Positions 1 through 64,000 of a stretch of DNA of 64,000 nucleotides are shown one piece after another. Where the stretch lies: IMG/VR virus record IMGVR_UViG_3300001782_000005, positions 1 to 64,000 of that record. One strand, 5' to 3'. The notes below the pieces were generated by a model. The model ran no database searches and was not told where the DNA came from. It saw only the letters and a list, made by a program, of their open reading frames with translations. Each line of letters begins with the position of its first letter. The stretch's first letter is position 1. Position numbers and translations under genes: made by a program.

Positions 1-714
1 AAAAAGCTGTCTCATTGGAATGCTAAAAATTTTGGTATCATTCATTCAAAGTCTCCCTATCTATTCTTTTGTGATGCTCATTGTATTATTGGTAGGGACT
101 GTCTTTTCAATATGTTCATATATTACAAGAAGAATGAAGAAGAGTTACACGGGTCGCTTCACCTTCCGATCTCGTACATGATGGAACGCCCCGGTATGGA
201 GTTGATTTATAAACCTAAACTTGATCTTGAGAAAGGAGCGCTACACTATTCATTTAGTAGGTATAGACGACCGTCTGATGGAAAACCTTATAAAGTTCCC
301 TGTATGTCAACCTGCGGGATGTTAATGAGTAGGAAGATAATGGTTGATGAACTTCAAATGTGGCCGAGTGAACTTGGAATCTACGGAGGTGGAGAAAACT
401 TTGTAAACTATTGTTTAGCAGTAATGGGTTATAACGTAAATATTTTTCCAAGACCTGCAATTTATCACTATGCAGAGCAGAGAGGGTATCATTGGAATTA
501 TAATGATTGGTTGAGAAATCGAATCATAGCCTTATATCTTGCTTGTGGTAGAGAGATAGCACAAAGGCTAGTTGATAATGCGAGGGGCCACCAGCAAGTA
601 AAACAAGACATGCTGGAGGATGTAGTAATCAAGTGCAACCCCCAACGAGAACATATTAAAAAGAGAACGTGTGTGGATATTTACGAATGGGTTGAACGCT
701 GGAAAGATTTTTAG
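1..714 (+). CDS. GT-A fold glycosyltransferase, polypeptide GalNAc-transferase (GT27)-like or GT2; 5'-truncated by the window
   Basis: Frame 1 is open from base 1 (KKLSHWNAKNFGIIHSKSPYLFFCDAHCII...), so the gene starts upstream of the window, not at 112. DxH metal motif FCDAH (DAH at 73-81), then KVPCMSTCGMLMSR, YGGGEN (382-399), IFPRPAIYH and RNR, in the order found in ppGalNAc-T catalytic domains. Confidence 0.8.
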   Translation, partial: KKLSHWNAKNFGIIHSKSPYLFFCDAHCIIGRDCLFNMFIYYKKNEEELHGSLHLPISYMMERPGMELIYKPKLDLEKGALHYSFSRYRRPSDGKPYKVPCMSTCGMLMSRKIMVDELQMWPSELGIYGGGENFVNYCLAVMGYNVNIFPRPAIYHYAEQRGYHWNYNDWLRNRIIALYLACGREIAQRLVDNARGHQQVKQDMLEDVVIKCNPQREHIKKRTCVDIYEWVERWKDF

Positions 715-782
715 TTTATTGTATAAATACCTACAAGAGTTTGTACAAATAGATACAAGACCAGTTAATAGGGGGAACAGTT

Positions 783-3700
783 ATGCTTGCAACTTATATA
801 TCCAGCAATCAGTTTCGGGTCTCTGGTGATCGAAGTGCTGAATTTCAAACAGATAGAAGGGTCCGAGCTAATTGCGGGATTGATGGATATAAATATGGTA
901 CGGTACAGTCCGCTAGTTTTAGCGCTGGTTACACAACTGTAACCCTCTTAGAAAGTGAACTAACCTCAAATTTAACTGCAGTTCACTATGGCGTTGTATC
1001 ACCATTTCCTCCTGGTAGTATGCCAAGGATCCCTGGTTTAGCAATTGTCTATGACCAAGAGGTTTCAGCAGTTGAGTTTATTGAAATAACTGGTCTAGCC
1101 TCTGGTCAAATTTATGACCTTTCATTATTACTTACTACCTCTGAAGTAACTGAACTTCGTCTTCAATTTAATGGTGACACTGGTAACAACTATCAGTATG
1201 CTTATCACGATGGTGGAGTTGCTGGTGGTGCGCCATCTCACTCAACTAATCAGAGTGGAGCAATAGATTATATTCAATTTAGTCATAAGTGTGATGTAGG
1301 TACGGGTCGGGTTCAATTTGGAGCAAAACCAATTGATTCAACAGCAGTTATTGTGCACTCATCCTTTTCTACATATCAAGATAGTAATGATTTTATGAAA
1401 AGAGAGTTAGTAGGTTATTACGCTGGTGGTCTTAGTAGTATTAAGATTTATGCTGCTCCAGGTAGCACTAGTTATTTAAGTGGCCGTGTAACCTTAACTG
1501 CACAGGAAGAAGCTATTCCAACCGAGACAACTACGACTACAACGACTGTTTCAACTACACTTCCACCTACTCCTACTACTACGACAAGTACAACTACAAC
1601 GTCAACTACAATTACTCCTGCTCCAACAACCTCTACAACTACGACAACCACTACATCAACTACAGTTACAGTTCCTACGACAACTACAACTACAACGACT
1701 GTAACTACGACGACTACTACTACAACCGCACTTATTACGACTACGACTGCTCCTTCGTGTATCTGGGAAGATCATATGGATGATGGAATAGTAACACCAC
1801 CTTGGACACCAATGGGCGCTCCAGTTGAAGCAGGTACAACTGTGATATTCCAAGGTGTTGGTACAGGTTATATGGATTCAGGACCTGTTCCGTTTGATTG
1901 TTCAAGTTACTACCAGACACAAGCTAGAGTAAGAAATAATGAAAGTGTCTCAAGTCATATTATGAGTCTACTTGATATGAGCAGTGGTCCTCCATATCAA
2001 ACTGTTGTACGAATATGGTCAAATACAACTGGTACATATATTGAATATCAAGATTCATTTGGAACCACTTACTGGTGGGATGGTCTTGCTTGGACAATTG
2101 TTGGACTGACGCCTGCTGGACCACCTATTCCAGATAATATTTACTTTAGATTTGAATTTCAATTTGTCAAAGGGAATTTGATAGTTAATATTTATGACTG
2201 CACTATGGGTATTTTTATATCTACTGGTGCTTCTCCTGTGCCATGTGCTACTCTCATGGGTGGTGGCGGTCCACTTACTGGAGTCTATCTTGGAGCATAT
2301 GCTGGATTCGGACCTACTAATACTTTCTATACAGAAGTTGATTGGTTTGGCTTTGGTTGTATACCAGGTTCTTGGCCGCCTTGTATACCGTACACGACTA
2401 CAACAACCACTACGACTACTACAGCTGCTCCGACTACGACTACGACTCCTCCCGGCGAGTGGGTATCGAAATTTGGTTCTCCGAATTTCTGGGTTTGTGC
2501 TGTTAACTGTACTTGGGATGGAGATTCATATAATGTTGCAGGTCCTGGTCTACAGATTAATGCCGCCGGTACTTGGTATGTCGGTTACAGACCAACAAAG
2601 ATTAGAATTACTGCGACGAACAATGCTTCGAAAGGTTGGACCCTTAGGTTAAGAGATTCTGGAAATTCAACTATAGCAACACTTCTTATACCTAACGGTG
2701 CTTCTCAGGTTGCTGAGGCTGATATTGGTTGGTTTACTAAGAATTTAAATAATATTGTAGATGATACTGCTCCTGGTATTGGTCAAATTGAGAATATTGA
2801 ATTCTGGGAAGTTGGAGCAACGACAACCACCACAACTACTACAACTACAACTACGACATTTATTACTACTACCACAGCTCCTTGGGCGTGGGGCGATCAC
2901 TTTGATAATGGCATAGTGGATACTCCTCCCTGGTCAGTAACAGGTGCTCCGGTTGAAGCAGGAACGACTGTTGTAATAGATGATATTAAGACTAATGAGT
3001 GTCTAGTTACTATGTTTGCTTATGAAACTGGTATGTGGGCGAGATGTCAAGCAAGAGTAAGAACACCTGGATCATCTAGAACTACAGTTATGGGTCTTAC
3101 TGATCCTGGTGGGGCTGGTCCTGTTTTAAGAATTGAGGTAGATCAAGGTTTGTGCTACGTCTCATACTACAGTATGGGAGCAGGACCTGCTTGGCTCTAT
3201 TGGGATGAGAAGAGTATGGGTTGGATACCACCTCCAACTCCTCTTACATCTTTTGTTCCAACTATGAATATGTATTATCGTTATGAACTTCAGTCTGATG
3301 TGAACACAATTTGGGTTAATATTTATAATTGTGCTGGTATACTGTTGTTCACAATTCCGCCATTAGCTGGTGCACCGTGGGCAGATTTACCTCCTGCATA
3401 TCTCTATGTGATGTTGGGTGATTGTGATCCAGTATTCTTTGATAATTACACTGAGGTTGATTGGTTCGGGTTTGATTTGAGGTACTGGCCACCATGTCTG
3501 CCATATACGACTACAACGAGTACAAGTACGACCACTACAACAACTACTGCTATTCCTACTACAACGACAACTTCTCCCCCAGGTGAGTGGGAAGAGAAAT
3601 TTGGATCACCAAGTTTCTGGACATGCGCAGCTAACTGTACTTGGGATGGAGATTCGTATAATGTTGCAGGTCCAGGTTTAGTAATTCAAGCAGCAGGAAC

Positions 3701-4646
3701 TTGGGCAAATGGTTATCGACCAACAAAGATTAGAATTACTGCAACCAATAATGCTTCAAAGGGTTGGAACTTACAGTTAAGAGATAGTGGTGGAACTCCA
3801 CTTGCAACTACGGTGGTTCCGAATGGAGCTAGTCAAGTTGGTGTGGCTGATATAACTTGGGGCGCTAAAGATATGTATAGGATTTATGATTTAGATGCAC
3901 CAGGTACTGGAGAGATTGAGAATATTGAATTCTTCGTAGTTGGGGCTACTACAACCACAACAACAGCTCCTCCGGCTACAACGACTACAACTACCACGAC
4001 ATCTGCTCCAACCACAACGACTACTCCTGTTAGTCCCCTTGTGGCTTGTGATGGTTCTGTTTTTACTGATAATTTCTCAAGTATTACGGCTGATTGGTCT
4101 GAAACAGATGCAAGTAACATTGCATCACCAGGAGCTAACGGTTATGAGCATATTGTTCACGCAATAGATTTTGCTAGATTAATTGGTCAATTTGATATAG
4201 GTGGTGATTTCGATATCTGTCTGGAAGTAGATATATATGACCTTGGTTCAGCTCCCACTATCAGTACTTATATGCAATTTGCCTTGACTGAGGGTGTTAA
4301 AGGTGGTGCAGAAGCTTATGTCTGGATAAGAGGTGACGGAGCTGGTGGATTTGAGTATTATCTAGACGGAACTGATAATTTCAATTCTTGGGGTTCATAT
4401 GGGACAATAGATGCAACCAGTACTCACTATATCAGATTTACTAGAAGTGGAACTACTGTAACTGTTTATGTATGGAACCCAGCTATAGGATGGGAGTGGA
4501 ATGGAGTTCCTGGTGGTCTAGCAAGCACTAGTACATGGGATGTTGACCCCACTCCTACATTACAGTGGAGAGATAATAATCCTCCTACTGATCAAATATC
4601 TGGTACTATGGTCTCATTTAAGATCAATGTTGGAACCAAAATCTAG
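783..4646 (+). CDS. Giant modular Thr-rich putative virion appendage / tail-fibre-like protein (1287 aa)
   Basis: N-terminal ATYISSNQFRVSGD motif of the kind seen at tail-fibre N-termini. Globular modules are separated by poly-Thr linkers, with an internal AB-AB duplication and a C-terminal ConA-like beta-sandwich. Confidence 0.65.
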   Translation: MLATYISSNQFRVSGDRSAEFQTDRRVRANCGIDGYKYGTVQSASFSAGYTTVTLLESELTSNLTAVHYGVVSPFPPGSMPRIPGLAIVYDQEVSAVEFIEITGLASGQIYDLSLLLTTSEVTELRLQFNGDTGNNYQYAYHDGGVAGGAPSHSTNQSGAIDYIQFSHKCDVGTGRVQFGAKPIDSTAVIVHSSFSTYQDSNDFMKRELVGYYAGGLSSIKIYAAPGSTSYLSGRVTLTAQEEAIPTETTTTTTTVSTTLPPTPTTTTSTTTTSTTITPAPTTSTTTTTTTSTTVTVPTTTTTTTTVTTTTTTTTALITTTTAPSCIWEDHMDDGIVTPPWTPMGAPVEAGTTVIFQGVGTGYMDSGPVPFDCSSYYQTQARVRNNESVSSHIMSLLDMSSGPPYQTVVRIWSNTTGTYIEYQDSFGTTYWWDGLAWTIVGLTPAGPPIPDNIYFRFEFQFVKGNLIVNIYDCTMGIFISTGASPVPCATLMGGGGPLTGVYLGAYAGFGPTNTFYTEVDWFGFGCIPGSWPPCIPYTTTTTTTTTTAAPTTTTTPPGEWVSKFGSPNFWVCAVNCTWDGDSYNVAGPGLQINAAGTWYVGYRPTKIRITATNNASKGWTLRLRDSGNSTIATLLIPNGASQVAEADIGWFTKNLNNIVDDTAPGIGQIENIEFWEVGATTTTTTTTTTTTTFITTTTAPWAWGDHFDNGIVDTPPWSVTGAPVEAGTTVVIDDIKTNECLVTMFAYETGMWARCQARVRTPGSSRTTVMGLTDPGGAGPVLRIEVDQGLCYVSYYSMGAGPAWLYWDEKSMGWIPPPTPLTSFVPTMNMYYRYELQSDVNTIWVNIYNCAGILLFTIPPLAGAPWADLPPAYLYVMLGDCDPVFFDNYTEVDWFGFDLRYWPPCLPYTTTTSTSTTTTTTTAIPTTTTTSPPGEWEEKFGSPSFWTCAANCTWDGDSYNVAGPGLVIQAAGTWANGYRPTKIRITATNNASKGWNLQLRDSGGTPLATTVVPNGASQVGVADITWGAKDMYRIYDLDAPGTGEIENIEFFVVGATTTTTTAPPATTTTTTTTSAPTTTTTPVSPLVACDGSVFTDNFSSITADWSETDASNIASPGANGYEHIVHAIDFARLIGQFDIGGDFDICLEVDIYDLGSAPTISTYMQFALTEGVKGGAEAYVWIRGDGAGGFEYYLDGTDNFNSWGSYGTIDATSTHYIRFTRSGTTVTVYVWNPAIGWEWNGVPGGLASTSTWDVDPTPTLQWRDNNPPTDQISGTMVSFKINVGTKI
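1521..1748 (+). repeat. Thr/Ser/Pro-rich low-complexity tract (76 codons)
   Basis: ACN codon run inside the 1287-aa ORF. Confidence 0.95.
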
Positions 4647-4854
4647 ATGCTTGATATATGAAGATAGACCAAAAATCTGTAGGGATTTTCCGACTCTACA
4701 GACAAAACTTAAGAAACATTATCTATCTTGTACATATTGGTTTGATGAATTAGAGAGAAAAGGAGAATGTAGCAGATGTGGTGAATGTTGTGAACTTAAT
4801 AAAGTATTTACAGATAAGATTGGACCATGTCCATATCTAAGGAAGTTGACATAG
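4627..4854 (+). CDS. Small Cys-rich protein with YkgJ (CxxCxxCC)-like motifs in reversed order
   Basis: CLIYEDRPKICRDFP followed by CSRCGECC...CPYL. The ATG at 4627 has no clear SD and overlaps the preceding stop. Confidence 0.45.
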   Translation: MLEPKSRCLIYEDRPKICRDFPTLQTKLKKHYLSCTYWFDELERKGECSRCGECCELNKVFTDKIGPCPYLRKLT

Positions 4855-4893
4855 GGCGGTAACTTATTAGAGGGTTGCCGCCTTTCTTTTTTT
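4855..4893 (+). terminator. Rho-independent terminator
   Basis: 9-bp stem GGCGGTAAC/GTTGCCGCC (one G-U) followed by TTTCTTTTTTT. Confidence 0.8.
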
Positions 4894-4913
4894 AAACTGC
4901 CAGAGGAGTTAAG

Positions 4914-5810
4914 ATGAACCTAATCATAAATTTCACTCCTACCGGCATGATTCCTACCAAGGAAATGACTCCTTATGTACCTATTACAATCAATGAAATT
5001 ATTGAAGATGTACACGAAGCGTACGAAATTGGTATTACTGTTGTTCACCTTCACGCAAGAGACAAGAAGACGGGTGAACCTACATATAAAGCAGAAGTTT
5101 ATCAAGATATTATTGAGGGAATTAGAAAATTTTCAAAAGATTTGGTTATTTGTGTTTCCTTGAGCGGTCGTACATTTAAAGAATTTGAAGAACGATCAGA
5201 GGTTTTACAACTTAATGGTAATGTAAAACCAGATATGGGAAGTTTAACTTTGAGTTCTGTAAATTTTAATTACCAAGCAAGTGTTAGCTCTCCAAAGATG
5301 ATACAGGACCTTGCAAGAGTGATGAAAACTCGTGGCATCCTGGCCGAACTTGAAGCATTTGACTCGGGTATGATCAATTATGCTAAATACTTGGAGAGAA
5401 AAGACTTATTAGATCCCCCTCACTATTTTAATTTATTATTTGGTAATATTGCGTGTGCTCAGGCAACTCTATTACATATGGGAGTTATGATAAATGATTT
5501 ACCCAATTGGTCTTATTGGAGTGCGGCTGGTGTAGGTGATGCACAATCTATGGTAAATTCAATTGCTATTGCCTACGGTGGTGGAGTAAGAGTTGGCCTT
5601 GAAGATAATATTTGGTACGACAAAGGCAGGACTAAACTTGCTAAAAATTCTGACCTATTAAAACGTGTTCATAATTTAGCTGAGGCAAATGAAAGAGAAC
5701 TTATGACTTCTGAAGAATTTAGAAGATTCCTAGTTCTTCAACAAGATGGGAATTATGGAAGAATTTGTGGTGGAGTGAAACTAGAAGGTTCTGATCAAAT
5801 AGGTTGGTAA
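4914..5810 (+). CDS. kce: 3-keto-5-aminohexanoate cleavage enzyme family (BKACE / DUF849)
   Basis: IINFTPTG start, VVHLHARD Zn-binding motif, PDMGSL, ELEAFD, GVRVGLEDN; length about 300 aa; SD GAGGAG. Confidence 0.9.
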   Translation: MNLIINFTPTGMIPTKEMTPYVPITINEIIEDVHEAYEIGITVVHLHARDKKTGEPTYKAEVYQDIIEGIRKFSKDLVICVSLSGRTFKEFEERSEVLQLNGNVKPDMGSLTLSSVNFNYQASVSSPKMIQDLARVMKTRGILAELEAFDSGMINYAKYLERKDLLDPPHYFNLLFGNIACAQATLLHMGVMINDLPNWSYWSAAGVGDAQSMVNSIAIAYGGGVRVGLEDNIWYDKGRTKLAKNSDLLKRVHNLAEANERELMTSEEFRRFLVLQQDGNYGRICGGVKLEGSDQIGW

Positions 5811-5811
5811 A

Positions 5812-6783
5812 ATGATATACGGAGATTATGAGATTTTTCACTATCATCCTAATATGATAGATCAGGTTGCAAAAGTGATAAAATACCTTTGGGGCGGAAA
5901 ACGCGATTTTAGAATTGACCATCTCAAATGGAAACATTATGAAAATCCTTATTCAAATTTTCCACACGGAATAGTTGCTTTATATAATAGAGAAGTGGTT
6001 GGTTTTAGAGGATATTCTCCTATGAAATGGAGAGTTAAAGGACAAGAGTTTAAAACTTTAATTGCTGGAGATACAGTTGTAGATCAGAAACATCGTATGA
6101 AAGGTTTATCAGTGGCGATGGGTCAAGCAGCAAATAAATATCAATCAAACTATAAGTTCCTTCTAAATTTTACCTCAGGAGGTACTTCAACACCAGGTTA
6201 TTTAAAATTGGGTTTTAGAAAATTTTTGGAGAAAAGTTATTATACAAGGCGTGCTTTTAAAGAAGATATAGAGATAAAAGGCGATTTTAGTGGGGTACTC
6301 TTTTTTGAAATTCCAGACCTAAAGAAAATTTGTGATCTTATTTTGAAAGAGGATAACTTTGATAAGATTACTCCAGTTCGTACTGAAGAATACTTCCAAT
6401 GGAAGATGAGAAATTCTAAAAATAAATATTTATTTTTTGGTTATAAAGACAGAAGCTACGTTATTTTCTCAACTCAACCAAATGGTAATAATGGTTATAT
6501 AGTTGATTACGTAGTTGAAAATGTTGAAGACCTCGACAATATTCTTCGTTTTATACTAAAGACAAAACCGTTTAATTTCACTATGGTTTATAATTATGGA
6601 GTTTGTAATAAGCTCTCTAAAGTTTTGAAAGGACTGAATTTTGAAGAATCAAGTATGACATGGCATTTACTAATACGACCTGTGAAAAAAGATTTCAGTG
6701 AAAGAGATTGGTTTGTTGAAGGAGTTGATACCCGAAAGATCGAGAACTGGAACATGAGAGCTATCTGTTCAGATGATGCTTAG
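5812..6783 (+). CDS. GNAT-family N-acyltransferase
   Basis: HLKWKHYENP, VVGFRG, GDTVVDQKHRMKGL (acyl-CoA loop), FLLNFT, GYLKLGF; starts 1 nt after the kce stop (translational coupling). Confidence 0.75.
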   Translation: MIYGDYEIFHYHPNMIDQVAKVIKYLWGGKRDFRIDHLKWKHYENPYSNFPHGIVALYNREVVGFRGYSPMKWRVKGQEFKTLIAGDTVVDQKHRMKGLSVAMGQAANKYQSNYKFLLNFTSGGTSTPGYLKLGFRKFLEKSYYTRRAFKEDIEIKGDFSGVLFFEIPDLKKICDLILKEDNFDKITPVRTEEYFQWKMRNSKNKYLFFGYKDRSYVIFSTQPNGNNGYIVDYVVENVEDLDNILRFILKTKPFNFTMVYNYGVCNKLSKVLKGLNFEESSMTWHLLIRPVKKDFSERDWFVEGVDTRKIENWNMRAICSDDA

Positions 6784-6787
6784 ATTT

Positions 6788-6796
6788 AGAACAAAT
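6788..6796 (+). promoter_or_regulatory. RGAACAAA motif, candidate late promoter (representative copy)
   Basis: Recurs at 15184, 18294, 23026, 27275, 28321, 43872, 62463 (+) and about 43630, 59467, 61457 (-), nearly always shortly upstream of a gene. Confidence 0.6.
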
Positions 6797-6835
6797 TTAA
6801 AATAATCCGGAGGAAAATTATTAAAGGGAGAATAG

Positions 6836-9800
6836 ATGGCTTGGGATAATGTTATAAATCTGTTTATAGATTCTTCTAAGGTTGATGAGAATCTTACAGA
6901 TTTTCCAGTTGCAATTGACTTAAGTAATTTTCCAGAGGTTTTTGTAGAGTTAACGGAAGCTGACCGAAAGAAAATTAAAGTCACAACTGATGCCTCCGGA
7001 AACAACCAATGTTATGTTGAGATTGAGTATTTTGATTCCACCGCTCAGGTTGGAATAATTCACACAAAACTTCCTGCCATTGATTCCACTGCAGATACTT
7101 CCTTCTATTTCTGGTATGATAAGGATGAAGCAGATAATACAACCTACGTTGGTGATATTAGTGAATCTCCTGCTCAAAATGTCTGGGATAATAATTTTGT
7201 TATGGTTATTCATCCACAAGATCCAAGTGGTAATGGAGTGGATGATATTAAAGACTCAACTAGTAACTCTAATGACGGAACTCCATTTAATTTTGAAGCT
7301 GGAGATCTTGTTGAGATTGGTGGAGGGATTCCTGGTCGAGCAGTTGTTTTTGAAGAAACTAAAAATCAACGTATTGGAGTGCCACACCACTCCACTTTAG
7401 CACCCACTCGCCTTTGCTTAGAGGTATTTGCAATCAATGAAAATCCAGCGTGGGATGGGCCTAATTGGAATACTAGATCAGACCATTTAGTTTCAAAAAC
7501 AGAAGCTGGTGGATATGCAGTAGGTTTGAATGAGTCAGGTTCGTATTGTACTGACCATTTATACTTTGACGTTTATAGAAACGGAACTTATGGTCGAGCG
7601 TGTGAACCATCATCCAATATTTCAGATGGGTGGCACTATGTTGCTTGTGATTATGATGGAAGATACGGTGTCCTTCAGATTGATGATACTGAGGTTCAGA
7701 TAAATGATGCTGGAGGAACTTATGATATTACTTATTCTAATAGTAATATGCTTCAAATAGGTTGTGAAGCTGGTCCAGGAACTAGTCCTCCAAGTCCAGC
7801 TCTGCTCTGGGAGGGCAAGATTGGTGAAGTCAGAATTTCTAATGCTTCCCGACCTGATGCTTGGAGAAAGGCAACATATCACAATTTATTTGGAACTCTT
7901 TTAAGGCAAACATGGACAACTACCACTACTACAACCACTACAACGACTACTACATCAACAACGACTTCTACAGCGAGTACTACCATTCCTTATTTTCCAA
8001 CAACAACTACGTCTACTACTACGACAACTTCTACCACAACCACTACAACTACGACAACAACAACTAGTACAACTACAACAACTTGTCCTCCTTTAGAGTA
8101 TGCCCTTGATCCTTCTTATACTAGTGCCGATATAACTCTATCTAACTGTAATTTAACAGCCACAAGTACTGGTTGGGATGGTGGTTGGGATACTACTTAT
8201 GCCGCTCCAGGTTTCCCTGTAGCAAGTGGCGGCAAATGGTATTGGGAAATTCACATTGATGTTGGCGGTGGCCAAATGCTTGGAGTTGAGAAGCTCCGAG
8301 AGACAAACAATCATGTAGGATCGAGCGCTGCTGGTTATGGAATACTCAACAATGGTAGTATATGGAATGGTAATTCTCAAGCTGGTGATTTGGGAGCTGA
8401 TTACGTTACTAACGATATAGTTATGATCGCACTAGATCTTAATAATCTTAAGCTCTGGTTTGGTCGTAATGGTAGTTGGTATGGAGCTGGTGCTAATCCA
8501 GCAACTGGTACTAATCCTGCATTTACTATCGCAAGTGGTGGGACTTACTATGCCGGATTTAGTTTGGGCGGCGGCACCGATAGACAGATAACGGTCAATT
8601 TCGGGGAGACATCATTTACCCATACTCCACCTTCTGGGTTTAATGCTCCTGAAGATTATACTACCACCACTACTACAACTACAACTAGTACAACTGTACC
8701 ACCAACGACTACATCTACGAGCACGACTACTAGTACAACTACAACTAGTACGACAACAACTACACTTCCTCCAACTACTTCAACAACGACTACTACAACC
8801 ACCACAACAACCACTACAACGACAACCTCTGCAACTACGACCACCAGTACGACTACCACAACGACAACCTCTACGTCGACTACTACTACGTATCCTCCTG
8901 GTCAACTAACGTGGGACCCAACCTGGAAGGCTGCACAGTTACAGTTATTCAATAGTAACCTTACTGTTAAATCAAATGCGAGTGGTTGGAAATCTGTGGG
9001 TGGAACACTTGGAAGAGCGTTTGGTAAGTGGTATTGGGAGATCACAATAGATGTTATGGCTAGCGGAAATAGCCATATGACGGGTATTGCTCAAAGTGGC
9101 CACCTTGTTGAAAACCGCTACCCTGGTCAAGAAACTACTAGTTATGGTTATTTTGATAACGGTCAGAAGTATCACAGCGGTGGTGGTTCTGTTTATGGAA
9201 ATAGCTATAGTGAGGGAAATATAATTGGAGTTGCTCTTGATTTGGATAGCGGTAAAATTTGGTTTGCTGTTAATAATGTCTGGCAAAATAGTGGTGATCC
9301 TGCTGCCGGAACAAATGCGGCTTTTAGCGGGATAGCTTCAGCAACTTGGTATCCATTTCAAGGAATTTACGACTCAGGTGACCAATCCTCAATAAACGGG
9401 GATTCTGTGACTCTAAACTATACCCCACCAACTGGATATTCGGCCCTAGGTGGAGAAAGTGTAACAACGACCACGACTACCACTAGTACGACTACGACAA
9501 CTTCCACTTCAACAAGCACGACTAGTACAACAACCACAACAAGTACGAGCACAACTACGACAACTCCTCCTCCGACTACTACCACAACAACTACTACAAC
9601 GACAACTAGTACGACAACAACGACAGCAACGACAACAACTAGCACGACAACTACCACTACATCTACAACTACAACTACCACAACTAGTACGACAACAACA
9701 AGTACTAGTACAACAACGACTACACCTCCTCCAACCACAACCTCAACTTCTACGACGACGACTACAACCAGTACGTCAACATCAACTTCTACCTCGACAT

Positions 9801-12800
9801 CTACAACTACTTCAACGAGTACGTCGACTTCTACAACTAGTACGACTACAACTTCTACAAGCACGTCTACCACAACTACTACTAGTCCTCCACTCTTTGA
9901 AATTAATGAAAGTTGTACTGATTTGTACGGTTCAACTCGTGTGTGTCAAAGTGTTACTCCAGATAGAACTTTCGAGATTACTAGTATAGTTATAGGATCG
10001 TGTCGAATTGTAGGTACTTCTGGTACAGCTAGACTAACTATATATACCTACCATCCTACTAATCCATATAGTGGAGTACTTTTAGGTACTTCGGATGATG
10101 TAGCTATTACAACTACTCCCACTACTCTTACATTCACTTTTGCTTCTCCTGTACAGATAGGAGCAAAATTCTGGGTGGTCATGGAGCCATCTGGAACAGC
10201 AACAAATGCTTATACGTATAGGACTAATTTTAATGCATACGCAGGTGGTTCTATAGGTTACTCATGGGATGATGGTGTAAATTGGGCTTTTGATGCCTTC
10301 GATATGTGTGATATTAAGATCTATGGTAATGATCTTGGCCCAACTACAACAACTACTACAACTTCTACTACTACAACTACAACTACAACCAGCACAACTA
10401 CAAGTACGACAACCTCTACGTCGACCTCGACAAGCACAACTACTACAACTACAACCAGCACAACTACAAGTACGTCAACTACAACCAGTACGACTACAAC
10501 CACAACAACTTCAACTTCTACAACTACAACCTCAACTTCCACTAGTACGACTACAACTTCTACAACAACTAGTACTACGACGAGTACTTCAACGACTTCC
10601 ACTAGTACGACTACAACAACAACTTCTACTAGCACGACGACGAGTACTTCAACGACTTCCACTAGTACGACAACTACAACCAGTACGACAACAACTTCTA
10701 CTAGCACGACGACTACTACAGTTCCTCCAACTACTACAACGTCAACCACAACATCGACTACCACTACTTCAACGACCTCTACTACGACAAGCACTACGAC
10801 AAGCACGACTACCACAACTACGACAACTACAACTTTACCAATTGTCTCGTTTGTAGATGACTATTTTGATAACGCTGTCATTGATGCTTGGTGGCACCAA
10901 GAGCCTGGTTCTACTGGTTCGTTCGTCGAAGCATCGTTAACTATAAATAGTAGTCAAGAGAATATTTTAGCTGGTGGTACAGCAGACTTTAACTGGCTAT
11001 ACCAGGGTATGATTGCTGGAGATTTCGACGTAGTTGCTAAGTTGATTAGCCTTACAAACTTCAATCAAAATCAACAGATAACTGGTTTAGTTGCTTATGT
11101 AGATAATAATAATTGGGCAGCAGTAGGAAAGAAATACTACTTTGGTCAACAAGCGTGGGTTACTCACAGGGTAGGTGGTCCTTACCATGAGAACTATACT
11201 GCTGACACAAACCTACCGTTCTTCTTGAGGATTAGAAGGATCGGTTCTCTATTTGAGACTTTCTACTCAACAAATGGAATAACTTGGACTCCGTATGATC
11301 CTGTTGCTGGTAGTCTTGATAGTACAGCTAATGTTAAGATAGGTCTATTTGCTAATGATCAATATACTACACAATTTAGTGCAGAGTATGACTTTACTCT
11401 TAATAGTGGTTCATTTATAAGTACAACTACAACGACGACAACTAGCACGACAACTACTACGACCTCGACATCTACGACTACAACCACTGCTCCTTGTCCA
11501 GAGTATACTTATTGTGATTCTACTTGTGCTCCTTGCTATGAATTAACTCTCAGTGGTTGGTCTGGATCTTGTGATTTAGCTGATTGCTCAGCTCTTAATG
11601 ATACTTATATCTTAGAACCATATCATGGCCCAGGTGGATGTAAGTGGGCACATTATCTTGGTGTTCTATATGACGATGATAATGAGATAAAGATAACTTG
11701 TGATTATGGAATCTGGGAACTTAGAGTAACAGTAGATGCAACCGCTTGCCTGATATTTGAGGCTGATGCAGTTGTAAATACGTGTCCTCCAGAAGATTAC
11801 ATTTCTTGGACACAAGTGGGTGGAGATTGTGTAGGTGGTTCGTTTACTCTTGTTGGACAACCTTGTCCAACTACTACTACGACTACGACTACGACAACTA
11901 GTACAACTACAACCACAACAACTAGTACAACGACTACTACGACTACTACGACTACTTCAACCATCACTACGACTACACCGCCTGGCATTCCATATGGAAT
12001 CTGTGCTGATACGTCATTCGGTGGAGCGATGTATCGAGCTAATCAACTGACTTGGTCTGATGCACGTGACTCAACTGCTGCTATTGGTCAAGTATTACTA
12101 AATGCAATTGCTACTGGCAATGCAATTAATGTTGTTCACTATCAAAGTAAGGGTACTGATTATTACAATCTTTGGAGGTTCTACTTTAGATTTGATTTAA
12201 GTAATATTCCACTCGGAACGACTATTACAGATGCAAGAATTGGTTTGTATTGGCCCACAGATATTCCTGTAACTACCCCTGCACGCTGGGTAGTTCAGCA
12301 AGGCCCAACAACATTTGATCTTGACGATTTTGGTGGGTTTACTGGACCTGAATTTGGTCATATGCTTTTTGATCCAGATCAGAAATATAATTATGTTTAT
12401 TTAAATTCTGCTGGAAGAGCATATTTAGAGAGCCAAATCGGTGGATATGCGTATCTTTGCCTCCGTGAGTATCATCACGATTATTTAGATGTGCCGCCAG
12501 TTTTCGAGAACCTTAAAACTTATTCAACTTTTTCAGAACCACCACTTGCTAAGGTGGATGTTTATTATGATCCTGATTTAGTCCCGTGTACTTGGTTATC
12601 AAGTTATGAATACGATGTAATTGATAGGTATAAACCAGGTACAATACATGATTTACACTCTGTTGCTTATGGTAATGGCAGATATGTTGCAGTTGGTGAT
12701 GGTGGGAAGGTAATTACCTCTACTGACGACGGAGAAACTTGGATTCAGTTATCTACTTTTACATCTGAAGATCTATTTGTTGTAAGGTATCTGAATTGTA

Positions 12801-15181
12801 CTTGGTTTATTGGCGGACGAAATGTAATTTATACTTCTCAAAATGGTACTAATTGGTCATATAGAGTAAACCCTGCAAATGGTTCAGGTAGAATTGTCCG
12901 AGGATTTGCTTGTAATGAAGGCGGATTAATTGTTGCTGCTGCATGGTCTCATACTATTGAAGAACGCTCTTCTTATTCTACTGACGGAGGACTTACGTGG
13001 ACTGCCCTTCCTAATGGGTGTCCAGATATGTTTAACTTCACTGATTTAGTTTATGGTGATGGAATATTTGTTGGTTGTGGTGGCTCCGGAGTTACTGTGC
13101 CAAGATTTACATATTCATATGATGGACTTAATTGGAGCGCTGCTGATGAGTGGCTTGCTGATAATGCCGTTTATGGACTTGCTTTTAACGGTAGCAGATT
13201 CTTTGCTGTCGGTTCACCAGGTCGTGCTTGGATATCAGATGATGGTGTAAATTGGACTAGGACTTCTCAAGCAGAGGGTGCTCCACGTCTAGATTATGAA
13301 GATGCTTGTTATGGTGTGGTATGGAATGGATGTCAATTTGTAATTGCAGCACATGATACCAGTTCTTCAGATCGTCAAAAGATTATAACAACCTTAGATG
13401 GTTATCAACCATTTACATATGAATATGACCAAGATAGTGGAGAAAGCGGATTAACTGCCATTGCATTTGATGGTATAAGTCGTCACGTACTTGTGGGTTA
13501 CGATGGCCAGGTTTTAACTGCTGATATTCGTACAATAACCACGACTACAACTACAACTATTACTATACCGCCAATAACTACAACTACAATTTGTCCACCT
13601 GATCTAACTGAGGATGATTTTAATGATGGAGCAATAGGTTCTTGGTGGACTCTTAGGGACAAACAAGGTGGAGATTTTGTTGAATCCGGTGGGTATATGA
13701 ATATACTCTCTGGCCCAGATGGATGTGATGCAATAGATCCATGTACTCCAACTTACATTGCTCAGTGTATTGACCCAAATAGACCGTATGACTATTGGGT
13801 TAAAGTTCTCACTCCAACCCTTACTTATGATGGTCAAGAGTATGGTGTGATGTCTAGAAATCTTGCTAGTCTTGATATCTATACTAAAATTGGAGTAAGA
13901 CGAGAAGGTGGGTCTTTATATGTTTATGGTTTGTATTCTGAAACTGGAACTTTAATTGACCAGATAATTCCTCTTCCTCTTGGTATCCCACAAGTTTGGT
14001 TAAGAATATCTAGAGATTCGGGAGGGCTCTTTAGATTTTACTATGCTTTGAGTCAACCTTATTCTATATCTGATTGGACAATACTTAGTTTGGTTAGTGG
14101 GGTATTTACCGATAGTGATAGGCAGAGAGTTGGTCTGTTTGCTACGAACCCATTTCACACAACTACAACGACAACTACAACAACTACAACTACAACAACT
14201 AGTACACTTACAACAGTTAGTACGACAATACCACTCACACCAAGTACAACCACAGTTACATATGCAAGTACTACCACAACGATTACGGATTTTGGTTTAT
14301 GGCAACCTGACTGTACTGGAACTCCTGGTTATCATACTGGTTTACAAGTCTCACAAAGTGTCTATGTTGATCCAGGCACTTGGAAATTTGACGCAATTGA
14401 AATTGGTGATATGGTTAGCACGAGCGGTTATGCTAAAGTTATAATTTATCGAGATACTGGAGGAAATCCAGCCAGTGGAATCTATGTGGGTCAGACAGGA
14501 GTACAGCCAATTTCAGGAGGTTTAGAACCCTATACTTTTTATCTTACTGTTCCTCGACCTATTGTCATTAGTCAAGGGTATGATTATCACCTTGTTGTTA
14601 CTGCTACTGATGCTGGAGGAAATATTGCATACGGACAGACAGTAACCCTATACGCATCTGCAGAGCACTATCCACCAGGTCTAATGTGGTATTATGACGA
14701 GGGAGGTGGTGGTTGGATACAAGACTCTTCTTCAGATGCCTTATGTATTTTTGCACGTGGAATATTAGTTTATACACCTGATCCACCTAGCGGGAATCAG
14801 TGTGAAGATAGATGTGCTTACAGATATTATGTAACGGTATCTGGTTTAACTGGAACTTGTGGATCTTATGATTGTAGCGTATTTAATGGTACCTATGTTT
14901 TGGATCGTCGTCCGAGTCTTTGTGAGTGGAGGCAAACAATAGAAACCGAAATTATGGGGAATCCAATCACAATAACTGCGTCTATAACTATTGGTTATTG
15001 TGGAATTAATTGTTATCTATGGTTATTTAGTATTGGCACCTCTGGATCTGGAACTTGTGGTCTCGCTACTCAATTTGTAACATTACGTGAAGAAGGTGAG
15101 AATTGTCCTCCATTAACCGGATGGTGGAGTGATCCCGGAGCTTGTAATTATGGGGGAACAATTATAGTGTCGCATAGCTAG
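6836..15181 (+). CDS. Giant modular mucin-like putative virion appendage protein (2781 aa)
   Basis: N-terminal DUF2341-like + LamG-like region, two SPRY/B30.2-like domains (about 8095-8655 and 8900-9460; GKWYWEI, IALDLxxxKxWF), DUF1349-like beta-sandwiches, beta-propeller repeats (VAVGDGGKVITSTDDGETW, about 12640-13530), two Cys-rich modules and many Thr tracts. Confidence 0.7.
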   Translation: MAWDNVINLFIDSSKVDENLTDFPVAIDLSNFPEVFVELTEADRKKIKVTTDASGNNQCYVEIEYFDSTAQVGIIHTKLPAIDSTADTSFYFWYDKDEADNTTYVGDISESPAQNVWDNNFVMVIHPQDPSGNGVDDIKDSTSNSNDGTPFNFEAGDLVEIGGGIPGRAVVFEETKNQRIGVPHHSTLAPTRLCLEVFAINENPAWDGPNWNTRSDHLVSKTEAGGYAVGLNESGSYCTDHLYFDVYRNGTYGRACEPSSNISDGWHYVACDYDGRYGVLQIDDTEVQINDAGGTYDITYSNSNMLQIGCEAGPGTSPPSPALLWEGKIGEVRISNASRPDAWRKATYHNLFGTLLRQTWTTTTTTTTTTTTTSTTTSTASTTIPYFPTTTTSTTTTTSTTTTTTTTTTTSTTTTTCPPLEYALDPSYTSADITLSNCNLTATSTGWDGGWDTTYAAPGFPVASGGKWYWEIHIDVGGGQMLGVEKLRETNNHVGSSAAGYGILNNGSIWNGNSQAGDLGADYVTNDIVMIALDLNNLKLWFGRNGSWYGAGANPATGTNPAFTIASGGTYYAGFSLGGGTDRQITVNFGETSFTHTPPSGFNAPEDYTTTTTTTTTSTTVPPTTTSTSTTTSTTTTSTTTTTLPPTTSTTTTTTTTTTTTTTTSATTTTSTTTTTTTSTSTTTTYPPGQLTWDPTWKAAQLQLFNSNLTVKSNASGWKSVGGTLGRAFGKWYWEITIDVMASGNSHMTGIAQSGHLVENRYPGQETTSYGYFDNGQKYHSGGGSVYGNSYSEGNIIGVALDLDSGKIWFAVNNVWQNSGDPAAGTNAAFSGIASATWYPFQGIYDSGDQSSINGDSVTLNYTPPTGYSALGGESVTTTTTTTSTTTTTSTSTSTTSTTTTTSTSTTTTTPPPTTTTTTTTTTTSTTTTTATTTTSTTTTTTSTTTTTTTSTTTTSTSTTTTTPPPTTTSTSTTTTTTSTSTSTSTSTSTTTSTSTSTSTTSTTTTSTSTSTTTTTSPPLFEINESCTDLYGSTRVCQSVTPDRTFEITSIVIGSCRIVGTSGTARLTIYTYHPTNPYSGVLLGTSDDVAITTTPTTLTFTFASPVQIGAKFWVVMEPSGTATNAYTYRTNFNAYAGGSIGYSWDDGVNWAFDAFDMCDIKIYGNDLGPTTTTTTTSTTTTTTTTSTTTSTTTSTSTSTSTTTTTTTSTTTSTSTTTSTTTTTTTSTSTTTTSTSTSTTTTSTTTSTTTSTSTTSTSTTTTTTSTSTTTSTSTTSTSTTTTTSTTTTSTSTTTTTVPPTTTTSTTTSTTTTSTTSTTTSTTTSTTTTTTTTTTLPIVSFVDDYFDNAVIDAWWHQEPGSTGSFVEASLTINSSQENILAGGTADFNWLYQGMIAGDFDVVAKLISLTNFNQNQQITGLVAYVDNNNWAAVGKKYYFGQQAWVTHRVGGPYHENYTADTNLPFFLRIRRIGSLFETFYSTNGITWTPYDPVAGSLDSTANVKIGLFANDQYTTQFSAEYDFTLNSGSFISTTTTTTTSTTTTTTSTSTTTTTAPCPEYTYCDSTCAPCYELTLSGWSGSCDLADCSALNDTYILEPYHGPGGCKWAHYLGVLYDDDNEIKITCDYGIWELRVTVDATACLIFEADAVVNTCPPEDYISWTQVGGDCVGGSFTLVGQPCPTTTTTTTTTTSTTTTTTTSTTTTTTTTTTSTITTTTPPGIPYGICADTSFGGAMYRANQLTWSDARDSTAAIGQVLLNAIATGNAINVVHYQSKGTDYYNLWRFYFRFDLSNIPLGTTITDARIGLYWPTDIPVTTPARWVVQQGPTTFDLDDFGGFTGPEFGHMLFDPDQKYNYVYLNSAGRAYLESQIGGYAYLCLREYHHDYLDVPPVFENLKTYSTFSEPPLAKVDVYYDPDLVPCTWLSSYEYDVIDRYKPGTIHDLHSVAYGNGRYVAVGDGGKVITSTDDGETWIQLSTFTSEDLFVVRYLNCTWFIGGRNVIYTSQNGTNWSYRVNPANGSGRIVRGFACNEGGLIVAAAWSHTIEERSSYSTDGGLTWTALPNGCPDMFNFTDLVYGDGIFVGCGGSGVTVPRFTYSYDGLNWSAADEWLADNAVYGLAFNGSRFFAVGSPGRAWISDDGVNWTRTSQAEGAPRLDYEDACYGVVWNGCQFVIAAHDTSSSDRQKIITTLDGYQPFTYEYDQDSGESGLTAIAFDGISRHVLVGYDGQVLTADIRTITTTTTTTITIPPITTTTICPPDLTEDDFNDGAIGSWWTLRDKQGGDFVESGGYMNILSGPDGCDAIDPCTPTYIAQCIDPNRPYDYWVKVLTPTLTYDGQEYGVMSRNLASLDIYTKIGVRREGGSLYVYGLYSETGTLIDQIIPLPLGIPQVWLRISRDSGGLFRFYYALSQPYSISDWTILSLVSGVFTDSDRQRVGLFATNPFHTTTTTTTTTTTTTTSTLTTVSTTIPLTPSTTTVTYASTTTTITDFGLWQPDCTGTPGYHTGLQVSQSVYVDPGTWKFDAIEIGDMVSTSGYAKVIIYRDTGGNPASGIYVGQTGVQPISGGLEPYTFYLTVPRPIVISQGYDYHLVVTATDAGGNIAYGQTVTLYASAEHYPPGLMWYYDEGGGGWIQDSSSDALCIFARGILVYTPDPPSGNQCEDRCAYRYYVTVSGLTGTCGSYDCSVFNGTYVLDRRPSLCEWRQTIETEIMGNPITITASITIGYCGINCYLWLFSIGTSGSGTCGLATQFVTLREEGENCPPLTGWWSDPGACNYGGTIIVSHS
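8660..8890 (+). repeat. Thr/Ser/Pro-rich tract (77 codons)
   Basis: ACN run between the two SPRY-like domains. Confidence 0.95.
9464..9886 (+). repeat. Thr/Ser/Pro-rich tract (141 codons)
   Basis: ACN/AGT/TCN run with interspersed PPP. Confidence 0.95.
10343..10834 (+). repeat. Longest Thr/Ser-rich tract (164 codons)
   Basis: Almost pure Thr/Ser with a single VPP; mixed ACT/ACA/ACG/ACC codons. Confidence 0.95.
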
Positions 15182-15215
15182 TTGGAACAAACTAACAAAG
15201 GAGAATTATTCATAA

Positions 15216-18194
15216 ATGTCATGGGTAGACAGAACCTCTGATGAGTATTGGGTAGCCGCTCGTGGGGCCGCCTGGAATGCAGGTGGTTGGTGGGATGTAC
15301 CTGGTACGGATACTGTAGAATTGCAGGACAAGGGCAATTGGGCAGAGGGGTTCCGTCCGACTCTTATTAGAATGACTTTTAGTGGAGGTGCAGTTAATCA
15401 ATTCAGAGGTGAGGACGCCTCACCAAATACAATTTGGTATAATGGTTCGTATACTAGCGGAACTTCAGTAGCAATTTCTTGGTCAACAAATGATTTATTC
15501 GCATTATTGTGGTATGCACTTAAAGATCCTCCAGCACAGATAACGAAGATTGAATTCTTTGATCCTGTTATAACCACTACTACTACGACTATGCCTCCTT
15601 GCGGTATAGATGAACCACAATCTGACGATTTTAATAATAGTTCTTTAGAGCCATTTTGGACTTGGCAAGATGTATCTGCTGTAGGAAGTTACGTTGAGGA
15701 AAATACTTATTTAAAAATAACTGCTGGAGATTGGAATAAAGACGATGATCCAATTCCACCAGCTCCTACTTGGGTTTACCAAGATTGTACTTGTGCTTTT
15801 GATATTAACACAAAGGTTCTATGGCCTGAATCACCTCTTGCTAATTATCAGGAATTTGGGATAACTGTTTCAAATTATTACCCGGGCGCCACAAGTTATT
15901 ACCATGCTTCAGTAGAATTTTACTATATAGCTAAACCAGGCGAATACAGAGTAAGAGCAAGTATAATAAGTCAGGTTGGCACTTCTAGTCCGTCAGTTAC
16001 TTGGACTGGCACGCCCGGTGATCCAATATATCTTAGACTTACTCGAGATCCTAGTGGTTTAATAAAATTTTATTGGAGATTAGAAGGTTCTCCTACTTGG
16101 TCAGAGATATCTGTTTTTGACCCACCTTATATAAATGGTTGGTCACAAGTTGGTCTTAATGCTCAATATGCTTCAAGTTTTGGCGCTGCACAATATGATA
16201 TTAGATTTGATTACTTCTTATCTGAACTGCCATCTACTACTACTACCACGACTTCAATAACTACGACAACTACATCAACTCTACCTGAGCAATTTTATGC
16301 ACAGTTTGATTTCTTTGAAGAGTGGACAGAGGCGAGCACTACAACTACAACTACAGTTACTTGGCCACCTGGAGTTTGTCCAGAGCCTGAGAGATATGAT
16401 CCAAGATGGACTGAGAATTATTTTCATGTCGATTGGCCACAAGAATTTGTATTCCAGTCTAATCATAATACTAAATTAGATCACTGTGGTACTTTTAAAC
16501 CTCATGGATTCTTAGGTTATTATCCTGGTGATTTCTCAGTTGATATGAGATTTGAATTATCTAGACCCATGAGAAATGATGGAGTAGATAGAGATTATAT
16601 TGGACTTGCAGTTAATATTGAGAATCTAAGAACCGTCACTATTGTCTTAACGTCAGATACTCAGCAGAAGGCAAGACGACTTGACAGCGATGGTTGTGTA
16701 TTCTCTGAAAGTTTTGGAACTGTCTATAAACCAACTGAAGTATGGTTAAGGGTTTCAAGAACTGATTCAGATTTTAATACCTACTTTTCATATGACAGGA
16801 TTAAATGGTATGAAATTACAGTCGCAAGTCCTCAAACTTATTCTGGTTTAGTCACAGTTCATTTCGGGGCCTATCATCGTACTGGTGGCCAGAAATTTGA
16901 AGCTAGATACCAATTCTGGACTTTATGGCCAGATGGCCCAAGTTGGTTAAAGTCGGGAGCATATTTACCTCATTTAATTGAGTCTGATGACTTTAATGAT
17001 AATATTCTTGATGATCGTTGGTTTAAGAGACATGGTACTTATTTCAGACCAACTTCTTATTGGGCCGAAGGATGTATCTGGGAAGATGATCAGGTATTAA
17101 AAGTTCAGACAAGTCCAGAAGAATTTTATGGTCCCTATAATGAATTTAATGGAACTTGGGCATGGCAAGATGTAAAAGGATTCTTCAACCTTACTGTGAA
17201 AATCAACGTTATTCCTGGCCTTATTGTTGATGGTTCAGAAATGGGTATTATTGCAAGAGAATTGCCTACTGAAGGGGAACCAACTTGTAGAGTTATTTAT
17301 ACAAAACAGGGTGGGAATTTTTACTTCAAACGTGTTGATGTTCAAGGAAGTGGTTCTAGCAGTGAAACGGTAGTAGCGGCTGGTTCTCTTAGTACATTCT
17401 GGTTGGGATTAAGGTGGTATAAAGATGGTTTCACAGCAAGTTATTCTTTGAATGGAATTAATTGGAATCCAATAGCTGCTCCAACTTCTCCAATTACTCC
17501 AACCAACTGGTTACAAGTTGGCTGTGCAGCGAAAGGTTGGACTGAAGTGGGTCCGACCACGACGACAATTACTGTGACAACTACTACTCTATCGACTACT
17601 ATACCTCCTACCCCAACTACGACAAGCACAACTACCACAACTGGTACGACAACATCTACTAGTATAATGACTACTACTAGTACAGTTTGGTATGAGTCGT
17701 TTAATGGTAGTGATGGGGATCCACCGAATCCGGCATACTGGGTAGAGCATGACTCGGGTGGAGTTATGTCAATTCAGAGTAATAAATTAAATTTTGATTC
17801 TTCTTCAATTTTTGCAGAGCATTCTTGGGTTGAAGGAACTTTCCTTATTAGTGGAGATATTGATATAACACTTGAATATGATTGGGATACATTTATGCCA
17901 GCTGTAAGTGGAGATAGTTTTGCTGCTAGATTATTACTTTATAAGGTTCCGGCAGAACCTACAACTCCAAGAGTAGTCATTGGAGTGTACTGGGGAGCTG
18001 GAGATCCTAGTCCAGTATTTAGAGCACATAGTTGGCCAGATGGTAATATAGATTCTATTCAAGTTGCACCGTCTTCGGGGAAATTTAGGATAACAAGAGT
18101 TGGTGCTGTGTGGAAGGCATACTACGAAATTGGATCTGGTTGGGAGTGGGATGGAAATCCAGCAGGGTTAACTTTTTTTAGAGACTTATATTAA
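15216..18194 (+). CDS. Modular Thr-rich protein with DUF1349-like beta-sandwiches (992 aa; probably extends to 18291 via a +1 shift at a T7 run)
   Basis: SDDFN-starting beta-sandwich modules and Thr linkers. The last domain stops early at TFFRDLY; the +1 frame supplies ETYINVSRVEIEF...NVNNLILY up to TAG 18289-18291. Confidence 0.7.
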   Translation: MSWVDRTSDEYWVAARGAAWNAGGWWDVPGTDTVELQDKGNWAEGFRPTLIRMTFSGGAVNQFRGEDASPNTIWYNGSYTSGTSVAISWSTNDLFALLWYALKDPPAQITKIEFFDPVITTTTTTMPPCGIDEPQSDDFNNSSLEPFWTWQDVSAVGSYVEENTYLKITAGDWNKDDDPIPPAPTWVYQDCTCAFDINTKVLWPESPLANYQEFGITVSNYYPGATSYYHASVEFYYIAKPGEYRVRASIISQVGTSSPSVTWTGTPGDPIYLRLTRDPSGLIKFYWRLEGSPTWSEISVFDPPYINGWSQVGLNAQYASSFGAAQYDIRFDYFLSELPSTTTTTTSITTTTTSTLPEQFYAQFDFFEEWTEASTTTTTTVTWPPGVCPEPERYDPRWTENYFHVDWPQEFVFQSNHNTKLDHCGTFKPHGFLGYYPGDFSVDMRFELSRPMRNDGVDRDYIGLAVNIENLRTVTIVLTSDTQQKARRLDSDGCVFSESFGTVYKPTEVWLRVSRTDSDFNTYFSYDRIKWYEITVASPQTYSGLVTVHFGAYHRTGGQKFEARYQFWTLWPDGPSWLKSGAYLPHLIESDDFNDNILDDRWFKRHGTYFRPTSYWAEGCIWEDDQVLKVQTSPEEFYGPYNEFNGTWAWQDVKGFFNLTVKINVIPGLIVDGSEMGIIARELPTEGEPTCRVIYTKQGGNFYFKRVDVQGSGSSSETVVAAGSLSTFWLGLRWYKDGFTASYSLNGINWNPIAAPTSPITPTNWLQVGCAAKGWTEVGPTTTTITVTTTTLSTTIPPTPTTTSTTTTTGTTTSTSIMTTTSTVWYESFNGSDGDPPNPAYWVEHDSGGVMSIQSNKLNFDSSSIFAEHSWVEGTFLISGDIDITLEYDWDTFMPAVSGDSFAARLLLYKVPAEPTTPRVVIGVYWGAGDPSPVFRAHSWPDGNIDSIQVAPSSGKFRITRVGAVWKAYYEIGSGWEWDGNPAGLTFFRDLY

Positions 18195-18290
18195 TGTCTC
18201 AAGGGTTGAGATTGAGTTCTTGCAAGGCAATGCAGGAATAATTAATTCTAATGTTAATAATCTAATTCTATACCAAGGAGCAATACTGTA

Positions 18291-18420
18291 GTTGGAACAA
18301 ATCAATAAAGGAGATAGGATCTAGATGAAGATTTACAAAAAGGTAGTCATAGACATTGAATCAAGTAAGATCTTGGAAGAAGTGTCTTACGACTACAACG
18401 GTCCTATCGCTCAAATGCAG
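18291..18420 (+). repeat. Copy 1 of a ~130-bp dispersed repeat (upstream motif + SD + 32-codon leader)
   Basis: GTTGGAACAAA...GGAGATAGGATCTAGATGAAGATTTAC...GGTCCTATCGCTCAAATGCAG; near-identical copy at 23023-23154. Confidence 0.9.
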
Positions 18421-21400
18421 GGTTCCTGGGTATCACATTTTCTTAATGATGCAAGTGGATGGCAGTGTTATTTTCAGTGTAGTTGGACTGGTTCTTCTTG
18501 GGTACCAAATACTGTCAACATGGGTATTAGAACCAATGTTAGTGCAGTATGGCAAATAGGTTATAGACCTGAGAAATTTAGAGTAACAGTTACTAATATT
18601 ACAGATACTCCAGTACAGTTCTCTCTTACAGATACTGGTTTTACTCCTATTGGTACAACCCCTTCGATTACTGTACCAGGAACGTATGAAGGTACTATTA
18701 GTTGGGCAGGAAATGATATATACCACCTAGACGAGATTCAGTCATCTACTGGTTTTGAAATAACAAATATAGAATTTTTCGAGGGAGCTACAACTACAAC
18801 TACAACAGTAGATCCTTGTTTGTTTCCCCCTGAGTTGATAGTTGATGGAACTGCAGCTCAGGGTAATATAGAGTTTCTAGGAGAACTTGATTGTTGGTAC
18901 TTTGATGCTACGTCAGCTAACAGATATATAATTGAGACGCATTTTGATGGCGGAATTAGTGATACAGTAATAAGTTTAAATGGGCCAGATGACCCAGACC
19001 TTTTTATAGAAGAAAATGATGACGGTGGCGTGGGGACTATGTCCAAGATTGATAGATACTTGGGCATAGGGCGCTATTATGTAAAGGTCTGGGACTATGA
19101 CAACGATGATACTGGTACGTATTTAATTGACATCCGGACTGGTGTTTGGCCAACAACAACAACTACCTCAACTACAAGTACTAGCTCAACGACGACCACA
19201 ACTACTTATCATCAATCGTATCCATATGACGATGGTTGTGGTTGCTTAGCTTCTACTCCACCAGGATTTGGAAATACTTCGGCCCCTAAACCTTGGCACT
19301 TCTATGAACCAGGTTTTGACAGACATTGGGTAGGTAATCCTCCACACTATGCATACTCTGATGATCAAGGTAGAACATGGACTGATTTTCATTTAACTGG
19401 TCCTGAAACTGCTACTGGTTGGGCCATGGTTGATCTTAGTCCAGCTAATGCTTATTTCTATATTTCAAATGCAACAGATGGAATTAATTTTGGCTGGATG
19501 GCCATAAGCAAAGCAACTGGTGCAGCTACTTTTATGGCGGCCGGTACAGCAGCAGGCACAAGAAGTTCATCTATTGTTCAAATTGCTGCTCCTGCTGGAG
19601 TTCAATTTATAACGATGGGGTTAATACCTGGGCCGGCCTTCTCACTGGGAGAGCATAATGATATATTTGGCGCTTACTGGTACGCTAGTAGGGGGACAAT
19701 AGCAGCGCCATATTCTGGTCAAACTGAGTTAATTAGACTTGATTACGATAGAGCAATGTCGTTTGCAAGAACGACTAATGGAGTATATAGCGCAATAGCC
19801 CATATTGTGAGCGATCCACCAGGAGGTCCACCCGTGTGGGGTATTGACGGCCTTACTGGAGTTCAACATATTACAGAGACTGCTGGAATGGACTTTACTG
19901 ATCCTGGTGGGTGGCCAAATAGAGTAAGCGCCTCTGTAGATCCAACTGGCAATGTTCACGTCTTTTTCAGCAAGTTTACTCCTCCTGAAGGTATATACTA
20001 TTCTCGGTGGTCATTTGTATCAGGATGGAGCACGGCGGTTAGAGTTTATGATGATACTCCAGGAAATGTCTTCTCTTTCTATAACCAGCGTTTAGCTCCT
20101 CCAGGTAATGTTGTAGGTTTTGTCACTATCGTAAGCGCCCCTTCTGGATGTCCCGATGATCCCTTCAATCCACCATATTATACCAACTATGTAGGGAGAG
20201 TAAGTACAACTGGAGGGTTTACTTGGAATGAAGGTTGGTTCTGCGGTCAATGCTGGGGTGGAGAATTAGTACCACCTTCTCTTCCTTACCCCTTAACAGC
20301 AGTAGATCAAGTGTCAAGTCTCAACCACTATGGGTGGGATACTAGATGCCCAGCATATGCATATTTAGACGGTTTAACTAGTAGATTTATACATTTTGGA
20401 GAACTTACTTATGGTATAACAACTACTACTATTACTACCACTACGTCAACTACTACTACAAGCACAATAACAACTACCACTAGTACGACAACTACTACAA
20501 CTGCACCGTGTCTAGGTTTAGAGCAAGACGAATTTAATGATACTGTAATAGATCCCAGGTGGGCACTCCAAGATGAAAGAGGAGGAACATTCTCTGAATC
20601 TGGCGGGACACTTCATGTCCATTCAGGTGCAGATGGTTGTAATGCAATAGATCCATGTACTCCAACTTATATTGCTCAATGTGAACCAGCAGGAACAGAA
20701 TTTGATGTTTGGACTAAAATTATAGTTCCTTCATTTACGGGTCAATTTCAAGAGTTTGGTCTCATGTTCAGAGTTTGGGATCAGGAAGATGTCTATGCGA
20801 AAGTTGGAGGTAGAATTTACGGCGGTAATTTATATGCGTTTGCTCTATATTCAAACGTAGGTACTATTAACGATGAAGAGATCCCAATTGTAGCATCTGA
20901 ATTTTGGGTGAGGATACGCCGTAAGTATATTCTTGGGACTCCCCATTTCTCTTATTTTTATTCACTAACTGAACCTATAGTGGAAGGCGATTGGACTCTC
21001 TTTAGTACTATTGATCTATTATTCTATAATGGTTCTAAAGGTTGGGTTGGTCACTATGCTTCATATCCTCTGCCTGCAACAACAACAACGACAACAACGA
21101 CTACTACATCTACATCCACAACAGGTACGGTTATAACCACGACTACTTATTTTGAATTTATAGGAGATTGTCCATGTGGTCAAACTGAGATGCCGCCATA
21201 TGATAGTAATTTTGGTGTCACACATAGGCTGTACAATAGTAATTGGGGACACACTTACTGGGTTGGTTATGACTCTTCTGGTAATGAAAATCCAGGAATA
21301 ATGAGGGATTACACAGACTTAGGCCAGACTTGGCTGATGGACGGTACTGATGCTAAGATTATTAGGTGGTCCTCTCTAGATCTTGGTATTACTATTACTG

Positions 21401-23019
21401 ATACTTATAGTTTTCACCTATCTTATAATAAAGCAAGGGGAGAGTTCTTTGTTAGAGATACGCTTAATAATTACTATCTCTTTCAAATTTTTATGATTGG
21501 TGAGTGTTATTTTGCTGGAACGATTATACCAGTTACTGTATTACCTGGAGGTTCAGCGGATAAATCTGATATTTGGGTTTCTCCCACTCTTAATAATTGG
21601 TTAGTTTACAAAACTTCAACTAATAGAATTTATCATGCGCCATTAGATACCGCTGATCCATTTACATATCCTCATGGTAGAATAACCAACTGGACGTTAG
21701 TTAAAGATTTTGCTAATGGTGCTAATGGAGATAATATAATTGTTCGGAGCAATACTCAACTAGTTGCTATATCTCTAAATAGTGGAATTACCGGTCGTAA
21801 AGAATATTCTTATACAAATGACATAACCACATGGTCAGCTAATGCAGATATTATACCTCAAACGCCATGGTATGACCCTTCTGATTATCCAACTTCGTGG
21901 AGATTTGTGGTTGATACTAGAGGTTATGTACATGGGTTCTTTGCTTATCAAGGTTCAGGCACTAACCCAATACCAGGATCTCAGATTTATCACACGAGAT
22001 TTACAAGTTCTAGTTGGTCAAGTCCTCAATTAATCGGTACAGTAAATATTGGTTTAGCAACTATTGATGGTTCTTTTGCTCAATTCTTACATAGGCAAGT
22101 ATGGGATCCGGAGAAATATCCTGGTTGCTTAGTTTATAGATATCATGGCGGACCTGGCGATTATCACGCAGGTTTCTGGAGTAATGATTTTGGAGATACA
22201 TGGCATTCATATGGTCCTGGTGATATTTGTTTAGATCTAGATTATAATCATACTCAATGGTATGAAACTCGTGAGAGAGAACACATTCCTCCATGTGGTA
22301 TAAATTACAGTTTTCCAGTTGGTATTGAGCATACTGAAAGAATGCCATGCCATAGTTTAGTTGAAGAGTGGTGGACTAGTACTACTTCAACAACTACTAC
22401 AACTTCTACTACTACGACTTCGGTAACTTGGTTTACTACGACAACTACCACAACGTCGACAACTACTACTATTACCACGACAACAACTACTACTACTTCA
22501 ACTACTACTACTTCTATAACTTGGTTTACTACAACAACTGCTCCTCCATCAATCGAAACGATTGATCCTAATGGAGAATATATAGATTATGATTGGTCGG
22601 CAGATCCTGGTCCTGGTCATTATACAATGGTAAATGATTATGGTTCTCCGACACAAGATAATAGTAGGGTTTATCCAACTTATTATGATGCAGGTGAAGG
22701 TTGGGAATTTGAAAACCCAACTTTGGGTACAACTATTGTTGCTATTAAAGTAAAATTAAGAATTAGAACTGACAATGCTCCAACGACTTTTAAAGTCAGA
22801 TGTAGAATATGGGATGGAGCTATACAAATAGGTTCTAATTGGGATATCGAGACTGATAGCACCGGTAATTATGCAGAGTATAGTAACACATGGTCTAGTT
22901 TAAGTTTGACTCCGGCACAACTTTCAGATTTTAGAGTTACACTAACTAATGGTCATGCAGCACCCGGAAATCATTTGGGATCAGTTTCTGCTGCACAAGC
23001 TGACTTATATTATGTTTAG
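18325..23019 (+). CDS. Giant modular Thr-rich putative virion protein (1564 aa)
   Basis: 32-aa leader shared with the next gene; GYRP domain; PPC-like domain (about 18840-19137: DTVISLNGPD...ENDDGG...GRYYVKV); two BNR/Asp-box-like propeller regions (SDDQGRTW, SNDFGDTW); Thr linkers. Confidence 0.7.
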   Translation: MKIYKKVVIDIESSKILEEVSYDYNGPIAQMQGSWVSHFLNDASGWQCYFQCSWTGSSWVPNTVNMGIRTNVSAVWQIGYRPEKFRVTVTNITDTPVQFSLTDTGFTPIGTTPSITVPGTYEGTISWAGNDIYHLDEIQSSTGFEITNIEFFEGATTTTTTVDPCLFPPELIVDGTAAQGNIEFLGELDCWYFDATSANRYIIETHFDGGISDTVISLNGPDDPDLFIEENDDGGVGTMSKIDRYLGIGRYYVKVWDYDNDDTGTYLIDIRTGVWPTTTTTSTTSTSSTTTTTTYHQSYPYDDGCGCLASTPPGFGNTSAPKPWHFYEPGFDRHWVGNPPHYAYSDDQGRTWTDFHLTGPETATGWAMVDLSPANAYFYISNATDGINFGWMAISKATGAATFMAAGTAAGTRSSSIVQIAAPAGVQFITMGLIPGPAFSLGEHNDIFGAYWYASRGTIAAPYSGQTELIRLDYDRAMSFARTTNGVYSAIAHIVSDPPGGPPVWGIDGLTGVQHITETAGMDFTDPGGWPNRVSASVDPTGNVHVFFSKFTPPEGIYYSRWSFVSGWSTAVRVYDDTPGNVFSFYNQRLAPPGNVVGFVTIVSAPSGCPDDPFNPPYYTNYVGRVSTTGGFTWNEGWFCGQCWGGELVPPSLPYPLTAVDQVSSLNHYGWDTRCPAYAYLDGLTSRFIHFGELTYGITTTTITTTTSTTTTSTITTTTSTTTTTTAPCLGLEQDEFNDTVIDPRWALQDERGGTFSESGGTLHVHSGADGCNAIDPCTPTYIAQCEPAGTEFDVWTKIIVPSFTGQFQEFGLMFRVWDQEDVYAKVGGRIYGGNLYAFALYSNVGTINDEEIPIVASEFWVRIRRKYILGTPHFSYFYSLTEPIVEGDWTLFSTIDLLFYNGSKGWVGHYASYPLPATTTTTTTTTTSTSTTGTVITTTTYFEFIGDCPCGQTEMPPYDSNFGVTHRLYNSNWGHTYWVGYDSSGNENPGIMRDYTDLGQTWLMDGTDAKIIRWSSLDLGITITDTYSFHLSYNKARGEFFVRDTLNNYYLFQIFMIGECYFAGTIIPVTVLPGGSADKSDIWVSPTLNNWLVYKTSTNRIYHAPLDTADPFTYPHGRITNWTLVKDFANGANGDNIIVRSNTQLVAISLNSGITGRKEYSYTNDITTWSANADIIPQTPWYDPSDYPTSWRFVVDTRGYVHGFFAYQGSGTNPIPGSQIYHTRFTSSSWSSPQLIGTVNIGLATIDGSFAQFLHRQVWDPEKYPGCLVYRYHGGPGDYHAGFWSNDFGDTWHSYGPGDICLDLDYNHTQWYETREREHIPPCGINYSFPVGIEHTERMPCHSLVEEWWTSTTSTTTTTSTTTTSVTWFTTTTTTTSTTTTITTTTTTTTSTTTTSITWFTTTTAPPSIETIDPNGEYIDYDWSADPGPGHYTMVNDYGSPTQDNSRVYPTYYDAGEGWEFENPTLGTTIVAIKVKLRIRTDNAPTTFKVRCRIWDGAIQIGSNWDIETDSTGNYAEYSNTWSSLSLTPAQLSDFRVTLTNGHAAPGNHLGSVSAAQADLYYV

Positions 23020-23022
23020 ACA

Positions 23023-23154
23023 GTTGGAACAAACTGATAAAGGGGAGATAGGATCTAGATGAAGATTTACGAAAAGGTAGTCATAGATATTGAATCTGGT
23101 AAAATACTGGATGAAGTGTCCTACGACTATGAAGGTCCTATCGCTCAAATGCAG
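23023..23154 (+). repeat. Copy 2 of the ~130-bp dispersed repeat
   Basis: Same upstream motif, SD and leader coding sequence as 18291-18420, with scattered substitutions. Confidence 0.9.
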
Positions 23155-26100
23155 ACAACTACCACTACTATGACTTGCCCACCAACCACAGCAGATTGGA
23201 GCACCTGTTTTAGCGAGTATCCTCTTGGAGCTCAACCATCTGATTGGACGGAGCGCTGGTATCCCGCTAGCGTAGAATATAGAGTAGTTGATGGTTCGGC
23301 TGGTCGTATTGGTGGTCAGTCGATGCGTGAACGCATTTCAGTAGCACCATTTGAGAAATCTATTTCTTGGGATACGCCAGGATTTTTAACTGACGTTGAA
23401 GTGCTTGCTAGGGTTAAGTGTTTAAGTACGACTGGAGATCCAGCTGTTATTGTTAGAGGTTCGGGTGCAGATAGTGGTAAATATGGTTTCTATGCTAAAC
23501 TTAATGATGGATTAAATTTAGAAGTTGGCTATTGGAATAATTCTGCTTTATGGGGGATTCCTTTAGCAGATAAGAGATTCTATCATTACGTTCAGACATG
23601 GTATTGGATCAGATTTAGAGTATATGATAATACTATATTAAAAGCAAAGGTATGGGAAGATGGAGATCCGGAGCCTTCTGACTGGATGATAGAATTATCG
23701 ACTGGATCTGGTCCATCCTTCTCTGGTTGGGTAGGAGTAGGTGGAGTTGGAGCTACTGATAATTTCTATGATGTTTATGAGGTTTGGGATTTAAGTTCAC
23801 TAACGACTACTACAAGTACAACTACTACAACTACAACGAGTACAACTGGAAGCACAACAACTTCAATTACATATTTTACAACCACCACAACTATGCCTCC
23901 ATTTCCAACTACCACAACTGCTCCTCCATTTGAGTGGCTCTGTTGTGATAGATGCCTTCAAAGATCAATGCCGGGGTCAGATGGTTCATGGTCAAGTCTA
24001 AATTTTATAACTTATATTCCTCCAATACAGAGATTCTTTTACTGGTTTTATTATTCACCAGGTTTTAGAGTTCTTAAATATTCAGATGACTTTGGTTTGA
24101 CATGGACTAGTCAAGCGACAAAAGTTTCTTCTGGTCGTTTTTGTGTTGATCCCTATGGTTTGGAATTATACGTAATAGCAGGAACTACACTATGTAAAAT
24201 CCTATCTGGAAACCCTGAACTCTTTTGGCAAACTACACAGACAATACCTGCGGCTCCGGCAGGAACTCAGCATTTAATACTGACAAGACCTAGTGGCGAT
24301 CCTCTTATTGGAGGTTTTCTCATTGCTAATGCTGGAGGGGGGAATGTTACTGTTTATCAACTTGCCGATGAAAATATCTCTATAGCATGGCAATTACGTC
24401 TTAACTGGGCGCATGATCCTCTTGAGACTGTTACTAATAGTGATATTGCATGGTGTCAGACTGGAAGTGGAGGAGCAACCCTCATTATCAAAGAGGGCAA
24501 TAGATTTATGTACGCTGAGTGGGCTGGAAGTTTCTTCCAACCAGTTATACATCCAGCAGAGGTTTCAGATTCAGATTCAACATCAATTCAGAATTGGCAA
24601 GTAGTCGCAGATGACTATGGTCAAACTCACCTTTTCTGGAGAGATGAAGTTGATGGGAATTTACACTATCAAAGATATAGCGGGTCAACTTGGTTAGTAA
24701 ATAAAGTTACTATAGGTCCTATAAGTAATAAGTGGGAAGCTCAATATATAAATAGTGAGTTATTTGGAGTCTCTTATGGTATTCTATTTGCTAGGGAAGC
24801 AACGGTTGGAGGTAAAGGGTACTATATTGATACCGAATTTTCTACTGATTTTATAGAGGGGATTAATTGTTGTGATATAGACTTTAGCTTTATAGATCCA
24901 CCTCAACAACTTACTTTAAAACATAGTCATGTTGTTCCGCCGTGTGGGTATATGATTGTACGAGAGAACATATTTAGTACATCCCACGAATTTCAAATAT
25001 TTGATCCTGTTAGTCAGGAGCAGGCACTAACTACAACAAGTACAACTACGACCACAACTACTACTACAACAACTACAACTACAACTACTACAACTACTAC
25101 AACACCTCCACCTGATTTCGAAGTTGAGTTTGATTTCTTTAGATTTTGGAGTCCTGCGACTACAACCACAATAACAGTTACTACTCCTGCTACTACGACT
25201 ATTCCGCCTCTTCCAACAACTACAACTACTATACCACCATATATTCAATTTATTGTTGAGTTTGATGATTTTGAAGGAACTCCGCTAACCACTACAACTA
25301 CTACTACTACAACACTTACTACTACTACAACCACCTTTACTACCACTACGACAGCAACAACAACTACCGTAACAAGTACTGTAACGACAACTACTCCACC
25401 TCCAAGGAACTTAGAGTATAATAAAGATATAATTGGGACGATTGAAGAAGCAGATGCTGAATTTGAAGAATTGGTTAATACACCTCCAGAATCGAGAGAT
25501 GATAGAAAAGCTAAACTTGAGATATTTAGAGAGAATTGGTCTAGACTATTCAATAGCCCACCTTACCAAGTCGATCCAGATGCTGCTGAGACAATTCTAG
25601 CTGCAATAAATCCAGATTTAAAGAATGATATTGATAGCTGGTTTGATGCCGGAGATGATGCAACCCTAATTGAATATCTATTTACAGATTTACACCAGTG
25701 GATACTTGAGCATTTTGGTGCATATCCAAATCTTGGTTCAATTGCTGCGGGCATTCCATTCTTAATTAAGCAAGTTATTGATTTCTTTAAACCTTATAGA
25801 GCAAGACTCGCTTTCTTTGAATCAGCAGCAATTTTCGATGATGCTCTGTTAGATTCTATTAGACTTGACGACGCATCTTCGATGATTATTTATCAGACGG
25901 TTGTTGATACCCCAGTTGCTGATAGTATTCCATGTTGTCCATATCCAGAGACGTCTCCTTGTGATTCAACAGCTGCTCTATATTATGCAAGAGAATATTA
26001 TGACTGTGGTTCATATTATGATAGTGGAATTGTAGATGATTTAGACGACGTACGTCTTACAGTGCGTCAGGATGTACACGATTTCTACTCCTGCCTACCA

Positions 26101-27273
26101 GATGGTTCAGCAGTAATTGACTACAACTTCGATACAACAGCAACAATAACTTTGAGTACTACACTGCCTCCGGAAATTTGTCAGTGGACTGGTCAAGAAG
26201 AACAGTGGGTTGAAGAAGAAGGACAGTGGATAGATGATGAGAGTCAATGCGTCCCAATTGAGGTACTGTTAACCCAATGGATTAACAATAGTCCGCATTG
26301 GCAGACCCAGTGGGTCGATGAATCTCTCCAATGGGTAGATCAAGAATATACAACTCTGACATTACCTCCTATCCCGGATCCAACACCTCCGGATGAACCT
26401 TTCTATCTATATGGTTATATGGCAGGTGGTTGGCAAGATTTTGATGAAGAAGGTTTATTTGATTGTATGGGTAGTAAGGATATTGTTCAAATTTATATAC
26501 AAGATTCGACCGCGATAATTACCACGACTACAACAGTTACGTCAACAACCTCTACTACAAGTACAGTTACTACTACAACTACTACGACTACTACTACAAC
26601 CTCCACAACATCAACAACTACAACTACCTGCTGGGGTCCTATTGGAGACTCATTTGCTGGACCAGACTATAGTCCGCCTAATCCAGCACTTTGGACTGAC
26701 GTGACGTTTGGCGGAACTGGTAATGAAGTTAGAATTCTAAATAATAAACTCAATCTATACATGTCTGGAACTCCTAACCCGGAAGTTGACTCTGTCTTCA
26801 ATCTTGGAGTTGGAGACTTTGATGTTCAAGTCGATTATGAGATACTCCAAAGTACAATTTCAGAAGACTGGTATATAATTATGTCGGGTTGGGATCAAGC
26901 TGCTATTGGATTCTGTAATGGTACTTATGTTGGAGTAATGAGAGGTGTCTGGAGTGGAGTGCATGAATATCGCCTTTACTACTGTAGTGGCAGTTCGTTT
27001 GGATATTTAGGTGCTGTTGCTACTGCTGATATGTCAGGAAAGTTACGTTTAGCAAGAGTAGGTAGTATATGGTCGACTTATTATTGGAGTGGCGGATCTT
27101 GGGTTCTAATTGCTCAGTGGACACAAGTAACACACCCAGTAGGCAATGTGGTTTATCCATTGACGTTCCAACTTAGAAATTTAACTGGTTCTGCTCCGAT
27201 ACTTGAGATTGCGCTTGATAACTTCTGTTTAGTTAGTTATATAACCACGACAACTACAACTACACCGCCATAG
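23059..27273 (+). CDS. Giant modular Thr-rich protein containing a baseplate-wedge-like segment (1404 aa)
   Basis: Shared leader, ConA-like domain, propeller region (SDDFGLTW), acidic helical segment with VIDFFKPYRARL (FFKPYRARL at 25783-25809), QW repeats, C-terminal ConA-like domain. Confidence 0.65.
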   Translation: MKIYEKVVIDIESGKILDEVSYDYEGPIAQMQTTTTTMTCPPTTADWSTCFSEYPLGAQPSDWTERWYPASVEYRVVDGSAGRIGGQSMRERISVAPFEKSISWDTPGFLTDVEVLARVKCLSTTGDPAVIVRGSGADSGKYGFYAKLNDGLNLEVGYWNNSALWGIPLADKRFYHYVQTWYWIRFRVYDNTILKAKVWEDGDPEPSDWMIELSTGSGPSFSGWVGVGGVGATDNFYDVYEVWDLSSLTTTTSTTTTTTTSTTGSTTTSITYFTTTTTMPPFPTTTTAPPFEWLCCDRCLQRSMPGSDGSWSSLNFITYIPPIQRFFYWFYYSPGFRVLKYSDDFGLTWTSQATKVSSGRFCVDPYGLELYVIAGTTLCKILSGNPELFWQTTQTIPAAPAGTQHLILTRPSGDPLIGGFLIANAGGGNVTVYQLADENISIAWQLRLNWAHDPLETVTNSDIAWCQTGSGGATLIIKEGNRFMYAEWAGSFFQPVIHPAEVSDSDSTSIQNWQVVADDYGQTHLFWRDEVDGNLHYQRYSGSTWLVNKVTIGPISNKWEAQYINSELFGVSYGILFAREATVGGKGYYIDTEFSTDFIEGINCCDIDFSFIDPPQQLTLKHSHVVPPCGYMIVRENIFSTSHEFQIFDPVSQEQALTTTSTTTTTTTTTTTTTTTTTTTTTPPPDFEVEFDFFRFWSPATTTTITVTTPATTTIPPLPTTTTTIPPYIQFIVEFDDFEGTPLTTTTTTTTTLTTTTTTFTTTTTATTTTVTSTVTTTTPPPRNLEYNKDIIGTIEEADAEFEELVNTPPESRDDRKAKLEIFRENWSRLFNSPPYQVDPDAAETILAAINPDLKNDIDSWFDAGDDATLIEYLFTDLHQWILEHFGAYPNLGSIAAGIPFLIKQVIDFFKPYRARLAFFESAAIFDDALLDSIRLDDASSMIIYQTVVDTPVADSIPCCPYPETSPCDSTAALYYAREYYDCGSYYDSGIVDDLDDVRLTVRQDVHDFYSCLPDGSAVIDYNFDTTATITLSTTLPPEICQWTGQEEQWVEEEGQWIDDESQCVPIEVLLTQWINNSPHWQTQWVDESLQWVDQEYTTLTLPPIPDPTPPDEPFYLYGYMAGGWQDFDEEGLFDCMGSKDIVQIYIQDSTAIITTTTTVTSTTSTTSTVTTTTTTTTTTTSTTSTTTTTCWGPIGDSFAGPDYSPPNPALWTDVTFGGTGNEVRILNNKLNLYMSGTPNPEVDSVFNLGVGDFDVQVDYEILQSTISEDWYIIMSGWDQAAIGFCNGTYVGVMRGVWSGVHEYRLYYCSGSSFGYLGAVATADMSGKLRLARVGSIWSTYYWSGGSWVLIAQWTQVTHPVGNVVYPLTFQLRNLTGSAPILEIALDNFCLVSYITTTTTTTPP

Positions 27274-27289
27274 TAGAACAAATAAATAG

Positions 27290-27305
27290 AGTAGTCGCTC
27301 GTTAC
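27290..27305 (+). repeat. Left arm of a 16-bp inverted repeat bracketing the 303-aa gene
   Basis: AGTAGTCGCTCGTTAC; complementary to 28288-28303, with one G-U pair on the + strand. Confidence 0.85.
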
Positions 27306-27367
27306 TTAAACTCCAATCGTCTTTAAACATTGAGGGTTTAGACGATGCCCTGTAAAAGGAGGTAGTC

Positions 27368-28279
27368 ATGGTGTACAAAGATCGCTTCGTTGCCGTTGTC
27401 AAATGTAACGGTAAAGTCTTGAGAGAAAAAGACGATACTGTTACCCTACCATTTGGTTCAGAGTATTCCCTTCTATTGAAAAACCTTGAGTCAAGAAAAG
27501 CAGTCGTGAATGTTTCGATTGACGGTCAGGACGTAGTCGATGGATCTCTAATTCTTGATCCAAATTCGGAAGTAGAACTCGAAGGTTTTTTAAAGGGATA
27601 TCAAGTCAAGAATAAATTTAAGTTTATTCAGAAGACTGAAGAAATAACCAAACATCGTGGTGATAGAATTGATGACGGAGTTATCAGAATTGAGTACAGG
27701 TTTGAAAAGAAGATTGAAGAGGAGATAGTCTATAGGAGAAGATATAGACGGTGTTATCCACCCTATATTCCCTATTGGACGTGGACCTGTTCTAGGTGTG
27801 GTTGTTACCCTTGTTGTTGCCCTCCGTATTATTATTATGAATGTGGTTCATTTAGTAATAAGACGGATGATTCGTCTGTACAGTATACATTCACTAATTC
27901 AAATGGAGAAGTTGAAACGGGTACAATTGCACAGTCTAATGATGTTCAGGTGATGAATTGTGCTTTCTCTGATGGTCAATCAGGAACACCTAGATCGACT
28001 AGCCACTCAACGATCTTACATGAAAATTCTAAACCTGCTGAAGATGAGGGTATTACTGTTCCTGGGTCACATTCAGGTCAAAGGTTTAGTCAGGGACATT
28101 TCAGAGAACTAGAAAACAATTCTCACGTTATCACAATAAAACTAAGAGGAGTCAAATCTAATATGACTCCTGTTAAGAAACCTGTGACAACCAAAAGTAA
28201 GGTTAGTTGTCCAACTTGTGGAACCAAATCAAAGTCTAGTGCTGATTTCTGCTCTAAGTGTGGAACAGCTCTATTCTAA
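27368..28279 (+). CDS. Conserved large-phage hypothetical protein with Cys/Tyr/Pro-rich middle and C-terminal double zinc ribbon
   Basis: NGKVLRE...LPFGSEYSLLLKNL...VSIDG motif recognised from large-phage hypothetical proteins; CPTCG...FCSKCG C-terminus; SD AAGGAGGT. Confidence 0.75.
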   Translation: MVYKDRFVAVVKCNGKVLREKDDTVTLPFGSEYSLLLKNLESRKAVVNVSIDGQDVVDGSLILDPNSEVELEGFLKGYQVKNKFKFIQKTEEITKHRGDRIDDGVIRIEYRFEKKIEEEIVYRRRYRRCYPPYIPYWTWTCSRCGCYPCCCPPYYYYECGSFSNKTDDSSVQYTFTNSNGEVETGTIAQSNDVQVMNCAFSDGQSGTPRSTSHSTILHENSKPAEDEGITVPGSHSGQRFSQGHFRELENNSHVITIKLRGVKSNMTPVKKPVTTKSKVSCPTCGTKSKSSADFCSKCGTALF

Positions 28280-28287
28280 TTAAACTG

Positions 28288-28303
28288 GTAATGAGCGACT
28301 ACT
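28288..28303 (+). repeat. Right arm of the 16-bp inverted repeat
   Basis: GTAATGAGCGACTACT. Confidence 0.85.
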
Positions 28304-28360
28304 TAATTTGCATTTATATTAGAACAAATTAAAAACAATCTCAGTAAAGAGGATTTGGAC

Positions 28361-29023
28361 ATGAGCAAAATAGAGACAATTCACGTCGAAGTAAAAGACG
28401 AATACGGAGAACACTGTTTCGGTGATGGAGTACAAGAGAAAGATACAATTCTCCGAAAACCCAAAGGTAGAGTCGATATTTTTGAAGAAAAGGATGGAGA
28501 AAGAAAGAAAATCTATTCAAGTGATAATCTTGTAGTTTATCTTGGGCGTGAATATGTAGCTGTGAGAGTTTTCAATGTTGATAACCCAAGCATAGTACCA
28601 GTTAAAGAGGATTTTATTGGATGGTTAGGTCTGGGCGATGGAGGAGTTACTCCAGGCGATCCGTTAGATCCGATTTTGCCGACTAATTATGATACCGATA
28701 TGGCTAGTGAAGTTCCAATAAGTGCAACTGATACTAGCTATGGAGATTTTCGTGGTGGTTTTTATTACAAGCACCCAATTGATACAGTTGTTTTTTACCA
28801 GGATGACGCAAATGACGATCAGTGGTTAATAGGACAAGTTACAACGACAATTGGAACCGCAGACGCCAATGGAGAATTATTGAGTGAGGCAGGTCTCTAT
28901 GTAGCCCCAAGCAAATCTGGAGGCGAATCGGGTCCATTTAGCTTATTTGCGAGAGTTACATTTCCAACAATTGTAAAAGATTCTACTCGTCAGCTAGTTA
29001 TTGTGTGGTATATCTATTTCTAG
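28361..29023 (+). CDS. Tail-collar/fibre or baseplate-associated structural protein
   Basis: NLVVYLGR, IGWLGLGDGG, SEAGLY, LFARVTFPTIVK...IVWYIYF pattern; directly upstream of the sheath. ATG 28361 has the better SD spacing than TTG 28355. Confidence 0.6.
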   Translation: MSKIETIHVEVKDEYGEHCFGDGVQEKDTILRKPKGRVDIFEEKDGERKKIYSSDNLVVYLGREYVAVRVFNVDNPSIVPVKEDFIGWLGLGDGGVTPGDPLDPILPTNYDTDMASEVPISATDTSYGDFRGGFYYKHPIDTVVFYQDDANDDQWLIGQVTTTIGTADANGELLSEAGLYVAPSKSGGESGPFSLFARVTFPTIVKDSTRQLVIVWYIYF

Positions 29024-29123
29024 AGAAGAAGACAAAAAAAGGGATTAAAAAAATATACACCTAGAGAAAGGAAGATTTCTATTAGAGCGTGCTAATTAGA
29101 GAGACAACTAGGAGGAATTTCAT

Positions 29124-31106
29124 ATGGCAAATATCTCTCCAGGTGTATATACTAAGATCATTGACCTGTCAACATACGTACAGGCGGTACCTGGAACAAT
29201 TGGTTTCTTCTGTGCGTTGACAGAGAAGGGTGAGGACAATAAATTCAAATTTATTGGTTCTCGTAGTGAATTAGTTGGTGAGTATGGCGAACCAAATATC
29301 GAAACGTATGGACAAAGTTATGGTCAAGGTCTATACTGTGCTTACAATTACCTAGGCGAATCTGGAGCAATGTACTTCATCCGAGCACTTCCGGATGATG
29401 CCACATTCGCAAACTTAAGAATTGATGCTGTTTATGCAGATGTAGATGCAACAGCTTCAGTCCAAATCACCTACAATGATTCACTTAACTCGAAAGCAGA
29501 AATCACTTCTAACCTAGAACCATCTGGTGATACCTATCCCCTTTGCTTTATCTATCCAATAGGGAGAGGTCAATGGTATAATAACATTGGCATCAGATTG
29601 GTCGAACACTCAAATCCGCTATTCAATGATGTTTATGTGCTAGATATTTATGAGAAACAATCAGATGGTGACGATGTTATTATAGAGTCTTTTGAGATAT
29701 CTTTTAGACCAGATGCATTGGACGATGCAGGAACTTCAATGTTTATTGTTGACGTTCTTGAAACTTATTCAACCCTCCTAAGAGCAAGTATGATGAGGGC
29801 CAATGGTGAATGGTCTGAGGGTTACAATATTCTCTCAAGACGTTATGATAAAGAAATTGGTACAGTATCCGTAGTTGAGACACCAGGATCTGCAACAATC
29901 ACTGATAACAAGCAAGACTTTAGCGATTGGCAAAATGCTGCAGAAACTGGAAATTCAACCTATATGGTTGTTGCAAAGGATGCTAGAGGTAATGTGCTTT
30001 ATGGTTGGTTGGGTGCTTCTGGTGGTTCTGAAAACGACACAGTCAATGTATTTGATTCTCGTAACCTCACGGGTGCAAGTCAGTCTTGGGTTGGTGACGT
30101 CTCAGTATTTGACGATGGCGTAGGCATCACTTATGAGATCAAACAGTCAAATACAAGTGTCGCAACTGCATTTACTTCAGCTGAACCTGTTCCATTGAAA
30201 TATGGTTCAGAGGGCGCTTTGCTAGATGCAACTGGGGATCTTGTCACAACAGAGGCAACTCTGCTATTAGCCCAAGCATATGCAGGAAATCTGACAAGTG
30301 CAATAGACGGTTCAAGTCTTGTCGATGAGGTTTTGGATACAGAGAATTTTTATATGAGCGCTGTATTTGACTGTGGTTATCCAACTGAAGTTAAACAGCA
30401 AATCTCATCTCTTGTCCAGACGAGGCGTGACTGTGTTGCTCTATTAGACAACGGAGACAATGCAACATTCAATGCTGCCATTTCACAGAGGCAGGATGTA
30501 CATACATTCAATACTTACTTTGTCGCGTTGTATGAGTCATATAACAAGGTCTACGACATATTTACTGGTAGGGATGTATGGTTCTCCCCAGTATTCCATA
30601 TTTCCTATCTATTGCCAAGAAATGATTCTGTAGCAGAAGTCTGGTTTGCTGTTGCAGGTTTCAATCGTGCGGCAATTGATGATATTAAGGAACTCCGCTT
30701 CAATCCGAAGTTGGGTCAGAGAGACCAAATGTATCTCAAACAACTAAACCCAATTGTGAAATTCAATCCGGGTTATGTTGTGTGGGGTCAGTTAACGAGT
30801 CAGGCAAAGGCAAGTGCTCTGCAAGATCTGAATATTGTACGCCTTGTTCTCTATATCAAGAGAGCTCTAGAGGAGTATTGCAGATACTTCATCTTTGAGC
30901 AGAATGATCAACTGACCTGGAGTCAAGTGTCAGGTGATATTGTTCTGTTCCTAGAGGATATTAAGAGGCGAAGAGGTCTGTATAATTTCAGTGTTGAAGT
31001 TGGTGCAACAGATTATGAGAGGAAGAGAAAGACCTTCCACGTCAATGTTATCCTTGAACCAACAAGGGTTGTTGAGAAGATCGAACTCAACTTCTTCATC
31101 GTCTAA
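29124..31106 (+). CDS. Contractile tail sheath protein
   Basis: SPGVYTKIIDLS N-terminus; WFAVAGFNR, NPIVKF, VVWGQLT, ALQDLNIVRLVLYIKRAL, FIFEQND, LEPTRVVEKIELNF C-terminus. Confidence 0.95.
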   Translation: MANISPGVYTKIIDLSTYVQAVPGTIGFFCALTEKGEDNKFKFIGSRSELVGEYGEPNIETYGQSYGQGLYCAYNYLGESGAMYFIRALPDDATFANLRIDAVYADVDATASVQITYNDSLNSKAEITSNLEPSGDTYPLCFIYPIGRGQWYNNIGIRLVEHSNPLFNDVYVLDIYEKQSDGDDVIIESFEISFRPDALDDAGTSMFIVDVLETYSTLLRASMMRANGEWSEGYNILSRRYDKEIGTVSVVETPGSATITDNKQDFSDWQNAAETGNSTYMVVAKDARGNVLYGWLGASGGSENDTVNVFDSRNLTGASQSWVGDVSVFDDGVGITYEIKQSNTSVATAFTSAEPVPLKYGSEGALLDATGDLVTTEATLLLAQAYAGNLTSAIDGSSLVDEVLDTENFYMSAVFDCGYPTEVKQQISSLVQTRRDCVALLDNGDNATFNAAISQRQDVHTFNTYFVALYESYNKVYDIFTGRDVWFSPVFHISYLLPRNDSVAEVWFAVAGFNRAAIDDIKELRFNPKLGQRDQMYLKQLNPIVKFNPGYVVWGQLTSQAKASALQDLNIVRLVLYIKRALEEYCRYFIFEQNDQLTWSQVSGDIVLFLEDIKRRRGLYNFSVEVGATDYERKRKTFHVNVILEPTRVVEKIELNFFIV

Positions 31107-31128
31107 AACCAAAAAAAATAGTAACAAA

Positions 31129-31165
31129 AATAACCCTCCGGGTAAATCTCGGGGGGTTATTTTTT
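31129..31165. terminator. Bidirectional terminator between convergent operons
   Basis: AATAACCCTCCG / CGGGGGGTTATT stem with flanking A and T tracts. Confidence 0.85.
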
Positions 31166-31176
31166 CGACTTTCATC

Positions 31177-31623
31177 TTAAAGGAGAAGATTCTCTTTCCT
31201 GAGTAAGATATAAGTATTTACAGGTTTCTCCCTTATCCATTTATCAATCGTAGTTTCAAAGGCATCACTACTTTTAGTTTGGACATTCCAAGGTAAAACA
31301 TAGTTTGCACCAAATCCTCCTGCTCCTGTTTTTATAGCATCGAGGACCTCATCGAGTCTACACTCCTGCGTGGCCACTATTTCCATTGAACCTAATACGA
31401 TATAATCAGCTGGGCGAGGAAGTTCTTTCTGACTTCCGATAACTGTAACCTTTGCATCCTCTACAGGTTCATAGTCTTGGGTTGTGGCCTTGAAACGCTT
31501 GACTATAATCCTGCACTGTATCTTTTCCTCAGGGGGAAGATTCGTTTGGTAGTTCTGTCCAGCATTTGTGGTTTTGCAGGATAGAATTACCAAACCTATT
31601 ATTATGATTAAAAGTTTCTTCAT
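31177..31623 (-). CDS. Predicted lipoprotein
   Basis: MKKLLIIIIGLVILSC: basic N-terminus, hydrophobic core, lipobox Cys. Confidence 0.65.
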   Translation of the reverse strand: MKKLLIIIIGLVILSCKTTNAGQNYQTNLPPEEKIQCRIIVKRFKATTQDYEPVEDAKVTVIGSQKELPRPADYIVLGSMEIVATQECRLDEVLDAIKTGAGGFGANYVLPWNVQTKSSDAFETTIDKWIREKPVNTYILLRKENLLL

Positions 31624-31626
31624 TCT

Positions 31627-32181
31627 CTACTCCTCTCTCGTTTTCTGATCCTCCTCCAATTTATACCACGGAACTCGTAGTACATTGTGTAGAGCAATTG
31701 TGCTGTAAATTGCATATTCTAAGTCACCATTACCGCCTGCATCATCTATCGTCTTAAAATCATTATATTTAGAGTTATGCATGACGGGATAAAACCAAGT
31801 ACCAATTGCTGCTGTACCAACATATCCCTTGGTGAAATAGGAATATCTTGTTGCCTCAAAACTGGTTAGAGCAAGGCCAACACTGTGTTGAAGGACAAAC
31901 CCTCCACGTGCAAACCATCTCAAATCACTATCGCTATCGTGGTCATCTACGTGTTCAGCTCTATAACCGTTTTCGAAGTGCCAATCAACACCCCAAATCT
32001 CTCCTGCTAACCAGTGACCAGCAGTGTGTACTCCTATACTTGTTACAATTCCAGCACCGACGTATGCCCAATCTTTCGGTTTTGCCTCTGTGACTATATC
32101 CATATCAATTCCGAAGAAATAGAACTTCGTTCCTCCACAACCACAGAGTAATAACAGAAGAACAAGCATAATTTTCTTCAT
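31627..32181 (-). CDS. Predicted lipoprotein / membrane protein
   Basis: MKKIMLVLLLLLCGC signal followed by several hydrophobic helices. Confidence 0.6.
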   Translation of the reverse strand: MKKIMLVLLLLLCGCGGTKFYFFGIDMDIVTEAKPKDWAYVGAGIVTSIGVHTAGHWLAGEIWGVDWHFENGYRAEHVDDHDSDSDLRWFARGGFVLQHSVGLALTSFEATRYSYFTKGYVGTAAIGTWFYPVMHNSKYNDFKTIDDAGGNGDLEYAIYSTIALHNVLRVPWYKLEEDQKTREE

Positions 32182-32207
32182 CCAATATTCACTCCTTTGA
32201 AGATAAA

Positions 32208-32244
32208 AATAACCCTCCGGAGAATCTTAACGGGGGTTATTTTT
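32208..32244. terminator. Terminator; sequence paralog of 31129-31165
   Basis: AATAACCCTCCG...CGGGGGTTATTTT. Confidence 0.75.
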
Positions 32245-32255
32245 GGATGAGGTTT

Positions 32256-32435
32256 CTACTTGATGACGGGATCGAAAGGATCGCCCATATCTTCTATGAT
32301 TATGATGGCATCCATATCCAATTTCTCAAGTTCTTCTTCAGTTGCCTTGAGACCTTCGATAGGATCATCCTTTCTCTTCTTGTACTTGTCTGCCGCCATT
32401 GCCCCTTCTCTGATAATTCTCTCGTAATAATTCAT
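32256..32435 (-). CDS. Small acidic protein (59 aa; absent from the ORF track)
   Basis: MNYYERIIREGAMAADKYKKRKDDPIEGLKATEEELEKLDMDAIIIIEDMGDPFDPVIK; AGGAGG upstream; fills the gap between the PilZ gene and the terminator. Confidence 0.6.
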   Translation of the reverse strand: MNYYERIIREGAMAADKYKKRKDDPIEGLKATEEELEKLDMDAIIIIEDMGDPFDPVIK

Positions 32436-32449
32436 GAGGTAACATCCTC

Positions 32450-32815
32450 CTATGGTGTTACTGCTATTTTCCTGATCAGAGTTCTGACTCTAGACTTGTC
32501 CTTTGGATCTAAGGACACAAATTTGATCCCGAACCCGTAGCGGTTAGTCCAGACAACCTTTCCATAAACCAGTATTGGTGAATCATTTGGCAGATCAATA
32601 CATAAATTAGTGAAGACGCCAACTGGCATACTCACATTCCCTGCGGAGATGAATACACCACCAACACTAATGTTTCTGGTTTTTCCGTGTCTGAATTGAC
32701 CATTTAGGTCTGTAAACCTAACGGGTAGTGCTACCTCAACCCTTACTGATCTCCTCTTTGAAACATACAACTTGGCTGTTTGATTCTCTTTTGTTAGTAA
32801 TTCTTCCACGGTCAA
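32450..32815 (-). CDS. PilZ domain protein
   Basis: RRSVR (RxxxR) and NISVGG (D/NxSxxG) motifs, GKVVW, GFGIKF; TTG start. Confidence 0.9.
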   Translation of the reverse strand: MTVEELLTKENQTAKLYVSKRRSVRVEVALPVRFTDLNGQFRHGKTRNISVGGVFISAGNVSMPVGVFTNLCIDLPNDSPILVYGKVVWTNRYGFGIKFVSLDPKDKSRVRTLIRKIAVTP

Positions 32816-33267
32816 CTCCTTCCTGACCCTAGACTTTCGTTTACGAATTTGAAAAGGAGCTTTATGTGATCCTGACTTAAGTTTTCAAATTCGACTGCAA
32901 AACCAGCCTCCTCTCGTCCGGCAACTTCATTAGAGCGGACAACTCGTGCACCAATCATTCCAATATCCGCTCTGAACGGACTAATTACTCGAACTGTCAG
33001 AGCGATCTTTGTACCAACTGGTGGGGGGTCAGAATCCAAAATATATGCTCCACCCACACTGAGGTCTCTAGTGAGTGCACAGGCATGAGTTGCCTTATGG
33101 GTATAAACCAGGGGAAGACTAGCTCTAACCCTCACCTTGAGTCGCTTGAGGACTTCAGTCTGACCTGCGTCGACTACTTGACACTCCATTAAACTTGTTG
33201 CTAACTCCATTTCCTTCGTATCAAGAAACTTCCTTAGCTCCTGTTCTGTGGTAATTTCAATCGCCAT
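32812..33267 (-). CDS. PilZ domain protein
   Basis: RLKVR, DLSVGG, ARVVRS, GFAVEF. Confidence 0.85.
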   Translation of the reverse strand: MAIEITTEQELRKFLDTKEMELATSLMECQVVDAGQTEVLKRLKVRVRASLPLVYTHKATHACALTRDLSVGGAYILDSDPPPVGTKIALTVRVISPFRADIGMIGARVVRSNEVAGREEAGFAVEFENLSQDHIKLLFKFVNESLGSGRS

Positions 33268-33310
33268 GTAAATAACCTCCTTTCATTTAAAATCAAAAAC
33301 TATTATCCAG

Positions 33311-33326
33311 TAATTAATATATATAG
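33311..33326. promoter_or_regulatory. TAATTAATATATATAG motif (copy 1 of 3) at a divergent junction
   Basis: Also at about 43810-43823 and, reverse-complemented, at 59491-59506. Confidence 0.55.
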
Positions 33327-33408
33327 AGAATGATTTTTAACTGATCTGTTCTCATATCTAGAACATATATAAAATAGAGACACAGAACCAAAAAAAGGAG
33401 TTAGAAAA

Positions 33409-33630
33409 ATGCTGATTAATTATGACGCGAAATGTCAAGAAGTGAAGGCGAAGTTTGACGAATTTTTGGAAGCTGCTGAAAAGGGGAGAGAAGGGCATGG
33501 AAGTAAAACGCATGCCCTGAAAGCAAGGAAGTTAAGTACAGAGATAGCGATGTTATTGAAAGATTTCCGTGCTATCTCAATTGCCAATGATAAGGCAAAA
33601 CCAGTTAAGAAAAGAAATCCTCAAGCCTAA
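33409..33630 (+). CDS. Histone H1-like Hc1-family small basic protein
   Basis: FDEFLEAAEKG...HALKARKLSTEIAMLLKDFRAIS resembles the bacterial Hc1-type helical pattern; basic tail; SD AAGGAG. Confidence 0.55.
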   Translation: MLINYDAKCQEVKAKFDEFLEAAEKGREGHGSKTHALKARKLSTEIAMLLKDFRAISIANDKAKPVKKRNPQA

Positions 33631-33665
33631 AACAGGCTGTCCGTTCACTCTCCTTCCACCCTTGG

Positions 33666-33706
33666 CCCCACTCAGGATTATTAGTCCTGAGTGGGGTTAT
33701 TTTTTT
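33666..33706 (+). terminator. Rho-independent terminator
   Basis: 12-bp perfect stem CCCCACTCAGGA/TCCTGAGTGGGG followed by a T tract. Confidence 0.9.
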
Positions 33707-33804
33707 ATTCACTATCTACACCTTTATACCTTGTTGGATTGCTCATCCAGTCTACAATTTCATCTGTCAGAATCCTATCTTGAGTTGGTTCTTCTTGTAG
33801 AGAT

Positions 33805-33999
33805 CTAACTGAACTTTGTGGGGTTTCCAAGTGATTTCTGAATAGATGAAAAAGATCTTCCTAGCAAATTAGGAATGTCAAATAACGTCTTGATCTCTTG
33901 AGTTTCTCTACTTTCTATTTTATTTTCTTCTGTTGAAGAACTACAAGAATATACTGCAACTATAGAAAGTAAAAGAATACTAATTATTATCCTCTTCAT
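33805..33999 (-). CDS. Short lipoprotein, possibly truncated
   Basis: MKRIIISILLLSIVAVYSC lipoprotein signal; FDIPNLLGRS...LGNP, then an early stop. Confidence 0.5.
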   Translation of the reverse strand: MKRIIISILLLSIVAVYSCSSSTEENKIESRETQEIKTLFDIPNLLGRSFSSIQKSLGNPTKFS

Positions 34000-34423
34000 T
34001 TTTCCACCTCCCCCACTCCTGTGGATTCGTAGTATCTGGCAAACAAAGATATCTACTGCTTGTAAACCATTGATCTTTCACAGAAGTGTTTATAGCACAG
34101 CATTTTTCAGGTGAGATTTGAGGTTTATCCTCATCTTCTTCAATGGCTTCAGATATCATTTTGTATTTCTTTCTCCACAATTTAACTTTAGCCTCATCAC
34201 ATGATTTAAGAGATGGATAAACCTCAATTAATCTGTATACTTGACTAGATTCTTTTTCAATATAGTCAATACTTTCATACCTCACCCACAAAACCCAATA
34301 GACCTCTTCGTCCTCGATGACTTCACTTTCTCTGGTTAATACCAATACCATTACAGCTGTCATTACTAGAAGAGCGGATAAAACTAGAAGAGAAAGTATA
34401 GTTGTAATTTTCCTTGCTGTCAC
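33980..34423 (-). CDS. Membrane-anchored hypothetical protein
   Basis: N-terminal transmembrane helix, Cys-containing soluble domain. Confidence 0.55.
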   Translation of the reverse strand: MTARKITTILSLLVLSALLVMTAVMVLVLTRESEVIEDEEVYWVLWVRYESIDYIEKESSQVYRLIEVYPSLKSCDEAKVKLWRKKYKMISEAIEEDEDKPQISPEKCCAINTSVKDQWFTSSRYLCLPDTTNPQEWGRWKNEEDNN

Positions 34424-35199
34424 TTCTTGCCACCTCTCTCTTTCATAATTTTCAAATTGTTTTCTCGTACTTGTCTTATAATCTCCCTCTCTTTCTTTAA
34501 ATTCTCTTCTGCCTTTTTATAGTCAAAAGGTCTTTTCTTGAGAGCATAGGGAGCAGAACTCTTAGTTTCCCACAAATAGTCATATCTCTTCCAATACTCA
34601 ATGAATTTTATCCACTCATCATCACACCAACTAGGAGTCCACCCCGATGACCTACAAGTGAAAACGATCTCGAATTTTCTAGGGTAAATCATTGTTGGAA
34701 TTTCATAGAATACTTGATGGACAAAATTCGGTTCGCCATCCTCTGGACTCTCTCTTCTCCAAGGAGGGTAGATAACTGTATAACCAAATAATCTTTTATT
34801 CTCACGTAAGTGACGAACCCAATTATCACAGTTCAATTTTTCCATATCATAACCAGCATCGTGGTGCTGATCAAAATTCCATATTGAAAATTTCACACTA
34901 GATTCGAAAAAGTTTTCAAGAACCATCAAGATATCTTTATGAGATTCTGCAATGCAAAGGTGCATTGATGGTTCTAAGGGGCACGCTCTTTGCCAAAAAT
35001 TCTTCAAGAGTTTCTGATCTGGTTTGACAATATCTTTTGCCTCTTCTCCAGTTTTCATATGAACGTTGCCATATCTAAGAGGCCAAAGATACTCTAAGAA
35101 GACCATACTCTCTTCTTTTTGACTCCAGTCAAACCAGTATACATCAGGAAAAAAGTAATCCCAGTCAACTGAAAGAACCCTCGCTACGGTTTCGTGCAT
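34420..35199 (-). CDS. UPF0489 / arginase-deacetylase-like metal-binding protein
   Basis: LSVDWDYFF, ESHKDI, WNFDQHHDAGY, CDNWV, CRSSGWTP motifs. Confidence 0.6.
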   Translation of the reverse strand: MHETVARVLSVDWDYFFPDVYWFDWSQKEESMVFLEYLWPLRYGNVHMKTGEEAKDIVKPDQKLLKNFWQRACPLEPSMHLCIAESHKDILMVLENFFESSVKFSIWNFDQHHDAGYDMEKLNCDNWVRHLRENKRLFGYTVIYPPWRRESPEDGEPNFVHQVFYEIPTMIYPRKFEIVFTCRSSGWTPSWCDDEWIKFIEYWKRYDYLWETKSSAPYALKKRPFDYKKAEENLKKEREIIRQVRENNLKIMKERGGKK

Positions 35200-35390
35200 A
35201 ATTTAGTAATCTCCTTTAGTACTAGTTTAAAGGTTATAAAAGAATTAATAAGGATAAATCCGCCAAATACTAATGGAAACCAAATCTTTAATGTTTTCCC
35301 TCCTGCGATAGAGATCCCTAGACACAGGAGGAAAAACATTAAAGGGATTAATACTGATATTAATAAAAAGCATTTAAGTCTTTCACTCAT
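35184..35390 (-). CDS. Small two-TM membrane protein (68 aa)
   Basis: MSERLKCFLLISVLIPL... with SD GGAGG. The longer track ORF would overlap the upstream gene. Confidence 0.55.
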   Translation of the reverse strand: MSERLKCFLLISVLIPLMFFLLCLGISIAGGKTLKIWFPLVFGGFILINSFITFKLVLKEITKLCTKP

Positions 35391-35401
35391 TTGCCCCTCC
35401 G

Positions 35402-35803
35402 TTAAAGTTTTACAATTATATATGGCATACCGCCAGGCAGTATATTCCACATATCTCTTGGTAAAGTGTAGGAGACTAAATCTATTGCCATACCAAGACA
35501 GAATAATTGGTCCATTGTCATATGGAGACCAGTCCACTGCTCTCCATCTTTGGTCATACAAGCATTTAAGAAGGTCCACCCGCCTCCTCCTGATTTCTTA
35601 AATTCATCAGGCAATTGGTTAAGCATCTCAGTAATTTCTTTTCGATGACCTTCGATTCGATCTTTATTAAATCCAAAGCGGTTTAGAATACCTTCTACTT
35701 CAATCATTCCATCAAGATCTTTAGGCATTCCATGAATTGTAAGTTCACTCTGTTTGTACAGGCAATCTTTGAAAATAAATTCAACTCTCCCAGCATCAAT
35801 CAT
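35402..35803 (-). CDS. Conserved phage hypothetical protein
   Basis: GGGWTFLNAC...GEQWTGLH...MDQLFCLG...PGGMPY motif recognised from phage hypothetical proteins. Confidence 0.7.
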   Translation of the reverse strand: MIDAGRVEFIFKDCLYKQSELTIHGMPKDLDGMIEVEGILNRFGFNKDRIEGHRKEITEMLNQLPDEFKKSGGGGWTFLNACMTKDGEQWTGLHMTMDQLFCLGMAIDLVSYTLPRDMWNILPGGMPYIIVKL

Positions 35804-36015
35804 TTGCCTTTCTCCTCTTTAAATCTTGGGTCATTGGCTATCTGTCTTCCTGCGATATCCATGAAGTCTGCCATACCACAATATGGACATTGGGGAATTT
35901 TTTCACCCGGATCAACTCCTTGAATATACATATTATCTGGAAGAACAGTGTTATGCTTCGCTGGATCGTACTCCTTTTTACACTTATAACACTCAGTTAG
36001 ATTTGACACCATCAA
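35800..36015 (-). CDS. Small zinc-finger protein
   Basis: CYKC...CPYCG; overlapping start/stop coupling. Confidence 0.55.
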   Translation of the reverse strand: MMVSNLTECYKCKKEYDPAKHNTVLPDNMYIQGVDPGEKIPQCPYCGMADFMDIAGRQIANDPRFKEEKGK

Positions 36016-36280
36016 CCTCCATCCTTGTAATTGTTAGTATGATTTTTGGAGCATCCTCTGGTTTTTCGTCTATCACTTCTCGAATCACTTTGAGGATTAC
36101 CTCAATCTCGGAACTATACTTCTTATCCAAGAAAGATTCTGGACAGACATCACATTTAAATGATTCGTACCCCTCAAAAACCTGTTCATGACCTTTATAG
36201 GTAAAGTTTATAGGATCAATGGTTAACAATAATCTTCCTTTAAGACACACTGGGCATAACATACCGTGTTTATATTCCAT
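35993..36280 (-). CDS. YgiT-type zinc-finger (MqsA N-terminal-like) protein
   Basis: CPVCLKG...FTYKGH...FKCDVCPESFLD. Confidence 0.75.
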   Translation of the reverse strand: MEYKHGMLCPVCLKGRLLLTIDPINFTYKGHEQVFEGYESFKCDVCPESFLDKKYSSEIEVILKVIREVIDEKPEDAPKIILTITRMEVDGVKSN

Positions 36281-36282
36281 AT

Positions 36283-36615
36283 CTACCTCAATGATTCGTG
36301 AAAACGAATATGAAATTTAGGACTATCAAATCCACTTCTAAGACAATAGTCAAAAACTTCTCCAGCAGGGTCATAGTTTTCATCTCCAAAGATAAGATTG
36401 TGTCTTCCCTTACTTAGCGGGAATCCATAACTTTTATTCAGAGAATCAATTATTTGCTGTTGTGAGTGTCTAAAATCATAATATATCATCTGGGCAGGCA
36501 AATCGCCCATCCATAAGTGTTTTACAAATTCATCTGCTGTCAAGATATCAACGTAGACATCAATCATATAAGACGTTGATGAACTATTTGTTACGAAATC
36601 TGCTTTTGCTTTCAT
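36283..36615 (-). CDS. FVTNSSS-motif protein (paralog 1)
   Basis: N-terminus MKAKADFVTNSSSTSYMI. Confidence 0.75.
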   Translation of the reverse strand: MKAKADFVTNSSSTSYMIDVYVDILTADEFVKHLWMGDLPAQMIYYDFRHSQQQIIDSLNKSYGFPLSKGRHNLIFGDENYDPAGEVFDYCLRSGFDSPKFHIRFHESLR

Positions 36616-36991
36616 TTACTTCCATCACTCCTAGATTTATGAGTAGTACTAATGCTTCTCTGAATCTAAGTGTAATCCAAAGAGCGGCCATATTAGCTAC
36701 AAAGTCCCCAAACATTGAAGCGAGTACAGATAGAGTTGCAGTCAACATAATTGTGGTAATTGTAAGATTAATATGTGTTGATTCATATGGTCGCCTAAAT
36801 ACAGTAAGCGCAATTGTAGAATAAAAGATCACAAGTAGTAGATAACCAAATTGGCCCTTAAATACTACAGGATAAAGGAAAAGTACAGCAATACTAATAA
36901 GATATATTGGTGTATCTTTCACAAAGGCCGCCGCTATATCTCTACGATCTATTGACTTCAACCAATATTGTCTGAGGTTCACTAATATCAC
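36584..36991 (-). CDS. Integral membrane protein (about 4 TM)
   Basis: Multiple hydrophobic helices; SD AAGGAGGTG; GTG start. Confidence 0.6.
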   Translation of the reverse strand: MILVNLRQYWLKSIDRRDIAAAFVKDTPIYLISIAVLFLYPVVFKGQFGYLLLVIFYSTIALTVFRRPYESTHINLTITTIMLTATLSVLASMFGDFVANMAALWITLRFREALVLLINLGVMEVNESKSRFRNK

Positions 36992-36998
36992 CTCCTTA

Positions 36999-37084
36999 GA
37001 AAAAAAAGTGCCCGGGCAGGCGATCAGTTAGGACGAACCTCCGTAGAGGCCTGGGGCCTGACCAATCACACCACACCGGGCACA
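36999..37084 (-). terminator. Extended multi-helix hairpin ending in a U tract
   Basis: GTGCCCGG/CCGGGCAC outer stem, inner stem, C(UACG)G tetraloop, TTTTTTT on the - strand after the OmpA gene. Confidence 0.6.
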
Positions 37085-37109
37085 CCATAACTACCAGATA
37101 GGTAGTCTT

Positions 37110-37823
37110 CTACTTGTATTGAATGATCTCAACACGACGGTTTTTCTGCCTGTTGAATGGACTGTCTTTCCCGCCCACTAGGTTGGGAAATAGTGGGAAG
37201 AGTTCACCCTTGGCCTTGATTGAGTGAATCTGACTGGGGTTTACACCCTGCTTGATAAGATGGTTCTCAGAAGACCTAGCACGCCTTTCAGATAGTCCTT
37301 GGTTGTACTCTTCCGAACCAAAGGAGTCAGTATGACCAATAATAACAACTTTGACGTCCGGGTTAGCTTTTAGGTCCTCAGCTACCCTATCAAGAACCTC
37401 GGCCGCATCTGGTCTGATGTTTGATTTGTCGAAGTCGAATAGTGCGTTATCCCATTTGAGGACAACAGGTTTGACTTCTTCAACAACAGGAGCCGCCTGA
37501 CAATCACAGGCCTCTTGTGCTTTTGCAAGTGCCTGCTTAATCAGATCCCAGGCTTCTGCACTATCACATCTTACCCATGCATCATAAGCGGCGGCCTTCA
37601 ACCTCTGTGCCTCGTTGTAGATATCGGGGCAATTCTTCATTCCGTTCTTCTCACATTCTTTTAGTTTTGCCTCGACCTCCATTAAGGCATCAGAAAAACC
37701 TTGGTTCTCCATTTCGGTCGAATAGACCTGAAGTGGTTGTTCCGGGGCCTTTGCCTTTTTAGCACATGCTACTGGAAGTACCAGAAAGAGTGCTAGTGAG
37801 ATTAACAATAATTTCCTCGCCAT
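37110..37823 (-). CDS. OmpA-family peptidoglycan-binding (lipo)protein
   Basis: LFDFDKSNI, IIGHTDSFGSEEYNQGLSERRA, NRRVEI; signal peptide ending LPVAC. Confidence 0.92.
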   Translation of the reverse strand: MARKLLLISLALFLVLPVACAKKAKAPEQPLQVYSTEMENQGFSDALMEVEAKLKECEKNGMKNCPDIYNEAQRLKAAAYDAWVRCDSAEAWDLIKQALAKAQEACDCQAAPVVEEVKPVVLKWDNALFDFDKSNIRPDAAEVLDRVAEDLKANPDVKVVIIGHTDSFGSEEYNQGLSERRARSSENHLIKQGVNPSQIHSIKAKGELFPLFPNLVGGKDSPFNRQKNRRVEIIQYK

Positions 37824-37842
37824 GTCTTAATTCCTCCTTTCA

Positions 37843-38970
37843 CTATTTGCTTTCTCCGAATAAAAACCTGAATTTGATTTCACCTGATACATTAAGATTC
37901 AGATCAAATCTTCTGTCCACAGAATTAAGAATGTCAGCAATAGCTTTAGTTATTCCTTCAGCTACATCTTCGACTCCCTTCTTAACTTCTGCTTCTAATT
38001 CTTTTAGTTTCCGTTCCGTATCGTCAACCACTTCCTCAGGTTTCGGTTCTACCTTTGGAACTTCAACTTTTGGTTTATCGAATTTTGGGCCACGAGTGTA
38101 GAATTCTTCAGCAAAATCAGATGGAGAACTGAAAAGCTCTTTTCCAAACTCAACTTTACGTCTCAGTCTCCTTGCTCCTCCCACCCCGATATTTTCAATA
38201 ACTAATAGATCTCTCATTCGATTATCAATTCTTGAGAGTAGGGAAGATGCTGAACGCTTAGATATTCCAAGAGTGCCTGCTACATCTTCAGTCACGGCCC
38301 ACGCCTCATCTCCTTCTAACTTACTTTTTGCGTAGAGATACATTAAAGCACCACGCATCAAATCTTTTGATCTGGGTTGTTTCGTTACTTTTGTTGGTTT
38401 TGGTTTCATCCGTGGTTTGACTGGCCTTACTTTCTTTTTCTTCCTCTCATCTCGACGATAATACTCTTCAACAAATTCTTTTGCGTTGTCAAATGGAATA
38501 TCGTCTTTCACACGCCGTAAGATCTTCTTTTCATCAAACTTTCTCTCAAGAAGATCCCCCATCTTTCTGTCGATGGCAGTCATTACTGACGATGACGTAG
38601 TTTTTGGAACTTCTAAGTGAATAGATAACTCCTCCGTACCTATCCATTTTTCGGTTCCATAAGTTTGATCAAAAAGGAAAGCTAAGGCCACCATGGTCCT
38701 ATCCGATCTCCTTTTTTTCACCATTTTTAACATCCTCTCAAATTCAATTTGTTTAATTTCATCTTTTGAAAATTGTCTAACTGGTCCGTGTTTTCCCCTC
38801 CTTTCTGAATTTCTAATTTTTACAAATTTTCTTTTACACTTAGACATCTTAATTAGATCTTCAAGAATTGACTCTCTAGTTTCCGGACACTCAATTCCAA
38901 GGTTTGTGGGATCTAATGGGATGCCTTCAAGAGTAATGCCTCTGAGATTTGGAACTGTAGTAGTTGTCAT
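37843..38970 (-). CDS. Putative DNA-binding protein with two tandem winged-HTH-like units
   Basis: Repeated unit: AL.FL...W..TE...HL...K...SS....ID..M.DLL...RR...F....F.EE.Y.R; Lys/Pro-rich linkers. Confidence 0.5.
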   Translation of the reverse strand: MTTTTVPNLRGITLEGIPLDPTNLGIECPETRESILEDLIKMSKCKRKFVKIRNSERRGKHGPVRQFSKDEIKQIEFERMLKMVKKRRSDRTMVALAFLFDQTYGTEKWIGTEELSIHLEVPKTTSSSVMTAIDRKMGDLLERKFDEKKILRRVKDDIPFDNAKEFVEEYYRRDERKKKKVRPVKPRMKPKPTKVTKQPRSKDLMRGALMYLYAKSKLEGDEAWAVTEDVAGTLGISKRSASSLLSRIDNRMRDLLVIENIGVGGARRLRRKVEFGKELFSSPSDFAEEFYTRGPKFDKPKVEVPKVEPKPEEVVDDTERKLKELEAEVKKGVEDVAEGITKAIADILNSVDRRFDLNLNVSGEIKFRFLFGESK

Positions 38971-39009
38971 TTCCCACTCTCCTCTGATATTTGGGAAGAA
39001 ATAGGGGGT

Positions 39010-39195
39010 TACAATCCTTTTTCGTCAGGGCATGGACCCCCGGCCATATCTATCCCTTAGCCAAATAAAAGACCATTCCGAAAGGGTTTTCCGGCACGTC
39101 AGAATCTAGTCTTATACCACAGGATTGCAGGTGGCCAGAGGAGTTTCGTGCCAACCACCATATCTGCTAGTGAGGTGGCGACTGGGGGGATAAAC
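39010..39195 (-). ncRNA. Candidate structured RNA with pseudoknot potential
   Basis: GC-richer intergenic stretch with interleaved helices GGUGGUU/GGCCACC and GGCACG/CGUGCC; no known family recognised. Confidence 0.35.
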
Positions 39196-39198
39196 TAT

Positions 39199-39981
39199 TT
39201 AATCAAGGAAGGTTACACCTGCACTCCAACGTCCCTCGAACTCACGGTTCATTACAACCAGGTGCCATCCTTGTAACTTAAGGGTCTTGTGATCTGGATG
39301 ACTGATTGTCCCTCTTGCATAAACACTTTCAACTCGGGACATTTCTCGCATAATTTCATTACCTTCTTTATCATAACGACCAGTACCAACAAGTGTTGTC
39401 CGTGAACCAGTCCTTATGACTTCAGAAGCTATATGCGGTCTACCTGCCATACGACCACGAACCATTCTAACTAGAGGTTCATTAGTATGAATGTGATTTC
39501 CTTCTTCCTCAAAATCTGGTTGAGGGATAAAATACCACTCTCCCTGCCTTAAAACCTTTTCTCCCCTCCTTTCTGCTTCTATGACAGGGTCTCTTTTTAG
39601 ACTATCAATAGCTTGCTCGACTGTAGTTACACGAGCATCACTTGGAAGATTTGCAATGAAATATTCTCTCTCGTCATGACCACATAGGAGACGATCAATA
39701 ATACCCGGTTCATTTTCAACTCCCAATAGAATATGACGAGTCTCAGGTCGATAAGAAAGAACCTTTATACGCTCATGGTTATCAATGAAAAGGATGAATT
39801 TCTCACCCTTACGAGTACGGAGAATATCAAATGCAAAATCTGGATCTGGCTCTCTAGTAAAACTTCTTATCCTCCTATTCCAAACGCTCTCAGCCTCTTG
39901 CCTATCATTACGAACATCAATCTCAAGATTGCACCGACTGAAGTGCTTTTTCAGAACTTTCTTCCAATGGTCGTACTGCAT
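39199..39981 (-). CDS. Hypothetical protein with RQGEWYFIP...H...HPDH motif
   Basis: His-rich beta motif family; ATG 39981 has SD GGAAGGA. Confidence 0.6.
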   Translation of the reverse strand: MQYDHWKKVLKKHFSRCNLEIDVRNDRQEAESVWNRRIRSFTREPDPDFAFDILRTRKGEKFILFIDNHERIKVLSYRPETRHILLGVENEPGIIDRLLCGHDEREYFIANLPSDARVTTVEQAIDSLKRDPVIEAERRGEKVLRQGEWYFIPQPDFEEEGNHIHTNEPLVRMVRGRMAGRPHIASEVIRTGSRTTLVGTGRYDKEGNEIMREMSRVESVYARGTISHPDHKTLKLQGWHLVVMNREFEGRWSAGVTFLD

Positions 39982-40363
39982 CTGAAATCCTTCCCTTCTG
40001 TTTGTCACTAAATTTAGCTAATTTTTCTTTGATCTTATCAATGTGTGCACCAACATTTAAGATAATATATGGCGCACCAGCAGGAGTATCAATCCTTTCA
40101 ACAATTACTCCTAACTCGTTAAGAACCCTTAGAGTATAATCAAAAACCTCTGGGCAGTCGTAAAAGTCCTCCGAACTTACACTCCCATCCATTAAAAGCA
40201 TATCAAAACTCGTGATAACATCATCTATGTGAACTCGTGAATTATCGAGAATATTAGCGTGTTCACGTATACTAAGAAAATTCCTAACATCAAAACAGTT
40301 AGGTAAAACAACTATGTAATTGATAGAGGAACTATTTGTTACAAAATCTGATTTGATCTTCAA
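39923..40363 (-). CDS. FVTNSSS-motif protein (paralog 2)
   Basis: TTG start gives (M)KIKSDFVTNSSSINYIV, in register with the other paralogs. Confidence 0.7.
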   Translation of the reverse strand: MKIKSDFVTNSSSINYIVVLPNCFDVRNFLSIREHANILDNSRVHIDDVITSFDMLLMDGSVSSEDFYDCPEVFDYTLRVLNELGVIVERIDTPAGAPYIILNVGAHIDKIKEKLAKFSDKQKGRISDAVRPLEESSEKALQSVQS

Positions 40364-40374
40364 CTTTTCCCCCA

Positions 40375-40743
40375 TTATTGGTTGGATATTACTTCAAATT
40401 TGATACTCTTAACCTTCTGTAAGAAGAAATGTGTCATATCCGGTCTTACATTAATATGTTCCATAATTATATGACCCATGTAATACGGAACATTACTATA
40501 ATCGTTGAACATTGAAGTTCCATCCTCCAACCTAAAATTTTTGGAATTAAGCATTGTAATTGTTGGTTGAAAGAATCTGAGATTTTTAAAATCATCTCGA
40601 TAACTATATACATTCTGCATCTTATTCATATAATCACCGAAAAGATTAAAGAAATCATCAAGAGTAAAATCCTCTGTCATCTCTAGAAATAAATAGAAAC
40701 TCGCAGAGCTGCTATTGGTTACGAAATCACTTTTTATCTTCAT
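40375..40743 (-). CDS. FVTNSSS-motif protein (paralog 3)
   Basis: MKIKSDFVTNSSSASFYL. Confidence 0.8.
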   Translation of the reverse strand: MKIKSDFVTNSSSASFYLFLEMTEDFTLDDFFNLFGDYMNKMQNVYSYRDDFKNLRFFQPTITMLNSKNFRLEDGTSMFNDYSNVPYYMGHIIMEHINVRPDMTHFFLQKVKSIKFEVISNQ

Positions 40744-41035
40744 GAAACCTCATCCATTCTTGACCATTATCAGAGATAATTCTCGTAAATAAACGACTAC
40801 AACGTTTACATTTAAAGGTTGTCACATTCCTCATAAATCTTGCTGGCCTTGGTTTCCCTCCACAATCTGGACATATTTGTTTCTCCATTATTAGATAAGT
40901 AAGTTTATCATGGTTTACTTCAAGTTTACCACATATGCTTGAGCAATTAGGAAAAACTATACACTCAACACAAGGGAAACCGTCTGGAAGTAATAATTCA
41001 ATTGGAAGATCGGCCTTAAAGGTGAGGGAACTCAT
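40727..41035 (-). CDS. Cys-rich zinc-finger protein
   Basis: CVEC...CSSIC, CPDCGG...CKRCS; ATG 41035 with SD GAGGAG. Confidence 0.55.
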   Translation of the reverse strand: MSSLTFKADLPIELLLPDGFPCVECIVFPNCSSICGKLEVNHDKLTYLIMEKQICPDCGGKPRPARFMRNVTTFKCKRCSRLFTRIISDNGQEWMRFHEDKK

Positions 41036-41417
41036 GACCACACTCCTCATAGTAACTATTCTCTCCATAACTTGCAGGAAATATATCATGGTCCATGTCT
41101 GAGAGAGATTCATCTCTTAATACCCACACAATCCATCTACTATTTGATTCTTTAGCGTAGTGGAGTACGTGTGAATATAATAATGACTGGTATTCATTTG
41201 CGAGTACATGATCTTTAGTATGGACAGCAGCATCTATATATTTATGTATTGTTTCTCTAATATGATCTGCACTATCCCACTCCCTACCATACGACTGTAA
41301 ATAAGCTATCGCCTCTTCTTTTGTAAATTTGGTTTCTGGATCTTTCTCGTATTTTTTCCAGTTGATTACAAAAGCAGTTGAGCTACTGTTTGTCACGAAG
41401 TCTTGTTTTATCTTCAA
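41016..41417 (-). CDS. FVTNSSS-motif protein (paralog 4)
   Basis: MKIKQDFVTNSSSTAFVI. Confidence 0.8.
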   Translation of the reverse strand: MKIKQDFVTNSSSTAFVINWKKYEKDPETKFTKEEAIAYLQSYGREWDSADHIRETIHKYIDAAVHTKDHVLANEYQSLLYSHVLHYAKESNSRWIVWVLRDESLSDMDHDIFPASYGENSYYEECGHEFPHL

Positions 41418-41805
41418 TTAATCCTCCAATCTCCTTTATTCTATTAAAGATATCAGCTAATCCAATATTCACTATGAGGTTATTACCTTCATAAGGTAAA
41501 TCGTAATCTGCTATTATAAAGTTGAGATCTCTGCAGATATCTATTACAATCCACATATATAATCGACTGCTATCAAACAAAAGGTTTTCAATTATGTTTC
41601 CCTCTTCAAGGAGTTTGTCGAAAAAATTCTCTATCATATTGACTTGCATTCCATCATCACTGAATTCCATATAGCTCTCGAAACGATTAAAGATTCCTCC
41701 CTTTTCTAACATTGATAGATGATCTTGTAATTTAAATTCTGATGGAATCATAACGACATAACAAGTAGAAGAACTGTTAGTTACAAAGTCAGATTTAACC
41801 TTCAC
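41383..41805 (-). CDS. FVTNSSS-motif protein (paralog 5)
   Basis: MKVKSDFVTNSSSTCYVV. Confidence 0.8.
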   Translation of the reverse strand: MKVKSDFVTNSSSTCYVVMIPSEFKLQDHLSMLEKGGIFNRFESYMEFSDDGMQVNMIENFFDKLLEEGNIIENLLFDSSRLYMWIVIDICRDLNFIIADYDLPYEGNNLIVNIGLADIFNRIKEIGGLIEDKTRLRDKQ

Positions 41806-42197
41806 TCTTTCTCCTTTGGAAATCTAATAACTACAGATTCAGTTACTTCGATAAACCCGTATTTTCCAAACCACACTTTCAACTCTTCTAAATTCATTCT
41901 TCCATACGGATTTATTGGGTTGATAATTGCGATACCCTTCTCATCACAAAGTTCAACCAAACGCTTCATTAAGACTGTACCATGACCCTTCCCTTCTTCC
42001 ATCGACTTTATTCTATGAAAGAAGAACAAAGGATGTGAACATTCTATATTATAACCTGATAGAAATTCTTTGTGTTTTTGCATTCCAAATGCTGATAACT
42101 CGCAAATTGCTCCTCTGTTAGTCATTAGGCAGATAACTTCATCAGTGATGGTTTCATGCATTATCCTTGGCTCCATTGCCAACTCCTTAGAATCCAA
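41802..42197 (-). CDS. GNAT-like acetyltransferase
   Basis: FHRIKSMEEGKGHGTVLM...WFGKYGF. Confidence 0.65.
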   Translation of the reverse strand: MDSKELAMEPRIMHETITDEVICLMTNRGAICELSAFGMQKHKEFLSGYNIECSHPLFFFHRIKSMEEGKGHGTVLMKRLVELCDEKGIAIINPINPYGRMNLEELKVWFGKYGFIEVTESVVIRFPKEKE

Positions 42198-43188
42198 ATG
42201 GACACTTTTCTCTATTTTGTTTTAGTGTCAACCTAGTTGATACAAAACCACGACTATTATTCCATGCCCTTTTGATAGACATTTTACGCAGGGAAATACC
42301 GCGTCTGCTGTGATCTGCAAATGAACATGGAACTAACATCATATCCGGACTTATATAGCATGACATACGAGCAGCCTCGCATGTATCAAGGAACATCTCC
42401 TCACTCTTGGTCAGACTTGTAATTTGCACAAGTCTATTAACGAGACATGAATCCATGCCTATTTTGAATTTTGTTTTACCTGCCAACCTTAGATCAACAA
42501 ACTCTTTCAACTCACCGTTTGTTAGACTCCAATTCTTCAAATCTTTTCCTCTGCCCTGCGGTTTGAACAATAGGAAAATGACAGCATTTAATTGATCTAG
42601 ATCAATCTTTCCGCTCCAAACATCTTCACCTTTGAGAATATTTACTGCTTTTTCCAAGGATTTTTTAGACAATAGAAAATGTAGATTTGTCTTTATATCA
42701 GAATCCATGAGTTTTTGTAAAGCTCCAAATGTGAAGTCTTGACCATAGTCCGATACTGCAACGGCCCCACACATCTTTGATATCTCGATGTGTTTGCTTG
42801 TCAGACCTAGACCTGATGTTGTGTAATTGGGGACTACGATATTTTCCCGAGCATAACCAACAATCTCTCCAAAGTTTTCGTGTAAATTTGGATCCCCCCT
42901 TCCTCCTAAGGCCACTTGATTTGTGAAGGTTTTAGATTCATTTATTATCCTCTTAAAATCTTCTAACTTCATATTTGGTTGTTTTTGACTACCTTGATAA
43001 CAAAACTTACACTCATTAGGACAATGGCCCATAATCCCAATATCAATTAAATTTGGGTAGTCAAGCATGAATGGATCAGGAAAACCATGTTTTCCAAAAA
43101 TGATCTCTTTGCCATTTGCCACATTAAAAATAATCACATAGCGATCCGTCTCAACGATCTTTTTCATTCCGACCATTCGTGCGACCAT
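42187..43188 (-). CDS. Radical SAM enzyme with Twitch/SPASM-like C-terminus
   Basis: CPNECKFCY (CxxxCxxC), QVALGGRGDP, NYTTSG; C-terminal CEAARMSCYISPD...PCSF...CP. Confidence 0.92.
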   Translation of the reverse strand: MVARMVGMKKIVETDRYVIIFNVANGKEIIFGKHGFPDPFMLDYPNLIDIGIMGHCPNECKFCYQGSQKQPNMKLEDFKRIINESKTFTNQVALGGRGDPNLHENFGEIVGYARENIVVPNYTTSGLGLTSKHIEISKMCGAVAVSDYGQDFTFGALQKLMDSDIKTNLHFLLSKKSLEKAVNILKGEDVWSGKIDLDQLNAVIFLLFKPQGRGKDLKNWSLTNGELKEFVDLRLAGKTKFKIGMDSCLVNRLVQITSLTKSEEMFLDTCEAARMSCYISPDMMLVPCSFADHSRRGISLRKMSIKRAWNNSRGFVSTRLTLKQNREKCPFGF

Positions 43189-43196
43189 CTTCCCTC

Positions 43197-43391
43197 CTAA
43201 AATCTAGGTATGGTTAATATGAGTAACAATGCCGTTGAAATTGAAACAAAAATGAAACCAATGAAATATGCAACCCGCTTAAGTGTTTTTTTATATGCTC
43301 TAATAATTAGATAAAGACCAAACCAAAATCCAGACACTATCATTAGGAGAAGGAAGAATCTAACAAGTAACATAATATCAAAATTTGGCAT
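43197..43391 (-). CDS. Small two-TM membrane protein
   Basis: Two hydrophobic helices; SD GGAGGT before ATG 43391. Confidence 0.55.
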   Translation of the reverse strand: MPNFDIMLLVRFFLLLMIVSGFWFGLYLIIRAYKKTLKRVAYFIGFIFVSISTALLLILTIPRF

Positions 43392-43425
43392 TTTAGTACC
43401 TCCCCTCGGCATACCTCCTTTCTCG

Positions 43426-43602
43426 CTACCAATTTATTGTGGCCCCAAGTTCTTGAAGAAATAATACACTTTCAATAATTTGTTTCTTTGCTACAATTCG
43501 TAATTCCTCCGTATCTGCTAGATTTTTGCTAATTAGAATCTCACACAATTTCTCAACTGCTTTCTGAGGAACCTCAGGAAAAATATTATTAACATCATTC
43601 AT
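43426..43602 (-). CDS. Small hypothetical protein
   Basis: MNDVNNIFPEVP...; SD AGGAG before ATG 43602. Confidence 0.5.
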   Translation of the reverse strand: MNDVNNIFPEVPQKAVEKLCEILISKNLADTEELRIVAKKQIIESVLFLQELGATINW

Positions 43603-43639
43603 TTTAAATCTCCTATCAGTTTTTTGTTCCAAAATTACT

Positions 43640-43772
43640 AAAAAAATTCCCGGCTTCTAGACAAGGAGGTTATACTGAAGTCCATGCCGTCGCCTACAGC
43701 ATTAGACCTCTTTACTCTTCTTGCTTTTGGGTCTAGGGCCATGTTTTGGAGGTCCAGGAGCCGGGAAATTGA
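43640..43772 (-). ncRNA. Candidate structured leader / small RNA ending in a U tract
   Basis: 11-bp outer stem TTCCCGGCTTC/GGAGCCGGGAA enclosing about 100 nt with an inner TAGACC/GGTCTA stem. Confidence 0.35.
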
Positions 43773-43898
43773 AAAACTAATTAAAAAGACACAACCACAT
43801 TACTTTAAAATTAATATATATAGTTATTCATCTTATTAATGAATCCTCCCATCCAATTTATTCTGGTATAAAGAACAAATTATAAATGCCAACTATCC

Positions 43899-44612
43899 AT
43901 GGAGATAGCGCGAATGAAATTAAGCAAGATAGTAGAGCAATTAACTTCTGGTGGACCGAGAGCTGGTGCAGGTAGGACTGAAGCATGTGCTTGTGAGAAC
44001 AAGACATGTGAGTTATTTGGAAAACCAGTTAAACGACAGAATGATATACTTTGTTCAACTATGAAGTGTACATCGTGTGGTTTAACGCTAGCAAATATTG
44101 AGGATGTTGGAAGTAAATATGAGCAAAAGGTTTTAACCAAAATAGTATCAAAAATTAAAGAGTACGAATCTATTTTTCCTATCGACTGGCCTCACAAAAA
44201 GAAAAAAGTTCTTCGTGTTCCCTATCCCAATGAGCAGGTTAATATGAATGGTAAGAAGATATTGGTTGACCTTGATAGAACACTACACCGATATTCTGAA
44301 GGTTGGTCGGACGGGACAGTTTATGATCCTCCAATACCGGGAGCACGAGAGGCAATGACAGAATTGAAAGAAAGGGGATATCAAATTGTAATTTTTTCGG
44401 CAAGGACAGGAAAGTCTAAGCCCGACTGGAGAGAACAAGAAAGAATGGTGAATGAGTGGCTTATCAAACATGATATTCCATTCGATATGATAACATCTGA
44501 AAAATTACCAGCCGAATTTTATATTGACGATAGAGCAGTCAGATTTGAAGGCAACTGGGCTGCGACTTTACAGGTAATAAAACAATTAGAATCAATGATA
44601 CAGGCCAATTAA
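43899..44612 (+). CDS. Cys-rich Zn-binding domain fused to a HAD-superfamily phosphatase
   Basis: GGPRAG...CAC...C...C...CTSCG, then LVDLDRT (DxDxT), IFSAR, KLPAEFYIDDRA. Confidence 0.75.
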   Translation: MEIARMKLSKIVEQLTSGGPRAGAGRTEACACENKTCELFGKPVKRQNDILCSTMKCTSCGLTLANIEDVGSKYEQKVLTKIVSKIKEYESIFPIDWPHKKKKVLRVPYPNEQVNMNGKKILVDLDRTLHRYSEGWSDGTVYDPPIPGAREAMTELKERGYQIVIFSARTGKSKPDWREQERMVNEWLIKHDIPFDMITSEKLPAEFYIDDRAVRFEGNWAATLQVIKQLESMIQAN

Positions 44613-44623
44613 GGAGGATTTTT

Positions 44624-45349
44624 ATGAAATACTCGTTCGCAGAGTTAGGCCAGAATATACTCACCAGACGGTTTGGCGGGACGACAGTTGGTGTTGCTGA
44701 CCCATACGTTACCGGTTACCATTTTATCTGGTTTGATAAACTTCCGGCCACACTCCCAAACTATACAAGACAAATGAATAGTGGACTGGAGAACCTAAAT
44801 GATATTAGGTATGTACTAGCTGCCTCATGTCTATCGGTTACTCCTCCAGGTGGAACTTTAGCTAAAGTCGAGTTTACCGGACTAGGCGGAGTTAAATGGG
44901 CAGTTCCTGGGAACATCGACTATGGCAACACTGTTTCAATTAAGTTCCTAGAGTTCAACAAAACTCCAATCCTTGATATTTTTCATGGTTGGACTAAACT
45001 GATCCGCGATTATAGGACGGGTGTTACCGAACTAGAAGACGGTGATGATGGTTCTGGTTACACTAAGGCCACTTATGGTTCTCTTATTTACTATTGGACC
45101 ACGGCCCCGGATGCCCAGACAGTTGAATATTTTGCATGCTTTGATGGATGTTTCCCAGCAAAGGATCCACAAGATTTATATACCAGTGATGTTGAAACCG
45201 TTGGAAAACTTGAAGTTGAGATTGAATTTAATGTTGATTACCAATGGCATGAACCGTGGGTTAAATCAAAAATAGTAGACACGTTTATTCCAGCTATCAC
45301 TCAAAGCAGGATTACTGTTGAAGGATATGGTGAGAGACAATCAACATAA
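44624..45349 (+). CDS. Tail tube protein (T4 gp19-like)
   Basis: SVTPPGGTL, PGNIDYG...SIKFLEF, FHGW, FDGCFP, EVEIEFNVD; heads the tail/baseplate operon. Confidence 0.7.
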   Translation: MKYSFAELGQNILTRRFGGTTVGVADPYVTGYHFIWFDKLPATLPNYTRQMNSGLENLNDIRYVLAASCLSVTPPGGTLAKVEFTGLGGVKWAVPGNIDYGNTVSIKFLEFNKTPILDIFHGWTKLIRDYRTGVTELEDGDDGSGYTKATYGSLIYYWTTAPDAQTVEYFACFDGCFPAKDPQDLYTSDVETVGKLEVEIEFNVDYQWHEPWVKSKIVDTFIPAITQSRITVEGYGERQST

Positions 45350-45369
45350 GTTTAATTTAGGAGGAAGTT

Positions 45370-46626
45370 ATGTTCACTGAAAAAGTAAACGTTCAAAACT
45401 CTATACTCTTCCTTGGGACTGCAAGAGAAACACTTGCTAACCTAGTGGAGTCAAGTAGCATTAAAGAGAAAGAGAGTCTCGTAAATCATATTATGAACGA
45501 AGCGTCAGACTACGAGGTTCTTTATGCTCTTGTCCATGAGGAATTCCCAGCATCGGATGTTAAATATGATGTTTTTGACGAGATGTTTCTCTTTGATCAA
45601 CTAAAAGATGCCATGTTAGGTAACTACCATGAAATGTGTGATATTCTAAAAGAGGATGTTGTAACAGAGTTTGTCTCAACTGTAGATACAGTCACTCCCT
45701 TTGGAATCTCCACTGCATTACCGATAATGGAACACTCAGCAAAAACTCAATTTGCATTTGACAGATTAGCTTTCTGGCAAAGACTTGAGGGACACTATAG
45801 CAGACTACTAGAGCAAGGTGCAGAAGATCCATTTACCGCTGCAGATGTAGCCATTCCCGGCAAAGAAAAAATTGCACAAATGGGAGCAGAGGCGACTAAG
45901 AAGGCGATGGCCGCAGCAAATGTTGCTATTGAGAAGGGAAAGAAACTTCTTGATGCGCATAAGGGAAAGATGAACGATCTTGCGGCCGATATAGATAAGA
46001 AAAGACAGGCTATAAAGAAATATATGACCGCAGGCGAGACAGAAAGAGCAGATCTAGCAACAAAAGCGCTACAGAAATCAAATCAAAAGATGAAAGCTAT
46101 TAAAGGTGAACTCGCATCTACCCAGTCCAAACTCAAAGATCTAACAGCCAAGCAAGGTCAACTCAGATATCACCTTTCCCAAGTAATGAAGAAAGGGAAA
46201 GAAGCAGTAGGAACCGCTGCTGCTGGTGCAGTTGCAAAGGGTACTGCTGCTTTGCAAGCAATTGGAACAAAAACTGGAGCTGCTGGTATTGCAAAAGCTG
46301 CTGGTCTTAAAGGTACAGCAGCTGGTGTAGCTGGTGGGGCTGGTGTTGTTTTAGCTGGTGCTGCTCTTGCTGCTCTATTGGCGTGGGGTGCTGTTAAGAC
46401 TTATAAGCGATTCTTCTCTAAGTGGGCAAAAATGTGTGCTGGTAAATCTGGCGCAGAGAAGACCGCCTGTATGAAAGAAGCTAGGTCAAAAGCACTTCAG
46501 GCACAAATTGCGGATCTTCAAGCAGGACTTAGAGGATGTGCTGATTCAAAAGATCCACAAAAGTGTTCCAAAGCAATCGCTGGAAAACTCACAAAACTAA
46601 AAGGCAAGTTAGCAAAAATCAAATAG
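45370..46626 (+). CDS. Putative virion structural protein
   Basis: Acidic N-terminal domain, coiled coil, Gly/Ala-rich hydrophobic stretch, basic Cys-containing C-terminus; lies in the structural operon. Confidence 0.5.
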   Translation: MFTEKVNVQNSILFLGTARETLANLVESSSIKEKESLVNHIMNEASDYEVLYALVHEEFPASDVKYDVFDEMFLFDQLKDAMLGNYHEMCDILKEDVVTEFVSTVDTVTPFGISTALPIMEHSAKTQFAFDRLAFWQRLEGHYSRLLEQGAEDPFTAADVAIPGKEKIAQMGAEATKKAMAAANVAIEKGKKLLDAHKGKMNDLAADIDKKRQAIKKYMTAGETERADLATKALQKSNQKMKAIKGELASTQSKLKDLTAKQGQLRYHLSQVMKKGKEAVGTAAAGAVAKGTAALQAIGTKTGAAGIAKAAGLKGTAAGVAGGAGVVLAGAALAALLAWGAVKTYKRFFSKWAKMCAGKSGAEKTACMKEARSKALQAQIADLQAGLRGCADSKDPQKCSKAIAGKLTKLKGKLAKIK

Positions 46627-46656
46627 TCTATAGAGATTAAGAAAGGAGATCGAAGT

Positions 46657-47439
46657 ATGCCATTTCAAGGATTTGGTGTGTCGTATCCTGAATACGAGGT
46701 TATCACACCTCAGACGAAAATGTCTTTTCATGTGAGATCACTGAATGTTTCCGAAGAAGAAAGATTAAAAGGAAGTCTAATCACACCACAGAAAGTTACA
46801 GAGCACCTGAATAGATGTCTTTTTGATGCAATTGTTAAGAAACCGGAAACAATTAGTGACTACAAATCATTTCTCCAAAACGTAACTCTAAAAGATAGGG
46901 ACGCAATTCTTTACGGTCTCTATCATATTACTTATGAAGAAATAAGAAATTATGATATTAGATGCCTTGCTTGTAGGAAGATGTACCCAGTAACAATCAA
47001 AGCATCAAGTACATTCAACATTAACCTTTATCCAAATAACGATATATTAGCTAAAAAGGTCAGAGTTCCGCTTCCAGTTACAAAGGGTGTTTTCGCGGTA
47101 ATTAAACAGCCAAAATTGATTGACGAGGAAACTCTGATGAAGCAACTTGCTGGAGTTAGTGTTGATACAATTACTGAACTCCTAATTCTTGATGCCTTTG
47201 AGCAGGACATTCCAGAGGCTAAAGAACCTAAAGTATACAGAGAACCTCAGGATATAAGAGATGCATATTTAAGTCTTCCTGCAAAAGACAAAAGAGAAAT
47301 ACATGATAGATATATGGAAGAGTTTGGAAAATATGGACTTGATCTAAAAATGAGAACTCACTGTACATTCTGTGGCCAAGATGATGAAGTTGATATTGAT
47401 TTAGTTGACAACTTTTTTCGGATGGTATTCGGAGCATGA
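46657..47439 (+). CDS. Baseplate hub / tail assembly chaperone (T4 gp26-like)
   Basis: YPEYEVITP...VRSLNVSEEE, LKDRDAILY, CLAC and CTFCG zinc pairs, ends DLVDNFFR. Confidence 0.7.
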   Translation: MPFQGFGVSYPEYEVITPQTKMSFHVRSLNVSEEERLKGSLITPQKVTEHLNRCLFDAIVKKPETISDYKSFLQNVTLKDRDAILYGLYHITYEEIRNYDIRCLACRKMYPVTIKASSTFNINLYPNNDILAKKVRVPLPVTKGVFAVIKQPKLIDEETLMKQLAGVSVDTITELLILDAFEQDIPEAKEPKVYREPQDIRDAYLSLPAKDKREIHDRYMEEFGKYGLDLKMRTHCTFCGQDDEVDIDLVDNFFRMVFGA

Positions 47440-47626
47440 TCAAATTACAGAGTATCGTAAACTTTTAGCTGATAATATTTTTGCCTGCATAGAAATGAGC
47501 GGCATGTCATACTCCGAAATCGCTGCCATGCCCCTAAAAAGATTTTTTGATTACCTCAAGTGGAAGACTGACTTGGAGGATGAAAAGAGGAAGTTAGTAC
47601 GAGAAGAATCCAAAAAATTGAGGTAG
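47405..47626 (+). CDS. Small chaperone partner (gp51- or gpE'-like), possibly a frameshift extension of the previous gene
   Basis: MSYSEIAAMPLKRFFDYLKW; +1 frame overlapping at AAC TTT TTT CGG; no SD before TTG 47405. Confidence 0.55.
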   Translation: MTTFFGWYSEHDQITEYRKLLADNIFACIEMSGMSYSEIAAMPLKRFFDYLKWKTDLEDEKRKLVREESKKLR

Positions 47627-47637
47627 AAGGAAATTAA

Positions 47638-48072
47638 ATGTCCACATTAATGGAGAAGTTTAGAAAGTCTGTAATTGGTTCAAGTGGGAAGATTGCAGAT
47701 TTCACAGCTAAGATAGCTCCATATGGTGACTTCTATAGAGTTGAAAATTTACAGACTATCTTAACTTCTTGGAATAATATATTACTCACTCCAACTAGGA
47801 CATATACATATGACCCTGAGTTTGGTAGTGATTTATATAAATATGTATTTGACCCTCAAGATGATGATACAAAAGATGCAATTCAAGATGAAATTCTTTA
47901 TAAATTAAAAAGGTATGATGATCGTGCTGAAATCGTTAGCCTCGACATTGAATATCTTACAAATAGAAAAGGTTTTACAGTTAGCATAGTTGTTGATTAT
48001 GAAGGCGAAAGAGGTGGTGTTTCATTTGAGGTTGACGAATCTCTTTACTTTAACATTACTGGGATTGAATAA
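47638..48072 (+). CDS. Baseplate wedge protein, GPW/gp25 family
   Basis: NILLTPTRT...DPEFGSDLYKYVFDP...LKRYDDR. Confidence 0.85.
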   Translation: MSTLMEKFRKSVIGSSGKIADFTAKIAPYGDFYRVENLQTILTSWNNILLTPTRTYTYDPEFGSDLYKYVFDPQDDDTKDAIQDEILYKLKRYDDRAEIVSLDIEYLTNRKGFTVSIVVDYEGERGGVSFEVDESLYFNITGIE

Positions 48073-48596
48073 TGAGACTATATTACGCAGTCTATAAAAA
48101 TTATAAGGGATTGTTTAGAAAGAAGCATAAAGGTAATACTCAAATGTTTTCTCTTCCTGCAATTCCTGCCAGTCAATATTTTACTTATGGTGTCATAGTT
48201 GGAAGGATGACAGCACCAGGCGAGGAGTATGATGGTGCTCTCACTTTCATGACTATATCAATGGCCGAAATGTCTAAAATGAAACCTTTTATGGATGGGA
48301 TTGGTGCAGAATTGGGAAAGAATTATGAACTGATTGAAGACCTTCCAGTTAATGTGGCAGACACTGGAGAACTAGATTACACAATAAAACTTCTGAAGAA
48401 GGGTGAATTTATCAAATCTGATATCCAAGTAATTTACGCTGACCATTTAACTAAAGAAATGGGCAGGAAGATATTTCTATTCAAAGGAGATATTGATCTC
48501 TTCACTGATAAAGTAAGAACTAATCAGATGAAGATGGTAGCAATGAAAAAGATGGCGTTTCTCAGACGACCAAAAGTCGGGATGCCGAGGGCATAA
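48072..48596 (+). CDS. Hypothetical protein
   Basis: Coupled ORF in the structural operon. Confidence 0.55.
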   Translation: MRLYYAVYKNYKGLFRKKHKGNTQMFSLPAIPASQYFTYGVIVGRMTAPGEEYDGALTFMTISMAEMSKMKPFMDGIGAELGKNYELIEDLPVNVADTGELDYTIKLLKKGEFIKSDIQVIYADHLTKEMGRKIFLFKGDIDLFTDKVRTNQMKMVAMKKMAFLRRPKVGMPRA

Positions 48597-49279
48597 TGAC
48601 AGACTATCTACAAAATTATCAAAGAATATATGACTATATTCATGAGTACCAGAAACTTGTATATGATGTCTATAGTAAGCATGCCCCCAGATTCCTTATA
48701 ACTTATTATAATATAAATAAAGAAACTACAATTTGGGAAGATGAATATGTCTTCGGTGGTTCTTATGAGAGAATTGGTGATTTAACTGGAATGAGGTGGG
48801 ACAAATATCTTCTCCTTCCAATATACTGGATAGATGAAGTTTCGACAGCATTTTCTGGTGAAGATATAGGTTATATAAAGGAAGGGGAAACATTTATTAC
48901 AATTCCAAGCACTTATAATATTCAACCGTATCCTGGTGATTTGGTTAAATTTGAGCAGGAATTCCTAAGGCCGACTAACGACATCTACCCTCTTTTTATA
49001 GTCACAAATGCTGAAATATCAGCTAATACAGACAGAAGATATTGGAAACTGAAAATCGAAGTTAGAGAAAGCGAAACAACTGCGAATGCTGACCAACAAG
49101 TTTCTCGAACCTTTGCATTCTTTGAGTATACGAAAAAAATTTACGAAATTTCTGATGCAGCTTTTTTGACAAAGATGCTTACAAAAAATGAATCACTTAG
49201 AGAAAGGTTAAAAAGTCTTTTTGATGAAAATAGTGGATTCTATTTTGTTGGAGATGGAGAGAATCCAGGAGACTGCTAA
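48596..49279 (+). CDS. Neck / head-closure-like protein (T4 gp14-like)
   Basis: ITYYNIN...YERIGDL, LPIYWID, PYPGDLVKF; structural context. Confidence 0.5.
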   Translation: MTDYLQNYQRIYDYIHEYQKLVYDVYSKHAPRFLITYYNINKETTIWEDEYVFGGSYERIGDLTGMRWDKYLLLPIYWIDEVSTAFSGEDIGYIKEGETFITIPSTYNIQPYPGDLVKFEQEFLRPTNDIYPLFIVTNAEISANTDRRYWKLKIEVRESETTANADQQVSRTFAFFEYTKKIYEISDAAFLTKMLTKNESLRERLKSLFDENSGFYFVGDGENPGDC

Positions 49280-49294
49280 GGGGATAAATTAAAT

Positions 49295-51895
49295 ATGGCT
49301 AATAATACGGTTTCTTCTATTGGTTCAGCACAAAGTTCAGTTTCTAGTCAGGTATACCTTTCGAGAGATAACACAAGAAATCAAATTGCAAACCACTTAA
49401 AGACATACCTTGAGTTAGAAAATGTTGATCTGACCAAATCCTCATTCCTTTCTTTCATCATAAATATAATGTCCACATTAACTGGTAATATAATGTTTTA
49501 CCAGATCTCCGCATATAAAGAGTTCTTCTTAACTACCGCTCAGCTAGATGAATCCATCTTCAATCTTTCAGCATTTCTTGGTTATAATACGAAAGAAGCT
49601 CAATATGCAACCGCTAATGTTTTAATTACAATACCCTTTGGTTTTCCAGATGCTAATACTACATTCACAATTCCAGAAGGTTTTGTATTTAAAGCGCAGC
49701 AAACAGAATTTCTTACATATTATAGAACAGATATTACTGTATTAAATAATCAGTTTGCCGGTGTAAAAGTAACAGAAGGAACTGATATCTATAATCTTCC
49801 AGTTGATGTTGATACAACTGCAAATTTTAACTTTAGTTTTGTACTTCCTCTTAGACAGTACAAGGATGTAGTTCAAGAGTTTCAAGTTGATGAAGATTTG
49901 AAAACCTACCAATTCTCGACAATTGACGTACCTGTTGAAGGAAAAGTTGCTGGGCAGGTTGTAGAGGTAAGAGAACCAGGCAGTTCCGGGTTTGATTTAT
50001 GGACTGAGTTTGAAAGTATATATTTAATGTCATCAATAGATAAGGGGTACGTTTCTAGAAGGACTGGGTTTGGTAGAAGGTTATATTTCGGAAATGGTTT
50101 AATGGGAGTACAGCCAGAACCGGGATCTACTATTAGAGTTACTGTACGAGAAACTGAAGGTGCAGATGGAAATGTCATAGCCGGATCAATAAAATCTGGT
50201 CAAAGGATTTATAATATAACCGATTCAGGTGTACAACAAATAGTCAATTATACAGTTACAAATCCTTCTCCAGCTATAAATGGGGAAGATGAAGAAGATA
50301 CAGAAGAAATTAGAAGCAATGCTATTGCTAACCTAACAGCTCTTGGGAGACTTGTAACATATAATGACTACACCAATACTGATGTTGTTCTCACAAGCAC
50401 TGATGAAGATGCAGTTTCTCCAATCGCGCCCAATTCCTTAGCAATATTAAAGAGGTCTGATATTAAAGTTAACGAAATAATGCTATTTACTACTCTCCTA
50501 TATGGGACAGAAAATGGTGAGACAGAAGATTCTCCTCAAACTGTTCTTGAGCAACTTGTTCCAATGAGAAATGCCTGGATAACTATTGACTCAACTGCTC
50601 CCATAACTACATATTATTTAGAGAGGGGTTCTGTTGTAAATATTGATGGAGTAGACTATTATACCCTATTCGATATAACTACTGATAATATCTATAATAA
50701 AACCGCGTATTATCATTATATTATGTATCAGATAACACAGAACCCATTACTAGTAACTGGTTATGGTGTAGATTATAATTTAATTGCAACAACATTATCT
50801 GTCCAAAGGTCTGGTAGCCAAGCAATCTTTAGACTTCTATACTCAACAACTGAACTTGATTATGCTACAACATCCTGCGAAATGAAGATTATTCAGAATG
50901 ATGCAACTTATGCGATGGTAAATGATTCTCTTAATCAATACTATGAACTTATTGTTGATCCATATACTGATCTTCCAGAAGATACTTTAACTCTACAATT
51001 TACTCTTAGTACAGTAACTGAGACATTTGCAAGATATGAAAATGAGTTTGTTTTTAGACAATCATTAGACGATTTTATGATCTCGAACCTAACAGCAAAT
51101 GATGCTACTTCACCAACTCAAATTGTAATCTATGATGTTCCAGTTATTCAAGCAGAATACTATGACTCAATTGATCAAGGAAATTTTGAATTAGTAGTTT
51201 TACAGAATATGTTAGCTACAATGGAATTTGAAAATTACAGAATGTTGACGGACTTCACAAATGTTAAATTTGCACATACAACTGGAGTAATGAGTGGTAT
51301 GCAACGAAATACAGTATCCAAGTCTCCAGTTATTGATATTGGATTGAAGGATGTGCCCGTTGCGCCGTCACGTGGAGATAGGTATATTGTTAGTGGTTTA
51401 GAAGGTGGAGCATGGGAAGGTCAGCAAAATAATATAGCTGAATGTACAGATGCTACTGCTGTCACATGGATCTTTATTGAACCTGTTACAGACGATATAG
51501 TATATGTGACAAATAAAGGTTTAAAGTATATTTATACAGGACGTGGTGGTTGGGTTGCTCCAATATATGAAATTCCTTTACAAATCGAGATGGAGGTACA
51601 CAGAGATCCACTTTACCCAGATTCAGCAGTGAAATTATCGAACGACATCAAAGATGCGTTGCTTGAAGAGTTTAGTGAAAGATTTGGAGTTAATGCAACA
51701 ATTTATAGGTCTGAGATTATAGATGTGGTGCAAGAAGTTGAGGGAGTAGATCACGTTCATTTACTTAAACCAGAATCAAATATCTTTTTTGAGTTTGATC
51801 CTTATAAAGATTTTACACAACAAGAATTACTTGAGTATGGTCCAGAATATATTTTCTTTACTGAAGATGATATTTCAATAGCTATATACGGTTAG
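49295..51895 (+). CDS. Baseplate wedge protein (T4 gp6 / baseplate J-like)
   Basis: KEFFLTTAQLDESIFNLSAFLGY, LYFGNG..G..P, GADGN, GEDEEDTEEIR, RLVTYNDY, IYRSEII...VEGVDHV. Confidence 0.85.
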   Translation: MANNTVSSIGSAQSSVSSQVYLSRDNTRNQIANHLKTYLELENVDLTKSSFLSFIINIMSTLTGNIMFYQISAYKEFFLTTAQLDESIFNLSAFLGYNTKEAQYATANVLITIPFGFPDANTTFTIPEGFVFKAQQTEFLTYYRTDITVLNNQFAGVKVTEGTDIYNLPVDVDTTANFNFSFVLPLRQYKDVVQEFQVDEDLKTYQFSTIDVPVEGKVAGQVVEVREPGSSGFDLWTEFESIYLMSSIDKGYVSRRTGFGRRLYFGNGLMGVQPEPGSTIRVTVRETEGADGNVIAGSIKSGQRIYNITDSGVQQIVNYTVTNPSPAINGEDEEDTEEIRSNAIANLTALGRLVTYNDYTNTDVVLTSTDEDAVSPIAPNSLAILKRSDIKVNEIMLFTTLLYGTENGETEDSPQTVLEQLVPMRNAWITIDSTAPITTYYLERGSVVNIDGVDYYTLFDITTDNIYNKTAYYHYIMYQITQNPLLVTGYGVDYNLIATTLSVQRSGSQAIFRLLYSTTELDYATTSCEMKIIQNDATYAMVNDSLNQYYELIVDPYTDLPEDTLTLQFTLSTVTETFARYENEFVFRQSLDDFMISNLTANDATSPTQIVIYDVPVIQAEYYDSIDQGNFELVVLQNMLATMEFENYRMLTDFTNVKFAHTTGVMSGMQRNTVSKSPVIDIGLKDVPVAPSRGDRYIVSGLEGGAWEGQQNNIAECTDATAVTWIFIEPVTDDIVYVTNKGLKYIYTGRGGWVAPIYEIPLQIEMEVHRDPLYPDSAVKLSNDIKDALLEEFSERFGVNATIYRSEIIDVVQEVEGVDHVHLLKPESNIFFEFDPYKDFTQQELLEYGPEYIFFTEDDISIAIYG

Positions 51896-51901
51896 GAGAA
51901 T

Positions 51902-53014
51902 ATGGAAGAACTATATAAGCAATCAAAAATTGATATCTCCAGACTGAGGAGATATATGCTTCGTACTGCCGGAGAAGAGTTGAGTAAGTTGGTAGAACCA
52001 TGTTACTACCCCCCGGTGAAAAAACATTTCTATGAAATACTCAACATGGTTGGATTGAAGGAAAAAGACATAAAGGAATTTCGTAATAGGTTCTATAAGG
52101 AAATAGGTCCAAAGGCTGGTTTACTGGTTAGAGAACTCCAAACTAATTTACTCATCTTTACTATGTTTGTTGCCTTGAGAAAGAGGGATAGGGTTTTATA
52201 TCAAGCAACAATAAATTATATGGGTATAAGATACTATTCAAATTTAATGCATAAGCAAATTCCATATTGTAATCCTGAGGTCTTTAAATATGCCCTTGAA
52301 CATCTAACAAAAACTCACCTATTTGCTCGTGAAAAGACAATTCCAAATGCTATAATGTTTTTATCTAGAGAGATGGTTAAGAGACACACTCCATCTATTC
52401 AAGCAGCAGATCCAGATAAAATAGCTGATTTTATATTAGTCTATCGTCACAGAATTTCGCAAAGTATAAAGAGTTTTGCTGAGTTATATTATCGTGCTGC
52501 AAAAGAAGGGGTTGCAATAAAGAAACCTTATGAACCTGAAGAAGGTATGGAAGATCCTGCTGAATTGCAGAAAGTGGAAAAAGCTAGTCGGGTAATTGAT
52601 CAAATTGTTAAGAAAATAACAGTCTACAAAGAAGTAGATAAAAAAGCAATTGACGAAGCTAAGAAATTAACGAAGATAAGTGCTGTGCTTGCCCAGCAAA
52701 TTGCGAATACTATAGCTGATTTGAAATATTCAGATGATATTAAGATGATATTACATCTCTTTCTAAAAAATGTGACGAGTGTAAAACAAATCTGTGGTAA
52801 GGATTATTATGATTACGTAAAGAAATTGATGGCCATTAAAAGACTTGGGAATCGTGTAAGTTTCAAGCAGGTAGTTGGTGATACTTTAATGAAGGTGGCT
52901 GTTGATTTGGATTATGTAGATAGATATGACAGATTCACTACCCAAACCAAATTTGTTATCAACTTATATCTTGCCTATTATATCACAATGGTTCTAAGAA
53001 ATTCTGTCTGCTAG
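51902..53014 (+). CDS. Hypothetical helical protein
   Basis: 370-aa ORF with SD AGGAG at the operon end; its stop overlaps the convergent stop. Confidence 0.6.
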   Translation: MEELYKQSKIDISRLRRYMLRTAGEELSKLVEPCYYPPVKKHFYEILNMVGLKEKDIKEFRNRFYKEIGPKAGLLVRELQTNLLIFTMFVALRKRDRVLYQATINYMGIRYYSNLMHKQIPYCNPEVFKYALEHLTKTHLFAREKTIPNAIMFLSREMVKRHTPSIQAADPDKIADFILVYRHRISQSIKSFAELYYRAAKEGVAIKKPYEPEEGMEDPAELQKVEKASRVIDQIVKKITVYKEVDKKAIDEAKKLTKISAVLAQQIANTIADLKYSDDIKMILHLFLKNVTSVKQICGKDYYDYVKKLMAIKRLGNRVSFKQVVGDTLMKVAVDLDYVDRYDRFTTQTKFVINLYLAYYITMVLRNSVC

Positions 53015-54198
53015 AACCCCAGAAATCTTCTCGCCCTAGAAACTAAATCATCATAAGTATTTCTTGCTGCCTGTTGTACCCTTGGTGAGACTTGAGTAGT
53101 AGGATCAGATCGAGTAGGAGCTTGTTGTTGAGTAATAGGTCTTGTTACGGGTGGACTAGGAGTATATCCCTCTGGATCTACATAGACGTCTTCATGAGGC
53201 CCTTCCAATGCTAGAACCTCTGCATAATTTTTCAATGTGGGGCGACTTTTATTTGAGAGGTTTACTCGACCAGCAACCATACTATTGTATAAACTTCCAA
53301 TATCCAACCTAATATCCATAATTCCCATTCGCTGGTTATATGAAATTGACTGCTGATCTCCGCCCTTAATAACTGCGACACTTCCAATAAAGGAGGGGGT
53401 TAAATTAAAGATACCTGGACATTCAATGTGTTGTAAGAAAGGCCAATTATAAGTATCTCCGTCCGAAGTTTGTGGGGTTGCCAAAAGTAGAAGAGCAACC
53501 ATTGGACCGATAATATATTTTTGAGTAGAGGTTTTATTTCCAGGTTTAGGATTGTAGAGTCTTATTGTTAATTGATATGAAGGTGTGAAACCGCTGTTTT
53601 TCCACACTTGTGGAAAATCAACTCTAGCACCAGCTAGCATTTTATTAATGATATCTATAGTTCTTGCTGCGCCAGCACCAAGACCCCTTTGACCTCTGAG
53701 TTCTGATAGTGCTCTTCTAGTTTCTGTAGCACCCTTAGCAACACCTCCACCAAGTTGCTGTAAAAGTGTACCTGCTCCACCACCTAATTTCTCGCCAACG
53801 GCACTAAGTAATCTTCCAGAAGCACCAATTCCACCAAGAGCTGTTCGCTGACCCATTACTTGAGCGATTTCGCCTGCACCCTGACTAGCAATATCAGTAA
53901 TTTTATTTATGAAACTCTCTCCATACTCATTTTGAAAATTGTCTGTTGGGAAATTCTCAGCAAGAAATGCTACTTTAATATTATCACTTTGAAGTTTGAA
54001 ACCATGATAATTCAAAAGTTTATTGTACTCTGTCCATGCTTTTCTAGTTGTATATAGTCCTAAACCCAAAGAGAATTGCGGAACAGCTGGAGTTATATTT
54101 GCGATAGGCATTGTATTAATAATCATATTATTACTAACAAAAGTCCTTGGCGGTAAACCCCAAATTGGATCTAGGGTTATCAGATCTCTCTCTGCCAT
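53011..54198 (-). CDS. Putative baseplate / tail-tube initiator-like virion protein
   Basis: FQNEYGES, Gly-rich middle, FPQVWKNSGFTPSYQLTIRLYNP, CPGIF; follows the tape-measure-like gene. Confidence 0.5.
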   Translation of the reverse strand: MAERDLITLDPIWGLPPRTFVSNNMIINTMPIANITPAVPQFSLGLGLYTTRKAWTEYNKLLNYHGFKLQSDNIKVAFLAENFPTDNFQNEYGESFINKITDIASQGAGEIAQVMGQRTALGGIGASGRLLSAVGEKLGGGAGTLLQQLGGGVAKGATETRRALSELRGQRGLGAGAARTIDIINKMLAGARVDFPQVWKNSGFTPSYQLTIRLYNPKPGNKTSTQKYIIGPMVALLLLATPQTSDGDTYNWPFLQHIECPGIFNLTPSFIGSVAVIKGGDQQSISYNQRMGIMDIRLDIGSLYNSMVAGRVNLSNKSRPTLKNYAEVLALEGPHEDVYVDPEGYTPSPPVTRPITQQQAPTRSDPTTQVSPRVQQAARNTYDDLVSRARRFLGF

Positions 54199-54228
54199 CT
54201 AAATCCTCCTATAGCCACAACACTCTAT

Positions 54229-56880
54229 TTAGATAGCACCCATAAGAGTTCTATCTAGTTGTGGATCAAAATCACCTGTCTGCTGTTGACCACCCATTTG
54301 TGAGACAACATTTTGGGTATTGTTTTGTATCGTGTTGGTTAATTCAGAAACCACCGCAACTGTTTGCTCTTGACCTCTCTTAGCCATCTCCTCAACTGAT
54401 TTCTTGCCCGCCTCAACTATTGGTTCAGTCTGCATAATAAAGTCCATAGCTGCGCCACGAGCAAGGGCCATTCTATCAGTAACAACTCCCCTAGCTTTCT
54501 CCATAGCAACTCCACCAGCTATGGCAGCTTTATCTAGAAGGTCTCTACTCTTAACAGTCCTAGCAAGAGCTTCGAGTCCAACGGGTTTATATTGAGATTT
54601 AAGAAAAGTTAAAAATCTCTTTTCTCTTTCAACACCATATTTTTCTGGGTCAGCAAATGGCATTTTCTTCCCAGCTACTTTAGCAAACTCAATTCTGGCC
54701 ATTTGAACTTGATCAAAACCATATGGTATATACTCGCCAATATGTTCTTCCATATATTTCTGTTGAGCAGCCTGTATGGCCAAATAAGTCTCACTACCGC
54801 CCATGCCACCAACATAATATCTCTCTCTTAATTCTTCAGCTCTTCCACCAACCGTTGTAGCAATTCTAGCAGCATGTACTGCTTCAACTCTTTCCCTTCC
54901 ACGACCAGCAGCAGCTTCCCGCCTTGCTCTCATTCCTGCTTCAACAGTCTCCCAATTCTTTGCAACTTTAGCTTGTAGTTCCCTTGATCTCTTCTCCATC
55001 CACGGATCAACTATGTACTTATTTATTAAACTACCAATAGCAAAACCACCAGCACCAGCGAGTATAGGTCCCAAGACAGCTGGACTAAGTAGTGGTCTTA
55101 ACAAAGCAGGTAGAGTCCTTGTTATTACAGGCAGTACAGTACCCGAAAGGAATCTCGCCGCCATACCTCCTATACCGCCAATAAGGTTCTTAACAAAACC
55201 AATAGCCATTACAATCCATCTTAGTGCACTTCTAGCCATACTTCTAATTCTTCGAGCAGTTCGTTGAGTCGCATCTTTTATATCTTCAGTCTTTGAGAGT
55301 AATTTTTTCCACCAAGGTCGTTGGTCCTCTATAGCATCAGTTTGATATTCTAATTGCTTCAGAATTGATATTTCTCTATCTTCTTGTGGTTTAATCCTAT
55401 CTATTATTGCTTGTAGGACAAAATCTAATTTCTGCATAGTTCCAGTTGGTAGAACTGCTTTCTTTTCTTCTTCAGGAAAAACTGTCCTCCAAGCATCAAC
55501 CATAAGACTCTTAAATGTCCTTGGTTTTGTCCAAAATAAAGCTTCTTCTTCTCCTCTTGCTTTCTTTGTTAACCATTCAATTGGCCAAGAAACTGCTCTC
55601 AAAGATTTTCTTAAAATGGACCAGCGTTGTCTCTCTACCTCTTGAACTTGTTCATAACCCTTACCAGTAAAAGCACCAGAAATATCTCTTAGATATTCAC
55701 TTTGTGCCCGAGCATGACCAACTATCTTATCAAATTGATACATCATTCCAGTATAGATGAGACCAGAAGTCTGTACCAAATTTTCGAATGGATTTCTCGA
55801 AGTTGGAAGATCAGCTTCATACCCTCCTCTTGCCTTAATAAGAAATCTAAAAGGTGCGGTAAGGGCCTTTGAGAATTCACCTATACTCCAGAAAAGGTTT
55901 CTTAGAAGCGGATGCTCATAAAGCATAGTTGAGAAAGCAATTCTAAACCTATTGCCAAGTCCAATAAGGCTAAAAACTAATCGCCTTGTAAGTCTAACCA
56001 TCTGTTCTTGATGAGGTAGTGTATGCTCTTCAAAAGTCTCTCTATATGCACCCATAAAAGATCTTATTAAACTTCTTCTCTCAGCAGGGATTCGTCGAAG
56101 GGTATATTGCTCAATCATATGTTGCCGTCTTGACATTCCAGATATTAGAGCACTGAACATCCTCATAGGTTTAACGGCAACTTCAGCGGCTTCTTCAGTA
56201 GGTTTCTTTAGTTCATCAAGTTTTTGCAGCAATTTTTCAATTGGCATTATGACTTCAGCTTTATGAACTTCCGCTAACCCCCCCTTACCGATTACACCAC
56301 CCGCTTGGAGTTTTGGAATTTCCTCAGTTTCCGCTCTTTTAGCCTTACCAAACAAACCTCTTACTTTTTCCCAACCTGCAGTAAATAGATTTCTAAATTT
56401 TCCACCAACTGCAGAAATAGCATTACTAAGGGTAGATTTAATTTTTTCTGCAGCAGATTTAAATACATCAGTTTCCATAAACTTGGATGCAAAATATCCA
56501 AATAATGGAGTTGCTCTGGCAAGGGACATTGCTACAATGTTTTGCTTATTGAAACTTATATCTTCACTTATCGCTTTTCCATATTGACCAATAGCTTCTT
56601 TTGTTGCTAGAGCAGTTCCTATAGTAATCCTCTTTGTGCCTACGGCAATTTCTCTAATAACTGCACTAAGGCTCCTAAGTACTGAACTAGTTGCTTTCGA
56701 AACTTGCTCAATACCTTCTTGAGTACCTATACCTTTTATCTCGTCAATTCTTTCCTCAATGCTCGCTTGCATTTTTGCAGCAGCGGCATTGACTCCGCCG
56801 ATGTTCTTTAACCTTTCTTCATATTCTTCTTCGGCAGTTTTTGCTAACTCCTCGCCAGATTTCATTTCCTCATCGGGCAT
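54229..56880 (-). CDS. Tape-measure-like protein
   Basis: 883 aa, helical, Ala/Gly-rich hydrophobic segments, among tail/baseplate genes. Confidence 0.55.
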   Translation of the reverse strand: MPDEEMKSGEELAKTAEEEYEERLKNIGGVNAAAAKMQASIEERIDEIKGIGTQEGIEQVSKATSSVLRSLSAVIREIAVGTKRITIGTALATKEAIGQYGKAISEDISFNKQNIVAMSLARATPLFGYFASKFMETDVFKSAAEKIKSTLSNAISAVGGKFRNLFTAGWEKVRGLFGKAKRAETEEIPKLQAGGVIGKGGLAEVHKAEVIMPIEKLLQKLDELKKPTEEAAEVAVKPMRMFSALISGMSRRQHMIEQYTLRRIPAERRSLIRSFMGAYRETFEEHTLPHQEQMVRLTRRLVFSLIGLGNRFRIAFSTMLYEHPLLRNLFWSIGEFSKALTAPFRFLIKARGGYEADLPTSRNPFENLVQTSGLIYTGMMYQFDKIVGHARAQSEYLRDISGAFTGKGYEQVQEVERQRWSILRKSLRAVSWPIEWLTKKARGEEEALFWTKPRTFKSLMVDAWRTVFPEEEKKAVLPTGTMQKLDFVLQAIIDRIKPQEDREISILKQLEYQTDAIEDQRPWWKKLLSKTEDIKDATQRTARRIRSMARSALRWIVMAIGFVKNLIGGIGGMAARFLSGTVLPVITRTLPALLRPLLSPAVLGPILAGAGGFAIGSLINKYIVDPWMEKRSRELQAKVAKNWETVEAGMRARREAAAGRGRERVEAVHAARIATTVGGRAEELRERYYVGGMGGSETYLAIQAAQQKYMEEHIGEYIPYGFDQVQMARIEFAKVAGKKMPFADPEKYGVEREKRFLTFLKSQYKPVGLEALARTVKSRDLLDKAAIAGGVAMEKARGVVTDRMALARGAAMDFIMQTEPIVEAGKKSVEEMAKRGQEQTVAVVSELTNTIQNNTQNVVSQMGGQQQTGDFDPQLDRTLMGAI

Positions 56881-56890
56881 TTAGATCTCC

Positions 56891-57781
56891 TTATTTAAAT
56901 GCTTTATAAATACTTGATCTTATCTTTATTTCAGTTGATACTGCTATAACCTCAGAACACAAAAACAATTCCTGAATTGGAATAGTATCAGTTGTACTTC
57001 CAAATGTTTTCCTGTAGGCTTCTTGAAGAGGACCCAAAATATGAGTATATTTATCCCTTATATTTAGGAAGATAGTTATATCCTTTGAGTAATATTTCAA
57101 TACAGCAATATAATCATTTAATCTTTTCTCGAATTCTTTACCCTTCAAATTCGAATACTTTCTAAGATTTTCATTTAGATAAGTATGATAACGTTTCAAG
57201 AGAGAATTAGTTATTCCCCCTCCAGAAGCAACTTTCCTTTCGATACCCATAAATATAAATCTTACAATATTGTCCATCTCTTTTACTGGTTTATTCCCAA
57301 GATCAAATACAATATTAAAATACTCATAATAAAACTTCTTTAAATCATCATTGAATATAGAGAAAAATTTAGTTGGTTTTCTATCAGCAAACATATGAAT
57401 ACATTCATGCATTGTCAGATCAGAGAGAACTTTATTTGATGCAAACCCCCACTTGTTTATCTGATTATCAATTAGAATATAGACCCGCTTCGACCGTGGA
57501 TCATAAAATCCTGCTATATGTCTTATCGCTCCCTTCTCATTAATTATAAATTTTCTGACTTTTAAAACTCCCCTTTGTAACCAACAAGGAACGATTATCT
57601 GTTTATCAACTAATTCTTTTAGTTCTTCTTTAACTGCTTTTGTCTTTTGAACTTTTCCTAAAGATAATAAGAACATAAAATTTAGAGATTTTGATCCATA
57701 TAATGGAATACCATCTATTTTCGCAACCATTCTGGGTGCTACAGGAAGTGCAAAGAACTCTTGTTGAATAACATCACTCAT
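56891..57781 (-). CDS. Hypothetical protein with HExxH metallopeptidase-like motif
   Basis: MHECIHM; candidate third ligand in QELF...SE. Confidence 0.45.
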   Translation of the reverse strand: MSDVIQQEFFALPVAPRMVAKIDGIPLYGSKSLNFMFLLSLGKVQKTKAVKEELKELVDKQIIVPCWLQRGVLKVRKFIINEKGAIRHIAGFYDPRSKRVYILIDNQINKWGFASNKVLSDLTMHECIHMFADRKPTKFFSIFNDDLKKFYYEYFNIVFDLGNKPVKEMDNIVRFIFMGIERKVASGGGITNSLLKRYHTYLNENLRKYSNLKGKEFEKRLNDYIAVLKYYSKDITIFLNIRDKYTHILGPLQEAYRKTFGSTTDTIPIQELFLCSEVIAVSTEIKIRSSIYKAFK

Positions 57782-57792
57782 ATTTTACTCTC

Positions 57793-59421
57793 CTAGCCGA
57801 AATATGTACCAACTATATCAACAAAAGGATCATCAACCTCTCCGTCATCTAACCTTTTTCTCACATCATCTATGATAGCTTGATTCCTAAATGGAGTAAT
57901 ATTATCTTGAAAGTTAAGGTCCATAATACTTGTTAATGAATCTTCTCTGAACTGTGGCATATCAATCATTATTGGTGGATCATATTTACGAACATAATAT
58001 GCGCACGCTGCTGCAAGAGACAAGTCATCATTACAACCAGTATCGGCCTCCACTCGACCACTTGGTTTGCTTATTAAACCAATTAATTCAAGAATCAACC
58101 TCTTTGATCTAATACACTCTGGAAATTCACTTACATAAGAATATAGAGCATCAATCATTAGAGGTCTTGTTCTAGAGTTTGTGTTTAAACCCGGAACTAT
58201 CTGATCTTTTCCTTTCTTTTCTTTATACATCATTATAGATAGTTCAGTATTATTAATTGCTTCAGCAACCTGATTACCATAAGAATTATTTTCAATAACC
58301 ATGCAACCGGGGTACTGAATGCCTGCCATTTTCACAACTTCTGTGAAATCAGTTACTGAACACTTCCCTTGATATTCCCAAACCTGCTCTAAAGTTTCAT
58401 AATCAAAAACTTCAATAGCAGATTTATTATCTCCAAACTCAGGAGCAGTATCTACACCAAGAATATAATATCTACCCGGGATAGGGTCTGAGAATTTCCA
58501 AATCTCGCCATTGTATAGTTTCATAGTTCCAACAGGATCAGCATTTATATCTTGTAGCAACTCAATCGTTTCAGCATCAAAGAAGGAACCTGTCGACGCA
58601 ATGAACTTAAGCTCCAGCTCCTGTTGTATTTTTCTTAAATCATTGCCCCAAAGTTCACACTGAGTTTTATACCAACTTGGATCATTAGCTAATTGAGGTA
58701 TATCTCCCCAATGAATCTTTACTGGTTTGAAAATATCGTCCCTGCTAACTGCTTTTTGATATCTTTCATAAAACCATTTTCCAACTCCTTGAGTTTTATT
58801 TGGAGTAGAAAGTATTACTGTTCCAAATGGGACTTTCTTTTCCCTCGCATTTTTCTGATTCGTAGATAAAGCAGGAACCATTCCAGTCCACGCTTCGTCG
58901 ATAAATTTAATGAAGGCCGCCTCATCAATGACAAGAAAAGTGACGGATTTACCACGTAAAGTTTTTTCAGGAGCGTTCGGGGCAACTGGCGATGCGTAGC
59001 ATTTGCAACCATTGCTTAGTATAAACGTCCTCTCTGTTCTTTTAGTAAATCTTGGTGCCATCCAACTAGGCAACTTATCAATCATACTCATAATGTGACG
59101 AGCAAAATCGGTTGCCTCTGGTGCGTCCTTTGAAATTACCCCAATTACTACGTTCTTATAAAATGTTACTAACCAACAAACTAGTGCTTGAATTATTGTT
59201 GAGATGCCTATTTGTCTAGATTTCAATACAAAAACAAAGTGATTTCGAATTATCTCCATTACTAATTTTTCTTGAGCACCGTAGGGAATTAACGGAACAT
59301 CTCCACCAGGTAGTTCAATTTTTACGTACTTCCTACAGAAATAGATGAAGTCTCTTTTACACTTCAAATATTCAACTACGTATTTCTGAGCATGGTCTTC
59401 AAGTCTCTCTGCACTTATCAT
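57793..59421 (-). CDS. terL: Terminase large subunit
   Basis: LKSRQIGIS (Walker A region), LVIDEAAF (Walker B), STPN, ILGVDTA and IENN nuclease motifs, NDDLSLA. Confidence 0.95.
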   Translation of the reverse strand: MISAERLEDHAQKYVVEYLKCKRDFIYFCRKYVKIELPGGDVPLIPYGAQEKLVMEIIRNHFVFVLKSRQIGISTIIQALVCWLVTFYKNVVIGVISKDAPEATDFARHIMSMIDKLPSWMAPRFTKRTERTFILSNGCKCYASPVAPNAPEKTLRGKSVTFLVIDEAAFIKFIDEAWTGMVPALSTNQKNAREKKVPFGTVILSTPNKTQGVGKWFYERYQKAVSRDDIFKPVKIHWGDIPQLANDPSWYKTQCELWGNDLRKIQQELELKFIASTGSFFDAETIELLQDINADPVGTMKLYNGEIWKFSDPIPGRYYILGVDTAPEFGDNKSAIEVFDYETLEQVWEYQGKCSVTDFTEVVKMAGIQYPGCMVIENNSYGNQVAEAINNTELSIMMYKEKKGKDQIVPGLNTNSRTRPLMIDALYSYVSEFPECIRSKRLILELIGLISKPSGRVEADTGCNDDLSLAAACAYYVRKYDPPIMIDMPQFREDSLTSIMDLNFQDNITPFRNQAIIDDVRKRLDDGEVDDPFVDIVGTYFG

Positions 59422-59490
59422 CCTTACTCCTTAACATGGTCGTACTCTACCTTTATTATTTGTTCTCAAAATTTGGAATGCAAAAACTTT

Positions 59491-59506
59491 CTATATATAT
59501 TAATTA
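59491..59506. promoter_or_regulatory. CTATATATATTAATTA motif (copy 3); sigma70-like TTGGAA-17-TATATT on the + strand
   Basis: TTGGAA 59473-59478, TATATT 59496-59501. Confidence 0.5.
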
Positions 59507-59707
59507 CTAGTAGAGGGTTTTTATGTTTTTCAGTCAGTATGTTGGTTTTACTAATCTTAGGTTCCTCGTTGGGATCTTTTGCCCTCTCCCAAATGAGGCA
59601 ATAAAAGGAGGTGGTAAGGTAGAAAAAATTGAGGGTCGTACCATTTTTTTCTTTAGATGATGTTACCGAAAGGGGGTTGAAAAAACTTCAACAGAGAGGT
59701 AGAAACA

Positions 59708-59983
59708 TTGAGTAACTTGGCATGCAAACTGGGGCCTGCCCTTGAAAAAGATGACATTACCAAATGCGGAAAGAACGCACATAATCCAGTGTTGGTACTT
59801 GAAAACTTTGTTTACGAGGAATCAACACCATGCCCTGTTTGTGAGAAAGGTATCATAATGATACCGCCGAGTCTGGAGAAGCACACCCTTCCCCTTGAGG
59901 GACTATACTGCATTTTGTGTGGCCAACGGTACGAGGTCGCTAGTGTTAACCACATCCGAAAAAGGAGGAAGTGGAAATGTTGA
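59708..59983 (+). CDS. Small Cys-rich zinc-ribbon protein
   Basis: CPVCEKG and CILCGQ; TTG start. Confidence 0.55.
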   Translation: MSNLACKLGPALEKDDITKCGKNAHNPVLVLENFVYEESTPCPVCEKGIIMIPPSLEKHTLPLEGLYCILCGQRYEVASVNHIRKRRKWKC

Positions 59984-60123
59984 GTAGCTTGAAAGGAGAA
60001 CTCAGCAGTATAGGTAATGGAGGCGCGAAATCGCCTGACGACACAGACTCAGACATGGTTTACGAAAAGGAGGTGGTAAAGTACTTTCCGATGTCTTTGT
60101 GTGTTTTACAACAAATAACCTAA
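59977..60123 (+). CDS. Small ORF (48 aa; absent from the track)
   Basis: MLSSLKGELSSIGNGGAKSPDDTDSDMVYEKEVVKYFPMSLCVLQQIT; SD AGGAGG; overlaps the upstream stop. Confidence 0.35.
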   Translation: MLSSLKGELSSIGNGGAKSPDDTDSDMVYEKEVVKYFPMSLCVLQQIT

Positions 60124-60148
60124 CCGAAAAGTTGTATTTTTTCATTTC

Positions 60149-60187
60149 GGTGTGGAGGCTGTAGGCCTCCTAACACCATTCTTTTTG
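60149..60187 (+). terminator. Rho-independent terminator
   Basis: GGTGT-GGAGGC/GCCTCC-ACACC stem followed by a T tract. Confidence 0.7.
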
Positions 60188-60190
60188 GTT

Positions 60191-61423
60191 TTATAGACTC
60201 TGATGAGTTCTCATTAATCTGACAGTTGCAACCGCCTGCCACTCACCTGCTCTATTAAAATGTAAATCAGTAGACCTAAGAATGTACTTTCCACTTAAAT
60301 CTTTATTTTCCATAATATTGACACTTAACTGTACTGGGTGACCAACATTAGATAGATTTAGAATACGAAGATTTCTTTCAATATTAAACCTTATAGTTGC
60401 CATATTCTTTACTGGTGCAGAAACTCTAGAAATAGCAAAAGTATCATTAGTATCATAACCAGTATGGTCAACGTGATATTTAGTCCTATTTAATACCGGA
60501 TTGAAAAATATTGTAGCATCTCTCTTTGAAAGTAAACCATAAGTTTTGCATACATTCTCCAGATCTAAATTAACATTTCCATATAGAGTATCTCTAGGTT
60601 TCACAATATGATTTATCGTTTTTCCTTCATTAGTAAATCTAGTATTGGCACTATAATCGCTTCTTATCAACTCATAAGTATAAAATCTCTTTCCATCATT
60701 ACACTTTTCTATTACCTCTGAATTATCATCCCCAGAAACAAGTTGGTATATTATGAACGTATCGGCTTTATTCATCCTCTTGGTTAGATTATACATCTTT
60801 ATTTTATTTTCTGAAATAGTCCATCCCATTGTACCTTTATAAAAACCAAATATACTATCTAGATATCCAATGGCTCTATTCAGAGATATTGGTGGAATGA
60901 CAACCTGATCAAGTATCTCTGTATTTAAATCATCGGTATCAATTTCGAGTTCTGCGTATGCATCATTAGCTAAATCTGTTAATATTTCTTGCAAAGTTTT
61001 TCCATAGTATATTTTATTTACAAGGGTTGATAATGAAAACATTTCCTTCTCAGGAATACATACTATACTAATCGCAGTTCTATCTGGTTGATCTGTCTGA
61101 GATGCTGATTTTTGTAAAGGTAGCGGGAAACCAGATTTAAAATGTATAAGATTATACTGTATCTGTTCTTTTGGAACTTCAGGTTGTGTCTGACCAATAT
61201 ATCTTATCTTCAATTTGATTGGATCTTGCCCATAGATATGATCTAGAACAATGTCTCGAGGATCAACAAATAAATCTAAAATAAATTGGGTAAAGGGATT
61301 ATCCAAGGAGTTGACAATACGCACACGACTCAAATCATTCGAGTAATCTTTATCTCTTATTATCATCTCAATATCGTAACTTCTAGATGGAACAAATGGT
61401 CTTTTCGCCGGTTCATCTGGCAT
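60191..61423 (-). CDS. Putative baseplate hub (gp27-like) / tail protein
   Basis: Beta-rich; KTLQEIL, QVVIPP...AIGYL, SGKYILRSTDLHF...WQAVATVRL C-terminus typical of hub proteins. Confidence 0.55.
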   Translation of the reverse strand: MPDEPAKRPFVPSRSYDIEMIIRDKDYSNDLSRVRIVNSLDNPFTQFILDLFVDPRDIVLDHIYGQDPIKLKIRYIGQTQPEVPKEQIQYNLIHFKSGFPLPLQKSASQTDQPDRTAISIVCIPEKEMFSLSTLVNKIYYGKTLQEILTDLANDAYAELEIDTDDLNTEILDQVVIPPISLNRAIGYLDSIFGFYKGTMGWTISENKIKMYNLTKRMNKADTFIIYQLVSGDDNSEVIEKCNDGKRFYTYELIRSDYSANTRFTNEGKTINHIVKPRDTLYGNVNLDLENVCKTYGLLSKRDATIFFNPVLNRTKYHVDHTGYDTNDTFAISRVSAPVKNMATIRFNIERNLRILNLSNVGHPVQLSVNIMENKDLSGKYILRSTDLHFNRAGEWQAVATVRLMRTHQSL

Positions 61424-61469
61424 GTTTAAACTCCAATATGATTTTTAAATTTGTTCCTAATATTAAGAC

Positions 61470-61508
61470 AAAAAAATAGACCTGACTTTCACCAGGCCCA
61501 TTTTTTTT
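61470..61508 (-). terminator. Terminator
   Basis: GGGCCTG/CAGGTCT stem and T tract on the - strand. Confidence 0.6.
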
Positions 61509-61518
61509 GGATTTGTAA

Positions 61519-62418
61519 CTAAGCAGCTTGCCTTGCCGCTTGTAATGTAGCAACAGCATTCATCATTTGTGCCGGTACGGTTAGAACACTCTCCGCTACA
61601 TCTTCCATTAATATTCTTGCATTGAGGTTTTTCTCAATTGAACTGAATCTACAAATAGAGTGGAAAAGATTCCATGAAGTAACATTGTTCGCACCAATCT
61701 CCTCTAGATACATTGAAAGAGTATTTCTACGTCTCTTGCCAACAGAACTCTCAATTGCATCTAAGACTGTAAGCATATCCTCTTCAGAAACTCTCCTATT
61801 GAAATTTGCCTCAATAAGGTGAATGATATTCTGAGAGAATACGTCGATATAAGACCCGACAGCAGTAGACATCCTTGATCTTGAATGCTCATAGTGAACC
61901 TGCCTCATCTGACCAAATTTTTGTCGGAAACCAAATCCTATACGAGGATTGTTTTCAGATTCATTGATGCAGATCCCAAAGGCAACTTCAACTGCTCTTG
62001 ATCCATTATAACTATTTGCAACAATAAGGTTAGGGTAGATGTCTCCCACCTGGGGATAATTTGTAACATTTTGTATTAGAATCTCCCCGAGCATCATCGT
62101 ATACTGATAATTCATAAATACATGCTCTGTAAATATTGGAGATCCAACTTCAGAAACTGATTCTCTAATTGACGAAAGAACAATCTCATTACCAACGAAT
62201 TGATATCCGTCAGAAACATAACCGGCATAGTCCCATTGCCCTGCTTCTTGATTCTCACGAGTAGGCGGACGTGTGAAAATTGCGAGCAGGGGTACTTGAA
62301 CCTCAGTATTTGTTTTCAACTGCTGATACATTACTTCACTATACCTATCTGAATACTGATACACGCCTGTACTATGGACAGTTAATCCCATGTCCAACGC
62401 ACGATCTAAAAATGCCAA
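61519..62418 (-). CDS. DUF932-like protein
   Basis: VSDGYQFVGNE, IVANSYNGSRA...FG, H, VTSWNLFHSI pattern. Confidence 0.45.
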   Translation of the reverse strand: MAFLDRALDMGLTVHSTGVYQYSDRYSEVMYQQLKTNTEVQVPLLAIFTRPPTRENQEAGQWDYAGYVSDGYQFVGNEIVLSSIRESVSEVGSPIFTEHVFMNYQYTMMLGEILIQNVTNYPQVGDIYPNLIVANSYNGSRAVEVAFGICINESENNPRIGFGFRQKFGQMRQVHYEHSRSRMSTAVGSYIDVFSQNIIHLIEANFNRRVSEEDMLTVLDAIESSVGKRRRNTLSMYLEEIGANNVTSWNLFHSICRFSSIEKNLNARILMEDVAESVLTVPAQMMNAVATLQAARQAA

Positions 62419-62462
62419 ATTTTACCTCCTATAGTAATAGTTATTGTTGTAATACTACAACT

Positions 62463-62530
62463 AGAACAAATATTTAACCAAAGTATCTAGAGGGTAGAGA
62501 GGAGGCACATCTTTTACCTCCTCTTTATTT
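62463..62530 (+). ncRNA. Candidate small RNA: GAACAAAT motif followed by a terminator
   Basis: AGAACAAAT at 62463-62471; AGAGGAGG/CCTCCTCT stem with + strand T tract; no ORF. Confidence 0.35.
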
Positions 62531-62531
62531 T

Positions 62532-63068
62532 CTATGTTAGTAAATTTTCAGTCCGTAGGGTAGTTATCAAATTATTAACATAAGATTGCATATCTTGGGG
62601 CCTCAATTGCTTCACAAACTCAACATCTTTTATTATTTTCATTCTGATAGCTCCGTTGCTACCAAATATAGCTTCATTCTCCCTAAATATTCTATATTCA
62701 TATTTCTTCTGTCTATCCCTCATTTTATTCTGGATATCCTCCAGTTTAGATGGGTCCGCCGCTCGACTATGTCGGATACCAACCGTTCTATAACCCTCTC
62801 CTCTATCAATTGCGTAACCTTCCATTCTAAGTTTACGGAGGGTAACACTACAACAATACTCAACCTGACGAAGAAAATAGTCTTTCTGGTCTTGCCGGTT
62901 AAAGAAAGACGGAAGACCCCTCTCAACGCCATTTTGCCATAGTGCTTCACCAACCTGCACTGGAAAAGTTGGAGGTGGAACTATAGTTAGATCGTGATTA
63001 CTACTTTCTAACCAGTTCCTGACATAGCTATCTACTACAGTTTGCAATGGATCTTCAAAAGGGTTCAT
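62532..63068 (-). CDS. Hypothetical protein
   Basis: ATG 63068 (MNPFED) with SD AAGGAG. Confidence 0.55.
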   Translation of the reverse strand: MNPFEDPLQTVVDSYVRNWLESSNHDLTIVPPPTFPVQVGEALWQNGVERGLPSFFNRQDQKDYFLRQVEYCCSVTLRKLRMEGYAIDRGEGYRTVGIRHSRAADPSKLEDIQNKMRDRQKKYEYRIFRENEAIFGSNGAIRMKIIKDVEFVKQLRPQDMQSYVNNLITTLRTENLLT

Positions 63069-63143
63069 ATTTTCTCTCCTTCTCAATGATTTCTAAAAAA
63101 TCAGAAAAACAAAACCTAGTAAATTTCAATTTCTTTTAGGATC

Positions 63144-64000
63144 TCACCTCCCCTCTTCTCTCACCAGACCTACATTTTCCATAAGTTCACTTATTTCACT
63201 ATAAAGTTGACGGTTTGATGTATGTAACAAAGTTAGACGGTGAGTAAAATACATTAGTGAACCAGAAGGAAGTTTCTCTATAATATCTCGATGTCTCCCT
63301 ATTCTGGTTTTACACTTATCTATAGCATTAGTTATAGACTCTAAATCTTTATCAATTATTTTGTGAGTATGTTGACGGCGAGAACATGAAGTACAAAGTT
63401 TTTCTCTAAAATCCACTATTGGTTGTGATTTACAATCTATACATATACAACTCGCACAATATGGAGAATCTGCTCCTTTTGGATTTCTCTTACAGTTTAT
63501 ACAAGCACAACCGCCACATATAATATTTTCTTGTGCAACTCGTGATGTATTACAAACTGGACATAGAAAAATCTCAACCACTTCCTCTTCTCTTCTCTCA
63601 GCCTCTGCTTCTTGTTCAGTTACCTGCTCCTCAGAAGTTTCAATTACTTCTTCACTTACCTCTTCACCCTCACTCTTATCTTCCTCTTCAGTATCTTCAT
63701 CCTGCTCAACAATCGCTTGTTCATCTTCTACAACCTGTGTCATATCTTGAGTTTGTGATATATCATGATCTGTAGATTCTTTATCTCTAATAGTCTCTAC
63801 ATATTGTAGAAGAATTATATCACGAAAGGAACTATACTCCATCGTTGGAACTTTTTCCCTAATTAAATAACTAATCAGGTCTTCTAAAACTCCAGAAGGA
63901 ACATTAAGAGAGTCTACTGCATTTATAAAATACTCAATATGACTCATTGTTGGAAGTCTAGACAGAGTCTTTATATCAAAACCTTCCTCTTCCCGCCTAA
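63144..64000 (-). CDS. Acidic / Cys-rich hypothetical protein, 5'-truncated by the window
   Basis: Frame open from the window end (RREEEGFDIKTLSRLPTMSHIE...); Glu-rich linker and tandem CxxC repeats. Confidence 0.6.
   Translation of the reverse strand, partial: RREEEGFDIKTLSRLPTMSHIEYFINAVDSLNVPSGVLEDLISYLIREKVPTMEYSSFRDIILLQYVETIRDKESTDHDISQTQDMTQVVEDEQAIVEQDEDTEEEDKSEGEEVSEEVIETSEEQVTEQEAEAERREEEVVEIFLCPVCNTSRVAQENIICGGCACINCKRNPKGADSPYCASCICIDCKSQPIVDFREKLCTSCSRRQHTHKIIDKDLESITNAIDKCKTRIGRHRDIIEKLPSGSLMYFTHRLTLLHTSNRQLYSEISELMENVGLVREEGR

Follow-up and report, generated by a model that had tools for sequence, protein, structure and literature searches.

What does a short N-terminal sequence shared by several small phage proteins do beside a radical SAM (rSAM) gene? 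The question arises from the genome of a marine jumbo phage (IMG/VR record IMGVR_UViG_3300001782_000005), of which we analysed a stretch of 64,000 nucleotides, referred to as the window. Five ORFs of the window begin M-K-x-K-x-D-F-V-T-N-S-S-S. The first-pass annotation had noticed these five proteins, described them as otherwise unrelated, and proposed that the tag is a substrate site, converted by the rSAM enzyme into a cofactor or a cross-link, that creates a family of post-translationally activated phage proteins.

The observation itself is confirmed. All five ORFs are located on the minus strand, hence the positions initially listed for them (36283, 39923, 40375, 41016 and 41383) are the stop-codon ends. 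The N-terminal sequences are MKAKADFVTNSSSTSY (ATG start at 36615), (M)KIKSDFVTNSSSINY (TTG start at 40360 behind a GGGGGA ribosome-binding site, whereas the automatic ORF call starts 5 codons earlier at 40375), MKIKSDFVTNSSSASF (ATG start at 40743), (M)KIKQDFVTNSSSTAF (TTG start at 41417) and (M)KVKSDFVTNSSSTCY (GTG start at 41805). A six-frame scan for [DE]-h-h-x-N-[ST]-S-[ST] returns exactly these five copies in the 64 kb, and an exact 8-mer DFVTNSSS is expected about 5e-6 times by chance in 128,000 codon positions. The columns K2, K4, D6, F7, V8, T9, N10, S11, S12 and S13 are invariant among the five, whereas the remaining sequences are 21-27% identical. The paralogs use different synonymous codons, including both AGY and TCN serine codons, and serines 11-13 switch between the two types, so that conservation acts on the protein and does not reflect a repeated DNA element.

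The tagged genes are part of a string of coupled genes that starts with the rSAM gene (42187-43188, minus strand). The encoded enzyme (333 aa) consists of a short beta-hairpin-like N-terminal segment of about 45 aa, a CxxxCxxC motif (C56/C60/C63), a GGRGDP motif, and a C-terminal Twitch/partial-SPASM region containing the cysteines C248, C270, C288 and C329. It matches Pfam Radical_SAM (1.5e-6), SPASM (0.024) and phrog_7293 (2e-31), while NCBIfam returns only weak hits to SPASM/Twitch families, none of which reaches an equivalog cut-off. Homologs in other viral contigs are 49-57% identical with invariant cysteines, and the cysteines are conserved at 97% or more across the jumbo-phage, T4-like and bacterial clades. 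In a profile search against the PDB, the nearest solved relatives are the peptide maturases SkfB (0.0019) and SuiB (0.0033).

The stop of the rSAM gene overlaps with a small GNAT-like acetyltransferase ORF (41802-42197, minus strand, 131 aa, probable start at M8, position 42176), which in turn overlaps the start of the first tagged gene. The ORF has no Pfam or NCBIfam hit, but its nearest named clusters in the ESM Atlas are all Acetyltransf_1 (score 0.96, 191 shared features). Among the numbered loci of our comparison (L001 and following), homologs are found only in L001-L006 and L030-L036, that is, in the close clade of this phage; the GNAT is not part of the conserved core.

Downstream follow, all on the minus strand, tagged protein E (41383-41805, 140 aa, tag codons 41767-41805), tagged protein D (41016-41417, 133 aa, tag codons 41379-41417, overlapping E by 35 nt), an untagged Zn-ribbon ORF (40727-41035), tagged protein C (40375-40743, 122 aa, tag codons 40705-40743), tagged protein B (39923-40360, 145 aa, tag codons 40322-40360), and an untagged ORF of 260-269 aa (39199-39981) that ends the string. 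Protein E has an alpha/beta body, with orthologs at 56-83% identity; its AlphaFold2 (AF2) model (pLDDT 79) has residues 1-6 below 50 and a first strand at 13-18, and has no fold match in the PDB. Protein D forms its own body cluster (cluster 10), which is seen only in the close clade. The Zn-ribbon ORF, not mentioned in the first-pass annotation, comprises about 102 aa from an ATG behind a GAGGAG site (the automatic call runs to 41113), is conserved in the close clade and matches Pfam Zn_ribbon_IS1595 only below cut-off (9e-4). Protein C belongs to body cluster 1, present in 22 loci, and has a predicted ferredoxin-like alpha+beta body (pLDDT 81, residues 1-10 below 50, first strand at 14-22); Foldseek returns weak matches to dimeric ferredoxin-like proteins (best E 1.7e-3, none at or below 1e-3, TM about 0.45). 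Protein B groups with E in the same BLASTP cluster after removal of the tag. Both are therefore paralogs beyond the tag, and the window holds four body families rather than five. The last ORF is conserved at 77-79% identity in the close clade, and no family was found for it. The fifth tagged protein, A (36283-36615, minus strand, 110 aa, tag codons 36577-36615), is located 3.3 kb from the operon and is translationally coupled to a MqsA-like Zn-ribbon ORF (35993-36280). It belongs to body cluster 4, present in 15 loci from diverse jumbo contigs.

We next asked whether the tag is a peculiarity of this phage. A profile of the tag matches 12,632 representative proteins (E<=1e-3), almost all from residue 1, and defines a very large uncharacterised family. 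Of 97 members scanned, none has a Pfam family at gathering level (one sub-threshold hit is at chance level). In 279 of 279 viral occurrences the codon preceding K2 is ATG, GTG or TTG. Two MSKIK variants in locus L158 would regain the same register after removal of the methionine, as inferred from methionine aminopeptidase specificity. The bodies fall into 37 BLASTP clusters, and HHalign comparisons among the top 12 are at or below 40% probability, except for one related pair. In AF2 models of two different families, residues 1-10 are low-confidence coil in front of strand 1, although they are the most conserved residues; the low confidence could partly reflect shallow alignments.

The tag is strongly linked to the rSAM gene. 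Of 79 rSAM-seeded viral loci, 54 have strict tags on the same strand, increasing to 58 if tag variants are included, and many of the tagged genes start 10-40 nt after the rSAM stop; about a quarter of these loci show no tag within 10 kb. Of 29 tag-seeded viral loci, 13 have the rSAM within 10 kb and 6 more have it elsewhere on the same contig. Of 35 tag-seeded bacterial and archaeal loci, 32 have an rSAM gene directly next to the tag. In GenBank phages, rSAM homologs occur in 172 records and the tagged phrog_7397 protein in 175, with the same genus counts, although the genes are about 20 kb apart. The latter co-occurrence, among T4-like phages, is confounded by shared ancestry. We also note that a second, unrelated SPASM rSAM is located next to tags in L113, L114 and L127, hence the partner may not be unique.

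The tags of one genome can also change together. All 5 tags of L106, from at least 3 body families whose orthologs elsewhere have D6, carry S6, encoded by AGT, TCG, TCT, TCT and TCA. Both tags of L051 have H7, and all T4-like tags are MKIRxGFVSNSSSSSF. The changes at tag position 6 track changes in the enzyme. Position 166 is K in all 65 jumbo rSAMs other than L106, and K or R in 28 of 28 bacterial rSAMs, whose tags carry D6; it is L in L106 and Q in the phages KP15, Miller and D479, where the tags have S6 or G6. Position 242 is K in 62 of 66 jumbo rSAMs (Q in two D6 loci, L in L106, M in L118) and in 28 of 28 bacterial rSAMs, and is G in KP15 and Miller. A lysine is lost in 4 of 5 loci without D6 tags, compared to 2 of 45 loci with them (Fisher p=3e-4, not corrected for phylogeny). 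The covariation rests on about 3-4 independent lineages, and there are exceptions: L087 has S6 but keeps both lysines, L050 and L093 have D6 but K242Q, and L053 mixes D, S and G at position 6 while keeping both lysines.

The pair is not restricted to phages. In bacteria, on chromosomes and plasmids, it is found in a four-gene operon that consists of an Avs2-like STAND NTPase (PADLOC Avs2, 4e-26), a protein of about 135 aa, the tagged protein and the rSAM. Individual pairs of enzyme and tagged protein are KP15_135 with KP15_102 in phage KP15, and WP_038496256 with WP_051489734 on pAt of A. tumefaciens. The description as phage proteins in the first-pass annotation is therefore too narrow.

The most likely explanation, to which we assign a probability of roughly 0.6, is that the 13-residue sequence, with consensus M-K-I-K-x-D-F-V-T-N-S-S-S followed by [TAS]-[SAN]-[FY] and a hydrophobic strand, is a portable handle that is recognised, and most likely chemically modified, by the adjacent Twitch/partial-SPASM enzyme. 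In this view, one enzyme would serve all tagged proteins of a genome: five in the window, at least two in Klebsiella phage KP15, at least five in Vibrio phage D479, up to 12 in one jumbo contig, and one in the bacterial operons. The free, flexible N-terminus would enter the enzyme, with K2, K4, D6 and F7 providing docking and D6 probably facing the conserved K166 and K242. The invariant T9-N10-S11-S12-S13 stretch would lie at the SAM/[4Fe-4S] site, where the 5'-deoxyadenosyl radical abstracts a hydrogen; the product could be an oxidised Ser or Thr, an epimer or a cross-link. The modified N-terminus would then give otherwise unrelated small proteins a common new property. As the same pair is built into the bacterial operons, the module would work in phage-bacterium conflict on both sides, and points to a previously undescribed protein modification. 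The analysis establishes the tag and its lock to the N-terminus, selection at the protein level, the diversity of the bodies, the genomic coupling and co-occurrence with the rSAM, the concerted evolution of the tags and their covariation with the enzyme. Direct binding, the role of the tag as substrate and every chemical detail are inferred; chemistry cannot be read from sequence. A Pfam scan detected no recognisable RiPP recognition element in the enzyme, and the tag has no Cys, no Gly and no (C/S)xPxR motif, so none of the well-known rSAM protein chemistries maps onto it.

The initial interpretation is thus supported in part. Genome-wide co-occurrence of the motif with this rSAM clade had been proposed as its test, and is found in four independent samplings, reinforced by the concerted tag changes and the tag-enzyme covariation; the opposite case, a motif that occurs independently of the enzyme and is simply the first strand of a shared fold, is not what we observe, since residues 1-10 precede strand 1 in the models and the bodies are mostly not homologous. 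The conversion of a Ser, Asn or Thr into a cofactor or cross-link, and an activation of the proteins, remain hypotheses.

Among the alternatives, it is possible, although less likely, that the tag is a docking handle but not a substrate. The tagged proteins would then act as interchangeable adaptors or regulators that bring different targets (nucleic acids, nucleotides, host proteins) to the enzyme or switch it on and off, with the radical chemistry taking place on something else. Coupling, concerted change and covariation fit binding as well as catalysis, and the diverse bodies could be target-binding modules. In the KpAvs2 operon, a small accessory protein (Avap2) binds the STAND protein constitutively and the rSAM (Avap1) is needed only against some phages (PMC11564622). 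However, the near-absolute invariance of T9-N10-S11-S12-S13 is more than a docking strand usually needs, and the nearest solved relatives act on peptides. The authors of PMC11564622 further report no room for an NTP in a model of Avap1, which bears on our enzyme only if Avap1 belongs to this rSAM family.

It is unlikely that the tag is the conserved N-terminal element of one ancient, fast-evolving superfamily, a structural or catalytic motif of a shared fold whose association with the rSAM reflects only common inheritance in the same mobile gene neighbourhoods. All tagged proteins are of similar size (median 133 aa) and alpha/beta, the tag always runs into a hydrophobic strand 1, some body clusters are related or borderline related (clusters 3/7 at 96%, 4/6 at 40%, 5/9 at 23%), and cluster 0 (phrog_7397) has additional conserved acidic and His residues that look like an active site. 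However, no other column is conserved across families, residues 1-10 lie outside the fold in the models, and shared ancestry explains neither the same-position changes with different codons in non-orthologous paralogs of one genome, nor the Asp6/Lys covariation, nor the retention of the pair across phage and bacterial contexts with different neighbours.

A sorting signal for packaging into the capsid or ejection with the DNA is very unlikely: although the pattern of a conserved N-terminus on diverse small proteins in multi-copy cassettes resembles the internal-protein loci of T4, and the cassette lies between tail-sheath and baseplate genes in the window and in L118, it is on the opposite strand from the structural genes, the rSAM of KP15 lies in a region with annotated middle promoters among small non-structural genes, no L/I-x-E protease site follows the tag, and such a signal would explain neither the bacterial copies in STAND operons nor the covariation with the rSAM.

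A comparison with known systems places these findings in context. The capsid-targeting sequence of T4 internal proteins is likewise a short conserved N-terminal peptide on otherwise unrelated, fast-evolving small phage proteins; the tag differs in that it lacks a prohead-protease cleavage motif, is coupled to an rSAM and is also present in bacterial operons. The anaerobic sulfatase-maturating enzyme (anSME/AtsB), on which the initial analogy was based, is an rSAM with auxiliary clusters that oxidises a Ser or Cys of a full-length protein, and a Ser-rich target is conceivable here. However, its defining substrate motif (C/S)xPxR is absent from the tag, no anSME model appears among the NCBIfam hits, the enzyme has only four conserved C-terminal cysteines and not the seven-Cys SPASM pattern, and the targets are not sulfatases. 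Two PHROG families, phrog_7293 for the rSAM and phrog_7397 for the tagged protein of KP15-like phages, are both annotated as 'unknown function'. The rSAM of the window matches phrog_7293, and KP15_102 as well as the rSAM-adjacent cluster 0 tagged proteins match phrog_7397 over their full length. The five tagged proteins of the window match phrog_7397 essentially through the tag (tag-region matches for four, that of A being weak over residues 1-82 with E 0.0025, and none for B).

The KpAvs2 operon of Klebsiella pneumoniae (Bechon et al. 2024, PMC11564622) consists of Avs2, Avap1 (radical SAM) and Avap2 (DUF6375-like), and its accessory genes matter for defence in a role that the paper describes as unknown. 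The bacterial relatives of the pair are found in exactly such a context, an Avs2-family STAND NTPase with an rSAM and small accessory proteins in one operon, and the similarity is one of architecture. The operon found here has four genes and a STAND protein of 848-915 aa with other N-terminal domains, neither the tagged protein nor the 135-aa protein hits PF19902 in a HMMER search, and the phage loci have no STAND gene.

The RiPP-type maturases of the SPASM/Twitch group with leader-bearing precursors (SkfB/SkfA, SuiB/SuiA), and multi-precursor systems such as the prochlorosins, differ in several respects. Here, the putative substrates are folded proteins of 90-220 aa and not short peptides, the conserved part comprises only 13-16 residues and is locked to residue 1, no RiPP recognition element is detectable, the tag contains no Cys, Trp or other known cross-link partner, no protease or exporter accompanies the genes, and the hosts are phages and defence operons. 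What is shared is one rSAM with an auxiliary-cluster domain encoded next to its (here inferred) substrate genes, several substrates per enzyme, a conserved N-terminal part with a hypervariable remainder, and the best sequence matches in the PDB, SkfB and SuiB.

The window is part of a 277-kb marine-sediment jumbo myovirus, IMGVR_UViG_3300001782_000005. It carries genes for tail sheath, baseplate wedge and large terminase. On the minus strand, five ORFs begin with the same 13 residues, with starts at 36615, 40360, 40743, 41417 and 41805, and a six-frame scan finds no further copy in the 64 kb. The observation of five commonly tagged ORFs made in the first-pass annotation therefore holds. Ten columns are invariant among the five tags (K2, K4, D6, F7, V8, T9, N10, S11, S12 and S13), whereas the rest is 21-27% identical. 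Each start has a plausible ribosome-binding site; two of the ORFs use TTG and one uses GTG. The codons differ between paralogs, and the three serines are encoded by both AGY and TCN codons. What is conserved is therefore the peptide, and a DNA- or RNA-level repeat or gene conversion as the cause of tag identity is rejected on this synonymous-codon diversity. A search for DNA similarity of the 7.3-kb region to GenBank phages returned none, and a tblastn search of GenBank phages with the 24-aa tag alone gave no match, probably because of the low-complexity filter.

The genes form a string with overlapping or nearly abutting stops and starts that consists of, in order, the radical SAM (rSAM) gene (42187-43188), a GNAT-like ORF (41802-42197), tagged E, tagged D, a Zn-ribbon ORF (40727-41035), tagged C, tagged B, and a 260-aa ORF. 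Tagged A lies 3.3 kb further on and is translationally coupled to a MqsA-antitoxin-like Zn-ribbon ORF (35993-36280, minus strand; Pfam 8.5e-7, just under the cut-off) that is conserved with it in the close clade. B and E are paralogs beyond the tag, while A, C and D each belong to a different body family. The block sits on the opposite strand between the tail-sheath gene and the baseplate and virion genes, and the same placement recurs in L118, a locus of a distant relative. A promoter and terminator scan of 35.8-44 kb gave nothing above shuffled expectation. The same minus-strand accessory block encodes an OmpA-family lipoprotein-like protein (37110-37823, Pfam 1.2e-20) and a PilZ-domain protein (32812-33267, 2.9e-10), which point to a Gram-negative host and to possible interference with c-di-GMP signalling. 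Upstream of the tail-sheath gene lie very large plus-strand ORFs of 2781, 1564 and 1404 aa (6836-15181, 18325-23019 and 23059-27273, respectively); PHROGs gave no hit for the neighbouring 992-aa ORF. For the GNAT-like ORF, the Pfam and NCBIfam scans gave no hit and the PDB match was weak (1xeb, E 0.84), while in a feature search of the ESM Atlas all ten best named clusters were Acetyltransf_1 (top score 0.96).

The tag defines a huge, position-locked family. A locus search seeded only with the five proteins returned 29 viral loci with 1-6 tagged ORFs each. Over all viral loci there are 279 occurrences in 194 unique proteins (median length 133 aa), and in every case the codon before K2 is ATG (217), TTG (34) or GTG (28). 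The consensus is M-K-I-K-x-D-F-V-T-N-S-S-S-[TAS]-[SAN]-[FY]-h-h, with N10, S11 and S12 invariant and T9 invariant in 193 of 194. In a Microgenomates-binned MAG contig (L158) two tagged genes (starts at 6410-6412 and 7199-7201) begin MSKIK/MSKFK instead of MKIK. Removal of Met before Ser, inferred from the specificity of methionine aminopeptidase, would make the lysine residue 2 again, which suggests that the distance from the free amino terminus matters. A profile of 97 members finds 12,632 representative proteins at E<=1e-3 among 1.84 billion, nearly all matching from residue 1. Some database proteins (P0015, P0016, P0025 and P0151) carry two tags, one at residue 1 and one internal, the latter mostly preceded by Met; they look like fusions of adjacent tagged genes or missed stop codons, and P0016 also has Cys-rich Zn-ribbon-like stretches. 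Searches of tagged proteins against Pfam, NCBIfam and PADLOC gave nothing: none of the 97 members has a Pfam family at gathering level (there is a single sub-threshold, chance-level hit to ANAPC10). The only library family is phrog_7397, annotated as 'unknown function'.

With the first 18 residues removed, the proteins fall into 37 BLASTP clusters, at least 12 of which are conserved across many genomes. Profile-profile comparison among the 12 largest relates only clusters 3 and 7 (96%), with all other pairs at or below 40%. AlphaFold2 models of E and C are confident overall (pLDDT 79 and 81, respectively); in both, residues 1-10 are below 50 and unstructured, and the first strand starts at residue 13 or 14. 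A Foldseek search against the PDB returned no fold match for E and only weak, generic ferredoxin-like similarity for C. The tag therefore precedes the predicted fold and then runs into strand 1; it is not simply the first strand.

The association between the tag and the rSAM is visible from both sides. The enzyme is far more conserved than the tagged bodies (49-57% identity across lineages), and a search seeded with it found 176 viral homologs. Of the 79 loci kept, 54 carry strict tags and 58 carry tags when variants are counted, almost always on the same strand and often starting 10-40 nt after the rSAM stop. Conversely, of the 29 tag-seeded viral loci, 13 have the enzyme within 10 kb and six more have it elsewhere on the same contig, including contigs of 248-312 kb. 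A 9-kb contig, that of database protein P0079, has a 336-aa Radical_SAM gene followed by about 14 consecutive same-strand ORFs of 108-166 aa, one of which is a tagged protein with Ser6; it is probably a very large tag cassette. In cultured phages, distant homologs of the enzyme (28-30% identity, phrog_7293) occur in 172 of 50,697 GenBank records, and full-length homologs of the enzyme-adjacent 'cluster 0' tagged protein (phrog_7397) occur in 175 records, with the same genus counts. In Klebsiella phage KP15 the genes are about 20 kb apart (KP15_135 against KP15_102 and KP15_97), and the two tagged genes (L111/L124, KP15 66.5-74 kb) lie near a cytosine DNA methyltransferase, a nucleotidyltransferase and a vWA/MIDAS protein (KP15_100). 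Vibrio phage D479 has at least five tagged genes within about 11 kb upstream of its enzyme. The cluster 0 protein, which usually follows the rSAM (e.g. L014:2899-3396, KP15_102) and whose family is absent from the window, has a conserved C-terminal motif, Y-x-F-x-Y-x-D-E-D-G ... E-[ML]-E-H-G ... H ... S-x-H, that looks like a metal or active site. A tag-seeded scan of 185,579 bacterial and archaeal species genomes returned 35 loci, and in 32 of these an rSAM lies directly beside the tagged gene. We note that the tag may be served by more than one rSAM family: a second SPASM radical SAM family (343 aa, cluster motif at residue 15), with no BLASTP similarity to the window's enzyme, sits directly next to tagged genes in two independent contig lineages (L113:9975-11006, L114:7610-8641 and L127:15628-16644). 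The L113 and L127 copies are 56% identical to each other.

Tags within one genome also change together. In the viral locus L106 all five tags have Ser6, although these proteins belong to at least three body families whose orthologs elsewhere have Asp6. The five serines are encoded by AGT, TCG, TCT, TCT and TCA, which excludes gene conversion. In locus L051 both tags have His7, and all T4-like tags share MKIRxGFVSNSSSSSF. This is the signature of many ligands following one receptor. The tag further covaries with the enzyme. Position 166 is Lys in all 65 jumbo-phage enzymes apart from L106, and Lys or Arg in 28 of 28 bacterial enzymes, whose tags all carry Asp6; it is Leu in L106 and Gln in KP15, Miller and D479. 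Position 242 is Lys in 62 of 66 jumbo and 28 of 28 bacterial enzymes, but Leu in L106, Met in L118 (tag Gly6), and Gly in KP15 and Miller. At least one lysine is lost in 4 of 5 lineages without Asp6, against 2 of 45 with it (Fisher p=3e-4), a test that is not corrected for phylogeny, rests on three or four independent events, and has an exception in locus L087. We take it as suggestive evidence for a direct Asp6-lysine contact.

The enzyme itself carries the CxxxCxxC motif of the radical SAM superfamily (C56-x3-C60-x2-C63), which in that superfamily binds the [4Fe-4S] cluster near the N-terminus of a partial TIM barrel; it is invariant in 7 of 7 aligned sequences and conserved at 97% or more in 97 homologs. 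The Pfam Radical_SAM match has an E-value of 1.5e-6, at 28.9 bits against a cut-off of 29.5, while bacterial relatives score 48.9-57 bits. The glycine-rich SAM-binding motif is present as ALGGRGDP (residues 93-100, invariant in the alignment), its assignment to the 'GGE'-type motif being inferred from position. Of the seven-cysteine C-terminal SPASM motif, which binds two auxiliary [4Fe-4S] clusters, only C248, C270, C288 and C329 are conserved. Pfam SPASM gives 15.3 bits for the window protein, below the cut-off of 21.5, whereas bacterial and T4-like relatives pass it; this fits a Twitch-like or reduced SPASM domain better. The enzyme reaches no NCBIfam equivalog, and its weak matches are all to SPASM/Twitch families: NirJ2, the tungsten-cofactor maturase, MftC, PqqE and SkfB. 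The best PDB matches of its profile are the peptide maturases SkfB and SuiB, at E about 2-3e-3. A midpoint-rooted FastTree of 97 sequences separates three clades, namely a jumbo-phage clade, beside which one MAG contig that looks viral falls, a bacterial clade with support 0.95, and a long-branched T4-like clade.

In 31 of the 35 bacterial loci the pair is the distal half of a four-gene operon that consists of a STAND NTPase (848-915 aa), a protein of about 135 aa, the tagged protein, and the rSAM. The STAND protein matches PADLOC Avs2 models (4e-26 and 3e-22), and in one case it carries a trypsin-like/LmuA-like N-terminus; in Sulfurimonas a GmrSD restriction gene lies next to it. The operon is also found on plasmid pAt of Agrobacterium tumefaciens Ach5, where the tagged protein, WP_051489734, begins MKLKMDFVSNSSSTSF and the rSAM is WP_038496256. 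Neither the window nor any viral locus has the STAND or the 135-aa gene. Bechon et al. 2024 (PMC11564622) showed that a Klebsiella Avs2 needs an operon partner, Avap2, for defence and that its rSAM partner, Avap1, is needed against some phages, and state that both roles are unknown. HMMER searches of the tagged and the 135-aa proteins gave no hit to DUF6375 (PF19902) and established no link to DUF6375/Avap2; the link to PF19902 in that paper came from HHpred.

The best-supported reading (probability about 0.6) is that the tag is a free N-terminal peptide that docks into the rSAM and is modified there, probably within T9-S13. Plausible chemistries are oxidation of Ser or Thr by a Twitch-type dehydrogenase, epimerisation, or a C-C or C-O cross-link, none of which is supported by data here. 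The interpretation in the first-pass annotation, that the tag is a substrate site converted by this enzyme into a cofactor or cross-link, is partly supported: the link between enzyme and tag holds, while the conversion into a cofactor or cross-link is conjecture. The position lock, the conservation at the level of the peptide, the diversity of the bodies, the genomic association with the rSAM, the concerted changes and the covariation are results of the analysis, whereas binding, modification and its chemistry are inferred from them. The GNAT-like gene is specific to the clade of this phage and could add a second modification, such as acetylation of K2, K4 or the amino terminus, which is speculation. 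The main rival, which we consider unlikely though not negligible, is that the tag only docks and that the tagged proteins are adaptors or regulators of the enzyme. A shared-fold motif unrelated to the enzyme and, least of all, a virion-sorting signal fit the data poorly.

A further-reaching reading is compatible with the evidence but remains tentative. In this view, the tag and its rSAM would constitute a previously unrecognised post-translational 'arming' system for protein N-termini, used by both sides of the phage-bacterium conflict. In bacteria it would mature an accessory or effector protein of Avs2-like STAND sensors, while phages would carry their own copy of the enzyme and would have spread the 13-residue tag onto dozens of unrelated small effectors, possibly including decoys or inhibitors of the bacterial system. 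The chemistry would then be a new radical modification of a Thr-Asn-Ser-Ser-Ser site close to a free amino terminus. If the tag is indeed the substrate of this enzyme, more than twelve thousand clusters of 'hypothetical' proteins, mostly from phages, would gain a common handle and a testable biochemical step, and there would be a radical SAM protein modification with an unusually short, transplantable recognition tag at the extreme N-terminus. It would also give a concrete hypothesis for the radical SAM accessory genes of Avs2-type antiviral STAND operons, which Bechon et al. 2024 showed to matter for defence but could not explain, and would be an example of one maturation module shared between defence systems and phages. 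Cultured, tractable carriers exist in Klebsiella phage KP15 and relatives, Vibrio phage D479, and A. tumefaciens Ach5 plasmid pAt, so that the idea is open to direct test.

We found no description of the tag in Pfam, NCBIfam, PADLOC or the PHROGs annotations, nor in literature searches on the motif, the KP15 proteins, phrog_7397, and rSAM enzymes of Slopekvirus or jumbo phages. The interest of the system lies in its size, its presence on both sides of phage defence and its direct testability. The rSAM systems of Kaur et al. 2020 (C-terminal FxSxx peptides) and Ophion (rSAM+PHP+PRTase) are different systems. With respect to the capsid-targeting sequence of T4, which ends in an L/I-x-E prohead-protease site, positions 1-24 of 194 tagged proteins show no such motif. 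With respect to anSME/AtsB, the substrate motif (C/S)-x-P-x-R is absent from the tag consensus of 194 unique proteins, and no sulfatase domain was found in 97 members. The seven cysteines of the full SPASM family are likewise not present. The closest comparison is with a RiPP-type rSAM maturase with many leader-bearing precursors, which the system resembles in its inferred working; putative substrate genes with a conserved N-terminal part are encoded next to the enzyme. It differs in that no RiPP recognition element, the PqqD-like domain that binds the leader peptide, was found in the Pfam or NCBIfam scans, only about 45 residues preceding the cluster motif, and in that its inferred substrates are folded proteins tagged at residue 1.
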